42,407 nt of DNA, taken from positions 1 to 42,407 of the forward strand of contig JAGLUZ010000017.1 in NCBI GenBank assembly GCA_023134165.1. Direction: 5' to 3'. The DNA is from Deltaproteobacteria bacterium (lineage in GTDB: Bacteria > Desulfobacterota > GWC2-55-46 > DRQE01). Below, in pieces: positions 1 to 42,407 of this stretch. The notes beneath the pieces are model-generated. The model saw only the letters and a program-made list of their open reading frames with translations. It had not been told where the DNA came from and did not search any database. Both the position numbers and the translations under genes were made by a program. How positions within the stretch are numbered: position 1 is the first letter of the stretch; each line of letters begins with the position of its first letter.

Positions 1-2
1 GT

Positions 3-569
3 GCGGACTCTGTTCTGTATAACCTGGAGATTTATGATCCTGAACTCTTTAAGGTTATTTGCCCTGGCAGAGCCGACCTAATTGGTCGCGAGCGTTACTT
101 GGATGCCTTAAAATATGCTGCAAAGATATTTCCAAACGGAACAGTAGCCTCACACCTAATTGTTGGTCTTGAGCCGCCCGGAGCTACTGCTCAGGGAATT
201 GATTTTTTAACTGAACACGGGGTTGTGCCAATTCTTCCAATATATAGACCAAGAGCTGGTAAGGCACTTAGGATAGAGCCACTTGATACGGAGATTATTC
301 TTCCAGTATATAAAAAACTCTATACAGCTATTAAGAGACACGGCATAAATATGAACTGGGTTCGTGATATTAGCTCTGTTACAACGCCGGTTGAGAGCAG
401 GGAACTGGCTGGCGAAAAAAGTTCCTTTACTGACTCACTCGTTGAAAGTTTTTATAAATCCAAGTTTGGATTAAAAACAGCTTGGGGTTTATCTACTCTT
501 AGGAGAAAACTAAGGGTTCGCCCAAAAGATCCGCTTGACGGCCCAAAGCCCTCAAAGAATAAGGAGTAA
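3..569 (+). CDS. C-terminal fragment of a radical-SAM-like enzyme (5' end outside window)
   Basis: Frame 3 is open from base 3 (ADSVLYNLEIYDPELFKVICPGRADLIGRERYLDALKYAAK...) into tracked ORF 99..569. The sequence resembles the barrel half of radical SAM proteins, but no CxxxCxxC motif is inside the window. Confidence 0.4.
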   Translation, partial: ADSVLYNLEIYDPELFKVICPGRADLIGRERYLDALKYAAKIFPNGTVASHLIVGLEPPGATAQGIDFLTEHGVVPILPIYRPRAGKALRIEPLDTEIILPVYKKLYTAIKRHGINMNWVRDISSVTTPVESRELAGEKSSFTDSLVESFYKSKFGLKTAWGLSTLRRKLRVRPKDPLDGPKPSKNKE

Positions 570-617
570 GGTTCTCTTTTTTTTACTGGGTTTTGTTTTT
601 TTGTATGAGGTTATCCT

Positions 618-2057
618 TTGAACTTTGAGATAGATAAAAGACCCATCTGGGTGTTACTAGCAATTAAGGGGCTTAGGCCGTTATTTTTTTTAGCTGTCTT
701 AATTCTTTTTTTACTTATAAATAGCATAAATGTAGATAACTACGAAGGACTCTCAACTGAGGGGCGAACTGCCCTTGCAATCTTTGCAGTTTGCTTACTC
801 CTCTGGGTCTCAAATATTGTACCGCTCGCTATAACTAGCCTCTTTGCAATAGTACTTGTCCCTCTTTTAGGGGTACTCCCTAGGGACGAAGCCTACGCTT
901 TATTTGGCAATGAAGCTGTTTTCTTTATCCTCGGTGCTTTTATCTTGGCTGGGGCGGTAATGCACTCAGGGCTTTCAAATAGAATTGCCCTGGCAATACT
1001 TGAGCGTTTTGGTGGCTCACCAAAGAAACTGCTCTTTAGTATATTTTTTCTCTCTGCGGCACTTTCCTGCGTGATGAGTGAGCATGCAGTGGCGGCAATG
1101 TTGTTTCCAATAGTTTTAGAGATTGCAATGGCTCTTGAACTTAGACCCGGACGCTCTGGGTACGGAAAGTTATTATTTTTATCCCTTGCATGGGGTTGCG
1201 TAATCGGCGGGGTCGCAACATTCCTAGGTGGTGCACGTGTTCCACTTGCCGTTGGAATTCTAACAGAAACAACTGGCAAGACCATTGGTTTTTTTCAGTA
1301 CTCGGTAGCGGTATTTCCGCTTGTTATTGTAATGCTCATTGTTGGGGTTATTTTTCTCTCAAAAACCTTTAAGACTGAGATAATAAGTGTATCAAAGGCT
1401 CACGATGTACTTTCAGAGCGTATACGCTCTATTGGTAAGGTTAGCTACACTGAGTACGCAACAGGGGTTGTCTTAATCCTAACAATTATTATGTGGGTGG
1501 TCTTTGGTACAAGTATCGGGCTTGCCTCAATTGCACTTACCTCTGTGGTTGTACTCTTTGCCCTAAAACTTGTTAGGTGGAAAGACATAGAAGAGTACGT
1601 AAACTGGGGCATCATACTCATGTACGGAGGGGCTATAATCCTTGGTACAGCCCTAGAGAGAAGTGGGGCGGCCTTGTGGATTGCCGAGGCTATTGTTGGA
1701 AGTTGGGTCTTAACCCCGCTCCTAGCTATCGCTTTTTTCTCCCTCTTTACGCTAATCTTCACTGAGGGAATTAGTAATGCCGCTGTTATCGCAATCCTAC
1801 TTCCTGTTGGGATTGGCCTAACAGGGCGTTTTGGGATTGACCCGACTATCATTACCTTTGCAATAGCCGTACCTGCGGGGCTTGCCTTTAGCCTCCCGCT
1901 TGCGACACCTGCAAATGCCATAGCTGTTTCTTCAAATTACGTCTCGGTTATGGATATGGTAAAGGTCGGCGTCTTGATGAGTCTTATTGCTTGGGTGGTC
2001 TTTAATCTCTTGGCTCGTTTTTACTGGCCATTAATTGGTATGGGGATGGGTGGATAG
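618..2057 (+). CDS. DASS/SLC13-family anion permease (probable sulfate transporter by context)
   Basis: 479-aa polytopic membrane protein with the two-fold repeated hydrophobic architecture typical of Na+/sulfate-dicarboxylate symporters. TTG start preceded by GAGG. It sits directly upstream of cysC-cysH-sat. Confidence 0.7.
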   Translation: MNFEIDKRPIWVLLAIKGLRPLFFLAVLILFLLINSINVDNYEGLSTEGRTALAIFAVCLLLWVSNIVPLAITSLFAIVLVPLLGVLPRDEAYALFGNEAVFFILGAFILAGAVMHSGLSNRIALAILERFGGSPKKLLFSIFFLSAALSCVMSEHAVAAMLFPIVLEIAMALELRPGRSGYGKLLFLSLAWGCVIGGVATFLGGARVPLAVGILTETTGKTIGFFQYSVAVFPLVIVMLIVGVIFLSKTFKTEIISVSKAHDVLSERIRSIGKVSYTEYATGVVLILTIIMWVVFGTSIGLASIALTSVVVLFALKLVRWKDIEEYVNWGIILMYGGAIILGTALERSGAALWIAEAIVGSWVLTPLLAIAFFSLFTLIFTEGISNAAVIAILLPVGIGLTGRFGIDPTIITFAIAVPAGLAFSLPLATPANAIAVSSNYVSVMDMVKVGVLMSLIAWVVFNLLARFYWPLIGMGMGG

Positions 2058-2059
2058 TA

Positions 2060-2536
2060 ATGAAGAAAGTAATGCTCATACTCTCAACCTCAAGAACCTC
2101 AACTGAGGCCGTAAACTTTGCCGTAAAAAAAGCAAAGGCCTTGGGCGGAGGTCTACTTGCACTATATATTATTGAGAGTGAGCTAACTGATGAACTCTTT
2201 GACCGCTTCACTGATATTGGTTTTATAGGGGATAAACCCTCAACTGAGCTTACAATGGCCGTGCAAAAGGAATACCGCCAGCGAGGGTACGAAGAGGTTG
2301 GCAGGGTTCAGGTACTAGCCATGGAAGAGGGCATTGACTTTGACGCCCTAACTATAGACGGAGATTTTACAAAAGTTGCTCTTCAGGTAATTGATGAGCG
2401 AGATATCGGCTTAGTTGTTGCGGTAAAGAGAAAGCTTTCGTTTTTAAAGCGGTATTTTTCAAGGTCAGTCGTGGACGAGCTTACCGAGAGTGCCACTTGT
2501 GAGGTAGTTGTCTTTGAAGAAGACGCAGAAGTGTAG
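2060..2536 (+). CDS. universal stress protein (USP)-like domain protein
   Basis: 158 aa with an alternating beta/alpha pattern (MLILSTS..., LLALYIIE..., LVVAVKR...). Starts 2 nt after the permease stop, so probably translationally linked. Confidence 0.55.
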   Translation: MKKVMLILSTSRTSTEAVNFAVKKAKALGGGLLALYIIESELTDELFDRFTDIGFIGDKPSTELTMAVQKEYRQRGYEEVGRVQVLAMEEGIDFDALTIDGDFTKVALQVIDERDIGLVVAVKRKLSFLKRYFSRSVVDELTESATCEVVVFEEDAEV

Positions 2537-2607
2537 TTTTTTTTAAAAAAATGTTTTAAAAATTTTCTTAATACAAGGTAGAAAATCAAAAGGAGAAGTA
2601 AGGTAAA

Positions 2608-3219
2608 ATGGCAGATCAAAAGAGTACTAATATTACTTGGCATCACGGAAAAATTTCAAAGGAAGACAGGGAAAAACTAACCGGACAAAAGGGCGTTACA
2701 ATCTGGTTAACAGGGTTATCTGGCTCTGGTAAATCAACTATCGCTGTTGAGCTTGAGCACGCACTAATGGATAACAAACATCAAGCCTACATCCTAGACG
2801 GTGATAATGTTCGTCACGGACTCAATAAAAACCTTGGCTTTTCACCAGAAGACAGGACTGAGAATATTAGAAGAATCGGTGAGGTCTCAAAGCTATTTAC
2901 TGAGGCAAACTTAATTGCCATCACAGCCTTTATCTCTCCGTACAAAAATGACAGAGACGATGTTCGAGCACTCCTTGGCGAGGGTGAATTTATTGAGGTT
3001 TACGTAAAGTGTTCCCTTGAAGAATGTGAAAAACGTGATACCAAAGGGCTTTACAAAAAAGCCAGAGCAGGCGAGATTCCGGAATTTACTGGAATTTCAG
3101 CACCTTATGAAGAACCAGATAAGGCCGAGATTGTAATTAATACCGATGAGTTAAGTGTTGAAGAGTCCACCCGTGCCATACTTGGGTACTTGGAAGAGAA
3201 AGGTTATATAACCCTCTAA
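2608..3219 (+). CDS. cysC: adenylylsulfate (APS) kinase
   Basis: P-loop [20 protein letters not shown] and ISPY motifs; 203 aa; AAGGAG-like RBS upstream. Confidence 0.95.
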
Positions 3220-3228
3220 GCTGAACTC

Positions 3229-3987
3229 ATGGATAATAAAGATAATAAAAAAAATGTCTCTGAGGTTTCTTTAGATGAGCTAAATGCCATGGACGCAGAG
3301 GCCTTAATTGACTGGGCCTTAACCAACTACGGCGATAGGGTTGCCATTGGTACAAGTTTTCAGCTCTCTGGCTCTGTTATTATTGATATGGCCGCAAAGC
3401 ACCATAAGGAGTTTCGCGTCTTTACAGTTGATACGGGGAGACTTCATAAAGAAACCCACGAAGCAATGGCTGCAACGGAGAAGCGCTACGACATAAAAGT
3501 AGAGCGTAAGGTTCCAAATGCCAAGCGTGTTCACGAGATGGTTGAGCGTTTTGGAGAATTTTTATTCTTTACTGATAAGGCAAAGCAAGAGTACTGCTGT
3601 CAGCTCCGTAAGGTTGAGCCAAATACCGAGGCACTCCAAGACGTAGATGTTTGGATAACCGGCCTTAGGAGGGATCAATCAAAGGCTCGCAGTAGTGCCC
3701 CAAAGGCATTTTTTATGGAGCAGTGGGAGAGGACAATCCTAAAGCTTAGCCCGCTTGTAGAGTGGACAGAGAATGATGTACTAGAGTATATTGATAAAAA
3801 CAATGTTCCGTATAACTCGCTCTTTAATAAAGGTTATGATAGTGTTGGTTGCGTAATATGTTCAACACCACTGGTAATAGGTGAAGAGCCAAGGAGCGGG
3901 CGTTGGAGATGGTTTAATAAGACTGATGATAAGAAGGAATGCGGAATACATCTGCCAGATAATAACGAAAAAAATAATAAAGATTAG
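3229..3987 (+). CDS. cysH: APS/PAPS reductase (thioredoxin-dependent; carries the Fe-S type Cys motifs)
   Basis: PAPS_reduct fold with C-terminal ECGIH catalytic motif, plus a CC pair (EYCCQLRK) and CxxC (GCVIC), the 4-Cys signature of [4Fe-4S] APS reductases. Confidence 0.9.
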
Positions 3988-4010
3988 AACCTAAAAGGAG
4001 GACGGAAACA

Positions 4011-5168
4011 ATGACAGGACTTATAGCACCGCACGGCGGTACACTTATAAAGAGGGCTTTAGAAGGTAAGGAGAGGGAAGAAGCCGCAAAACGAGCCGAA
4101 GGTTTAAAGACACTAAAACTTACTGAGCGTGAGATTAGTGATCTAGAGATGATAGCAATCGGTGGTTTTAGCCCACTAGAAGGTTTTATGTGTAAGGAAG
4201 ATTACCACGGTGTTATGGATACCATGACCCTAAAGAACGGTCTACCTTGGACAATCCCAGTTACACTCTCTACTGATAAAGCAACTGGAGATTCAATTAG
4301 CGTTGGTGAAGAGGTTGCCCTAACTGATGGTAGTGGAAAGGTACTTGGCCTAATTGAAGTGCAAGAAATATTTAACCATGACAAGGAAAAAGAATCTCTT
4401 AAGGTTTACGGAACAACTGAGGACGCTCACCCTGGAGTTGCAAAGGTACTCGAGATGGGAGATACCTTAATTGGTGGTAAGATCTCTGTAATTGAACGCC
4501 CAGAGCATAACGACTTCGGAGACGAGCGACTTGACCCAGAAGAGACTCGCAAGCTCTTTAAGGAAAAGGGCTGGAAGAGAGTCGTTGGTTTTCAAACACG
4601 TAACCCAATTCACAGGGCTCATGAGTATATTCAAAAATGCGCATTAGAGACAGTTGACGGCCTTATGATTCACCCACTTGTTGGTGAGACCAAAGCCGGG
4701 GACATCTCAGCAACAGTTAGGATGGATTGCTACAAAGCCCTCATGGATAATTATTACCCAGCCGATAGAGTAGCCCTTGTTGTCTTCCCAGCGGCTATGC
4801 GTTACGCAGGACCTCGTGAGGCTGTCTTTCACGCACTAATACGCAAGAACTATGGTTGCACACACTTTATCGTTGGAAGAGATCACGCTGGAGTTGGCAA
4901 CTACTACGGAACATTTGATGCCCACTTTATCTTTGATGAGTTTGACCCAGCGGCAATTGATATCTCCCCAATGTTCTTTGACTATACATTCTTCTGTAAG
5001 AAGTGCGGCGGAATGGCTTCATTTAAGAGTTGCCCGCATGACTCAGAGCACCACATCTCACTCTCAGGGACAAAGGTTCGTGAGATGCTACTAAACGGAG
5101 AGAAACCACCAGCTGAGTTCTCAAGACCAGAGGTAGCAGAGATACTTATAAAGGCAATGAGTAAGTAG
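4011..5168 (+). CDS. sat: sulfate adenylyltransferase (homo-oligomeric ATP sulfurylase)
   Basis: [11 protein letters not shown] and GRDHAGVG motifs; 385 aa; GGAGGA RBS. Confidence 0.95.
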
Positions 5169-5212
5169 AAAGAAAGCACGGCATCTTAATGTCTGACTTC
5201 TTGACACTTTTG

Positions 5213-5265
5213 CCGTTATAGTTTATTATTCAAAACTAAGGATAATAGACTATGACGGTTTTTTT
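5213..5265 (+). terminator. intrinsic terminator of the sulfate operon
   Basis: About 18-bp stem (5213-5230 pairs with 5241-5258, three G-U wobbles), 10-nt loop, then T7 (5259-5265). Confidence 0.75.
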
Positions 5266-5337
5266 GTGTTATAGTACTTAAAATCCTTACAAGTAAAATC
5301 TGTTTTTTATTTTTTTGAATATAAAGGAGGTTCATTT

Positions 5338-6123
5338 ATGAGAAGTATAAAAGAATTTAAGGTTTTTCTAATTGCCGTGGTTGCCTTTATTGGCCTAACC
5401 TTTGGTATAAGTTCAACAGCAAATGCACTAGTAGATCTTAAGGTTGAGGGCAGGTACTGGTACTCTACCTTAGAGGCTGATGCCAAGGTAAGTGACGGCT
5501 CTATTATTGGTACTAACATTAATTTCGTAGATGACTTAGGTGTTGACGCAACAAATGGCTTCCCTGAGCTACGTGCAATAATTGGCCTTGGAAGCCACAA
5601 GATTCGTTACAGCTTTATTCAACTTGAGTGGGAAGGTGATGAGACCATCTCTCAGGATATTAATTTTGCTGGCTTCACCTATACTGCTACTGCAAGTGTT
5701 GATACAACCTTTAGCGTAGATATGCATAGCCTTGGTTATGAATATGATATTATTGAGGTAATTGGTAATAAGGTTGGTCTAATCGCCGAGCTAAAATACA
5801 TTGATATGAATGCAAACCTTGAGGCCTCCTCACTAGCTGGGAGTGATCAGAAAGATAGCCTCTTAAAGTTCCCTCTACCAACCCTTGGTGTTGTAGCCCA
5901 AGTAGGTATTCCAATTCTCTTTGTTAATGCAGAGGTAACAGGAATCTCCCTTGGCGAGAAGGCCTATTTTGTAGATGCTGACGCTTCTATTAATTTCATA
6001 CCTCTTCCACTTTTAACGATTAGCGGCGGTTACAGGTTAATTAATATCCATGTTGACTATGATGATAATGTAGGCAATATTAATATCGCAGGACCGTACC
6101 TTGCCTTGCGTTTTGGTTTTTAA
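5338..6123 (+). CDS. outer-membrane beta-barrel protein, unknown function
   Basis: Signal peptide ending SSTANA, alternating amphipathic beta-strand pattern, C-terminal LALRFGF with terminal Phe (OMP beta-signal); AAGGAGG RBS. Confidence 0.6.
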   Translation: MRSIKEFKVFLIAVVAFIGLTFGISSTANALVDLKVEGRYWYSTLEADAKVSDGSIIGTNINFVDDLGVDATNGFPELRAIIGLGSHKIRYSFIQLEWEGDETISQDINFAGFTYTATASVDTTFSVDMHSLGYEYDIIEVIGNKVGLIAELKYIDMNANLEASSLAGSDQKDSLLKFPLPTLGVVAQVGIPILFVNAEVTGISLGEKAYFVDADASINFIPLPLLTISGGYRLINIHVDYDDNVGNINIAGPYLALRFGF

Positions 6124-6140
6124 ATTTTACTAGAGCTTTT

Positions 6141-6165
6141 AGGGCGTACCACATGGGTACGCCCT
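6141..6165 (+). terminator. perfect 10-bp hairpin after the OMP gene
   Basis: AGGGCGTACC-acatg-GGTACGCCCT; the trailing U-tract is weak (gaaagtttctt). Confidence 0.45.
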
Positions 6166-6187
6166 GAAAGTTTCTTAACTTCCCCTG

Positions 6188-7279
6188 ATGCCCTCCCTTA
6201 CTGAAAAAATCCCAAAAGAAAGAGTCCTAATCGTTGAGGTCAACGAAAAAAGTACCTTACTCCTGCGTTCGATGATGGAAGCAGAGGGCTATATAGTTGA
6301 ATGCTCCATGAACGGCATAGAGGCCATGAATATCGTCCCGACCTTTTGCCCAGACCTAATACTCCTGGATATTATGATGCCTGGAATGGACGGTTTTGAG
6401 ACCTGCCAAAGATTAAAGGCTGACGTGCGTACTCGTTATATTCCAGTTGTAATGCTAACAGCAAGGAGTGAGAGTGATGATAAGGTCACTGCCCTTAATG
6501 CCGGAGCTGAAGATTATATTGTAAAGCCATATTCTGTTGCTGAGTTAACTGCAAGGGTTCGCTCTATTCTTGCCATGCGTGCGCTTCAGAAAAAACTAAC
6601 AGAGACAGAAAAGATGGCCGCCCTTGGTGAAATGATAGACGGCATTGCACACGAGATTAGAAACCCCTTGGTTATGATTGGTGGGATGGCAAGGCGACTC
6701 TTTGAGCATGAGAGTGATGATAAACATAAGAGGTATGCTGGGAGGATAATGGAAGGCGTACTCCGAATGGAACACATGATGGAGAGGATTGCTGAGTATA
6801 AGGGTGTGCTTGTCTCTGATTTTACTGCCTCCAATATAAATGACCCAATTGAGGCCGCAGTTGAGGAGGCAAAACTTTATATTGACGGAAAGAGATTAAA
6901 GATAAAGACAGAGCTACTAAAAGAGCCGCCAATTCTTAAACTTGACCCAAAAAATATAAAGTTAGCAATATTTAATATCTTACAAAACGCAATGGAGGCT
7001 GTGGAAGAAGTTGCAGGGGAGATTACCCTTAAGACAGAGCTTCGGGAGCAAAGGGGTAAGGAATACCTTATAATTAAAATAACAGATAATGGTCACGGCA
7101 TTGACGCCGAACTCTTAAGGAATGTCTTTCATCCCTTTCATACGACCAAGACCGCAGGCGGTGGCCTTGGTTTAAATATTGCTTACAGGATTATTGAAGA
7201 TAACGGCGGCACCTTAAGCGTACAGAGTAAGAAGGGGGAGGGGGCAGAGTTTACGATAAACCTTCCAGTTGGGGATTAA
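6188..7279 (+). CDS. soluble hybrid REC-histidine kinase (N-terminal receiver, HisKA, HATPase_c)
   Basis: Receiver motifs LILLDIMMPGMDG and KP; H-box GIAHEIRNPL; N-box and G-boxes (DNGHGI, GGGLGL). No TM or sensor domain. Confidence 0.85.
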   Translation: MPSLTEKIPKERVLIVEVNEKSTLLLRSMMEAEGYIVECSMNGIEAMNIVPTFCPDLILLDIMMPGMDGFETCQRLKADVRTRYIPVVMLTARSESDDKVTALNAGAEDYIVKPYSVAELTARVRSILAMRALQKKLTETEKMAALGEMIDGIAHEIRNPLVMIGGMARRLFEHESDDKHKRYAGRIMEGVLRMEHMMERIAEYKGVLVSDFTASNINDPIEAAVEEAKLYIDGKRLKIKTELLKEPPILKLDPKNIKLAIFNILQNAMEAVEEVAGEITLKTELREQRGKEYLIIKITDNGHGIDAELLRNVFHPFHTTKTAGGGLGLNIAYRIIEDNGGTLSVQSKKGEGAEFTINLPVGD

Positions 7280-7336
7280 AGGTTCTTTAAAGATCATTTT
7301 TTTATCTTTTCAAAAGTAAAACCTCATAACAACTAA

Positions 7337-7489
7337 AAACCTGTCTTTTCGAGCGAACAAAGAGAGCGTGCAATCTCGTGGTCTGGGCGATTAGGTTTAA
7401 AAAAAAGGCAGATTGCCACGTAGTCCCGTCTTACGGCAGTTCTCCACACAAAGACAGGTTTCTGCGGGTTCAGGTTTGTAACCTGAACC
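7337..7489. other. nested inverted-repeat element in a convergent intergenic gap (candidate structured RNA or 3' UTR)
   Basis: 12-bp helix 7337-7348/7450-7461. Inner helix 7367-7376/7410-7420 with one bulge. Separate 10-bp hairpin 7467-7476/7480-7489. Confidence 0.3.
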
Positions 7490-7544
7490 AAACTAACTTT
7501 ACCCTCAAACAATCCTCAACTTAATTAAACTTTAGGTTCAATCG

Positions 7545-7570
7545 GTCTCTGACTGTCAGTCTCTGACTGT
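7545..7570. repeat. tandem 14-nt repeat GTCTCTGACTGT(ca/tt) x2
   Basis: Direct reading; the unit contains the small palindrome TGAC-T-GTCA. Confidence 0.6.
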
Positions 7571-7602
7571 TTGTTCTTTTTTACTTTAAACCCCTCACAA
7601 AT

Positions 7603-9237
7603 CTACTCTGAGGCAATCCTGCCAAGTACAGTATCAGAGCCAAATTCTTCGTCATCTCTCTCTGGGTGATCTATATTATAATGAAGCCCTCGGCTCTCTT
7701 CGCGTAGTATTGCAGAGCGTATTATAAGCTCTGCAATGGTTGAGATATTTCTAAGCTCGATTAAGTCCGAGGTAAGGGTAAAGTCCCAGTAATATTCATT
7801 AATCTCTTTTGATAAAAGGTCAATCCTTCGCTTTGCACGCTCTAATCTTTTATCTGACCTTACGATCCCAACATAGTTCCAGAGAAATCTCCTTATCTCG
7901 TCCCAGTTGTGAGAGATAACAACGGCCTCATCACTCGGCACAGCTCCGTAGGTCTTCCATTTTGGTATGGGAGGGGCAGGGGTTGGCCTTTCCTTTAAAA
8001 GCCTCGTAGCCTCTTTTGCCGCTCTGTCTGCAAAGACCAAACCCTCAAGGAGTGAGTTTGATGCCAGACGATTTGCACCGTGAAACCCAGTGCATGCAGT
8101 CTCACCAATTGCAAAAAGCCTCTTTATTGTGCTTGCTCCGTTTAGGTCTGTTAAGACGCCGCCGCAGGTGTAGTGAGCGGCCGGAACAACAGGGATTGGA
8201 TCCTTTGTCATATCAATTCCAAGCTCTAAACAGCGTTTATAAATATTAGGGAAACGTTCTTTAATAAATTCAGAGTCTTTATGAGATATGTCTAGGTAAA
8301 CATAGTCATCTCCACGCTTTTTTAACTCAAAATCAATTGCACGAGCAACAATATCTCTTGGTGCAAGTTCTCCATCAGGGTGATGTTTCTTCATAAATTG
8401 AGTACCATCTTTTAGCTTTAGGATTGCACCTTCGCCCCTTAGTGCCTCACTGATGAGAAAGGCCTTTGCTTGTTGATGATAAAGACACGTTGGGTGGAAT
8501 TGAAAAAACTCCATATTTGATATCTTTGCCCCGGCTCTGTATGCCATGGCAATGCCGTCTCCGGTTGCGATATCTGGGTTAGAGGTGTATTTGTATGCCT
8601 TGCCAGCACCGCCTGTTGCTAGTATTGTTGTCTTTGCAAGCATTGTCGAGACCTCGCCAGTGTCTTTATTTAGGACGTAGGCTCCCCAAACTTGCTCATC
8701 ATTATTCTCGTCATTAAGGTAGCTAGTATTTGTCTCAACAAATTTGGAGTGCGTTATAAGGTCAACTGCAATGTGACGTTCGTAGACCGTGATATTTGGC
8801 TCTGCCTCTATGGCCTTTAGGAGGGTCTCCTCTATCTCTTTGCCTGTAATATCACCTGCGTGGACAATACGCCGCTTTGAGTGACCACCTTCACGCCCTA
8901 GGTCAAACTCTAGGTGACCTTTATTTATGGTTCCACTAAAGCTAGCACCAAGATTGATTAACTCGCTAACACGCTCTGGGCCGCCCCTAACAACCATGGT
9001 TGCGACCTCAGGGTTTGAGAGACCAACACCAGCCTCTAAGGTGTCACGGATATGAGCCTCAAAGGAATCTTCCTTAGCAAAGACAGAGGCAATGCCACCC
9101 TGGGCATAGAAGGTTGCTGACTCTGAGGCCTCTCTCTTTGTGATAATTGTTACTGTTCCGCTCTTGGCTACTTTTAGGGCAAAACTAAGGCCAGCTATGC
9201 CTGAGCCAATTACAAGGTAGTCGCTTCTTATCTCCAC
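7603..9237 (-). CDS. nadB: L-aspartate oxidase
   Basis: FAD fold [12 protein letters not shown]; succinate dehydrogenase/fumarate reductase flavoprotein-like core; 544 aa. Confidence 0.92.
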
Positions 9238-9360
9238 TTAAATAAATCACCTCTTCTATTTAATACTCAAAGATTATGCTAAGAATTTTTTTTTGTCAAG
9301 AGTTGGGTGAAAAAAATAGAAAATACTTGCGATTTTAGTAATTTAGGTATAAAATCTATT

Positions 9361-9948
9361 ATGCGTTCAATTACTCGAAATTCCTTGTGGATACCTGCGT
9401 TTACATTTTTTTTCATTCTCTCTTACGCCTCTATTGCTGAGGCGGGGTATTATAAGTATCGTGACGAGAACGGACAACTTCATATAACAAATGTTCCAAC
9501 AACTGATAAATATAAATGGTTTATGGCCGAAGAGGGTGAGGAGGTTCACCGTGCTCACTCAATTGACGTCTTGATTAGAAGGGCGGCAAAAAAACATGGT
9601 GTTGACTATCCACTCGTTAAGGCCGTTATAAAGGCAGAGAGCAACTTTGAGGTTCGTGCCTTATCAAGGGCAGGTGCAAAGGGGCTTATGCAACTGATGC
9701 CTGCAACTGCAAAGATGCTCGGAGTAAAAGACATCTATGATCCATCAGAGAACGTAAACGGAGGGGTCAAGTTCCTTCGTCATTTACTTGAGAGATTTAA
9801 GTGGAAAGTACCTTTAGCACTTGCCGCCTATAATGCAGGGGAGACGGCTGTTAGAAAATACGGCACAATACCTCCTTATAAAGAAACACGTAATTACGTA
9901 AAAAAAGTTCTTATGTATCAAAATATATATAATCTGAGTTCTCACTAA
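9361..9948 (+). CDS. lytic transglycosylase (SLT domain) with DUF4124-like N-terminal segment
   Basis: Catalytic AESNF...GAKGLMQLMP...AYNAG motifs. ATG at 9361 gives an immediate signal peptide (MRSITRNSLWIPAFTFFFILSYASIAEA). The tracked GTG at 9307 is an alternative start. Confidence 0.85.
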   Translation: MRSITRNSLWIPAFTFFFILSYASIAEAGYYKYRDENGQLHITNVPTTDKYKWFMAEEGEEVHRAHSIDVLIRRAAKKHGVDYPLVKAVIKAESNFEVRALSRAGAKGLMQLMPATAKMLGVKDIYDPSENVNGGVKFLRHLLERFKWKVPLALAAYNAGETAVRKYGTIPPYKETRNYVKKVLMYQNIYNLSSH

Positions 9949-9968
9949 TTTTATTAAACTAATTAGCT

Positions 9969-10610
9969 ATGATTGGAATAAACCCAAAGGGCGGAATACG
10001 CAATAACCTTCCCAATATTCTCTCACTCATCAGAATAGGTGCAACCCCTATTCTGATATTAATGCTCCTTGACCCAGGGAAGGTCTTAAGCATTCTTGCG
10101 ACCATATTGTTTTTAGTCGTTGCACTAACTGACTGGCTAGACGGATACCTTGCCCGGAGGATGGGGCTTGTGACGCGGGTTGGAAAGTTCCTTGACCCGC
10201 TTGCTGATAAGCTACTGATAATATCAGCTCTCATAATGCTAATCTCCTTGGACAGGGCTCCTGCTTGGATGGTCACCCTAATCGTTGCTCGTGAGATAGC
10301 TGTAACAGGGCTTAGGACAATGGCCTTGGAGGCTGGAGTAGTAATCTCAGCGAGTATCGCTGGTAAGACAAAGACTGTTTTTCAGATTGCTGCAGTTGTC
10401 CCGCTTCTAATTCATTACCCCTTCTTTGGTATCGAGTTTCAGTACCTAGGGGAGGCTATTTTGTGGTTGGCCTTTATTTTAACAATCTACTCTGGTGTTG
10501 AGTATTTTATCAAGTTTAATAAACACGAGCAGGAAAAAGGAAGCTCATCGGCTGAACCAGATAGTTCAGAGTTGGGTGACGAGATAGAAGATAATGACAA
10601 CAATGATTAG
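9969..10610 (+). CDS. pgsA: CDP-diacylglycerol--glycerol-3-phosphate 3-phosphatidyltransferase
   Basis: CDP-alcohol phosphatidyltransferase motif DWLDGYLARRMG...GKFLDPLADK; multi-TM; unusual acidic C-terminal tail. Confidence 0.88.
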   Translation: MIGINPKGGIRNNLPNILSLIRIGATPILILMLLDPGKVLSILATILFLVVALTDWLDGYLARRMGLVTRVGKFLDPLADKLLIISALIMLISLDRAPAWMVTLIVAREIAVTGLRTMALEAGVVISASIAGKTKTVFQIAAVVPLLIHYPFFGIEFQYLGEAILWLAFILTIYSGVEYFIKFNKHEQEKGSSSAEPDSSELGDEIEDNDNND

Positions 10611-10612
10611 AG

Positions 10613-10641
10613 TTGAAAAAAAGGTTCTAATAAATTATTCT
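10613..10641 (+). promoter_or_regulatory. sigma70-like promoter candidate for the ankyrin array
   Basis: TTGAAA (10613-10618), 17-nt spacer, TATTCT (10636-10641), about 30 nt before the RBS of the first ANK gene. Confidence 0.35.
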
Positions 10642-10673
10642 GAGATGTTTTTCACCCTGAAGGAGTCAGTTGA

Positions 10674-12260
10674 ATGAAAAAAATATCTATGAAAGCATTT
10701 ACCCTTGGTCTTTTATTTTTGGTAGCTATTGTCTTTACAGGATGCGTTTCGACAGGAACAATCCATGACGCTGCATTTGCAGGAGATTTAGAAAAAGTCA
10801 AAGTGCATCTTGATAAAGGCGTCGATGTGAATTTAAAGACTACTAAGGGTGAGACACCCTTGGTCATTGCTACGTTTAAGGGAATGCCTCTGGTTGCAAA
10901 GGCACTCATTGATAACGGTGCAGATGTTAATGCAAAAAGCCAGTATGGTGATACCCCATTAACATGGAGCATAACTAAAGGGATGTTTCAGATTACGAAG
11001 TTGCTCATTGAGCGTGGTGCTGATGTGAACACAAAGAATAACAAAGGGACTCCCCCTTTAGTTATTGCTGTCTCTAATAAAAATTATCAGTCTTCGAAGT
11101 TACTTATTGAAAAAGGTGCTGATATAAATGCAAAGACAGTGGATAATGATACACCCTTGATCCTTGCTACGTTTAAGGAGATGCATCTGATTGCAAAAAT
11201 ACTCATAGAGAAGGGCGCAAATGTTAATGCAAAAAATAAGAGTGGTTTTACACCCTTGCTCTTTGCTGGGTCTAAGGGGATGCCGAAGGTCGCGAAGCTG
11301 CTTCTTGAGAGGGGCGCTGATGTTAATGCAAGGAGTAATGATGGCATGACCCCCTTGATGTATGCTACGTCTGAGGGGATGTCACAGACTGCGAAGTTAC
11401 TTATTGAAAACGGCGCTGATGTGAATGCAGAAAATAAATTTGGACAGACGGCCTTATTTTATTCTTTGTTCAAAAAAATGTCTCAGGTGTCAAGATTACT
11501 CATAGAGAAGGGCGCCGATGTGAATGTAAAGTCAATCAATAATGATACCCCCTTACACTTCGCGGTTTCTATGGGGTTGCCTCAGATTACAAAATTACTC
11601 ATAGAGAAGGGTGCTGATTTAAACGTAAAAAATATACATGGACAGACGGCCTTAATGAGTGCAGAAAAATTAGGCAATACTCAGATGATATCTCTCTTAA
11701 AGAAAGAGAGTGCTAAGAAGAGAAGGGTCGAGGTAGCGTTCTTAAAGAAAAAACAACCATGCTCATTAAAAGAGATGGACTGGATTTACAAAAAAGGGAA
11801 GTGTCGAAATAAACTTGCAAATGGCAAGGGCCACGCCGTTCATATTGACGGTAACCTCACCTTTGAGGGGAACTTTAAAAACGGAAAACGTACTAAGGGA
11901 GTTATATTGGCTGGAGCAACCCCCATGTATGACGGCCCTATAGTTAAAGGCAAACCAAATGGTGATGGCATTTGCTTTCATGAGGGTGAACCAGAGAGTT
12001 GTAAGTACTATAAAGGCAAACGGGTTGACGCACTCTTTAAGCAGAGGATAGAACTTACAAAACATAGAATCGAGCAACAAAAGGCCATGGATGAACAAAA
12101 CAGAAAGCTCGATGCCAAACTTAAGAAGATAAAGGCGGCCAACACATACCGTGCGCCAGTGGTAGCAGCCGGAGGCGGTAAAGGTAGTGGAGTAGGCGAC
12201 GCCATAATGGGTAAGGTTTTAGACAAAGGGTTAGACATGCTCTTTGATAAATTGTTTTAA
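10674..12260 (+). CDS. ankyrin-repeat lipoprotein A (about 10 ANK repeats plus 168-aa conserved C-terminal module)
   Basis: Signal peptide with lipobox VFTG-C. 33-aa units TPLxxAxxxGxxxxxKLLIExGADVNxK. C-terminal QPC...NTYRAP...MLFDKLF module at 11754-12257. AAGGAG RBS. Confidence 0.85.
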   Translation: MKKISMKAFTLGLLFLVAIVFTGCVSTGTIHDAAFAGDLEKVKVHLDKGVDVNLKTTKGETPLVIATFKGMPLVAKALIDNGADVNAKSQYGDTPLTWSITKGMFQITKLLIERGADVNTKNNKGTPPLVIAVSNKNYQSSKLLIEKGADINAKTVDNDTPLILATFKEMHLIAKILIEKGANVNAKNKSGFTPLLFAGSKGMPKVAKLLLERGADVNARSNDGMTPLMYATSEGMSQTAKLLIENGADVNAENKFGQTALFYSLFKKMSQVSRLLIEKGADVNVKSINNDTPLHFAVSMGLPQITKLLIEKGADLNVKNIHGQTALMSAEKLGNTQMISLLKKESAKKRRVEVAFLKKKQPCSLKEMDWIYKKGKCRNKLANGKGHAVHIDGNLTFEGNFKNGKRTKGVILAGATPMYDGPIVKGKPNGDGICFHEGEPESCKYYKGKRVDALFKQRIELTKHRIEQQKAMDEQNRKLDAKLKKIKAANTYRAPVVAAGGGKGSGVGDAIMGKVLDKGLDMLFDKLF

Positions 12261-12421
12261 GTGAAAGTTTTAACTTGTTAATTATCGTAGGTAATAACTA
12301 AAAAAAGTAGCGGAAAATTGATTTTATTTTATTCTTCTTGAGATTTTTTACTTTCTTTGAAAGATCACCAAGACTTTCTTCCAATAGGGTTTTTTTAAAG
12401 TTCTATATCCGAGGGAAGGCC

Positions 12422-13390
12422 ATGAGAATATCAATATCAAAATACCTCTTTTTCTTACAGTTCGTCCTCGTAAGTATCTTGTGTGGTTGCCAAAGCACTT
12501 CATTCCACAATGCGATAAAGACTGGAAATCCGGCTGAGATTATCACCTTTCTTGAGCTAGGCACTGATGTGGACGCTACCACAGAGTTTGGTTATACGCC
12601 CTTAACCTACAGCGTAAAACACGGCAACCTGCAAGCCGTAAATTTATTAATTGCTAAGGGAGCAGATGTAAACCTAAAGGACGATTACGGCTTCTCTCCT
12701 TTAATGTATAGTGCCAAGTATGGCTACCTCCAGATTACTGAGGCCTTAATTGTAAGCGGTGCAGATGTAAATATAAAAAATGAATCTGGTTTTACCCCCT
12801 TGCTCTACGTAGCCAAATACGGGTATTTTCAAATATTACAGGTCTTGATTGAGCAGGGTAGTAAGGTAGAAACAACTGACAACTTTGGGTATACACCGCT
12901 GATGGCATCCTCTGAGTATGGTTGTTTTCCTTGCGTTGACTTACTACTAAAGTCTGGGGCAAATGTAGATGCAAGGAATAAACCTGGTTTTACCTCTTTG
13001 ATGTTAGCCTCCCTAAGCGGAAGGGCGCACGTCATAGGGCGGCTCATTCAAGGCGGGGCAATTGTTAATGCAAAGGGCAGGTTTGGTTTTACACCACTTA
13101 CATATGCCGCAATGGGCGGACATACCTTGACTGCCTCGGTTTTACTTAAGTCAGGGGCAGATGTAAATACCAAGAATGATCATTCATATACGCCTTTAAT
13201 GTACGCAGTACTCTTTGCAGGAGATAGAGGGGATACCACTACCATAACGCTACTCCTTAATAGTGGTGCTGATCCAAGGCTTGCGAATAACTCGTGCGTT
13301 ACAGCTAAGGAGATGGCCTACGGCCTTTACAGTGAGAACATCATGAGTGCGATTAATACGGCCTGGAATAGCAAAAAAGCAGACAGATAA
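12422..13390 (+). CDS. ankyrin-repeat lipoprotein B (about 8 ANK repeats, no C-terminal module)
   Basis: ATG at 12422 gives MRISISKYLFFLQFVLVSILCG-C (lipobox) behind GAGGGAAGG. The tracked TTG at 12338 adds a non-signal extension. Ends in a YGLYS...AIN cap. Confidence 0.8.
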   Translation: MRISISKYLFFLQFVLVSILCGCQSTSFHNAIKTGNPAEIITFLELGTDVDATTEFGYTPLTYSVKHGNLQAVNLLIAKGADVNLKDDYGFSPLMYSAKYGYLQITEALIVSGADVNIKNESGFTPLLYVAKYGYFQILQVLIEQGSKVETTDNFGYTPLMASSEYGCFPCVDLLLKSGANVDARNKPGFTSLMLASLSGRAHVIGRLIQGGAIVNAKGRFGFTPLTYAAMGGHTLTASVLLKSGADVNTKNDHSYTPLMYAVLFAGDRGDTTTITLLLNSGADPRLANNSCVTAKEMAYGLYSENIMSAINTAWNSKKADR

Positions 13391-13477
13391 TTTTTTTAAA
13401 AAATTCTTAAGGTTTTAATCTTTAAAGATTTAATATTTACAAAATAAAAAAACAAAAAAAACGGAGGAAGTAGAAAA

Positions 13478-14554
13478 ATGTTTGTGAAAAAATCATTAGG
13501 ACTCTTTACAATTTTATTAATGACATTATTTTTTTCAGGTTGCACCACAATAAGTACTACAGATAATGCCGCAATGCATGGTACCAGAACTCAATTAATT
13601 AATTTATCAAATAGTGGGGTTAATCTTAAGCAAAAAAATGCTAGTGGTTATAGCCCTCTTGCATATGCCGCAATGGGAGGCAATTCAGCAACAGCAAAGT
13701 ACTTAATAGAAATCGGTGCTGACGTAAATGTTAAAAACAATGCCGGGTACACTCCTTTGATGTTTGCCGCCCTCTATGCCTCAAAAACTGGGCAAACAGG
13801 TATCATCAATACACTTCTTGATAATGGTGCAGATCCAAATTTAAGAAATAATTCAGGTAAGACAGCCGCTACCTTATCATATGGTCTTTATAGCTATACC
13901 GTAGTTAATGCAATAAATGCCGCCGCACAAAGAAAGGCACTCGCCAAGCAAAGAAAGATAGCTGAAGATAAAAGAAAGGTAGAGGCTGAAAGGCAAAGGG
14001 TTTTGGAGCAGAAGAAAAAAGATGAACTCTTGGCATTAATAAAGAAACAACCTTGTGTTCTAAAAGACATGAGCTGGATTTATATTAGCGGTGGTTGCGG
14101 AAAAAAATACGCTAATGGTGAGGGGAGTGCAATAAATATCTCACAAAATACAAGTTTTGATGGTAAATTTAAATACGGCAAGATGATCTCAGGAATTACC
14201 TACTCTGGATTAAAGAGAAATAATCGCACCTTAATCTTTGATGGTGCGCTTAGGAACGGCACACCAAATGGTGAGGGGATGTGTTTTTATAAGGGTGCGC
14301 CAGAAAAATGTGAGTACTATATGGGTAGTAGAGTAGACTTTCTCCATAAGCAAAGAGCTGAGCTTGAGTCTCAGAGGGCGGCCATGAATGAACAAAACAG
14401 AAAGATGGACGCCAAACTTAAAGAGATGCAAAAGGTCAACACATACCGCGCACCTACGCCAGTAAGCCGTGGTGGTGGCTCTGCCGCAGGTGACAAGATA
14501 ATGAATAAGGTTATTGATAAGGGTATTGGAATGCTCTTTGATCAGTTATTTTAA
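13478..14554 (+). CDS. ankyrin-repeat lipoprotein C (about 3 ANK repeats, coiled coil, 168-aa C-terminal module)
   Basis: Lipobox FFSG-C; GGAGGA RBS. The ANK units are homologous to the last units of gene B. Module at 14048-14551. Confidence 0.85.
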   Translation: MFVKKSLGLFTILLMTLFFSGCTTISTTDNAAMHGTRTQLINLSNSGVNLKQKNASGYSPLAYAAMGGNSATAKYLIEIGADVNVKNNAGYTPLMFAALYASKTGQTGIINTLLDNGADPNLRNNSGKTAATLSYGLYSYTVVNAINAAAQRKALAKQRKIAEDKRKVEAERQRVLEQKKKDELLALIKKQPCVLKDMSWIYISGGCGKKYANGEGSAINISQNTSFDGKFKYGKMISGITYSGLKRNNRTLIFDGALRNGTPNGEGMCFYKGAPEKCEYYMGSRVDFLHKQRAELESQRAAMNEQNRKMDAKLKEMQKVNTYRAPTPVSRGGGSAAGDKIMNKVIDKGIGMLFDQLF

Positions 14555-14578
14555 GTAAACAAAACACCGGAGAAAGAT

Positions 14579-16303
14579 ATGAAAAAAATATTTCCTAAGG
14601 TGGCCTTTCTTTTATTGCCGCTCATTGCTCTTGCTTTTGGAGGTTGCCAAACTATGTCACCGCTTCATAGTGCGGCAACCCAAAAGAACCTGACTCAGAT
14701 GCATGCCCTGCTTGACGGTGGTGCTGATATTAACAAAAAAGACTCCAGGGGAAATACCCCTTTGAGTTACGTCTCTATGCAAGATAATACAAGTGCCGCA
14801 ACAGTACTTATAAAGCGCGGGGCTGATGTTAATATTGGTAATAATACAAATATGACCCCTCTTATGTGGGCTACATTTAAATCAAATATAGACCTAACTA
14901 GGTTACTAATTGAAAATGGTGCTGACGTTAATGCGGCCGATAAAAATAAGTACTCAGCTCTTATGTGGACTGTTATGGGTGCAGAGCAGTCTGCAATTGG
15001 TCAAAGAGTTAGGAGTTCCCCAAAAAATGATGCTGCTAATAGAATTAAGGTACTAGAACTTTTAATTGAGAACGGAGCGAAGATTGAGGGCGCGCACCCC
15101 AATTTAAAACCCCAGAAGTATGCAAAAATGACAAAGAGAATGGATATATCCAATTTCTTAGAGGGTGCGGCACAGAGACAAAAGGTGATGAAGAATATGT
15201 TTCCTATTCATTTAGCTGCTTACAATGGGGACATTTCAAAGCTTAAGACCTTGCTCCGCAAAGGCAAGCACGTTGACTATCCTGATACAACAGGTAATAC
15301 CCCTTTAATTTGGGCAGTATCAGCGGGTCACTTAAAGACGGCTGAGTTTCTTATTAAAAACGGGGCTAAGGTAAACCACTTCGGCAAGCATAATCAGACA
15401 GCCCTAAAGACTGCGGCTCTTTATGGTCACCTGAAGATAATTGAGATGCTCGTAGCCACCAAAGGTGCAGATCTTGAATTTAAAAATGAGGCCAGTGAGA
15501 CTGCTCTCTTTGTAGCGGCAAAGGGCGGTTTTCTGGAGGTTATCTCTGTCCTCGTAAAGAAGGGTGCAAAGGTAAACACAATAAACAAAGACGGGGATAC
15601 GCCACTTATGTTTGTCGCTAGAAAGGGTGATAAGGATACCGTCATTCACCTTGCAAAGAGTGGTGCTAGTCTTATGGGTGCTAATAACAAAGGGCTTAGT
15701 GCGCTTAATATGGCAAAGTTAAATAACCATAATTCGATTGCAGAGTACCTAGATAATAGTATAAAAACCGTTGAGATTGCGGCCTTAAAGCAGAAGCAAC
15801 CCTGCATACTAAAGGATCAGAGTTGGATTTACCTAAGCGGAGATTGCCTTAAAGAACTAGCTAATGGTGAGGGCAGTGCCATAAATATCTCAGAGAATAT
15901 CAGCTATGATGGGCAATTTAAAGATGGCAATATGACTACTGGAATATCTTACTCTGGGATAAATAAAGGTAACCGCATATTTGTCTTTGACGGTCCGCTT
16001 AGGAACGGGACTCCAAATGGTGAGGGGATGTGTTTTTATAAGGGTGCGCCAGAAAAATGTGAGTACTATATGGGTGCAAGGGTGGACTTTCTTCATAAGC
16101 AAAGAGCTGAACTTGAGTCTCAGCGTCTTGCTCTTGAGGAACAAAATAGAAAGATGGACGCCAAACTTAAAGAGATACAAAAGGCCAACACGTACCGCGC
16201 TCCAACGCCAGCAAGTAGTAGTGGTGGAAGTGCAGGAGGTAGTAAGATAATGGATAAGGTTATTAATAAGGGTATTGGTATGCTCTTTGATCAGTTATTT
16301 TAG
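14579..16303 (+). CDS. ankyrin-repeat lipoprotein D (about 9-10 ANK repeats in two blocks plus 168-aa C-terminal module)
   Basis: Lipobox AFGG-C. Starts 24 nt after gene C. Module at 15797-16300, about 78 percent identical to that of gene C by hand alignment. Confidence 0.85.
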   Translation: MKKIFPKVAFLLLPLIALAFGGCQTMSPLHSAATQKNLTQMHALLDGGADINKKDSRGNTPLSYVSMQDNTSAATVLIKRGADVNIGNNTNMTPLMWATFKSNIDLTRLLIENGADVNAADKNKYSALMWTVMGAEQSAIGQRVRSSPKNDAANRIKVLELLIENGAKIEGAHPNLKPQKYAKMTKRMDISNFLEGAAQRQKVMKNMFPIHLAAYNGDISKLKTLLRKGKHVDYPDTTGNTPLIWAVSAGHLKTAEFLIKNGAKVNHFGKHNQTALKTAALYGHLKIIEMLVATKGADLEFKNEASETALFVAAKGGFLEVISVLVKKGAKVNTINKDGDTPLMFVARKGDKDTVIHLAKSGASLMGANNKGLSALNMAKLNNHNSIAEYLDNSIKTVEIAALKQKQPCILKDQSWIYLSGDCLKELANGEGSAINISENISYDGQFKDGNMTTGISYSGINKGNRIFVFDGPLRNGTPNGEGMCFYKGAPEKCEYYMGARVDFLHKQRAELESQRLALEEQNRKMDAKLKEIQKANTYRAPTPASSSGGSAGGSKIMDKVINKGIGMLFDQLF

Positions 16304-16313
16304 TGGTTTTTTA

Positions 16314-16342
16314 TTGACACCTGCTAACAAATTTGAGACTAT
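16314..16342 (+). promoter_or_regulatory. possible promoter for tRNA-Arg
   Basis: TTGACA (16314-16319), 17-nt spacer, GACTAT (16337-16342), about 30 nt before the tRNA 5' end. Confidence 0.35.
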
Positions 16343-16374
16343 ACCTTTTCAATATCAATCGTAATTTTAATTTT

Positions 16375-16451
16375 GCCCTCGTAGCTCAGCAGGATAGAGC
16401 ATCGGATTCCTAATCCGTGTGTCGGACGTTCGAGTCGTCTCGAGGGCGCCA
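16375..16451 (+). tRNA. tRNA-Arg (anticodon CCT), CCA encoded
   Basis: Hand-folded cloverleaf. Acceptor GCCCTCG/CGAGGGC. D arm GCTC-agcaggata-GAGC. Anticodon loop TTCCTAA. T arm GGACG-TTCGAGT-CGTCT. Discriminator G plus CCA. One T-T mismatch at the base of the anticodon stem. Confidence 0.9.
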
Positions 16452-16570
16452 GCTTGAAAGAGGCCGTAATCAAAAGAGTTTTTTTATTCTGGATAAACTC
16501 GATGGTTTACGGCTTCTTTTTATTTCTCTCTTTTTTCGATACATTCAACTTACCTTAAGCATTGTGAGTA

Positions 16571-16598
16571 TTGACTAATCTTCATGAAATGATATAAT
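16571..16598 (+). promoter_or_regulatory. near-consensus sigma70 promoter
   Basis: TTGACT (16571-16576), 16-nt spacer, TATAAT (16593-16598). Confidence 0.5.
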
Positions 16599-16604
16599 AT
16601 AAGA

Positions 16605-16741
16605 AATAGAGAAACAACCCCTTTGCTCAGAGCAAACTCAGGGAAACTTGAGGACGCAGAGTTACGAAGCTTAAAGAGATAAAAAAAATCTTTTTATGTT
16701 GGTCGAACCGCCAAAGATAAACATCCTTGGGCGGTTTTTTT
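16605..16741 (+). ncRNA. candidate small RNA or leader (about 135 nt) between promoter and intrinsic terminator
   Basis: Bounded by the promoter above and the terminator at 16708-16741. Contains internal hairpins, including CTCAGG-GAAA-CTTGAG with a GNRA loop. No ORF with an RBS. Confidence 0.3.
16708..16741 (+). terminator. intrinsic terminator
   Basis: CCGCCAAAG (16708-16716) pairs with CTTGGGCGG (16726-16734) with one internal mismatch, followed by T7 (16735-16741). Confidence 0.7.
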
Positions 16742-16769
16742 ATTTAATAAACCTTTAGGGGGAAAACTA

Positions 16770-17252
16770 ATGAGTATACCAATGAGAACATTCATGCCAA
16801 ATGAGCTAAATCTGGTCGAGAAGACTCTTGTAAACGGCATCATGGCCGCCAGAGATGGGCGTTATCTTGACGCACTTACAATCTTTGAAGCCAACATAAG
16901 CAGAAATGTAGATATGTCAAACAATCCTTTAGCAATGTCTTACTACGGACTTTGCATGGGGATAATCAAGAAAAAATACGCCGACGGCGCTGCAATTTGC
17001 CTAAAGGCCTTAAAGAGAAATACTCAGAGTCCAGAGGCTTATCTAAATATCTCCAAGATTCTTCTTCTTCAGGGGCAAAAAACCTTGGCAGTGAAGGCTC
17101 TAAAAAAAGGACTTTCTTTTAACAAAACCCATCCAGCTCTTTGTAAGGAAATCAGCAGGCTTGGTCTTAGAAAAAGACCTGTTCTTTCTGCACTTGGTCG
17201 TTCCAATCCAATAAATGTCTTACTCGGAAAAGTAAGGGCGGCGATAGCTTAG
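16770..17252 (+). CDS. small TPR-like repeat protein
   Basis: 160 aa, helical-repeat pattern (ALTIFEANIS..., EAYLNISKILLLQGQKTLAVKALKKGL), GGGGGA RBS. Confidence 0.45.
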   Translation: MSIPMRTFMPNELNLVEKTLVNGIMAARDGRYLDALTIFEANISRNVDMSNNPLAMSYYGLCMGIIKKKYADGAAICLKALKRNTQSPEAYLNISKILLLQGQKTLAVKALKKGLSFNKTHPALCKEISRLGLRKRPVLSALGRSNPINVLLGKVRAAIA

Positions 17253-17300
17253 ATTATCTAAAGTTTTTTTTCAATATTCAATAAAAAATCCTTGTCTTAC

Positions 17301-17330
17301 AGTGGTTTAATCAAAATAACCACTTTTTTT
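17301..17330 (+). terminator. intrinsic terminator
   Basis: AGTGGTT-taatcaaaat-AACCACT followed by T6. Confidence 0.65.
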
Positions 17331-17343
17331 ATCGCCTCGCTAT

Positions 17344-17371
17344 GTGTCGCATAATGGATATTATGTTAAAT
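17344..17371 (+). other. dif: dif chromosome-dimer resolution site (XerC arm, 6-bp spacer, XerD arm)
   Basis: GTGTCGCATAA TGGATA TTATGTTAAAT versus E. coli dif GGTGCGCATAA TGTATA TTATGTTAAAT: 24/28 identical, XerD arm 11/11. Located in the convergent gap where gene orientation flips from + to -. Confidence 0.8.
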
Positions 17372-17412
17372 TTTAGAATAAATACCAAGTTAGTGTTTAT
17401 TCTTGGTTTTAG

Positions 17413-18339
17413 CTATCCCCTTGGGTGAAATTTGTTATGAAGTTTTCGAAGTCTTTCTTTTGTGACGTGAGTATAAATCTGCGTTGCAGAAATATCAGCG
17501 TGACCAAGCATCTCTTGAACTGCTCGAAGGTCTGCTCCTCGCTCTAAAAGATGGGTTGCAAAACTGTGACGAAGAATGTGCGGCTTAACCTTGGCTCTAT
17601 TAATTTTGGCTTTGACCGCATATTTTTTTAGAATATGCCAAAAATTTTGCCTAGTCATGGACTTACCCCTTGAGGTTAAAAAAAGCTCCATTGAGTTAAC
17701 TGAACCTTGAAACGCCTCCCTGCTCTCCTCCATGTACCTGACAACCCAAACCATAGCCTCCTCTCCAAAAGGCACTATACGCTCTTTTGAGCCTTTACCG
17801 AGTGTTTTTAAGCAACCCGTCTGAAGATTCAAATCATTTAATTTAAGCGAGGTTAGCTCTGAAACCCTAAGGCCCGTAGCATACATTACCTCAATCATGG
17901 CTCTGTCACGCAGACCATTTCTGGTGGAAACATCTGGAGCGTAAATTAAATCCAAGACCTCAGCGGTGCTTAAAAATTCAGGGAGACGTTTCTCAAGTTT
18001 TGGAATCTCAATTAGGGCAGTCGGCAGAGTCGATATAAGATCTCTCTTTAAGAGGCTTCGATAAAATCCTCTAACAACAACAAGGTGTCTTGCCATGGTA
18101 CGCGTGCTGAGGCTGGTTTTTTTCAGGAAAGCGAGAAATTTTCTAATCTCATCTGGTGTGACACTGATTAGGGTTGAGCCTATTTGCGTGATAAATTTAT
18201 TAAATTTATTTAGATCTCGCTCGTAGGATTCGCAGGTATTCTTTGAAAGCCCTTTCTCAGTGATAATAGAATTAATGTACTCTACTACGAGTTGAGCCCT
18301 ATCAATTTGTTTTTTCATTCTCTTCAGCTTCACCTTCAA
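17413..18339 (-). CDS. xerD: tyrosine recombinase XerD
   Basis: Strong similarity to E. coli XerD blocks (LRDRAMIEVMYATGLRVSEL, MTRQNFWHILKKYA, HILRHSFATHLLERGADLRAVQEMLGHADISATQIYTHV, ERLRKLHNKFHPRG). Overlaps the glnD 3' end by 38 nt. Confidence 0.9.
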   Translation of the reverse strand: MKVKLKRMKKQIDRAQLVVEYINSIITEKGLSKNTCESYERDLNKFNKFITQIGSTLISVTPDEIRKFLAFLKKTSLSTRTMARHLVVVRGFYRSLLKRDLISTLPTALIEIPKLEKRLPEFLSTAEVLDLIYAPDVSTRNGLRDRAMIEVMYATGLRVSELTSLKLNDLNLQTGCLKTLGKGSKERIVPFGEEAMVWVVRYMEESREAFQGSVNSMELFLTSRGKSMTRQNFWHILKKYAVKAKINRAKVKPHILRHSFATHLLERGADLRAVQEMLGHADISATQIYTHVTKERLRKLHNKFHPRG

Positions 18340-20962
18340 TGATATTTGAAAGGCGTAACTTTAAGGAATCAAGTCGCTCTTCAAAGAAAACTTTTTGACC
18401 AAAGATATCACTGATATAAAATATGTCTGCTGCCTCGTCGCCTTTGGTTGATATCTTTGCAAGATGAATATAAAAACCCGCCTCTGTTAGAGAAGAGCTA
18501 ATGTCATAAAGCAGGCCAAGTTTATCTGGCGCGTGAATCTCTAGGACGGTGAAATCTATGGAGACTTCATTATCAATTAAGATGCGAGTTGGAACTTTTG
18601 GTTTTGGTTTATTATCAAGGATTGAAGGCTTAAGTGAGCGTACTAGTTTTTCTACCCTTACCTTTGAAGTGATTACGTCCTCTAAATCTGAGGCAACTTT
18701 TTTAATTTTTCGCTCAGATGTGACAAGTTTTCCATAAATATTTTCAACCTGGAGCACGTCAATGGTTATCCCATTTTTTAGAGTATTTATCTGCGCACCA
18801 AGAATGTTAATTGAATTTGCTGTTAGCACACCGCATATCATCGCAAAGAGACCGTGAGTATCTGAGGTACATATTACGAGTTCAGTATACCCTCGCTCTA
18901 CAACTTGTGTGGTCTCTATGACTAGAACATTATTTTTTAGTTTTGAAAAAATTCTTGTGTGTTCATAAATTTTCTCTACTTCTGTATTTAGATAATACCT
19001 AGCTGGGAGTGAATCAAAGAAATCATTTATTATTACTGGAGTAATCTCTTCCTTTAAATCTTCAAAGATATTTTTCCTTATTATTTTTACTCTCTCAGTT
19101 GTATCTTCAATATTAAAGTGTCCTCGCTCAAGAACCCCTGCGGCTTTAAAATATAATTCCTCAAATAGGGATTTTTTCCAGTCAGTCCAAACGTCTGGGC
19201 CAACGGCACGCACATCAGCAAAGGTCAGGATAAAAAGATGATCAAGATGTTTTTTAGAACCAACTTTTTTTGCAAATTCTATAATTAATTTTTCATCATG
19301 CAGGTCTCTATACTGAGCGGTATCAGCAAGGATTAAATGTTCACGTACAAGAAAGGTAACCATCTCTTCGCCTTCTTTTGAAAGTCCAAGACGCCTTGCA
19401 ATATCAGGTATAAGTTTTGACCCTCGAAGTGCATGCCCTTTTCCAAGTGCTTTACCAACGTCATGGAAAAGTACACCGAGCCTTAGCGGGGCAAGATCCT
19501 TTATAGAAGAAATTATCTCATAAAGTAGCGGGAACTCTTCACGGTATTCGCTTGCCAGTCTATCAACTTCACGAAGAGCAAAAAGTGTGTGGGCATCAAC
19601 TGTGTATACGTGATAGCGGTCATGCTGAACCTTACAGCGAATCGCCGCATACTCTGGGAGATATTTTCCAAGAAGACGAACCTCATCAATCTTTGACATT
19701 GTTCTGTAAATCTTTGGGGCTCGAAGAATTTTAAGAAACGACTCTGCACTTTTTTTTGATTCACGAAACTTGTCTGTATTACCCTCAAGCGCATTAAGGA
19801 CAAGATCCATCGTGAGATCATCTAAATCAATTTCATATTCAGTGAAAAGCGTAAAGGCCTCCATCGCAAGGAAAGGGGAATCTTCAAAAATATTTTCATC
19901 ACTCACTGATAATTTTCCCTCAGAGATTAGAAAACCACCTTCAAGTTCCTTAACTTTTCGCCCCTTCAAGGGGGTATCAACATGAAGCGTCCTACTTATT
20001 ATTAAAGCAGATAGTCGCCTTACGATATAAGCGTTTCTGTAATACTCTTGCATGAATAATTCAACGGCAAGTCCGCGTTCTGATTCTTTAAAACCAAATA
20101 AAAAAGCAATCCTTTCTTGTTCCTCAAAGGTTAATTGATCATTTTTTTTCTTACTATTAAAATGTAGTTCATTTCTAATTCTATGGAGAAAGTCAACAGC
20201 ACCTGATAGTTTTATTTGTTTTGCTTTTGAGATTATATTTGATTTCAAGGGATCTACATCTTGCCCGAACTTGAGCTTAGTTACCCAAAGAGCGAGGTGA
20301 AAATCACGTAGTCCCCCCTCGCCTTCTTTTACATTTGGCTCTAAAATATAGACAGTCCCACCGTATTTTTCGTGACGAAGAGAGTTCTCAATAAGTTTAT
20401 CCTTAATAAATTTTGCGTGTGCTTTTTTTGCAAATATTTTTTTCTCAAGAGTACTCGTAAGTTTTCTGTAAAGCTTCTCGTCTCCAGTAAGTAGACGGGT
20501 ATCAAGGAGAGCTGTCATTGTTTTAAGATCTGAGCGAGCGATACTAAGAGAGTCAGCAATATTCCTAATTGAAAAACCAACATCAAGGCCAGAGTCCCAG
20601 AGAATGTAGAGTATTTTTTTTGTAAATTCTTCAAGATCGGTCGACAATCTTCCCTCATACAAGAGCATCAAGTCTAGGTCGGAGCGAACATTTAATTTGC
20701 CCCGTCCGTAACCACCAAGGGATATTAGAGATGTTTTTTTTATACAGGAAATGTTTTTTGAAATTATAGAGTAGAGCAAGATAAGAAGATCGTCAATTGT
20801 TTTGGTATGCTTGAAGGTAATCTCTAAACCAGCCTTTGACCTAAGGTGAACTTCACGTAGCTCAGTTTCAGATTCAAATAAGTACTCTTTAACAACTGTG
20901 GTTAAAGACGTGCTTGAGTTATCAGCATTTTTTAGTGCTTTTTCTAATTCATTTTTATCCAT
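18302..20962 (-). CDS. glnD: [protein-PII] uridylyltransferase / uridylyl-removing enzyme
   Basis: 886 aa: nucleotidyltransferase (GGYGRGKLNVRSDLDL), HD domain (LFHDVGK), two C-terminal ACT-like domains. Confidence 0.9.
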   Translation of the reverse strand: MDKNELEKALKNADNSSTSLTTVVKEYLFESETELREVHLRSKAGLEITFKHTKTIDDLLILLYSIISKNISCIKKTSLISLGGYGRGKLNVRSDLDLMLLYEGRLSTDLEEFTKKILYILWDSGLDVGFSIRNIADSLSIARSDLKTMTALLDTRLLTGDEKLYRKLTSTLEKKIFAKKAHAKFIKDKLIENSLRHEKYGGTVYILEPNVKEGEGGLRDFHLALWVTKLKFGQDVDPLKSNIISKAKQIKLSGAVDFLHRIRNELHFNSKKKNDQLTFEEQERIAFLFGFKESERGLAVELFMQEYYRNAYIVRRLSALIISRTLHVDTPLKGRKVKELEGGFLISEGKLSVSDENIFEDSPFLAMEAFTLFTEYEIDLDDLTMDLVLNALEGNTDKFRESKKSAESFLKILRAPKIYRTMSKIDEVRLLGKYLPEYAAIRCKVQHDRYHVYTVDAHTLFALREVDRLASEYREEFPLLYEIISSIKDLAPLRLGVLFHDVGKALGKGHALRGSKLIPDIARRLGLSKEGEEMVTFLVREHLILADTAQYRDLHDEKLIIEFAKKVGSKKHLDHLFILTFADVRAVGPDVWTDWKKSLFEELYFKAAGVLERGHFNIEDTTERVKIIRKNIFEDLKEEITPVIINDFFDSLPARYYLNTEVEKIYEHTRIFSKLKNNVLVIETTQVVERGYTELVICTSDTHGLFAMICGVLTANSINILGAQINTLKNGITIDVLQVENIYGKLVTSERKIKKVASDLEDVITSKVRVEKLVRSLKPSILDNKPKPKVPTRILIDNEVSIDFTVLEIHAPDKLGLLYDISSSLTEAGFYIHLAKISTKGDEAADIFYISDIFGQKVFFEERLDSLKLRLSNIIEGEAEENEKTN

Positions 20963-20980
20963 AACAAGTAACTAAGAAAG

Positions 20981-22255
20981 TTACAATCCCTCACCTTTGT
21001 CGTAACTAATTATCGCCTGAGCTATGGCCTCAGCAATGTCATCAATATATTTATTTGTCCGAAGTCTTTTCTCTGACTTAGGGTTGCTGATAAAAGAGGT
21101 CTCTACAAGGACGCTTGGCATATTGGATTTAACGAGTACATAAAAAAGTGCCTCTTTAACTCCGTTGCTTTTTATCCCGGAGTATTTTTTTGAGAGCCTC
21201 TTTGCAAGTCTATCCTGAATAAGATTTGCAACTCTAATGGAACCATTACGGTTTGTTGTATTCATCATACTGCTAAGTATGCTTTGTAGGATATCGCTGC
21301 TTTTACTAATCTCTTCTATGGTAGAAAAATTTTCTCTGGCAGAGACCCGAAGCGCTTCCTTATCTTTTGCTTTTCCAAGGTAGTAGGTCTCAACCCCTGA
21401 GGCCTTTCTATTTGGACTTGCATTGACGTGGATTGAAACAAAGAGATCTGCATCCTTACTATTTGCAATTGCAGTTCTTTCATCAAGCGGGATAAAAACG
21501 TCTTTTGTTCTTGTTAAGATTATTTTTGCTTTAAGTTTTTTTGAGAGTTTTTTCTTAACTTTTTTTGCAATCTTAAGGGTTACGTCCTTCTCAAAAAGTT
21601 TGCGTTTTCCTACAGCACCAGGATCCTTACCACCGTGCCCTGGGTCTAAGACAATTATATTTAAACCACTTGAAGAGGATTTTATAGCTTTTGCTTTTTG
21701 ATCAATTATTTTTTTAGCTTTTTCTTTTTTTTCTTTTACCTTTTCTGGAGTTTTTATTTCAACCTTTGAAGTGGAGGTTTTCTTGCCAGTCCCTGTAACG
21801 TCAATAACAATTCTAAATGGGTTTGTTAGAGGAAATACTGTAAAATCCTCAAGAGTTTCAATATCGAGAACAACACGAACAGTACTTGTATCAAATTGTC
21901 CAGTACGAATATTCTTTAGTAAACCGTCATTTACAGGGATTGCCCTTGAGACCCCCTCACCGATAAACGCACCTTTGATATCAACATAAAGGCGACGAGG
22001 TTTATTCATTGAGGTGTCTTTATTTAAAAGTTTGTATTTAAATTCTGCTTTTTCTTTAAGGTCTAAAACAACGCGAGTGTAATTTGGCCCAGAACGATGC
22101 CTTATATCTTTAAGCTCAATTTTCCCACTTTTTCCGTCAACAATGCTTGCCGGAGTTATAAAGAACCCTGCAATTACTAGAAGGACTACACGAAAGATAA
22201 GAGAATTTAGAAAAGTTCTTTTTGTGGTAATAATATCAAGAAGAGAAGTAAACAA
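20981..22255 (-). CDS. N-acetylmuramoyl-L-alanine amidase with N-terminal AMIN domain (AmiC-like)
   Basis: AMIN-like (YTRVVLDL...RVVLDI), Lys-rich linker, Amidase_3 motifs (VLDPGHGGKDPGA, SIHVNA, ETSFISN). Confidence 0.88.
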   Translation of the reverse strand: MFTSLLDIITTKRTFLNSLIFRVVLLVIAGFFITPASIVDGKSGKIELKDIRHRSGPNYTRVVLDLKEKAEFKYKLLNKDTSMNKPRRLYVDIKGAFIGEGVSRAIPVNDGLLKNIRTGQFDTSTVRVVLDIETLEDFTVFPLTNPFRIVIDVTGTGKKTSTSKVEIKTPEKVKEKKEKAKKIIDQKAKAIKSSSSGLNIIVLDPGHGGKDPGAVGKRKLFEKDVTLKIAKKVKKKLSKKLKAKIILTRTKDVFIPLDERTAIANSKDADLFVSIHVNASPNRKASGVETYYLGKAKDKEALRVSARENFSTIEEISKSSDILQSILSSMMNTTNRNGSIRVANLIQDRLAKRLSKKYSGIKSNGVKEALFYVLVKSNMPSVLVETSFISNPKSEKRLRTNKYIDDIAEAIAQAIISYDKGEGL

Positions 22256-22256
22256 T

Positions 22257-24890
22257 TTATAGTTCCTCTGAAAGTTTTTTTATTTTATTTAAAACCATTA
22301 GTGCTTCTATCGGTGTCATTTCGTCTGGGTTAATATTTTTAAGTTCTTTACGTAGTGGCTCAAGTTTTTCTAAATTTTCAGAGCCACCTCCAAGCAGATG
22401 TGGCAAATTCAATTGAGGTGTTTTATCACCAACTCCAGATTTGTGTTTGGCTAATACCGGCTCCCCTGTTGCAGAGAACTCACCGTCCTCTAGATTCTTA
22501 AGTATCTCATCAGCACGGTTAATTACAGGATCGGGGATTCCAGCTAGTTTTGCAACTTGAATTCCGTAGCTCCTGCTTGCTCCACCGGGAGCAACTTTTC
22601 TAAGAAAGTGGACTTTCCCATCCCACTCTTTGACCATCATATTATAGTTTTTGACTCCTGTCTTTGTCAAGGTTATGTCAGTTAATTCGTGGTAATGAGT
22701 TGCAAAAAGGGTTCTAGAGCGAAGCCTCGCACTGTCGTGAATGAATTCAGTTACAGCCCAAGCAATGCTTAGGCCGTCAAAGGTCGAGGTGCCGCGACCA
22801 ATCTCATCAAGAATAAGAAGGCTTCTCTCTGTTGCATTATTTAAAATATTAGCGGTCTCATTCATCTCAACCATAAAAGTACTCTGCCCTTTTGATATAT
22901 CATCTGAGGCACCAACGCGAGAGAATATTCTATCGACTACTCCGATGGTTGCATTTTTTGCAGGAACAAAAGAACCTATCTGAGCCATGAGAACGATTAG
23001 TGCGGCCTGGCGAATGAAGGTGGATTTTCCAGCCATATTCGGGCCAGTTAAAATAATTATAAGGTGATCTTTTTTATCTAAGGTAATATCGTTTGGAACA
23101 AACTCGTCCTCAATAGTGCTTTCAATTACTGGGTGACGCCCTTCAATAATATTTATTGACTCGCCGTCATTAACAATTGGCTTGACGTATCCTCGCCCCT
23201 CACTGACAGTGGCTAGAGATATCAGCACATCAAGGAGAGCGATAGACCTTGCTGTCATTTGTACGCGTTCAATATAGAGAAGTGCATCCTCACGAAGACG
23301 CGAAAAAATCTCTGCTTCAAGTGCCTTTGACTTTTCTTCTGCACCAAGAATTTTTGTCTCCCATTCCTTTAGCTCAGGGGTTATAAATCTTTCAGAATTA
23401 ACGAGCGTTTGTTTTCCAATATAGTGCATCGGGACTTTTGAGCAGTGCGCTTTTGTAACCTCTATATAAAAACCAAAGACTCTATTGAAGCCAACCTTAA
23501 GAGAATTTATTCCTGTCTCCTCACGTTCTTTGGTCTCCAAGCGTGCGATAAATTCCTTTCCTCCGTCACCGATATCTCTAAGCTCATCGAGTGCAGGAGA
23601 AAAACCCTCACGAATAAAACCACCGTCCCTGATATGTATTGGTGCTGAGTCCTTTAAAGTACTTTCAATTAAAGAGGTTAGATCCTCTAGCGGGTCAAGC
23701 ACATCAGTTTCGTCTTTAATAAGTTTGGAGGAAAAAAGAGAGGCACTTTGAATTAAATTTGGAATATTTTTTAGTGAATTTTTAAGCGAGATCATATCAC
23801 GAGGCATAGCTGAGCCTATGGCAACCCTGCTTATGAGTCTCTCAAGATCGTAAATATCTGAGAGAATTACAGAGGTCTTCAAACGCTCCTCTCTTTTATC
23901 GATGAACTCTTCAACGGATTGAAGGCGAAGATTAATCTCACTACTAATAATTAAAGGACGATTTACCCAAGTAGTAAGAAGTCTTGTTCCCATTGGAGTT
24001 TTTGTGCGGTCAAGAAGATCAAGGAGTGTCCCCTCCTTTGTAAGTGTTCGTGCGTTTTGAATTAATTCAAGATTTTTTTGAGTAGAACTATCAAGAACCA
24101 TATGATCGTCAGGATGATAAGGGATGCACTTCGTGATGTGCTTTAAATCCGCTCTATTTGTCTCTGTAATATAGCGAAGGATTGCACCAGCGGCCTTAAC
24201 TCCTGCATTAGAATCACCACAACCGAAACCATCAAGTGAGTTTATTCCAAAATGCGTTTTTAAAAAATCTTCAGATCTTGAAAAATCAAAATCAAAAGAA
24301 GGGAGTACTGTAATATTTTTTTTATTTATTCCAATATTAAAAAGGCTAGGTATTTTTTTCTCATCCTCGTCACTTAATAAAAGTTCAGAAGGCCTAATGG
24401 TTTTTATCTCATTTAAGGTTGCCTCTTCACTATCAAGTTCTGTTAATTTAAACTCACCAGTTGATACGTCCATGTATGCAAAGCCGCATTTTTTTTTATC
24501 CCAAATCACAGCACCAATAAAATTATTATCAGTTGATGATAGGAATTCGTCTTCAGTTAGGTTGCCTAGAGTGATAATCTTTGCAACCTCCCTTTGGATA
24601 AGTGCTGTTGGATTTGTTGAGTCCTTAATCTGCTCACAGAGAGCAACTTTGTATCCAGCATTAACTAGTTTTGAAATATAATTAGTTGCGGCGTGAAAAG
24701 GAATTCCACACATTGGAATTTTTTTTGCTTTATCCCTAGATGTAAGAGCAATATTTAAAATCCTTGAAGAGAGCTTGGCGTCTTCAAAGAACATCTCATA
24801 GAAATCACCCATTCGAAAAAATACAATAGCATCCTTATGACGCTCTTTTATCTCTAGGTACTGTCTCATTGCTGGTGTTAAGTTACTCAT
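22257..24890 (-). CDS. mutS: DNA mismatch repair protein MutS
   Basis: N-terminal TPAMRQYLEIK...FFRMGDFYEMFF, Walker A GPNMAGKST, DEIGRGTST, 877 aa. Confidence 0.97.
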   Translation of the reverse strand: MSNLTPAMRQYLEIKERHKDAIVFFRMGDFYEMFFEDAKLSSRILNIALTSRDKAKKIPMCGIPFHAATNYISKLVNAGYKVALCEQIKDSTNPTALIQREVAKIITLGNLTEDEFLSSTDNNFIGAVIWDKKKCGFAYMDVSTGEFKLTELDSEEATLNEIKTIRPSELLLSDEDEKKIPSLFNIGINKKNITVLPSFDFDFSRSEDFLKTHFGINSLDGFGCGDSNAGVKAAGAILRYITETNRADLKHITKCIPYHPDDHMVLDSSTQKNLELIQNARTLTKEGTLLDLLDRTKTPMGTRLLTTWVNRPLIISSEINLRLQSVEEFIDKREERLKTSVILSDIYDLERLISRVAIGSAMPRDMISLKNSLKNIPNLIQSASLFSSKLIKDETDVLDPLEDLTSLIESTLKDSAPIHIRDGGFIREGFSPALDELRDIGDGGKEFIARLETKEREETGINSLKVGFNRVFGFYIEVTKAHCSKVPMHYIGKQTLVNSERFITPELKEWETKILGAEEKSKALEAEIFSRLREDALLYIERVQMTARSIALLDVLISLATVSEGRGYVKPIVNDGESINIIEGRHPVIESTIEDEFVPNDITLDKKDHLIIILTGPNMAGKSTFIRQAALIVLMAQIGSFVPAKNATIGVVDRIFSRVGASDDISKGQSTFMVEMNETANILNNATERSLLILDEIGRGTSTFDGLSIAWAVTEFIHDSARLRSRTLFATHYHELTDITLTKTGVKNYNMMVKEWDGKVHFLRKVAPGGASRSYGIQVAKLAGIPDPVINRADEILKNLEDGEFSATGEPVLAKHKSGVGDKTPQLNLPHLLGGGSENLEKLEPLRKELKNINPDEMTPIEALMVLNKIKKLSEEL

Positions 24891-24898
24891 ATTTTTTT

Positions 24899-27133
24899 TT
24901 ATACCATCCAGTTATGAAGTTCAAAATCCTTACCCGGTACTTCCACTAAAATCTCCCCTGTTTCTGGCCAACGGGTTGATGTAGATTTTTTATCATTGCT
25001 ACTATTAACTTCAACAAAAAAACGAACCTCATCACCTTCCAAGAGACCAAGCCTGAAAAAATCCAGGCCAATTTCTATTACACTACCAAGAGCAAGGTTG
25101 TTTATTTTTTCTTTTTTCTGAGGGGTCTTATCTTTCTTATTTAAGATTACAAAATCACCCTTAATGTTTTTATCTTTAATAGTTACTTTTGCTTTCGACG
25201 GTATTGGTTTAATAATATTAATAGTTAGGTCTAACTCGTCTATAAAGGGTAGAAAATTTTTAGAAAAATCTAGTCTGAAAAAAAGTGAGCTCAGGTTAAA
25301 GCCATAAATAATTCTTTCTATAAGAGGTAAGACCTCGTCTGTCTCTAGAGTTGAGACTTTGTGCATTGCTCCACCCTGAGCGTGTGTTGTAACTGGCAAA
25401 GCATAGAGCCATTCAAAATAACTAGTTACTTCACCATCAAAGACGGGGTTTATAAATGCAAATGGGATTTTTTTATCTATGTGAGTTTCTTTAATCCGAA
25501 GAATTGGTGAGTTTAGAGCAATTGGTTTTTCTTTACCAATTAGTTCGTATATTTTTTTTAAATGGCCTCTAAGTAATAAATCAAACTCAAGGCTCGTAGC
25601 AGTAATGTGATCGTCACCGTACCACCAAAACCAATCGCTCCCCTCAGCTGTATATAGTCTTCTCCATGCTTCTTGAATTTTTTTTATATTTTTTTTTGTT
25701 GTTGCCTCATATTCAAGAATACTTTTTCGTGCTTCTGCAATTAAATCCCACGCATTATTTTCCTCTTTACCTCCAATCCAAATACCAAAATTATGATTTA
25801 TCCAAGAACCAGAGAAAATTTTATCAATTTTTTTAAGTGGTGGTGCGTCCTTTAAAAACTCACTAACGGTGACGCAATCAAAACGAGTATCTTCACTTAG
25901 GCGAGAATAAAGAGTATTTAAAAATTCATGACCATCGTCTTTAAAAGTCTCCCACACGTTTTCACCGTCAAGGATAATACTGACGAGGTGTTCACTTGGT
26001 TTTTTTAATTTGTCCCGAATCTTTGACAACCGAGATAAAAAATCATCTACTGCTTTTTGAGCGTCCCAGCTGGCATACTCAAAACCAATTAAATCGCTAA
26101 GGAGGTGATCTCTAAAAATAATATTTATTTTTTTCTCACCGAAAACAATCTCATACGGCTCGTAGAGACAAGTATCTATACAGTTACCGTCGCTATCACG
26201 TTTAAAGGAACGACCAATAGATTTCGAAAGTATTTCCTCATCAGTTGCAACCCACTGAATCCCCTCACCTGCGATGAGCGAGAGCGAATTAGGACTAACA
26301 GAACCCTCTGAGGGCCAAAGCCCTTTTGGCCGAAGACCAAAAGTTTCTTCGTGAAGTTTAAGTCCCATCTGTAACTGAGTAAGAGCGTCATCTGAAAACT
26401 CAAGCCTATTTTTTGGAAGAGTAACAGAGGCATCCCCCTCTTTTGCAGAATAACTATCACAAAGTAGGGGCATTATCGGGTGAAAATATGGAGAAGTTGT
26501 AAGCTCCACAGTCCCTCTCTCAGAAAGTTCCCTGTACTTTGGTAGTATTTTTTTTGTTATCTCAAGTTGCTTTTTTAGTACAAGGATTTTTTCTTCTTTT
26601 GTAAAACCACGTTCTTTTTTTAATAAAAAAAGAAGTTCTTTATCCTTGTCACGAATTGAAGGGTCAATCCATGCGAGGTTAAAGAGAAGCTGTAAGTCTT
26701 GGTAGTCGTCATCTAAAAAAAATCTAACAGTCTCTTTTAAGTCTAGAGGATTATTTGAAAGCCCTCTTTTTTTTAAGAGCTCCCAGTACCGAGGAAGAGG
26801 CTTAATCATATTATCTATGTTTGCTTGAAAAAAATAGGTGAGAAGGAAAAGCTTTTCATCCTTTGTCATCACCTCTGGGTCTTTTAAGGAGAGCTCTCGG
26901 TAGCGGTCTTTGAAATTCCCAGAAGAGTAGTCATTTATTTGTTCGATGAGAGACGGAACCAGATTGAAGGTTTGGTGGATTAGAGGATAATCATCAAGTA
27001 TCGCAATCATGTCATAGTAATCTTTGGTTGCGTGGAGAAGGGTCCAAGGCAAGATGTATTCCTCAGTCAGCGGATCTTTGTAGACCGGCTGATGCATGTG
27101 CCAAAGAAAAGCTATCTTTAAGGAATCTTCCAT
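24899..27133 (-). CDS. glycoside hydrolase family 57 protein (alpha-amylase / glucan-processing)
   Basis: N-terminal LWHMHQPVYKDP...LPWTLLHATKDYYDM signature of GH57; 744 aa with a C-terminal extension. Confidence 0.8.
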   Translation of the reverse strand: MEDSLKIAFLWHMHQPVYKDPLTEEYILPWTLLHATKDYYDMIAILDDYPLIHQTFNLVPSLIEQINDYSSGNFKDRYRELSLKDPEVMTKDEKLFLLTYFFQANIDNMIKPLPRYWELLKKRGLSNNPLDLKETVRFFLDDDYQDLQLLFNLAWIDPSIRDKDKELLFLLKKERGFTKEEKILVLKKQLEITKKILPKYRELSERGTVELTTSPYFHPIMPLLCDSYSAKEGDASVTLPKNRLEFSDDALTQLQMGLKLHEETFGLRPKGLWPSEGSVSPNSLSLIAGEGIQWVATDEEILSKSIGRSFKRDSDGNCIDTCLYEPYEIVFGEKKINIIFRDHLLSDLIGFEYASWDAQKAVDDFLSRLSKIRDKLKKPSEHLVSIILDGENVWETFKDDGHEFLNTLYSRLSEDTRFDCVTVSEFLKDAPPLKKIDKIFSGSWINHNFGIWIGGKEENNAWDLIAEARKSILEYEATTKKNIKKIQEAWRRLYTAEGSDWFWWYGDDHITATSLEFDLLLRGHLKKIYELIGKEKPIALNSPILRIKETHIDKKIPFAFINPVFDGEVTSYFEWLYALPVTTHAQGGAMHKVSTLETDEVLPLIERIIYGFNLSSLFFRLDFSKNFLPFIDELDLTINIIKPIPSKAKVTIKDKNIKGDFVILNKKDKTPQKKEKINNLALGSVIEIGLDFFRLGLLEGDEVRFFVEVNSSNDKKSTSTRWPETGEILVEVPGKDFELHNWMV

Positions 27134-27148
27134 TTTTCAAACTTAAAA

Positions 27149-28387
27149 TTAAGGAGCTAGAATATTTAATTTTCCTTTAGAGGTAATAAAACTTAGCACG
27201 CCGCCGTGAGTTACAGCTCGTCCAAGAAATGGCTCGTCAATCTTTAAGCTCCAAGCAAGTGAGCCGTCCTTTATATTAAATGCATGTACTTCGCCCTTAA
27301 ACTTTGTAAAAATATCCATCCCTTTTATTTTATCTTCCCTGTTTATAAAAACTACTGCGTCTTTGTCAGAGACAAGCAAGGAGCTGACTTTGATAGTTGC
27401 TTTTTCGTCCTTATTAATTATAGAACTCCAAAGTTCTTTGCCTGTTTTTTTATTAACCAGATATAACTTCTCACTCGTTGCGATTATTAATTTATCTCCG
27501 AGTAGACTAAAGTCAATAATACTATTTGGTTTAGAGAAAGTTCTAACCTCTTTTCCGCTTGCGGCTTCAAAGGACTTTAAAAAACCTGCGTCGTCTATTA
27601 GGTAGAGCAACTCAGCCTCAGAATCAAGGACAGGGGTTCTTCGCCTGTGATTTGTATCAATTGGTCTTTTTAGAATTTGATTTTTCCACTCTCTTGCACC
27701 GCTCTTTACATTGAGACTAAGAAGCGTACCATCTGAGAAAACATAATAAAGTGAATCACCCGAAAGAAGAAGCGAAGAGTTACTTTTCAGTAGTGAAGTT
27801 TTTAAGGAGGAATTTTTGTAAGACCAAATCTTTTTTCCTGTCTTTTTTTGAAGGTCGTAGATTCTTCCGTCTGTTGAGGCAACGTAAATATTTTTTTCAG
27901 CAATCAGAGGGGCGGAGATAACCTCAGAGAGAGTTTGAAAACTCCAAAGCTCTTTGCCTGTTTTTTTCTCTAAGCAATACAGGACTCCCCTGCTTGAGCC
28001 AACCAAGACAATCTTCTCTGAGAGGGTCGGAGCACCATTAATTACCGACCTTGCTTTGAAGCTCCAAAGTTTCTCGCCAGTTGAAATTTTAGTAGCACTA
28101 AATTTGTTCGTTCCGAGGCTTGTGTATAAAACGCCCTTCTCAATAATTGGCGTTGCATTTATCTCTTCTGGAGCATTAAAAAAAGGTGCAAGATTATACT
28201 CACTTCTAATGGTTGGCGCTTTTTGAAAAATTACCGTAGATTTATTTGTTCTTTTATTATCACCAAGATAGGTACTCCAGCTTGGCCCTTCCTTTATGGT
28301 AATGACCTGTGAGCAAGATGATAGGCATAGAGATAGAATAATTAGAGCTGATTTAGTGAAAAGTTTTTTTGAGTAACCTTGAAGCAT
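27149..28387 (-). CDS. bamB: PQQ-like beta-propeller lipoprotein (BamB-like)
   Basis: Lipobox LSS-C; repeated G(K/E)xxWS(F/Y) blades; about 400 aa. Confidence 0.55.
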   Translation of the reverse strand: MLQGYSKKLFTKSALIILSLCLSSCSQVITIKEGPSWSTYLGDNKRTNKSTVIFQKAPTIRSEYNLAPFFNAPEEINATPIIEKGVLYTSLGTNKFSATKISTGEKLWSFKARSVINGAPTLSEKIVLVGSSRGVLYCLEKKTGKELWSFQTLSEVISAPLIAEKNIYVASTDGRIYDLQKKTGKKIWSYKNSSLKTSLLKSNSSLLLSGDSLYYVFSDGTLLSLNVKSGAREWKNQILKRPIDTNHRRRTPVLDSEAELLYLIDDAGFLKSFEAASGKEVRTFSKPNSIIDFSLLGDKLIIATSEKLYLVNKKTGKELWSSIINKDEKATIKVSSLLVSDKDAVVFINREDKIKGMDIFTKFKGEVHAFNIKDGSLAWSLKIDEPFLGRAVTHGGVLSFITSKGKLNILAP

Positions 28388-29009
28388 TTTCCCTCATTTC
28401 TTCGTATTTATTATTAGTTATACCTGCGCCGAGAACTATTTTTTTTGCAAGCTCTGGGGTTAGTAAATCACTTGGTGCGTGAGCATCACTATTTAGGATT
28501 AGACCAACACCTGTTTTTTCTGCAATTTTAGCAACGTGTCCGTTTGTATAGTTGTGACCAGAGCGAGCTGTTATTTCAAATAAAACAGAGTTCTCTTTAG
28601 CAACTCTTGCACACTCTTCAGTTACAAGCCCGGGATGAGCAAGGATATCAACGCCGGCAGAAACAGCCGCCATATTTGTTCCCTCGGCAACGGGCTCAAC
28701 AATTGACTCACCATGACAAACTACGATTTGAGCCCCAAGGGAGCGGGCAATTTTTACGAGAGAGCCTATGCGTGCAGGCTGAACATGCGTAAGCTCGACG
28801 CCTGCAAGGATGCGAAGCCCGTTGTCATTTGGAAACTCACTCGTAAAGTTGAGTAATTTTTCAATCACACTCTCTATATTTGACGAATCAACGTGGTCTG
28901 TTATGGCAAGCCCTGAGTAGCCAGCGTCCTTGGCTCTTGCGGCCAGTTCCGAAGGCACGAGAACACCGTCAGACAAAAGTGTATGGGTATGAAGATCTAT
29001 AATTGACAT
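28353..29009 (-). CDS. PHP-family metal-dependent phosphoesterase
   Basis: IDLHTHTLLSDG N-terminal His motif; ITDH, HG, SDAH metal ligands. The 3' end overlaps the BamB-like start by 35 nt. Confidence 0.7.
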   Translation of the reverse strand: MSIIDLHTHTLLSDGVLVPSELAARAKDAGYSGLAITDHVDSSNIESVIEKLLNFTSEFPNDNGLRILAGVELTHVQPARIGSLVKIARSLGAQIVVCHGESIVEPVAEGTNMAAVSAGVDILAHPGLVTEECARVAKENSVLFEITARSGHNYTNGHVAKIAEKTGVGLILNSDAHAPSDLLTPELAKKIVLGAGITNNKYEEMRENASRLLKKTFH

Positions 29010-29028
29010 TTTTTTTAGATGAAGAAAT

Positions 29029-30825
29029 TTAAATATCCGGTGTCTTAATCTTTGGCCCTTTAAAGACAGTAATCTTATCTAGCAAAAGCTTTATCGTATC
29101 AGGTGCGCTAATTTTATTTTCCCCGTCAAGGTTAAATATTGCTTCGTCCTCATTGATACTTAGAATCCTACTATCATCAACACTTGGAGACTCACCCTTA
29201 TGCACGTAAACAACTGGAACTTTTCTTCGCCTTAAGACCTCGTCCCTTAGATGTGCAACATCTTCAAGGGCACCTCGCTTGAGATCCTTCAAACCGAGAG
29301 CTCGACTGCTACCCTCATTAGAGGTTGGAAGATTTCCATCTTCAGAGATTAAGACTGAACCACCAACATTCATCTCTGCCCCGGCTTCGCTCCACTCATC
29401 ACTCTCATCAGATTTTTTATCACCTACACCCCACTCTGGTTTTTCACCTTCTACTTCAACACCATCATCCTCTTGGTTGCCACCACCTTCAGGGTCTTGC
29501 TCCTCTTCATGAATGTCATCCAGAGTGAGCTCAAGGGCGGCTCCTGTGGCCTGATCCCAGAGTAAGACAATCCCTATTAGGTTTGAGGAAAGTGCCGTTA
29601 TAAGTGGCGTTAACTCAACTGCCGTTGGGACGTAGAAAATTGCAATATCCATATCCCCGTAAAGCGAGAGCCGACACATCTCGCCGAGTTGTGCAAGCCC
29701 ACTATTTTTAACTGTAAAATCCGGTAACTCCGAACATTCATGGATAAAATTCTCAATCAAACTATCTTTTGTAGAGACCAAGAATATCTTTCCTGCATCG
29801 ATATTACGCATGTCGTGCCAATTATCAAGTGCACTCTCTTTTACTTTTATGGCCTCAATTGCAGTTATAAAATCAGCGTAGTTTATCTCGCTTTGGACAT
29901 CCTCTGTTACCTCTAAAATCTTTTTATCAATAAGCCCCCTGATTGCCTCGTAGGTATCAAGGTCTGTTGAATGACACCTGTCAACAAGCTCACCAACTCG
30001 CGGGTGGTAATCTAGGAGTGTTATTATTTCATAAATAAGAGGTTTTAGCCCTTTGGGTAGGGAGGACTGTTCAACCGTTAGCTTTAGATGCTTATCCACA
30101 TGTGGAAAACGCCTCTTGCCTTTTTCAAACTCATCCAGCTGACGCATACCCTCCATAAGGAGATTCCCGGTTGGAGTATCAATTTTTTGAGGAATAGTTA
30201 CCGTACTTTGAGTAAATTCAAAGTCTCCGTCTGGCCAAGTGAATATTCTATAGAGTGCTTTTTCACTCTCAATCTCACCTATAAAGGCATTAAAGACTTG
30301 TCCGCCTTTCATAACAATTGTTGCTTTGTCCTCACCTGAGATAATATTAAGTTTACCTTCTTTTTGATTAAAGTGGAGCATCTGTAGAATATCAACAAGG
30401 GAGACCTGAGAGAGTTGCCCTGATATTTCTTTCTTTGACTCTATTGTCTCACCACCACCAGAGAATAAAAGAGAGCGACGGATATTTGCATAAAGCTCCT
30501 CCAAGTTAAAGGGGCGAGTTAAGAACCTGTCGGCCTCAACCTTAAAGCCGTAAATGTCCTTGGCAGTCTCGGAGAAAAGAATAAAAGGAATCTTTTCAGT
30601 TGAGGCGTTTCCGCGAAGTGCTTTAAGGAGGGCTTGCCCGTCAGTGCCATCAAGCTCAAGGTCAGCTAGAATCATTGATGGAATTTTCTCAAGCGAGAGC
30701 TCCATGGCCTCTGTGCCGTCTTTTGCAATAAGCGTCTTTAACCCTCTGGTTGATAAAAACTTTGATATCTTTTCAGTATCATCAGGGTCGTTAAAGGCTA
30801 GTACTATTAATTGTTCTTCCTGCAT
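29029..30825 (-). CDS. REC - DUF4388/PATAN - degenerate NTPase-like domain protein with acidic insert
   Basis: Receiver (acidic pocket NDPDD, phospho-Asp ILADLELDG, but TRPF instead of KP). DUF4388 pattern LSQVSLVDILQMLHFNQKEGKLNI...GGQVFNA...ALYRIFTWPDGDFEF. The C-terminal half is described in the findings. Confidence 0.65.
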   Translation of the reverse strand: MQEEQLIVLAFNDPDDTEKISKFLSTRGLKTLIAKDGTEAMELSLEKIPSMILADLELDGTDGQALLKALRGNASTEKIPFILFSETAKDIYGFKVEADRFLTRPFNLEELYANIRRSLLFSGGGETIESKKEISGQLSQVSLVDILQMLHFNQKEGKLNIISGEDKATIVMKGGQVFNAFIGEIESEKALYRIFTWPDGDFEFTQSTVTIPQKIDTPTGNLLMEGMRQLDEFEKGKRRFPHVDKHLKLTVEQSSLPKGLKPLIYEIITLLDYHPRVGELVDRCHSTDLDTYEAIRGLIDKKILEVTEDVQSEINYADFITAIEAIKVKESALDNWHDMRNIDAGKIFLVSTKDSLIENFIHECSELPDFTVKNSGLAQLGEMCRLSLYGDMDIAIFYVPTAVELTPLITALSSNLIGIVLLWDQATGAALELTLDDIHEEEQDPEGGGNQEDDGVEVEGEKPEWGVGDKKSDESDEWSEAGAEMNVGGSVLISEDGNLPTSNEGSSRALGLKDLKRGALEDVAHLRDEVLRRRKVPVVYVHKGESPSVDDSRILSINEDEAIFNLDGENKISAPDTIKLLLDKITVFKGPKIKTPDI

Positions 30826-31817
30826 TAGAGTTGCTCCTGCAAGTGAAAGTCTCTTTGAAGTTTTGTAATTAAACCCTCAACAACATACGGGTCAGAGGTA
30901 TGAAAACACATGAGTGATCCGCCCCAGGCCTCTTTTGTGATCATGGCGTAGGCTGAATCCTCACTTAAGAAAAACATAAAGCTACCAACTGATAACCTAT
31001 CATCACTCAGGGCAATTGTAGTTGCATTTTTAAAATCAAAATCAGGTTGAGCGCCCTCGCCTACAATAAATATCTTTGTCTCGGTTCTCTTCTTTAACTC
31101 TGTTAGTGATTTTTTAAATGGGAGTTCGTCCGTTATATTTTTTGTACCAAAGTAAAGAATGCCACGTTTTTTTGGCGTCCTCTCAATCTCATTTATGATG
31201 ACTTCATTTATTCTCTTTAAAAAAGATTCGTGAATATTTGCGTGCTGACCAACATCAAAACTTGCGAAGTCCAAGCCATCAAGACCACCTTCGGTAACCT
31301 TGGCAATGACCTCCCAGAAGAGCTTATTCTTAAGGCCCATATTTTCCCACGGAGATAACTGAACCGCTGACATCCTCTCTCTTGCGACTTTAACAAGGCC
31401 CTCAAAACTATCAGCGTCTTTTAGAAAGGTTGCCTGAGTGACAAGGACAGATGCAAAGGGAGCACCCCTTGAGGTGAATGGCTCAAGAGCTCTTGTTATT
31501 TTTTTTACAGTAATGAGGGAGCCAAAGTAATCGGTCTGCGGGAGGATTACAACAAGCCTTTCATCATCTAAAAGCCCTGGAACATCATAATTCCTAAGTG
31601 CATCAACAATATTTGGAGCAACGGTGCGGAAGAAATCTTCGACGCGTTTTTTTTCTGGAGAGTTTTCCCCATTATCAAATGAAACAACATGGATTAGGAT
31701 TATTGAATACGCAGAGCCATACCTTGCACTCCTGGCACTCTCTAAAGCACCAAACTTGGAGACAAAAAAGGAATCAAAGAAACGAGTATCAAAAAGCAAT
31801 TTAGAGTCTTCTGTCAT
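30825..31817 (-). CDS. hypothetical protein with degenerate GGDEF-like N-terminal domain
   Basis: YSIILIHVVSFDN...RNYDVPGLLDDERLVVILPQTD aligns to the GGDEF fold, but GG(D/E)EF is replaced by DDERL. Its stop overlaps the next start (TAATG). Confidence 0.3.
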   Translation of the reverse strand: MTEDSKLLFDTRFFDSFFVSKFGALESARSARYGSAYSIILIHVVSFDNGENSPEKKRVEDFFRTVAPNIVDALRNYDVPGLLDDERLVVILPQTDYFGSLITVKKITRALEPFTSRGAPFASVLVTQATFLKDADSFEGLVKVARERMSAVQLSPWENMGLKNKLFWEVIAKVTEGGLDGLDFASFDVGQHANIHESFLKRINEVIINEIERTPKKRGILYFGTKNITDELPFKKSLTELKKRTETKIFIVGEGAQPDFDFKNATTIALSDDRLSVGSFMFFLSEDSAYAMITKEAWGGSLMCFHTSDPYVVEGLITKLQRDFHLQEQL

Positions 31818-31918
31818 TTTATAATGTTTTATTTTTTTTAAGGTAGTAAATTTGTTAAAAAAATTTGCGACCTTATTTTTATAATTTATTTTTTTAAATT
31901 TAGAAGTTTAAAGATTTT

Positions 31919-32416
31919 CTACATCTTATACTTTCCAAAGTCCTCTGGCGAGAAGTCATCAAGCTTGCTTGTAAAATCTGCATTTGAGACGCCTTTACTA
32001 TCAAGCCCTTTGGGCAGTTCAATCTCTTTACTCTTTTCAAGTACAAGAGAGTCTACGAAAATCTGAGTCTTTGCACGAAGAGCAAGTGCGATTGCATCAC
32101 TTGGCCTTGCATCAACGGTGAAGGTCTCAGAGCCATCACTCATAAATATCTTAGCATAGTACACACTCTCTACTAAGTCTGTAAGCTCCACTCGCTCTAC
32201 CTTTACCTCCATTTTTTTTAGGATGTTATGGAGAAGGTCATGGGTCATTGGTCTTGAGAATTCCATCTTCTCAAGCTCGGAGGCAATTGCACTTGCCTCC
32301 ATAATTCCAATCCAGATTGGAAGCGTATTCTTCTCTTCCTTATCTTTTAAGATTATAATTGGAGCATTTGTAAAAGGATCAATTGTAAGTCCAACAACGT
32401 TCATCTTAATTAACAT
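31919..32416 (-). CDS. bifunctional nuclease (BFN/DUF151) family protein
   Basis: PIWIGIMEASAIA...MTHDL...ARPSDAIALALR motifs; overlaps the miaB stop by 7 nt. Confidence 0.75.
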   Translation of the reverse strand: MLIKMNVVGLTIDPFTNAPIIILKDKEEKNTLPIWIGIMEASAIASELEKMEFSRPMTHDLLHNILKKMEVKVERVELTDLVESVYYAKIFMSDGSETFTVDARPSDAIALALRAKTQIFVDSLVLEKSKEIELPKGLDSKGVSNADFTSKLDDFSPEDFGKYKM

Positions 32417-33786
32417 GGCTGGCTCCTTTCAACGGCTTTTCCTCTAAGTGAGTTTTTACATGCCTCGGTAACGAGAATTCCCTTAAAAACGCCTGCTTCA
32501 AAAAAAGTTGCGTCACTTGGTTTTGGAAAATTTATAACCCTATTGCACTCTGTCCTACCTGATAAAAACTCAGAGCTGACCTTGCTTCTGCCCTCAATTA
32601 AGACCTCTACGACTGAGCCAACAAGGGCATGGTTTTTCTCTGCTGTTATCTCTTTCTGTAAACTTTGAAGTCTCTCTAGTCTTTCCTTTTTAACATCCTC
32701 TGGCACTTGATCTGCAAATTCTGTAGCCTTTGTACCTGGCCTTTGTGAGTACTTAAATGAAAAGACTGATTCAAAAGACGCCTCTTTTACAATGGATAGG
32801 GTCTTAGAAAAATCTTCTTCTGTCTCACCTGGAAAACCAACTATAATATCCGAGGTGAGGGATAAATCTGGGTACAAGGTGCGAAGTTTATTAATCGTAG
32901 TCATATACTCTTTGCTCTTGTATCCCCTGCCCATGGCCTCTAGAACTTTGTCAGAGCCAGACTGAAGGGGCAGGTGCAAATGTCTTGCAAGTTTATCCTC
33001 AGAGCCAAAGAGCATTATAAGTTCATCAGAGATGTCCTTTGGGTGTGAGGTTACAAAACGCACCCTACCAATGCCACGAACATTACATATTTTTTTTAAA
33101 AGTTCTGTAAATGAAATTTTTTCACTAATTTTATTAATCCCCGCATAGGAATTAACATTTTGACCAAGTAGCATTAATTCTTTTATCCCTTTTTTAGCTA
33201 GCCCCTCTACGTCGCCAAGTATTGACTCCGGGCTTCGGCTCTCTTCACTGCCACGAACGTAAGGGACAATACAGTAGGTGCAATAATTATCACAACCACG
33301 CATGATGCTAAGTGTTGCCTTTACAACCCCTTTTGAATTGGTAAAGCCTTCAATTAGGGTAGAATTAAATTCCTCGTCATCTTCTATTGGTGCTTGCCCT
33401 GTAAATGTTCGGCGTATTTTTGTTCTTTTATAGTCCTCAATAATTGACTGTAATTTGTGTATATTTTTTGTACCTATAATTAGGTCTACAAATTGGAGTC
33501 GTTTTAAAAGATTACTTGCAACTTGTTCGGCTACACATCCGCAGATTCCAATTACTAGCTCTGGATTATTTTTTTTAAAAGCCTTATATCTACCAATAGT
33601 GCTGTAGAGCTTGTGCTCAGCCTTATCCCTTACACTACAGGTATTTATTAATATCAGGTCAGCCTCAACTGCAGTTTCTACCGTAACGTAGCCAGCGTTC
33701 CCTAAAGAGAGTAAGATTTTCTCTGTATCATTGGCATTCATTTGACAACCAAAGGTCTCAATAAAAAGGTTCTTCTTTGAATCCAT
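32410..33786 (-). CDS. miaB: tRNA-i6A37 methylthiotransferase
   Basis: UPF0004 N-terminal domain (FIETFGCQMNANDTE), radical SAM CDNYCTYC, TRAM C-terminal domain. Confidence 0.93.
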   Translation of the reverse strand: MDSKKNLFIETFGCQMNANDTEKILLSLGNAGYVTVETAVEADLILINTCSVRDKAEHKLYSTIGRYKAFKKNNPELVIGICGCVAEQVASNLLKRLQFVDLIIGTKNIHKLQSIIEDYKRTKIRRTFTGQAPIEDDEEFNSTLIEGFTNSKGVVKATLSIMRGCDNYCTYCIVPYVRGSEESRSPESILGDVEGLAKKGIKELMLLGQNVNSYAGINKISEKISFTELLKKICNVRGIGRVRFVTSHPKDISDELIMLFGSEDKLARHLHLPLQSGSDKVLEAMGRGYKSKEYMTTINKLRTLYPDLSLTSDIIVGFPGETEEDFSKTLSIVKEASFESVFSFKYSQRPGTKATEFADQVPEDVKKERLERLQSLQKEITAEKNHALVGSVVEVLIEGRSKVSSEFLSGRTECNRVINFPKPSDATFFEAGVFKGILVTEACKNSLRGKAVERSQPC

Positions 33787-33983
33787 TTAGTATTTTACGC
33801 CTTTAAAACTAATTAAGTCAAGTTGAAGTAAGGTGTTTTTTATGCTACTACAAAATATAATTTTAAAGAACTGAATCTTTTATTGGGGCGAGAACGTGGA
33901 GATGGATTTTGAATTTATTGAGTATAAATAGAGTATAGCATGAGAAGAATTACAAGAATACCAGTTTAAAGAAATAACTTAGG

Positions 33984-34601
33984 TTACCTGGCAAACCTGT
34001 CGTGCTCTTTTTTCTTAACCTTGGATGCCCAAGGGCTAGCATCTGGATGTTTTGCAGATATTTTTCTGGCAACTTTATTTGCAGAAGAAGCAGTTGAGAA
34101 AAAACCAACACGTACCCTATACCACTTTACACCCTTTACAGTTGCCGCAGCAACGTAGGTAAGGTGTCCGTCAGCTTTAAGGTTTTTCACCATGCCACCG
34201 GCCTCTTTCTTTGACCTGAAAGATGCAATATTTAGGACGTACGGCTTAAAACCAACTGATTTTGCAGGCTTTTTTGTGACCTTAACAGGTGTTTTTTTAA
34301 TTGGTTTTGGTTTCTTTACGATTGCTTTTTTAGGTGTTGGAGCTGGCTTTGAGATAACCTCTTCCTCAACCAGCTCGTCCTCTAGGGAGGCCTTAACAAC
34401 CTTAATCGCAGGCTTTGTTGTGGTCTTCTTTGGATTTATCTTTATAGTTGCCGTGGCAATAGGTTTTGATGGGTCAAAGGAAACCTTCTCATCTTCTTGG
34501 CCACCGCCGCCGAGCAAGAAAAAATACGCAGCCGCAGCACCACCAATTAAAATTAGTAAGAATAGAAGTTTTTTACCATTTCCACTTTTACGAAGACCCA
34601 A
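33984..34601 (-). CDS. SPOR-domain (septal peptidoglycan-binding) membrane protein
   Basis: One TM (LLFLLILIGGAAAAYFFLL), Lys/Pro-rich linker, C-terminal SPOR (YVLNIASFRSKKEA...WYRVRVGFF). Start set at a TTG 6 nt after AAGGAGG; the tracked ATG at 34670 is the alternative. Confidence 0.75.
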   Translation of the reverse strand: MGLRKSGNGKKLLFLLILIGGAAAAYFFLLGGGGQEDEKVSFDPSKPIATATIKINPKKTTTKPAIKVVKASLEDELVEEEVISKPAPTPKKAIVKKPKPIKKTPVKVTKKPAKSVGFKPYVLNIASFRSKKEAGGMVKNLKADGHLTYVAAATVKGVKWYRVRVGFFSTASSANKVARKISAKHPDASPWASKVKKKEHDRFAR

Positions 34602-34709
34602 ATCCAACCTCCTTGCCACATACAACTTATATTTTTTTCTATTACAAAGTAAGATTATAATATGACACATGTTATGTCAATTAAAAAACCAAATCTAACT
34701 TAAAAAAAA

Positions 34710-37418
34710 CTACTTTACGTAGGTACAAACGCTCGCTGGTGAACGAGTGTCCATATTTTTTCCTCTATTTATGTGGTCATCAATCTCGGCGGCACACCCA
34801 ATCATTCTTCCAAAGAGGAAGGTCGTGAATGCGGCACTTTCAACCTCTTTATCGCCAATCTCACCGTTTATGAAAGGAGCCCAAACCATCTTTAAGAGTA
34901 TGACGGCGATTACTGCATCAACATTTACGCAGTAAACATTAGAGCTGACCTTTGTCTTATAGAGAGCGTTAACGAGCTTACCGTAAAAATCTAGGAAGAC
35001 GTTATAGATTTTTTTATTATCAAAGAGCTCACGAACGAATTGCTCGCGAGGGTCAAAGTTAACTGGTAGCCCCTTAAAGATAGGATGATTAATGCAAGGA
35101 ACCTTAGCATAATTCAGGTTGCCTTCAGCTTTTTGACTAACCTTATATGCCTTATACTCCTTGGCATAAGTTAGTGCAATCTTTTCAAGATCCTGAGCAC
35201 TTGATTTTTTAGATGGATCTTTTAGTCCAGACTTCTTAAAACGCTCAATTAAAAATGCAATAGCCTCATAGCCATTACCACCGTGAGCAAACCCAGTGTG
35301 GGTTAAAAACCCAATAAAGGCCTTATTGATTTGCACGCGGGATGGAACCTCTGGGCCGTCAGCACTGACGCCGCCCTTACTCCCCTGCGCTGAAATAGTC
35401 CCAGGCCCGTTTGTGATGATAAGGCCAAGTAGCATAGAGAACTCAAAGAGCTCGTCCTTGCTTGGGCGTCTTCCAAGGAGTGCTAAGAAAGAAGTCTCGG
35501 TAAATGACCAGCCAAGCAATTTCTCTGTTGTTACGCCAAAGAAAGCCCCACCTTCGTGGTTCTTTGAATCCACACTTGCCCCGACAAATGTCGAGAATAT
35601 GCGTGAATACCAAGGAAGAGAATTAATGGTTATCTGTGATATTTGATTACCAATTAGAGCCTCCCAACCAAGGGTTGTCCATATGGCAGAGATTACTGCA
35701 TCAGTGGAAGGATTTCCGCCTGTTGCTTTATCAATAAAATCAAGAAAGACAGAACATCCCTTAACTGAAGTAGCTTTCTTAAAGATAGCTACAGCAAGGT
35801 CATCGTCTTTTTTTGCACTTAGAGCCTTAATATCAGCCTTGGTAAGGGTCTTTACAAGCTTTGCGATATCAGCCTTATCTTCTGGTGATTTTAACCCTGA
35901 GGTCTCAAAGGCCTTAAATAAAATCTCTGAGGCCTTTAAAGCACCCTTTACCATTCCCTTTCCAACAACTGAAACAGCTCCTGAAAGAACGGTATTTGGT
36001 GAGTTTTCAGCGGCACGCGAGGCATCTGCGACAATAAGCTCGGCAGAGCCTTCGAGGTTTACTCCAGCATTTAGGGCAATATTAGCTAATTTTTTACCAT
36101 AAGCATTTGGGTATGACCCGATAAGTGAGAGAACAAGGTTTTCCTCAAGTGAGCGTTTTGAGGCGTCAAGGATGGACAGACCGTGAATCTTAGAGACCTG
36201 TGTCTTTGGATCCATCATCGAGACTCCACTTGCGTCCTTCAAGGTTTGACGTGGGAACTGAGCTCCAATTTGTTTCTCAACTAACTCAATCTGCTCACCA
36301 TAAGGGCTAACTGCCGTAACGGTCTTTACGTCCAGCGCCTTTGGTAACTTTACTCCTGCATTACTTGCAAACCAACATTTAAGGGACAAATCTCCCATTG
36401 GCTTAAAGTCAGGTTTTTTCTTATTAAGTGCCATTACCCTGGTTAGTGCCTCAGGTATGTGCGAAATATTAGTAACAACTGCACCTTTCTTTGAGAATAC
36501 AGGTTTTTCTGGGGTGTATATGGACTTTACACCAAAGTAGTCCATAAACCACTTTTCTTTTGCCTTTGCGTCGTCTCCGCTTCCAGCAAGACTTCCGGCA
36601 TGTCCGCAGGCCTTTGTAAGTTTTGCCTTCCAGCGACCAACAACGCACGCTACCATAGGTTTATTAATCGTTAGGTCACGCTCGTAATACCCGCCTGGCT
36701 CAACATACATCACAGAACATTCAGAGCGGTTGTCCTTATCCAAGGCACTTAAGAACTCGCGTGAGCCGTAATGGATATAAACATCCTTACCACTTGAGAC
36801 CGAGGTTGTTGTTCCCCAGCCCTCAGTTAGGAGGTAAACAGCAATGGTTGTTGTAAAGTTTCCTGAGTTTGAGAAGAGAGCAACTGTACCCTTAACAAGG
36901 CTCTCCTCTGGTTTACTTCCTCCAAGAGCTCCACCGATACGTACTTTATTCCAAGCATCTGCAACACCTAAGCAATTAGCACCAAAAACATCAACACCAT
37001 TTGTCTGGCATATTGCACGAATAGTGCGGGAATCACTGATAGATACTTTTTCAGTTAGGATTATAACCTTCTTAAGCTCTGGATTATGCTTTACAGCCTC
37101 TGCAACGCCGTCCTTTACGCCACTTGGAGGTAAATATATGACAGCTGTTGTGAATTTATGACCTGCGGCCATGCCCTCTTTTATAGAGTTATAGACTGGA
37201 ATTTTTCCAAGTTTTGTGGAGAGAGATTGTCCGCTCCTACCTGGGCTTGTTCCAAAGACTATATTACCACCTGAGAACTCGTGACTTGTCGGGGTAACGG
37301 TACGGCTCTCATTACCTGTAATATTTAAGACGCAAACTGTATCGTCCTTGGTTGCGATATCTTTTAAGGATTTTACCCCTACATAATACGGGAAGTTTTT
37401 TACACCTTCTTTATGCAT
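34710..37418 (-). CDS. aclA: ATP-citrate lyase alpha-like subunit, long form (SucD-like CoA ligase + about 300-aa insert + citrate-synthase-like domain)
   Basis: CoA-binding/ligase region with phospho-His loop ACGHAGSLAG. C-terminal citryl-CoA-lyase/citrate-synthase-like region (GFAHGGNGYE, CINHPIFKG, VDAVIAVIL). 902 aa. Confidence 0.7.
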   Translation of the reverse strand: MHKEGVKNFPYYVGVKSLKDIATKDDTVCVLNITGNESRTVTPTSHEFSGGNIVFGTSPGRSGQSLSTKLGKIPVYNSIKEGMAAGHKFTTAVIYLPPSGVKDGVAEAVKHNPELKKVIILTEKVSISDSRTIRAICQTNGVDVFGANCLGVADAWNKVRIGGALGGSKPEESLVKGTVALFSNSGNFTTTIAVYLLTEGWGTTTSVSSGKDVYIHYGSREFLSALDKDNRSECSVMYVEPGGYYERDLTINKPMVACVVGRWKAKLTKACGHAGSLAGSGDDAKAKEKWFMDYFGVKSIYTPEKPVFSKKGAVVTNISHIPEALTRVMALNKKKPDFKPMGDLSLKCWFASNAGVKLPKALDVKTVTAVSPYGEQIELVEKQIGAQFPRQTLKDASGVSMMDPKTQVSKIHGLSILDASKRSLEENLVLSLIGSYPNAYGKKLANIALNAGVNLEGSAELIVADASRAAENSPNTVLSGAVSVVGKGMVKGALKASEILFKAFETSGLKSPEDKADIAKLVKTLTKADIKALSAKKDDDLAVAIFKKATSVKGCSVFLDFIDKATGGNPSTDAVISAIWTTLGWEALIGNQISQITINSLPWYSRIFSTFVGASVDSKNHEGGAFFGVTTEKLLGWSFTETSFLALLGRRPSKDELFEFSMLLGLIITNGPGTISAQGSKGGVSADGPEVPSRVQINKAFIGFLTHTGFAHGGNGYEAIAFLIERFKKSGLKDPSKKSSAQDLEKIALTYAKEYKAYKVSQKAEGNLNYAKVPCINHPIFKGLPVNFDPREQFVRELFDNKKIYNVFLDFYGKLVNALYKTKVSSNVYCVNVDAVIAVILLKMVWAPFINGEIGDKEVESAAFTTFLFGRMIGCAAEIDDHINRGKNMDTRSPASVCTYVK

Positions 37419-37490
37419 ATTCCTAGCCTCTCATGGTTTTTTATATTTTTAGGTTAGATGTATTTTATATAACTATAACTTTTTTCTCTA

Positions 37491-38759
37491 TTAGATACCA
37501 AGGTTCTTGGCAACCTGCTTTGTGCCTTCCTTAGCCATCCACTTATCAACTGCGAGGGCGTAGTTGACGACCTCACTCATTGCACTGTCGTGGCCAAAGA
37601 TACGGAAAGGTAGCTTTAGTTGCTCAAGTGTTTCCTTCATGTAGCTCATTCCGCGAATAAGGTTTGGCCCGCCTCTGCCTACTACGACAAAAAGTGGGGT
37701 TGGTCCGTGTGTGCGAAAGTGATCTCTAAGGGCATCAGCCATGGCACGAAAGGTCTCATAAATATCTGTATTATTGGCCTTTCCTCCAATAATAAAGAGT
37801 ACATTTGACTGCTCTAACCAGTACTTAAAGACTATTCTTGAGATATCATGCATCTTTGCATACGGAGGGTTTCCTCCAAAGTCAGAGCTAATTGTTGCCC
37901 TCTCGCCAAGAAGTTCAGTTACGAGTGCATTTGCTCCTCCTCCAAATGTAGGAACAGTAATTGTACCCTTCTCATTCATAACAAAGACATCACTTTGCCC
38001 TTGATATGTGCGAAGTTGGTTAATCTCCTGCTCAAACTCGGAATAATCAGAGGCAAAGAGATGAGCTGGCATATCAAGACGCTCCCAAGCTGGGTCATCT
38101 TGATCAAAAGAACCCTTAAAATCACAAGCAATAGGCATGAGACGCCCTTTCTTGTTTTTATACATCCTAATTGGGTTAAGCTCTAGCATATTCATGCCGT
38201 AATTATTGTAAAGTGTCCAAAGTTTTGGAAGGTTTTGCACAAGCGGGCTAATTAGCTCACTTGGTGCTCCTAGCTCTTCTAAGGCATTTGAGACGTGAAA
38301 ACTCTTAAGCCCTGTAAGAGGATCAAAAGGAACTTCCTTTATCTTCTCTGGTGGTAGCTCCTCAATATCAACGCCACCATGGTGGGTGATTGTCATTGTA
38401 GGGGCGCGAAAAACAGTAGACTCAGAGAGAGAGAAGTAAACCTCGTGCTCTGCTGGTACGCCACCCTCAAAGGTCACGCCGTCTGCCTTGGAGGTTATAT
38501 TGCCAAAGACATGCTCAGCAAAATAAAGCCTCTCCTTCTCTTTTAGAGCTGTAGTTATATCAGAGGCTCTGCCAATGAGTCCGCTCTTGCCTTTTTTTCC
38601 AACTCCGCCCTTAAAAACAGGCTTGATAAAGACCTGACCTGCTTTCTTGATTAGAGCTTTAATCTCATCAACGGTTGCCTCAGGCCCAAGAACATCGGCC
38701 ACGGGGTAGCCTACTTTCTTTAATAGTTTTTGACCCCATAAAAGTCCCGTAAGTTGCAT
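37491..38759 (-). CDS. aclB: ATP-citrate lyase beta-like subunit (SucC-like ATP-grasp)
   Basis: ATP-grasp similarity to succinyl-CoA synthetase beta (VFIKPVFKGGVGKKGKSGLI, MLELNPI); 422 aa; adjacent to the alpha-like subunit. Confidence 0.7.
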   Translation of the reverse strand: MQLTGLLWGQKLLKKVGYPVADVLGPEATVDEIKALIKKAGQVFIKPVFKGGVGKKGKSGLIGRASDITTALKEKERLYFAEHVFGNITSKADGVTFEGGVPAEHEVYFSLSESTVFRAPTMTITHHGGVDIEELPPEKIKEVPFDPLTGLKSFHVSNALEELGAPSELISPLVQNLPKLWTLYNNYGMNMLELNPIRMYKNKKGRLMPIACDFKGSFDQDDPAWERLDMPAHLFASDYSEFEQEINQLRTYQGQSDVFVMNEKGTITVPTFGGGANALVTELLGERATISSDFGGNPPYAKMHDISRIVFKYWLEQSNVLFIIGGKANNTDIYETFRAMADALRDHFRTHGPTPLFVVVGRGGPNLIRGMSYMKETLEQLKLPFRIFGHDSAMSEVVNYALAVDKWMAKEGTKQVAKNLGI

Positions 38760-38823
38760 CTCTTACCTCCGGTAGAATATTTATCAATTAAAATCACTGG
38801 TTATATAAAAAACTTAATACTTA

Positions 38824-38858
38824 TCTGCTGACCGCAGGTCTCTGCTGACCAGCAGGTC
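38824..38858. repeat. tandem 17/18-nt repeat, each unit a small hairpin
   Basis: TCTGCTGACCGCAGGTC then TCTGCTGACCAGCAGGTC. On the - strand this gives CTGCTG-gt-CAGCAG just after the icd stop, a possible terminator or REP-like element. Confidence 0.55.
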
Positions 38859-38879
38859 TTTGCCGTGTGCCAGCACCTC

Positions 38880-41180
<2,301 letters not shown>

Positions 41181-41343
41181 TCAAATTTTGTAGCGTTTGT
41201 CAAGCAACTCCGTGCCCTGAAAATGCAAATATTTTCGGGGTAAAAAATAAGCACATCTTGGTAAAAAAACAAGCATAAATTTGTGCAGTTTTTCTAGAGA
41301 TTTTGCTCTCTCTTTTCATCCAAAAAAAGTAAAAATAAAAAAA

Positions 41344-41373
41344 GGGAAGTCGCCTTTTTTCAGACAACTTCCC
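41344..41373 (-). terminator. intrinsic terminator (hairpin flanked by T/A runs on both strands)
   Basis: GGGAAGT (41344-41350) pairs with ACTTCCC (41367-41373); the - strand reads the hairpin followed by a T-run. Confidence 0.6.
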
Positions 41374-41400
41374 CGTTTTTTTTGAATATAAAAAAATCCT

Positions 41401-42303
41401 TTATTTTTCTAGAGCATTCTTTGCTGAAATTCTATTTGCACAATTTGCAAGTGAAACAGAATAGAAAGGTTTTGACCCTAAGGTTAGAGCCTTACTATAA
41501 AGGGTCTTTGCCTTTTTAAGATCCCCCATCCCCTCAGTTACAACCGCTAGGTTGTAAACAACATCAGAGCGAGCTGGTGCTCTCTCCATCCAACTCGATA
41601 GTGAACTTGCGGCCTCAGCATATGCGCCCTTTACAATTAACTCTACAGTTGGCTTCATATCTTCAGCCTCATCATCAAGTTTAACCTGCTGGCGAACAAA
41701 TGTTGGGGTGATGTCTTTTAGAAAATTCCCAAGTGCATTTGAAAGTGCGGCTACCTTTGCCATCTGCCTTAGGTCGCCTGTAGATTTATCAATTGTAGAG
41801 ATACCATTATACTCTCTCTCAGCAATATGAGCACGCCCTTTTGCATCAACTGTTGTAATCCCTATAACGGCAGAACCTTTGTAGATTGTCTTTCGTACTT
41901 TTTGAGTGATGTAGTCCTTACCAACCTTGACACTTTTATTTACCATCTTAGATCCTCTCTCAGCATTCCACTCAAATATCTCTACCTTAATAAAGACCTC
42001 ACCCTTTACAGGGGCAATAGGTTCTGACTTTGCATTATCACCAAGAAGTTTGATGGTAATACCTTTATCTAGTTTGTCACTGTACTGCCACCAATTGGTA
42101 CCTCTAGCTAGTTTAGAAAGCTCTGACTGTGCCTCTTCTTTTATGCTTCTTCTGCCAGTCATCTCAGCAAGTACGAGTTGTTTTGAAGAACCAAAGTTGT
42201 ATACCGAAGGTACAGGCATCACAAGTGTTATTGAGGAACCACACCCAGCTACTAGGGCTAGTGCAAAAACAGCCAATACAAAATTTCTTATCTTTAATCT
42301 CAT
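41401..42303 (-). CDS. lipoprotein with C-terminal TPR-like helices, unknown function
   Basis: ATG at 42303 behind GGAGGA gives MRLKIRNFVLAVFALALVAG-C lipobox. The C-terminus reads DVVYNLAVVTEGMGDLKKAKTLYSKAL. Confidence 0.55.
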   Translation of the reverse strand: MRLKIRNFVLAVFALALVAGCGSSITLVMPVPSVYNFGSSKQLVLAEMTGRRSIKEEAQSELSKLARGTNWWQYSDKLDKGITIKLLGDNAKSEPIAPVKGEVFIKVEIFEWNAERGSKMVNKSVKVGKDYITQKVRKTIYKGSAVIGITTVDAKGRAHIAEREYNGISTIDKSTGDLRQMAKVAALSNALGNFLKDITPTFVRQQVKLDDEAEDMKPTVELIVKGAYAEAASSLSSWMERAPARSDVVYNLAVVTEGMGDLKKAKTLYSKALTLGSKPFYSVSLANCANRISAKNALEK

Positions 42304-42407
42304 CAAAATCCTCCAGTTTTTTTTTTTATTTTTTTCTTTAATTTTTTCTATAAATTTCAATTATTTAGAGAATTTTAGAGCGGAGTAATTTTTGGAAAAG
42401 ATTAGAT

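Follow-up and report, generated by a model that had tools for sequence, protein, structure and literature searches.

The window analysed here, a stretch of 42,407 nt from an uncultured autotrophic bacterium, carries four ORFs arranged in tandem on the + strand and separated by gaps of 161, 87 and 24 bp (Table 1). The same gene calls for the four-gene array were recovered in an independent assembly (GCA_030673165.1), and Shine-Dalgarno-like GGAG/GAGG motifs were found 6-10 nt 5' of all four gene starts. The ATG at 12422 was taken as the start of gene 2; the mechanical TTG start at 12338 places its lipobox Cys at residue 51. The array lies between pgsA, the last gene of a nadB-SLT-pgsA block, and a tRNA-Arg gene, and it ends ~1.04 kb from a dif-like site, which is adjoined by a XerC/D-type recombinase gene and coincides with the cumulative GC-skew maximum. 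The gene order, strand, gaps and position reported in the first-pass annotation were thereby reproduced. The window also carries ATP-citrate lyase and sulfate assimilation genes, the genomic setting of a free-living autotroph. BamB is encoded there as well, which shows that the envelope is diderm and includes an outer membrane.

Table 1. Coordinates of the four-gene array, its flanks and its predicted features.
Feature	Position	Strand	Description
pgsA (CDP-OH_P_transf)	9969..10610	+	left boundary
Gene 1 (predicted lipoprotein, 528 aa)	10674..12260	+	lipobox, ~10 ANK repeats (residues ~28-350), C-terminal module
Gene 1 lipobox VFTGC	10743-10745 (codon of Cys24)	+	rule-based scan
Gene 1 C-terminal module	11676..12257 (residues ~335-528)	+	module HMM E 6.7e-88; ends LFDKLF
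Gene 2 (predicted lipoprotein, 322 aa from ATG)	12422..13390	+	lipobox, ~9 ANK repeats, without C-terminal module
Gene 2 lipobox ILCGC	12488-12490 (codon of Cys23)	+	rule-based scan
Gene 3 (predicted lipoprotein, 358 aa)	13478..14554	+	lipobox, ~4 ANK repeats, C-terminal module
Gene 3 lipobox FFSGC	13541-13543 (codon of Cys22)	+	rule-based scan
Gene 3 C-terminal module	13934..14551 (residues ~153-358)	+	module HMM E 4.5e-90; ends LFDQLF
Gene 4 (predicted lipoprotein, 574 aa)	14579..16303	+	lipobox, two ANK blocks (~4 + ~6 repeats), C-terminal module
Gene 4 lipobox AFGGC	14645-14647 (codon of Cys23)	+	rule-based scan
Gene 4 C-terminal module	15689..16300 (residues ~371-574)	+	module HMM, AF2 model
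tRNA-Arg(CCT)	16375..16451	+	right boundary
dif-like site	17344-17371		24-nt core 17348-17371 unique; 0 matches expected by chance

A rule-based scan in the style of PROSITE PS51257 was used to call lipoboxes, based on a charged n-region, a hydrophobic h-region and the pattern [LVI..][ASTG..][GAS]-C, whose Cys has to fall within residues 15-35. All four proteins satisfied this rule at the Cys residues annotated at first pass, and every signal peptide had a K or R among residues 1-7, while its Kyte-Doolittle maximum over 12 aa was 2.4-2.9. The N-terminal Cys of the four proteins is therefore predicted to be lipid-modified, and a periplasmic location is probable. The residues at +2 were V, Q, T and Q in genes 1-4, with no Asp, as had also been noted; the outer-membrane location assigned to the four proteins at first pass follows a +2 sorting rule that comes from E. 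coli, is established only for Enterobacteria and may not apply to this lineage.

Pfam Ank_2/Ank matched all four proteins with E-values from 6.5e-15 to 2.4e-70, and the Ank_2 scores of genes 1-4 (233.6, 164.1, 55.9 and 211.8 bits) were all above the cut-off of 27.3. A 33-residue register was visible in the laid-out sequences of the four proteins, giving ~10, 9, 4 and 10-11 repeats with the caps included, close to the 10, 8, 3 and 9-10 first counted. The two ANK blocks of gene 4 are separated by a degenerate stretch, and the last two repeats of gene 2 resemble those of gene 3. As far as their sequences tell, the four genes are genuine lipobox-bearing ankyrin-repeat paralogs. An NCBIfam and PADLOC scan of the four proteins returned generic ANK matches only, far under the family cut-offs, in agreement with the earlier statement that no characterised family fits. 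The anti-phage ANK systems of PADLOC (MzaA, PDC-M72A and 'Ankyrin') were rejected, as only the repeat regions of their profiles were covered (159 bits for the MzaA model, against a cut-off of 800), and none of their partner genes was found in the window.

The non-ANK tail that the first-pass annotation had described for proteins 1, 3 and 4 proved to be a module of ~190 residues, for which neither Pfam nor NCBIfam holds a model. The module is 52-76% identical among the paralogs, whereas their ANK parts are 27-46% identical. Four Cys, a W, a Gly framework, PEECKYYKGKRVD, KQR and the terminal FDxLF were invariant in a 23-sequence family alignment. The conserved, paired Cys, which probably form disulfides, fit an oxidising, extracytoplasmic location. 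In gene 1 the module consists of a linker helix, a predicted four-Cys MORN-type sheet, a long helix, a Gly/Ser linker and an amphipathic helix. An AF2 model of a 188-aa gene 4 query (15737-16300; mean pLDDT 85, and >90 for residues 1-150) placed a helix at 2-19, seven strands at 31-111, a helix at 118-151, a disordered stretch at 152-170 and a terminal helix at 171-187. This last helix was predicted, but its packing against the domain was of low confidence (pLDDT ~50); it is amphipathic (muH 0.34-0.40, mean H ~0.3) and carries in the family alignment a conserved hydrophobic stripe and an invariant Asp, which fits an intermolecular contact.

Searched against the PDB, the 23-sequence profile matched MORN1 of T. 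brucei (E 7.6e-8). Every top Foldseek match of the AF2 model was a MORN protein (probability 1.0, though at E >= 0.0096), and Pfam MORN (PF02493) remained under threshold on single module sequences (E 0.48). Profile and model together point to a MORN-type fold for the core of the module, whose predicted beta-hairpins match MORN1 of Trypanosoma and Toxoplasma, RSP1/RSP10 and the junctophilins. Those proteins are eukaryotic, cytoplasmic and devoid of disulfides, whereas in the bacterial module the repeats number just ~3 or 4, four Cys are invariant and the tail is a distinctive FDxLF-COOH.

An exhaustive HMM search for the module recovered 1,106 representatives at E<=1e-3, 90 of them at E<=1e-30, mostly from metagenomes. 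Most family members are predicted lipoproteins in which the module forms the very end of the chain; among the 90 best, at least 51 passed the strict lipobox rule and 70 ended in F[D/N]xLF. The domains N-terminal to the module in the best 97 of the 1,106 were Pfam ANK (47), PDZ (3), MORN (3), DUF2846 (2) and TonB_C (1), so that the family appears to be built as a variable binder joined to a constant tail. Tandem pairs of ANK+module genes were also found at two other loci (L099 and L100). The first-pass view of the array as a candidate for an undescribed envelope system stands as regards the tail, which marks a scattered family of putative envelope lipoproteins without a database description, but not as a peculiarity of this locus, since the architecture recurs, with ANK in about half of the best 97. 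The neighbourhoods of ~12 other family loci were heterogeneous, of housekeeping type and without a conserved neighbour, so gene context lends a docking partner no support.

Synteny was compared as the first-pass annotation had suggested, and none of the 80 pgsA loci fetched, all from distant relatives, carried the array in the 10 kb that follow pgsA. The closest relatives in this set (L002-L009) retain the nadB-SLT-pgsA block; PgsA identity to the nearest relatives is only 51-63%. The wording 'inserted' holds at coarse resolution only; the GC and GC3 of the array match those of the host, and no mobility gene was found near it except the dif-associated Xer recombinase. Between paralogs the modules gave dN/dS values of 0.21-0.25, which indicate purifying selection on the module, and dS values of 0.7-1.8, indicating that the paralogs are old.

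The explanation that we favour, with about even confidence, is that the four genes encode envelope-resident, periplasm-facing binder lipoproteins, members of a modular family not yet characterised, and that they multiplied by old tandem duplication. The proteins would be exported by the Sec pathway, processed by signal peptidase II at the lipobox and anchored in the cell envelope by the lipid-modified Cys, facing the periplasm. The ankyrin solenoid, with 4 to 11 repeats depending on the paralog, would be the ligand-binding part, a role that we infer for all four proteins. The module of genes 1, 3 and 4 would provide a common docking or assembly function; in it a MORN-type sheet, probably stabilised by disulfides, is followed by a helix of ~35 residues, a flexible linker and an amphipathic helix that closes with the invariant FDxLF-COOH. 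Its most likely role is binding of an envelope partner, or self-association, through the terminal helix, by which different binder domains would be gathered at one place in the envelope. Gene 2 lacks the module, so an array member can do without this tail. Old duplication would have built the array between pgsA and tRNA-Arg, in a slot specific to the lineage; the ANK parts would then have diverged while the module was held by purifying selection.

A different function for ankyrin-repeat lipoproteins, which all four array proteins appear to be, is known from Tli of E. cloacae, a six-repeat periplasmic ankyrin lipoprotein (PMC11470151; 10.1101/2023.03.28.534661) that gives immunity to the T6SS phospholipase Tle6, as seen in a Tle-Tli crystal structure (PMC11470151). 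Tli resembles the array proteins in that an all-ankyrin solenoid comes after a lipoprotein signal peptide; the solenoid of Tli wraps a protein ligand in the periplasm, and ANK immunity genes are linked to some deltaproteobacterial CdiA-lipases (10.1101/2023.03.28.534661). The array could then be a set of orphan immunity (antitoxin) lipoproteins neutralising periplasm-acting toxins of competitors, such as Tle6-type lipases, its tandem paralogs broadening the range of toxins covered; the lineage specificity of the array, its position beside a tRNA gene and dif, and the fast divergence of the ANK parts relative to the tail agree with this. However, the Tli gene adjoins its effector in a T6SS locus, whereas the window contained no lipase, CdiA, T6SS, Rhs or PAAR gene, nor was any such toxin or delivery gene found beside family members at the ~12 other loci; alpha/beta-hydrolase lipases, VgrG and Hcp were likewise absent from the window ORFs and the family neighbourhoods, and no linked toxin, secretion system, phage or plasmid was detected in the window or at the family loci examined. 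Tli also lacks the C-terminal MORN/coiled-coil/FDxLF module, which, with its invariant terminal motif, plays no part in known immunity proteins and is fused to PDZ, MORN and TonB_C as well, and it has six repeats where the four paralogs have 4 to 11. Among the top 60 PDB sequence matches of gene 2, the best were ankyrins and designed DARPins, and Tli did not appear. Immunity is thus an unlikely function of the array.

Still less probable is a role as effectors or adhesins, exposed on the surface or released, that act on a host, partner or prey. Lipoproteins are displayed on the surface in some bacteria, the best-known bacterial ANK proteins are T4SS effectors, and paralog expansion and lineage specificity would suit such a role. 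The NCBIfam Ank effector models matched in part, but far under cut-off, as generic repeats would explain; the Legionella Dot/Icm ankyrin effectors (NF0430xx) were rejected, with at best 203.8 bits against 600 (AnkY) and lower scores for the others. The Legionella effectors (AnkY, AnkH and AnkX) share ankyrin repeats with the array proteins but have no lipobox, a signal that implies membrane anchoring rather than T4SS or T3SS export. No T4SS or other secretion system and no effector-type partner was found in the window, the setting is that of a free-living autotroph and the only homologue with a name is that of a Bermanella MAG, so the host or partner interaction first suggested gains no support. 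Moreover, RARP-1 of Rickettsia parkeri, once presumed secreted, turned out to be periplasmic (10.1101/2022.02.23.481736), as is AnkB of P. aeruginosa (PMC12754779, ref 56); both are Sec-exported ANK proteins, kept in the periplasm, that support envelope or periplasmic functions, so ANK proteins need not be host effectors. RARP-1 differs in its large disordered region, and ankB shares a transcript with katB, which encodes a catalase; membership in a katB-ankB operon was rejected, as the window genes that were scanned included no catalase. Neither protein is reported to form a tandem array of lipoproteins or to carry this tail module. The lipid-anchored ANK cluster called undescribed at first pass therefore has envelope precedents in Tli, AnkB and RARP-1, although it matches no characterised family. 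As membrane tethers, the proteins would pair the N-terminal lipid anchor with the C-terminal amphipathic helix on the other or the same membrane, the MORN sheet and long helix holding envelope layers, or protein and membrane, at a fixed distance. The succession of MORN repeats, long helix, flexible region and membrane-seeking terminal segment parallels junctophilins, which end in a C-terminal membrane anchor and occur among the Foldseek and profile matches. Their Foldseek matches rank below those of radial-spoke proteins and MORN1, however, and the terminal helix, amphipathic as it is, has the invariant Asp and several Lys/Asp, which make it too polar to insert and more like a specific docking peptide, so that tethering also seems improbable.

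We consider it rather doubtful, finally, that the module defines a widespread new class in which ankyrin, PDZ, MORN and TonB_C binders are brought to a common envelope receptor or membrane site by junctophilin-like tethering or docking in the bacterial periplasm; if so, the four-gene array would be a lineage-specific expansion recruiting several different clients to a common envelope site.

The four ankyrin-repeat genes between pgsA and tRNA-Arg represent a tandem, lineage-specific expansion within a family of modular lipoproteins that is uncharacterised and sparsely distributed; the new element in them is an undescribed MORN/coiled-coil/FDxLF tail module. Open reading frames, a lipoprotein rule and Pfam searches all bore out the account in the first-pass annotation of four tandem, lipobox-bearing ankyrin genes with a shared tail, and the flanking pgsA, tRNA-Arg(CCT) and dif-like site were also as described there. 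The genes are separated by gaps of 161, 87 and 24 bp, and ribosome-binding sites of the GGAG/GAGG type were found upstream of all four start codons. For gene 2, whose mechanical start was TTG at 12338, preference was given to the ATG at 12422, which follows a ribosome-binding site, makes the lipobox Cys residue 23 rather than 51 and agrees with the public gene call. All the N-termini (4/4) satisfied a rule-based, PROSITE-style lipoprotein test (K or R in residues 1-7, a hydrophobic core and the lipobox Cys at residue 22-24), with V, Q, T and Q, in gene order, as the +2 residues after that Cys. Pfam ankyrin models matched the four proteins far above threshold, and a layout in the 33-residue register gave about 10, 9, 4 and 10-11 repeats, caps included, those of gene 4 being split into two blocks. 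Long minus-strand reading frames within these genes are mirror-frame artefacts of the repeats, with translations that are repetitive too (e.g. ...SAPLS...).

Features of the ankyrin array and its surroundings (forward-strand coordinates)
Feature	Position	Strand	Length	Remarks
ORF	5338-6123	+	261 aa	no Pfam match
pgsA	9969-10610			left flank of array
Gene 1	10674-12260	+	528 aa	lipobox VFTGC
Gene 2	12422-13390	+	322 aa	counted from ATG; lipobox ILCGC
Gene 3	13478-14554	+	358 aa	lipobox FFSGC
Gene 4	14579-16303	+	574 aa	lipobox AFGGC
Antisense artefact ORFs	10652-10972, 11087-11347, 12829-13047, 15427-15645	-		not for gene annotation
tRNA-Arg(CCT)	16375-16451			right flank of array
Sigma-70-like promoter match	16571-16598			strong, 11/12, extended -10 TG
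c-di-GMP-I riboswitch (Rfam RF01051)	16621-16715	+		54.4 bits against a gathering score of 35, E 4.7e-8
ORF	16770-17252	+	160 aa	TPR-like look, no Pfam match
dif-like site	17344-17371	+		GTGTCGCATAATGGATATTATGTTAAAT
XerC/D-type recombinase gene	17413-18339	-		~40 bp from dif-like site
ORF	30825-31817	-	330 aa	no Pfam match

The 24-nt core of the dif-like site is unique in the window, where none was expected by chance; together with the adjoining Xer gene and a coincident cumulative GC-skew maximum at about 16-17 kb, this indicates that the window spans the replication terminus. The window, part of an uncultured 'Deltaproteobacteria bacterium' MAG, has a gene content compatible with a diderm autotroph, including ATP-citrate lyase, monomeric isocitrate dehydrogenase, genes of assimilatory sulfate reduction and BamB. 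A GTDB scan with PgsA gave no match closer than 63% identity, and the nadB-SLT-pgsA block was kept in the nearest fetched relatives. None of the 80 fetched pgsA loci had an ankyrin or module gene within 10 kb of pgsA, indicating that the array is lineage-specific at this position, as judged against relatives at 51-63% PgsA identity. The array was otherwise carried only by assembly GCA_030673165.1, with the same four gene calls; this assembly is 99.97% identical to the window (21.7 kb) and hence uninformative on variation. The proposal that the array was inserted between pgsA and tRNA-Arg was thus supported as regards its lineage-specific position, but GC and GC3 were indistinguishable from those of the neighbouring genes and gave no sign of a recent insertion. 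A mobile-element origin was rejected, given this lack of compositional deviation and the absence of module matches in the plasmid, phage and IMG/VR collections.

The tail module comprises the C-terminal ~190 residues of genes 1, 3 and 4, which are 52-76% identical between paralogs, whereas the ankyrin parts are 27-46% identical. No Pfam or NCBIfam family covers it, and PADLOC returned nothing for it. In a trimmed alignment of 23 module sequences, four Cys (C-x13-C, C-x8-C), one Trp and a hairpin Gly framework were invariant, as were the blocks PEECKYYKGKRVD and KQR and the terminal F-D-x-L-F-COOH. The remote-homology comparison pointed to a MORN-type fold for the tail by two routes, the family itself being uncharacterised: the 23-sequence profile matched Trypanosoma brucei MORN1 in the PDB (E 7.6e-8), and the top Foldseek matches of an AlphaFold2 model built from the same alignment (mean pLDDT 85, confident) were all MORN proteins, namely radial-spoke proteins, MORN1, MORN3, junctophilins and the SET7/9 N-domain. 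This model, which superseded one from eight sequences (pLDDT 59, Foldseek matches insignificant), runs from an N-terminal helix through seven beta strands to a 34-residue helix, and closes with a low-confidence final helix after a disordered Gly/Ser/Pro linker. With a muH of 0.34-0.40, this last helix is amphipathic; hydrophobic residues are conserved at positions 0, -1, -4, -5 and -8, and position -3 is always Asp. An OMP beta-signal and a DegS-activating YxF were rejected by inspection as identities of FDxLF, since hydrophobic residues do not alternate in the motif and its residue at -2 is polar. Between paralogs the module showed a dN/dS of 0.21-0.25, indicative of purifying selection, and a synonymous divergence of 0.7-1.8, indicating that the duplications are old.

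An exhaustive HMM search of 1.84 billion representative proteins found 1,106 with the module at E<=1e-3, 234 at E<=1e-10 and 90 at E<=1e-30, nearly all the strong matches carrying it at their very C-terminal end. When queried with the three modules of the window, a word-indexed search had returned six proteins, which would have made the module extremely rare; the exhaustive result identifies that count as a sensitivity artefact. Among the 90 best representatives, at least 51 passed a strict lipobox rule, many others had near-canonical lipoboxes, and 70 ended in F[D/N]xLF. In front of the module, the best 97 representatives carried Pfam ankyrin (n = 47), PDZ (n = 3), canonical MORN (n = 3), DUF2846 (n = 2) or TonB_C (n = 1) domains, and many had unassigned N-terminal regions; the family is thus modular, most often combining ankyrin repeats with the module, and its predicted layout is a lipid anchor, a variable binder and a constant tail. 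Such ankyrin-module lipoproteins also form tandem pairs in L099 and L100, two loci from metagenomes. Two highly fragmented WGS projects each had at least four or five different module paralogs on separate contigs (MAAB01: L088, L098, L107, L110 and L118; MAAA01: L101, L106, L108 and L116), suggesting large paralog families in some genomes; L088 was the only one of these contigs tied to an assembly (GCA_002163355.1).

The neighbourhoods of family members were heterogeneous and mainly housekeeping: thiI-tusA with an MCP gene, a restriction-modification/umuDC island, guaA and tadA, dnaA-dnaN-gyrB-gyrA, a T2SSF gene with a tRNA synthetase gene, and redox genes in a Bermanella MAG. Only one set of neighbours recurred among the family loci (thioredoxin-like protein, gluconate-2-dehydrogenase subunit 3, GMC oxidoreductase and aconitase B): it was found in five contigs of a single metagenome series, apparently close kin, and no other partner gene recurred. 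In these contigs (L100, 243-3795 and 3873-6678; L102, L105, L113 and L119) a periplasmic thioredoxin-like gene lies 3' of the ankyrin-module gene or genes, followed by the subunit 3 and GMC oxidoreductase genes. Genes for FAD/GMC oxidoreductases are likewise close to family members in L082/L094 and L121, with no consistency between loci. The set was put aside as a conserved partner because of this inconsistency and the apparent close relatedness of the five contigs; the association is probably a coincidence, although it could reflect a weak redox connection that bears on the four conserved Cys.

Ankyrin repeats in bacteria are commonly taken as a sign of host manipulation, and a role in partner or host interaction had been proposed for the array. 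Such an effector reading found no support: effector models matched below threshold, a lipobox serves as the export signal, and the surroundings contain no secretion system. No characterised family fits; T4SS effectors, MzaA and PDC-M72A were rejected as family identities, the matches being ankyrin-driven and sub-threshold or partial. Periplasmic ankyrin proteins have precedent in Enterobacter cloacae Tli, an ankyrin lipoprotein whose six repeats cup a T6SS lipase (PMC11470151; 10.1101/2023.03.28.534661), in Pseudomonas aeruginosa AnkB, which supports the catalase KatB (as cited in PMC12754779), and in Rickettsia RARP-1, which is periplasmic and not secreted (10.1101/2022.02.23.481736). Tli is the model for the main functional rival, by which the array would encode orphan immunity proteins; however, the linked effector or delivery system that defines immunity was absent from this locus and from roughly twelve related ones, and this reading leaves the conserved tail and the PDZ and TonB_C fusions unexplained.

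The best-supported reading is that the array proteins are periplasm-facing, lipid-anchored binders, as the lipobox, invariant Cys, fold class, architecture statistics and selection pattern suggest. Protein ligands would bind to the ankyrin solenoid, and docking or assembly would be a function common to the conserved tails, exerted through the invariant terminal helix; in the oxidising envelope, the Cys would pair in disulfides. More speculatively, the tail might act as a tether; the analogy with junctophilins is attractive, as these too combine MORN repeats with a long helix, a linker and a C-terminal helix that seeks membranes, but the invariant tail Asp favours specific protein contact over membrane insertion. 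The undescribed element of the suggested envelope system is the tail module, yet its 1,106 representatives make the array less singular, and envelope ankyrin proteins were known already. To these the locus adds evidence that ankyrin repeats are also used within the bacterial envelope, here in a free-living autotroph. The tail module, a compact and highly conserved domain that recurs in roughly a thousand representative metagenome proteins, is the more useful outcome: a family definition would annotate many 'hypothetical lipoproteins', the FDxLF peptide offers a concrete handle for finding its partner and, if a docking device, the module would represent a new organising principle for periplasmic proteins.

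Beyond the tRNA, the c-di-GMP-I riboswitch sits between tRNA-Arg and the 160-aa reading frame. The riboswitch, the promoter match and a GC-rich hairpin plus T-run that ends near 16750, before the reading frame, suggest that this protein is probably under c-di-GMP control. A homologue with 30% identity was found in GWC2_42_11 (L003, 12273-12758, minus strand), ~3 kb from pgsA and on the opposite strand; a search near it detected no riboswitch. The 261-aa protein was kept beside a histidine kinase and nadB in another relative (L004), with 44% identity.

Follow-up and report, generated by a model that had tools for sequence, protein, structure and literature searches.

The stretch of DNA analyzed here (the window, 42,407 nucleotides of contig JAGLUZ010000017.1, assembly GCA_023134165.1, from a Deltaproteobacteria bacterium) encodes four tandem paralogous lipoproteins, here called genes A to D, three of which end in the same C-terminal module, and it raises the question of what this shared ending is and what it might do for the proteins that carry it. 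A sequence-only reading had described the ending as a unit of exactly 168 residues in genes A, C, and D (Table 1), and all three stretches do translate to 168 amino acids from QPC to the terminal Phe and contain every motif that had been listed, although their equal length is fortuitous, with three indels (of 5, 4, and 1 amino acids) canceling out. At the amino acid level module A is 54% identical to module C (54 to 56% over the comparisons with C and D), and modules C and D share 78% of their residues (81% of nucleotides), a similarity for which a dS of 0.67 rules out recent gene conversion as the source. Across the local copies dN/dS is 0.20 to 0.23 (dS 0.67 to 1.65), and the module paralogues are under purifying selection at a dN/dS of ∼0.2. 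The 168-residue module is a genuine conserved unit, far beyond what chance would give.

Table 1. Positions of the lipoprotein genes, the module copies, and the parts of module C in the window.
Feature	Positions	Strand	Description
Gene A	10674..12260	+	528-aa lipoprotein; signal peptide and lipobox FTGC (Cys24); ∼9 ankyrin repeats; C-terminal module
Module copy A	11754..12257	+	168 aa; from alignment
Gene B	12419..13390	+	Paralogous ankyrin lipoprotein; lipobox LCGC; without module
Gene C	13478..14554	+	358-aa lipoprotein; lipobox FSGC (Cys22); ∼3 ankyrin repeats; charged helical spacer; module
Module copy C	14048..14551	+	168 aa, QPC to terminal Phe
Module C, residues 1-97	14048..14338	+	3.5 divergent MORN repeats; 7 predicted beta-strands; Cys3, Cys17, Cys79, Cys88
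Module C, residues 98-131	14339..14440	+	Predicted long alpha-helical stalk, heptad-like hydrophobic pattern
Module C, residues 132-147	14441..14488	+	Low-complexity flexible linker, includes NTYRAP
Module C, residues 148-168	14489..14551	+	Predicted terminal helix GDKIMNKVIDKGIGMLFDQLF, ending in the family-wide F-D-x-L-F-COOH
Gene D	14579..16303	+	574-aa lipoprotein; lipobox FGGC (Cys23); ankyrin repeats; module
Module copy D	15797..16300	+	168 aa; from alignment

The surroundings of the array are those of a housekeeping region, with NadB, SLT, PgsA, tRNA-Arg, XerD, and GlnD as neighbors, and a promoter and terminator scan at the locus returned promoter counts equal to those of shuffled sequence. 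Residues 197 to 319 of gene B are 46% identical to residues 31 to 153 of gene C, and a search downstream of gene B found no relic of the module. Two of the products have counterparts in the databases: gene C matches database protein P0001 across that protein's 356 residues (P0001 starts at an internal Met), and gene D is identical to P0002.

Conservation of the module persists when homologues from outside the locus are aligned. A profile built from the three window modules and searched against 1.84 billion representative proteins (clusters at 50% identity) returned 276 relatives at E ≤ 1e-3, 43 of which reach E ≤ 1e-30, and ∼75 of the best 150 of these 276 carry the whole unit at the extreme C terminus, ending in [FL][DNE]x[LF][FW]. 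The family is present in metagenome-assembled genomes (MAGs) of Gammaproteobacteria and Nitrospirota from varied sites, as well as in marine and sediment metagenomes; gene A, which has Pfam ankyrin matches, scores E = 7e-64 with its module against the family HMM. Other searches were less productive: a word-indexed homologue search retrieved 0 proteins with module C alone and only 2 with a 39-sequence alignment, and a genome scan gave no matches with window-specific peptide patterns and found loci with patterns from a 5-sequence alignment. Invariant positions in the 39-sequence alignment are C3, W10, C17, the Gly pattern, P73, E86, C88, G93, R95, D97, R103, L167, and F168, with C79 (38/39), F164 (38/39), and D165 (33/39) close behind, and the EPExC, GxRxD, and KQR positions are likewise invariant. 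The sequence-only reading did not recognize the combination of elements as a described domain, a view that holds for MORN repeats, stalk, linker, and tail together, for which a scan of the window proteins and 39 modules found no Pfam or NCBIfam model; ∼60% of the module, however, belongs to the known MORN repeat type and is not an unknown fold. We regard it as a MORN-repeat unit in a new arrangement; this structural assignment is well supported, and the function given below is inferred.

The MORN assignment bears out the suggestion, first made from glycine spacing, that residues ∼1 to 97 resemble these repeats. The signature YxGxWxxGxxxGxG recurs with a period of ∼23 residues at positions 12 to 34, 37 to 59, and 64 to 86, with a half repeat at 91 to 97; the GxG pair is missing from the second repeat, and G24, G26, G39, G44, G49, G66, G75, and G93 are invariant across the 39 sequences, followed by G77 (38/39) and G71 (33/39). 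Searched against the PDB, the family profile (A2 alignment) matched MORN1 (6t4r, E = 1.5e-8), FAP266 (2.5e-6), junctophilin-1 (7rw4, 5.4e-5), RSPH1 (1.7e-4), and MORN4 (5e-4). Pfam MORN (PF02493) is matched weakly by 20 of the 39 family modules at E ≤ 0.1 (best 4.6e-5), and in the window it stays below the gathering threshold of 22.5 bits, with no match in A or C and 11.3 bits (E = 0.35) in D. An AF2 model of module C, whose overall pLDDT rose from 42 with a 3-sequence alignment to 84.8 with the 39-sequence alignment, places seven strands over residues 11 to 91 (pLDDT 93 to 98 for the MORN part and >90 over residues 1 to 130). Its top Foldseek matches are all MORN, and the first 30 in the PDB consist almost entirely of MORN and SET7/9 N-domain structures (probability 0.9 to 1.0); their E values are modest (∼1e-2) owing to the long helix in the model. 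In the model these residues adopt the MORN fold, a sheet of beta-hairpins. The four cysteines that had been singled out are conserved family-wide and the carriers are exported lipoproteins; two disulfides in the exported module are therefore plausible.

Beyond the sheet, the predicted structure shows a helix-linker-helix layout. The stalk begins with a conserved (Y/F)KQR motif, and the heptad-like stretch noted in the sequence agrees both with its hydrophobic pattern and with an AF2 helix at residues 98 to 131 (pLDDT 88 to 95). The linker is S/G/Q/N-rich and of variable length across the family, its pLDDT falls below 50 at residues 140 to 148, and the distance from D97 to the C terminus ranges from 50 to 100 residues. 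The Gly/Ser-rich stretch of the sequence-only reading is present, but NTYRAP, which had been listed as an element of the module, is conserved among the three local copies only.

The terminal segment is nearly invariant at its very end: of 77 tails, 74 have F at −5, 67 have D at −4, and 76 each have L at −2 and F at −1, and the preceding residues include conserved small and charged positions, hydrophobic pairs spaced by 4, and a conserved Asp at −20 in addition to that at −4. Among 450 open reading frames in ∼245 kb of family loci, the tail motif is confined to those that bear the module (34/34). AF2 predicts a helix at residues 148 to 167 of module C with a pLDDT of ∼50, and the monomer model docks it nowhere. 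An amphipathic, membrane-associating terminus had been proposed; the conserved terminal helix is there, but over 18 residues the tail has a mean hydrophobicity of 0.02, 6 to 8 charged residues, a net charge of ∼0, and a hydrophobic moment of 0.29 that is no higher than that of shuffled tails (mean z = 0.4, with z > 2 in 2.6% of tails). In an 11-residue window, only 40% of the family tails clear the Eisenberg surface line, which the window copies exceed narrowly (moment 0.64). The tail is only borderline amphipathic, which does not favor a membrane anchor over docking to a protein.

Several known kinds of C-terminal element were considered for this tail and rejected. An outer membrane protein beta-signal, suggested by the terminal Phe, does not fit the beta-periodicity moment (0.16, below the alpha value of 0.29), the AF2 helix, or the lack of a barrel domain; the curated C-terminal sorting domains (PEP-CTERM, GlyGly-CTERM, T9SS CTD, LPXTG, and the like) found no match in the window proteins or the 39 modules; the low hydrophobicity and charge content exclude a junctophilin-type transmembrane tail; and a T1SS or T4SS secretion signal is at odds with the Sec or lipoprotein signal peptides of these proteins. 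A Pfam scan of distant relatives without the tail found no known C-terminal domain that would hint at its role. A tail-only profile gave no meaningful match in PDB or Pfam, so the conservation pattern is the sole pointer to docking.

The carriers are exported, mostly lipid anchored, and probably periplasmic, judging from their N termini. By pattern-based calls (reference pattern [LVI][ASTVI][GAS]C), 52 of 77 tail-bearing representatives have a lipobox, with a hydrophobic stretch followed by [GAS]C, and the others are truncated or have type I signal peptides. In none of the carriers does Asp occupy position +2, next to the lipid-modified Cys, and under the E. coli +2 rule the absence of Asp at this position points to outer membrane sorting. 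Between the signal peptide and the module, the N-terminal head domains are swapped across the family: 33 of 66 members have ankyrin repeats, 4 DUF2846, 4 MORN, 3 PDZ, and 1 TonB_C. Neighborhood clustering across 27 family loci yielded no recurrent neighbor gene.

We hypothesize that the module is a common scaffold-and-docking base in envelope proteins of uncultured Gram-negative bacteria, a reading that we favor tentatively and would place just short of probable. The 3.5 MORN repeats fold into a beta-hairpin sheet, probably pinned by the disulfides Cys3-Cys17 and Cys79-Cys88, and are followed by an alpha-helical stalk of 35 to 45 residues with a heptad pattern, a disordered S/G/Q/N-rich linker of variable length, and a 20- to 22-residue helix rich in Ala, Lys, and Asp that ends in a nearly invariant Phi-F-D-x-L-F-COOH. 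Sheet and stalk together would make a stable scaffold, probably dimeric or oligomeric, as MORN repeats are in MORN1 and junctophilin, and the terminal helix on its flexible leash would dock onto a conserved partner. The likeliest docking site is a groove or surface of a protein, whether in trans or on an adjacent subunit. The module could then serve as a shared base that positions or clusters interchangeable heads (ankyrin, PDZ, DUF2846, and TonB_C) in the periplasm. Within this scheme the analysis shows the conservation, the MORN fold, the helix-linker-helix arrangement, the export signals, and the exchange of heads, and we infer the disulfides, the oligomerization, and the tail docking.

The same architecture could be read, in line with the tethering at both ends raised in the sequence-only reading, as a two-point membrane tether, with the N-terminal lipid in the outer membrane, the C-terminal amphipathic helix resting against the inner membrane from the periplasmic side in the manner of PBP5, and the MORN sheet, stalk, and linker crossing the periplasm as a miniature junctophilin, although we consider this doubtful. 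The order of MORN repeats, helix, divergent linker, and C-terminal anchor does resemble that of junctophilin (PMC8916002), the tail is predicted to be helical with an aromatic, hydrophobic ending, its best 11-residue moment in the window copies just exceeds the Eisenberg line and comes near that of the PBP5 tail (0.66), and the missing +2 Asp would suit an outer membrane anchor. MORN repeats have known roles in protein-protein interaction and dimerization, however, and TbMORN1 binds neither vesicles nor membranes (PMC7725318). The moment and hydrophobicity over 18 residues and the minority of family tails that pass the surface line speak against a lipid-binding helix, as do the two conserved Asp residues and a net charge that is not cationic; the length after the MORN part is unconstrained, and so invariant an ending suggests specific recognition.

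Recognition of a different kind is envisaged if the tail is a C-terminal signal read by a PDZ or tail-specific protease in the periplasm (Prc, CtpA, DegS, or DegQ type), with the lipoproteins as its adaptors, similar to NlpI or LbcA, or as regulated substrates. NlpI and LbcA are repeat-containing outer membrane lipoprotein adaptors, and the strictly C-terminal motif with its invariant hydrophobic L-F-COOH, the flexible leash, and a Rosetta-stone hint from the 3 of 66 members in which PDZ is fused to the module are all in keeping with such a role. We nevertheless find it distinctly unlikely, given that the −2 position was called polar and variable, unlike that of bacterial PDZ ligands such as YxF, that the conserved helix of ∼22 residues is longer than a PDZ ligand, and that no linked protease gene was found in the window or the 27 loci.

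Little probability attaches to the idea that the carriers as a whole serve in the periplasm as immunity proteins or inhibitors, in arrays resembling polyimmunity loci and directed against periplasm-acting toxins or wall hydrolases, with the module merely anchoring or multimerizing them. Tandem paralogue arrays (4 genes in the window, 3 in locus L002, and 2 in locus L008), the periplasmic location, the wall enzymes SLT and AMIN-amidase encoded within the window, and ankyrin repeats as a known immunity type, Imm-ank (PMC3482391), could all be read in this way. Yet none of the loci is flanked by a toxin, T6SS, Rhs, or CDI gene, and no neighbor is conserved among the 27; the PADLOC matches at the locus are artifacts driven by the ankyrin repeats only; and the module shows purifying selection and conservation between phyla, unlike fast-evolving immunity specificity, although the heads could vary. 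As a polyimmunity locus of the Imm type the array was rejected, having housekeeping neighbors, no recurrent family in the 27 loci, and tandem paralogy only. The immunity reading is about the heads and does not conflict with the scaffold-and-docking view of the module. Ankyrin proteins are also common symbiont effectors. That the proteins are secreted, eukaryote-directed effectors with "eukaryote-like" ankyrin and MORN repeats and a tail that acts as a secretion or host-targeting signal is scarcely credible, even with a cold-seep metagenome as the source and a study that also sampled fluids around invertebrate communities (PMC9357000), since signal peptides with a lipobox and the conserved pairs of Cys indicate a place in the bacterium's own envelope, MAGs of both Nitrospirota and Gammaproteobacteria from a variety of sites contain the family, and no secretion-system genes are adjacent in the window or the 27 loci.

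Under the scaffold-and-docking hypothesis, the nearly invariant Phi-F-D-x-L-F-COOH on its leash should have a conserved receptor, the identity of which could reveal an envelope docking or sorting route and explain why many periplasmic heads share one base. The module is a defined protein unit outside Pfam and NCBIfam coverage in which MORN repeats, whose best-known examples are eukaryotic proteins such as those matched above, occur on exported, probably periplasmic, Cys-conserved proteins, and its alignment can seed a domain model and improve the annotation of "hypothetical ankyrin lipoproteins" in metagenomes.

Among envelope proteins, NlpI, LbcA, P. aeruginosa AnkB, and Bdellovibrio Bd3460 are lipid-anchored or periplasmic alpha-solenoid repeat proteins that bind envelope enzymes; they are not known to carry a MORN-stalk-tail module or to share homology beyond the repeats, and the likeness is by analogy only. 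E. coli PBP5 and PBP6 (DacA and DacC) are also periplasmic and have a terminal helix of ∼20 residues with aromatics near the end, and the 11-residue moments of the PBP5 and module tails are close (0.66 versus 0.64), but over the whole tail that of PBP5 is much more hydrophobic (0.38 versus 0.02) and lacks conserved acidic residues. The two tails share no sequence similarity, and the family-wide FDxLF invariance would be unexpected for a simple lipid-binding helix such as that of PBP5. With MORN proteins (PF02493; MORN1 6T4R/6T4D/6T6Q, MORN4, and RSP1) the module has in common the signature (Y/F)xGx(F/I)xxGxxxGxG and the predicted beta-hairpin sheet. It differs in having only 3.5 repeats, below the Pfam threshold in the window copies, and in its four conserved Cys and signal-peptide-bearing carriers, in contrast to the matched MORN structures, every one of which comes from a eukaryote; its fixed association with a stalk helix, linker, and FDxLF tail is undescribed for MORN proteins.

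Junctophilins (JPH1/2; 7RW4, 7RXE) show the same order of MORN repeats, long alpha-helix, divergent low-complexity region, and C-terminal anchoring element, and the profile match to junctophilin-1 spans the MORN part plus the helix. In junctophilin, MORN "ribs" pack on a helix "backbone," and the protein is a tether between two membranes (PMC8916002). Junctophilins are, however, eukaryotic and cytosolic, with 8 repeats and a true C-terminal transmembrane helix, whereas the module tail is too polar to span a membrane, the bacterial carriers have a lipid anchor at the N terminus and a head domain in addition, and superposition on the module model is poor (rmsd ∼10 Å). It is improbable, in our estimate, that the carriers are a bacterial counterpart of junctophilin, in which outer membrane lipoproteins with a disulfide-stapled MORN-stalk would attach specifically, through the leashed FDxLF helix, to a partner associated with the inner membrane or peptidoglycan; if true, they would be modular trans-periplasmic tethers that place ankyrin, PDZ, and TonB_C heads at envelope contact sites.

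Translation confirms that in genes A, C and D the module, counted from QPC through the final Phe, is exactly 168 residues long, and that the copies align throughout and carry every motif listed in the sequence-only reading. The equal length is accidental, as alignment reveals indels of 5, 4 and 1 residues that cancel out. Identity is 54-56% between copy A and the other two and 78% between C and D, and the synonymous divergence (dS 0.67 for C/D, about 1.6 for A versus C/D) together with dN/dS of 0.20-0.23 indicates that this similarity reflects constraint and excludes recent conversion or chance. The three copies are paralogues that arose long ago and evolve under purifying selection. Gene B lacks the module, and no relic of it was found in the DNA downstream; its last ankyrin repeats (residues 197-319) are the nearest relatives of those in gene C, with 46% identity over this stretch, which suggests a duplication accompanied by loss or gain of the module cassette. 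Neither a fourth copy nor another ORF ending in the tail motif was found in the window. Antisense ORFs at 11766-12098 (-) and 15890-16180 (-) were rejected as genes, being shadows of conserved coding sequence on the opposite strand; long antisense ORFs across the module-coding region also "recur" at 10 related loci in an all-versus-all BLAST.

Features of the ankyrin lipoprotein array and its surroundings (lipobox assignments are pattern-based)
Feature	Coordinates	Strand	Details
DUF4124+SLT lytic transglycosylase	9307-9948	+	cell-wall enzyme near array
pgsA	9969-10610		
Gene A	10674-12260	+	528 aa; lipobox FTGC
Gene B	about 12419-13390	+	lipobox LCGC; ankyrin lipoprotein without module
Gene C	13478-14554	+	358 aa; lipobox FSGC
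Gene D	14579-16303	+	574 aa; lipobox FGGC
tRNA-Arg(CCT)	16375-16451	+	directly 3' of gene D
Promoter-like site	16571-16598		upstream of riboswitch
c-di-GMP-I riboswitch aptamer	16621-16715	+	RF01051, 54.4 bits (gathering score 35)
160-aa ORF	16770-17252	+	3' of riboswitch
XerD-type tyrosine recombinase	17413-18339	-	1 kb beyond tRNA-Arg(CCT)
AMIN+Amidase_3 amidase	20981-22255	-	cell-wall enzyme near array

The window lies on a 125-kb scaffold from the metagenome of the Site-F cold seep, South China Sea (sample RS_11, PRJNA707313; PMC9357000). All four co-oriented genes, which lie between pgsA and tRNA-Arg(CCT), encode a hydrophobic signal sequence followed by a lipobox and ankyrin repeats. The GC content of the array, 0.40-0.41, matches that of its surroundings, and the genes around it are ordinary chromosomal ones, encoding a hybrid histidine kinase, NadB, the DUF4124+SLT transglycosylase and PgsA, with XerD, GlnD, the AMIN+Amidase_3 amidase, MutS and a GH57 enzyme as further neighbors. 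We note that a four-gene ankyrin array flanked by pgsA and a tRNA gene occupies a typical insertion place. The strongest sigma-70-like promoter match in the region, at 11/12 positions and including TG, lies upstream of the riboswitch, and a hairpin and T-run separate the aptamer from an ORF without a Pfam match, which looks like a c-di-GMP-controlled gene of unassigned function.

A word-indexed homologue search found no relatives of the module; a profile run exhaustively against 1.84 billion representative proteins returned 276 at E<=1e-3, of which 133 reach E<=1e-10 and 43 reach E<=1e-30. The best matches cover profile positions 1-168 and always end at the last residue of the protein, and about 75 of the top 150 relatives terminate in [FL][DNE]x[LF][FW]. 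A 39-sequence alignment shows invariant C3, W10, C17, G24, G26, G39, G44, G49, G66, P73, G75, E86, C88, G93, R95, D97, R103, L167 and F168, with C79 and F164 each present in 38/39 and D165 in 33/39, and the conservation proposed from the three copies thus persists in homologues outside the locus. This does not extend to NTYRAP and the exact Gly-rich stretch, which had been counted as module elements; across the family, this part of the module is a linker of low complexity that varies. Scans of genomes and metagenomes located members in Gammaproteobacteria and Nitrospirota/Nitrospira MAGs and on numerous contigs from marine or sediment metagenomes. Lipoprotein genes with the module stand in tandem in other organisms too, with three at locus L002 (JAUVDT010000051.1, 2-4544; Gammaproteobacteria MAG) and two at locus L008 (157-3416; metagenome contig). 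No neighboring gene family is common to the loci across the 27 compared, and the proximity of wall enzymes (SLT, AMIN+Amidase_3) to module genes was not seen at other loci.

Against Pfam and NCBIfam, the module in the window proteins has no match (best MORN E=0.35, copy D). The deeper profile matched MORN proteins in the PDB (MORN1 6t4r, E=1.5e-8; FAP266, 2.5e-6; junctophilin-1, 5.4e-5; RSPH1 and MORN4, about 1e-4), and 20/39 members touch Pfam MORN, the best at 4.6e-5. An AF2 model from the 39-sequence alignment (mean pLDDT 84.8) places seven beta-strands (11-91) as MORN hairpins and a helix at 98-131, with pLDDT above 90 for residues 1-130, followed by disorder at 140-148 and a low-confidence helix at 148-167 (pLDDT about 50). 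Foldseek matches in the PDB, modest at E about 1e-2, are nearly all MORN (RSPH1, MORN3, MORN1, junctophilins and the SET7/9 N-domain). The N-terminal two-thirds, noted earlier for MORN-like Gly spacing, is therefore clearly MORN, with 3.5 repeats by sequence (residues 12-34, 37-59, 64-86 and 91-97). The four Cys fall in two close pairs (C3/C17 and C79/C88) and are also at least 90% conserved in distant tail-less relatives; in exported proteins such Cys would naturally be read as forming two disulfides.

The Cys-MORN-helix core is retained in distant relatives, which have unannotated extensions in place of the tail, several of these ending CxxxC or CxxC. Ten such relatives (P0107, P0115, P0124, P0125, P0127, P0132, P0135, P0140, P0144 and P0146) carry 150-300 extra C-terminal residues without a Pfam match. 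Short Cys motifs, e.g., ...CGNPNCEE or ...SACSACN, take the place of FDxLF at such termini and may represent an alternative terminal device.

Past an invariant GxRxD..(Y/F)KQR motif, hydrophobic residues of the stalk helix follow the 3-4 spacing characteristic of coiled coils, which, with the AF2 helix, bears out the heptad-like segment first described. Beyond it, a segment rich in S/G/Q/N/A/T leads to the tail, the distance from D97 to the C terminus being 50-100 residues (median 71, sd 10). The last 22 residues follow a family pattern of hydrophobic -22, D(-20), A(-19), L/I(-18), K/E(-15), A(-14), K/R(-11), A/V(-10) and L/I(-6), ending in F(-5) (74/77), D(-4) (67/77), L(-2) (76/77) and F(-1) (76/77). 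Among 450 ORFs from related loci totalling about 245 kb, the tail motif is confined to module-bearing ORFs (34/34). Searched with a profile of the tail, PDB and Pfam yielded no meaningful match. An OMP beta-signal was excluded, since the beta-periodicity moment (0.16) is lower than the 18-residue hydrophobic moment (mean 0.29) and the predicted structure of the tail is a helix.

The main rival to a protein-docking tail is a membrane anchor, like that of PBP5 or junctophilin, which would tether the proteins at both ends as the sequence-only reading proposed. In an 11-residue window, the copies here reach 0.64, just above the Eisenberg surface line and near the PBP5 anchor (0.66); only 40% of the family passes that line, and over 18 residues (mean hydrophobicity 0.02, net charge about 0) the moment does not exceed that of shuffled tails (mean z 0.4). 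The conserved residues of the terminal helix are small, charged and terminal aromatic ones, and its Ala-rich character, conserved Asp and strictly invariant last residues beside the free carboxylate argue for contact with a protein interface over a lipid surface. A specific sub-case, in which the tail is the ligand of a PDZ domain or tail-specific protease, is weakly suggested by PDZ fusions to the module. The N-terminal heads (n=66), surveyed for co-occurring domains as the earlier reading had advised, comprise ankyrin repeats (33), DUF2846 (4), PDZ (3), extra MORN (4), TonB_C (1) and otherwise unassigned parts; that the array confers immunity is a proposal about these heads and is compatible with the docking, membrane-anchor and protease-ligand readings alike. 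An effector role is unlikely because the carriers have lipoboxes, detected in 52/77 tail-bearing representatives, most others being N-terminally truncated or having a type-I signal peptide. In E. coli, residue +2 of a lipoprotein bears on membrane sorting; here it is never Asp but A, G, N, S or T, which under that rule suggests sorting to the outer membrane.

Because MORN is an established repeat type, that part of the module brings no new fold, and the view that this is not a described domain holds for the combination: no annotated family of known role fits it cleanly. The combination of 3.5 MORN repeats, probably stapled by their Cys, with a stalk, a linker and the FDxLF-COOH tail is fixed, invariably at the C terminus of exported lipoproteins, and is described by none of Pfam, NCBIfam, PADLOC and the literature searched. 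We infer its function from architecture only and propose that the module is a constant base for variable periplasmic binding heads, in which the terminal helix, on a flexible leash of variable length, would dock onto a conserved partner. The MORN sheet and stalk would form a stable, disulfide-stapled and probably oligomeric scaffold, given the heptad stalk and the analogy to MORN proteins and junctophilins. MORN repeats are documented protein-protein and dimerization modules, and no membrane or vesicle binding was found for TbMORN1 (PMC7725318). The MORN "ribs" of junctophilins pack against a long helical "backbone" (PMC8916002), an arrangement that we take as the model for the MORN sheet and stalk of the module.

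Follow-up and report, generated by a model that had tools for sequence, protein, structure and literature searches.

Among the described systems for chromosome dimer resolution, the closest to the locus considered here is the XerCD-dif-FtsK system of E. coli and other proteobacteria, whose site is a 28-bp sequence of 11-6-11 layout that is low in G+C, intergenic, present in a single copy and located at the GC-skew switch, and which relies on two recombinases and an FtsK gamma domain (PMC2731167, PMC3025954, PMC5357621). The recombinase genes of such classical XerCD systems are scattered over the chromosome (PMC2731167). Reviews treat linkage between recombinase gene and site as a trait, possibly a hallmark, of the single-recombinase systems, namely XerS/difSL of streptococci and lactococci and XerH/difH of Helicobacter and Campylobacter, in which the two are found together at the terminus. 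The CodV/RipX-dif system of B. subtilis, which also features two recombinases, has a XerD arm of the TTATGTAAACT type, as do many relatives of our organism within its phylum. B. subtilis ripX is not known to be adjacent to dif, and its xerC (codV) adjoins hslV (clpQ), an arrangement that we also encountered here (see below).

The window is a stretch of 42,407 nt that constitutes the entire contig C79 of a MAG (hereafter G000; 1.596 Mb in 169 contigs, 84% complete) from the South China Sea Site-F cold-seep metagenome (SAMN18200499; PMC9357000); its host belongs to an uncultured cold-seep lineage, in contrast to those of the E. coli/proteobacterial XerCD systems. The + strand reads GTGTCGCATAATGGATATTATGTTAAAT at 17344-17371, and we consider this, with a probability of about 0.9, to be the single dif site of the chromosome, at which the two replichores meet. 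It is an ordinary dif, an expected housekeeping feature, apart from its linkage to xerD (see below). Relative to E. coli dif (GGTGCGCATAATGTATATTATGTTAAAT, found verbatim as such in publications, e.g., Kono et al. 2011, PMC3025954), it is identical at 24/28 positions, with 8/11 in the XerC arm, 5/6 in the spacer and 11/11 in the XerD arm, which reproduces both the near-consensus match and the arm-by-arm counts reported in the earlier note. Hence, it shares with the E. coli site the 28-bp 11-6-11 layout, the XerD arm and the inner part of the XerC arm, and differs in the outer nucleotides of the XerC arm and one spacer base (Table 1). The arms are symmetric at 7/11 positions, with the inner CATAA/TTATG retained, and the 6-bp central region is of the chromosomal type, which works without the need for accessory factors (PMC2731167). 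As in E. coli, the site is poor in G+C (29% versus 42% for the genome) and intergenic, being placed between the convergent 160-aa TPR-like gene and xerD, which are 160 bp apart.

Table 1. Features at and around the predicted dif site, in coordinates of the window.
Feature	Position	Strand	Basis or remark
Probable end of one replichore	1..17343	+	15/16 ORFs on +; G over C on +
TPR-like ORF, 160 aa, last gene of left arm	16770..17252	+	weak TPR matches, all below Pfam cut-offs
Terminator-like hairpin and T7 run ending the TPR gene	17301..17330	+	-7.3 kcal/mol, z = -2.3
dif, predicted 28-bp XerC/XerD chromosome dimer resolution site	17344..17371	+	E. coli likeness, uniqueness, conservation in the order
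Predicted XerC-binding arm, GTGTCGCATAA	17344..17354	+	inner CGCATAA as in E. coli; outer 3-4 nt differ
6-bp central region, TGGATA	17355..17360	+	TGTATA in E. coli; most genomes of the order have TGGATA
Predicted XerD-binding arm, TTATGTTAAAT	17361..17371	+	11/11 as in E. coli; order consensus TTATGTCAAAT
Probable end of other replichore	17372..42407	-	16/16 ORFs on -; C over G on +
AT-rich inverted repeat, between dif and xerD stop codon	~17375..17403		folding energy
xerD	17413..18339	-	stop codon 41 nt from dif, 3′ end toward XerD arm

A Hamming scan against E. coli dif over all 169 contigs, on both strands, recovered this site with four mismatches as the sole match of its kind in the 84%-complete assembly. 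The same scan found no site with 5-8 mismatches; the next best are ten sites at 9 mismatches, for which chance alone predicts about 19. Thus, the closer match elsewhere that the earlier note had wished to see excluded did not turn up in this assembly, the runner-up being at 9 mismatches, though the missing 16% of the genome might harbor a second or better site. Given the base frequencies of the genome itself, a match at ≥24/28 positions has a probability of 9.2e-11 per position, which amounts to a chance expectation of 2.9e-4 per assembly and 7.8e-6 per window. The notion that the site is merely a fortuitous resemblance in AT-rich intergenic DNA, devoid of function, can draw on the AT-richness of the region and nothing more, and it is set against that expectation of 2.9e-4 per genome, the gap of five mismatches to the next best site and the near-complete conservation of the site in 35 genomes amidst random flanks. 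We hence take a chance origin to be effectively refuted by the expectation, the mismatch gap and the order-wide conservation, and accord it practically no probability.

This conservation emerged from a search of 41 genomes of the order, including that of the window, with the inner 24 nt of dif and ≤3 mismatches permitted. Sites were obtained in 36/41 genomes, in a single copy in 35 and in two copies in one (G020), while a reversed-pattern control over the genomes of the order gave one match in total. An alignment of 35 of these sites with 30-nt flanks yields the consensus aTGTCGCATAA-TGGATA-TTATGTCAAAT, with an information content per position of 1.82 bits in the XerC arm, 1.60 bits in the spacer and 1.82 bits in the XerD arm, as against 0.11 and 0.12 bits in the flanks. 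Positions 2-4 (TGT) of the 28-mer, which lie outside the search pattern, are invariant in 35/35 aligned sites. With the full order-specific consensus, ATGTCGCATAATGGATATTATGTCAAAT, dif can be annotated in relatives, scaffolds can be oriented and Xer-exploiting elements can be sought.

Two members of the order display additional dif-related sequences. The copies in G020 (C182:482-505 and C190:3591-3614; loci L203 and L204) are both on short contigs; the first base of the 28-mer is not the same in the two, and xerD adjoins only one of them. They could reflect strain heterogeneity in that MAG or an integrated Xer-exploiting element. At a further locus (L197, G032:C26), a 16-nt inverted dif core, ATAATATCCATTATGC, which corresponds to dif positions 6-21 in reverse complement, is found about 20 nt upstream of dif, abutting the XerC arm.

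Another interpretation of the site in the window is that it serves a Xer-exploiting integrative element (IMEX) for attachment or as a hybrid site, or is a plasmid-type (cer-like) resolution site, rather than the chromosomal dif. Such elements are frequently found in terminus regions (PMC2731167, PMC5357621), and the flank bearing the ankyrin array and tRNA-Arg varies between relatives. Nevertheless, the window shows no second site with ≥12/13 core matches and credible arms, and no pair of half-sites; just two further words in it resemble a XerD arm, one at 27271 within a gene and one at 34655, a number in line with chance. Furthermore, the site has a 6-bp spacer and no conserved accessory sequence, its neighbors are housekeeping genes (glnD, amiC, mutS, pgsA), and it occupies the same locus across the order (36/41 genomes, once in 35). 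We accordingly judge a mobile-element or plasmid-type site to be very improbable and retain the chromosomal dif. In the same vein, the suggestion of the earlier note that the ankyrin array and tRNA-Arg represent accessory or Xer-exploiting DNA found no support, there being no second dif-like site in the window. In addition, the TPR-like gene adjoining dif recurs beside dif in four relatives from two families (G005, G010, G017 and G024); since its homologues are thus positioned, we regard this left neighbor as partly conserved and not accessory. A paralogue of its product with 33% identity is encoded on contig C114. As for the words noted above, the one at 34655-34682 is an intergenic TTATAATATGACACATGTTATGTCAATT, with an XerD-arm-like half that agrees with the order consensus at 10/11 positions and lacks a credible XerC arm. 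A cluster of XerD-arm half-sites (XDS) in the style of B. subtilis was not seen in the window.

The site coincides with a switch in gene orientation, as the earlier note had claimed; our recount of the ORFs on its two sides returned the same figures (Table 1). The predicted change of sign in GC skew near 17.3 kb is likewise present: in 2-kb windows, the first 17 kb or so have a positive skew and the remainder a negative one, and the cumulative G-C curve attains its maximum at 17,582. For a per-contig comparison, we recorded the rise of this curve above its end points in the 123 contigs of ≥5 kb, among which C79 has the largest internal maximum, with 659 as opposed to 191 for the next contig. 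The orientation and skew switches are not two independent signals, for the skew flip at 17.3 kb mostly restates the gene-strand flip. Across G000, 85% of the long-ORF length belongs to the strand that is in the majority on the respective contig. The sense-strand skew is +0.10 for majority-strand versus +0.05 for minority-strand ORFs, with corresponding third-position values of -0.015 and -0.097. The skew of this genome therefore stems in large part from the coding strand and to a smaller extent from the strand of replication. Within the window, 31/32 ORFs run with the presumed direction of replication. The largest internal minima of cumulative skew are at about 7061 on G000:C154 (excursion of 191) and about 2366 on G000:C68 (151), and these could mark the origin region.

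These data bear on a further possibility, that the dif is functional but that the strand switch is a local convergence of operons, with dif displaced from the true terminus. It is favored by the limited context (42 kb in all, with a left arm of 17 kb), by the absence of dnaA from the 84%-complete assembly of 169 contigs and by the dominance of coding-strand composition in the local skew. However, C79 stands alone among the 123 contigs of ≥5 kb in having a large internal skew maximum, and strand switches are rare in this genome, as 85% of the ORF length is on one strand per contig. Moreover, in two essentially closed relatives, which we used to obtain the distance between dif and dnaA, the orthologous xerD-dif locus is 47-49% of the chromosome away from dnaA. 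In G029 (2,751,635 bp), dnaA is at 26,360 and dif at 1,377,183, i.e., 49% of the circle from dnaA, and in G039 (2,590,723 bp) they are at 1,536,173 and 310,150, respectively, i.e., 47% of the circle apart. A dif lying off the terminus thus appears improbable. The assignment of the site in G000 to the terminus rests on this position in the relatives together with the unique skew maximum of C79. Taken as a whole, the terminus and dif interpretation advanced in the earlier note is upheld by the architecture of the site, its uniqueness in the assembly, its intergenic placement and low G+C, the strand and skew switch, the presence of genes for XerD, XerC and FtsK-gamma and the conservation across the order. 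The site thereby provides a fixed terminus landmark for the fragmented genome of an uncultured autotrophic lineage.

The essentially closed relative G029 also allowed an inspection of sequence polarity around dif. Its skew, sampled in 20-kb windows, is positive from 20 kb to about 1.25 Mb, followed by a noisy plateau of cumulative skew between 1.25 and 1.377 Mb that has no sharp peak; between 1.377 and 2.08 Mb, all sampled windows are negative, and those from there up to the end of the record are close to zero or weakly negative. The octamer GGGNAGGG is found in the 200 kb to the left of dif in 49 copies on the + and 18 on the - strand, and in the 200 kb to the right in 9 and 60 copies, respectively; in the nearest 50 kb, the counts are 15 and 2 to the left and 3 and 17 to the right. 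Its polarity in G029 places this motif second among 56 of matching composition, and of the best-ranked ones listed, it is the most frequent. The flip at dif is suggestive of a KOPS-like polarity, though it is not specific. The window itself has four copies only, and genome-wide in G000 the motif ranks 17th of the 56, with a polarity like that of the controls. Skewed octamers learnt from the other contigs of G000 brought forth no KOPS candidate; the top ones are confounded by the coding strand (e.g., the anti-Shine-Dalgarno ACCTCCTT).

The protein encoded next to the site is a canonical XerD. It scores 369.9 bits on the XerD equivalog model TIGR02225 (cut-off 329.6), can be aligned over its full length to 1A0P, the structure of E. 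coli XerD, and also matches the XerD-FtsK-gamma fusion 5DCF. Inspection of catalytic residues, which covered XerD, showed that R, K, H, R, H and Y are all kept, with the motifs ATGLRVSEL, GKGSKER, HILRHSF, LGH and IYTH. A second Xer gene on contig C72 scores best as XerC, with 305 bits on TIGR02224, which is below the cut-off of 335, and its product passes the Xer subfamily model NF001399 (285 versus a cut-off of 279). It is directly upstream of hslV, in a segment (L082, G000:C72:749-4687) whose gene order we take to be lepA (3′ end)-lepB-xerC-hslV, with lepA and lepB named from the translated ORFs; the xerC-hslV pair is reminiscent of codV-clpQ of Bacillus. The gamma domain of FtsK (PF09397, 85.8 bits, cut-off 30.6) was detected in a 758-aa open frame on C101. 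G000 has two Xer genes, and most genomes of the order have exactly two.

Given the linkage of xerD to the site, we also considered a single-recombinase module of the XerS/difSL or XerH/difH kind and rejected it: there are two Xer genes, the spacer is 6 bp long and the linked protein is of the XerD type. The latter scores only 114 bits on the XerS model as opposed to 369.9 as XerD, and the XerH structure 5JJV is matched with E = 8.6e-22 only. The likeness to these modules lies in the proximity of recombinase gene and site at the terminus. In contrast to them, the system described here pairs a canonical XerD with a XerC-type paralogue encoded elsewhere, its site has the canonical 28 bp, including a spacer of 6 bp, in place of the 31-bp difSL, and its linked gene is convergent, with the 3′ end toward the site.

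By analogy with E. coli, we infer the binding, order of cleavage and FtsK dependence at this site as follows. An odd number of crossovers between sister chromosomes after replication would produce a chromosome dimer, according to the E. coli paradigm. XerC, from C72, would bind the left arm, GTGTCGCATAA, and XerD, encoded 41 nt away, the right arm, TTATGTTAAAT, and two dif sites would be brought into synapsis at the septum. FtsK, with the gamma domain found on C101, would translocate toward dif and activate XerD for the first strand exchange across TGGATA, after which XerC would resolve the resulting Holliday junction.

The feature by which the locus departs from the classical XerCD systems, with their scattered recombinase genes, is that xerD adjoins dif throughout much of the order. 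In the window, the interval of about 40 bp given in the earlier note measures 41 nt from the xerD stop codon to dif. Of the 34 order genomes in which the linkage could be evaluated, 28 have xerD within 200 nt of dif, with gaps of 21-177 nt, and in four more (G030, G024, G021 and G028) the gap is 0.6-3 kb, such that the two are within 3 kb of each other in 32/34. The unlinked ones are G018 and G026, with xerD 51 kb away in the latter. Wherever it is linked, xerD has the same orientation, with its 3′ end toward the XerD arm. The block to the right of dif, xerD-glnD-amiC-mutS, is also kept in relatives, with glnD coming after xerD in 29/37 loci, whereas the sequence between xerD and dif is unconserved where the gap is <200 nt. 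xerC is located elsewhere in the genomes of the order (e.g., 261 kb from dif in G029). Beyond the order, no xerD homologue was found within 2.5 kb of dif at any of 40 sites from 38 families in other orders of the phylum. As a negative control, we searched 80 loci with 3-kb flanks from other phyla, which encode XerD relatives in named genomes and are distant (about 50% identity), and obtained one chance-like core match. The placement of xerD immediately next to the XerD arm, with transcription heading for dif, predates the divergence of the families within the order.

A search of the literature by phrase returned no report of a chromosomal dif beside xerD in lineages with XerCD, which is no proof of absence. 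With this proviso, the order-wide linkage is a modestly new comparative result, indicating that the association of recombinase gene and site is not confined to single-recombinase systems. A tentative proposal, which we think more apt to be wrong than right by a wide measure, is that xerD and dif form a selected cis-module within a canonical two-recombinase XerCD system, wherein selection would hold xerD at the very end of one replichore, as its last gene, with transcription toward the XerD arm. Possible reasons for such selection are the production of XerD beside its site, a dosage or timing tied to the completion of replication or a modulation of dif by read-through. Alternatively, the linkage may stem from an ancestral rearrangement that became frozen on a slowly changing flank. 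The variable gap between xerD and dif, together with the two cases of loss, speaks against linkage being strictly required. The linked genomes and the unlinked G018 and G026 offer a natural comparison as to whether the proximity of the recombinase gene to its site matters.

Two potential secondary structures flank the site (Table 1). The hairpin on its left has the stem GUGGUU...AACCAC followed by UUUUUUU, and ends 13 nt before dif. The inverted repeat on its right folds with -7.6 kcal/mol in the sense of xerD (z = -3.3) and with -9.2 kcal/mol on the + strand (z = -2.6), and is possibly a weak bidirectional terminator; among the 35 aligned sites of the order, it is not kept in the relatives.

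The junction is also represented in other assemblies. An exact look-up of the 308-aa form of XerD gave no match, while its 301-aa form was matched. Two further assemblies of this sample, represented by a 125-kb ENA scaffold and a 14.5-kb Logan contig, code for this XerD protein as well. Both contain dif and are identical to the window over 17001-17700, a stretch of 700 nt across the junction. In NCBI, the XerD proteins of the order members G036 and G005 are labeled as coming from a 'Thermodesulfobacteriota bacterium' and a 'Deltaproteobacteria bacterium', respectively.
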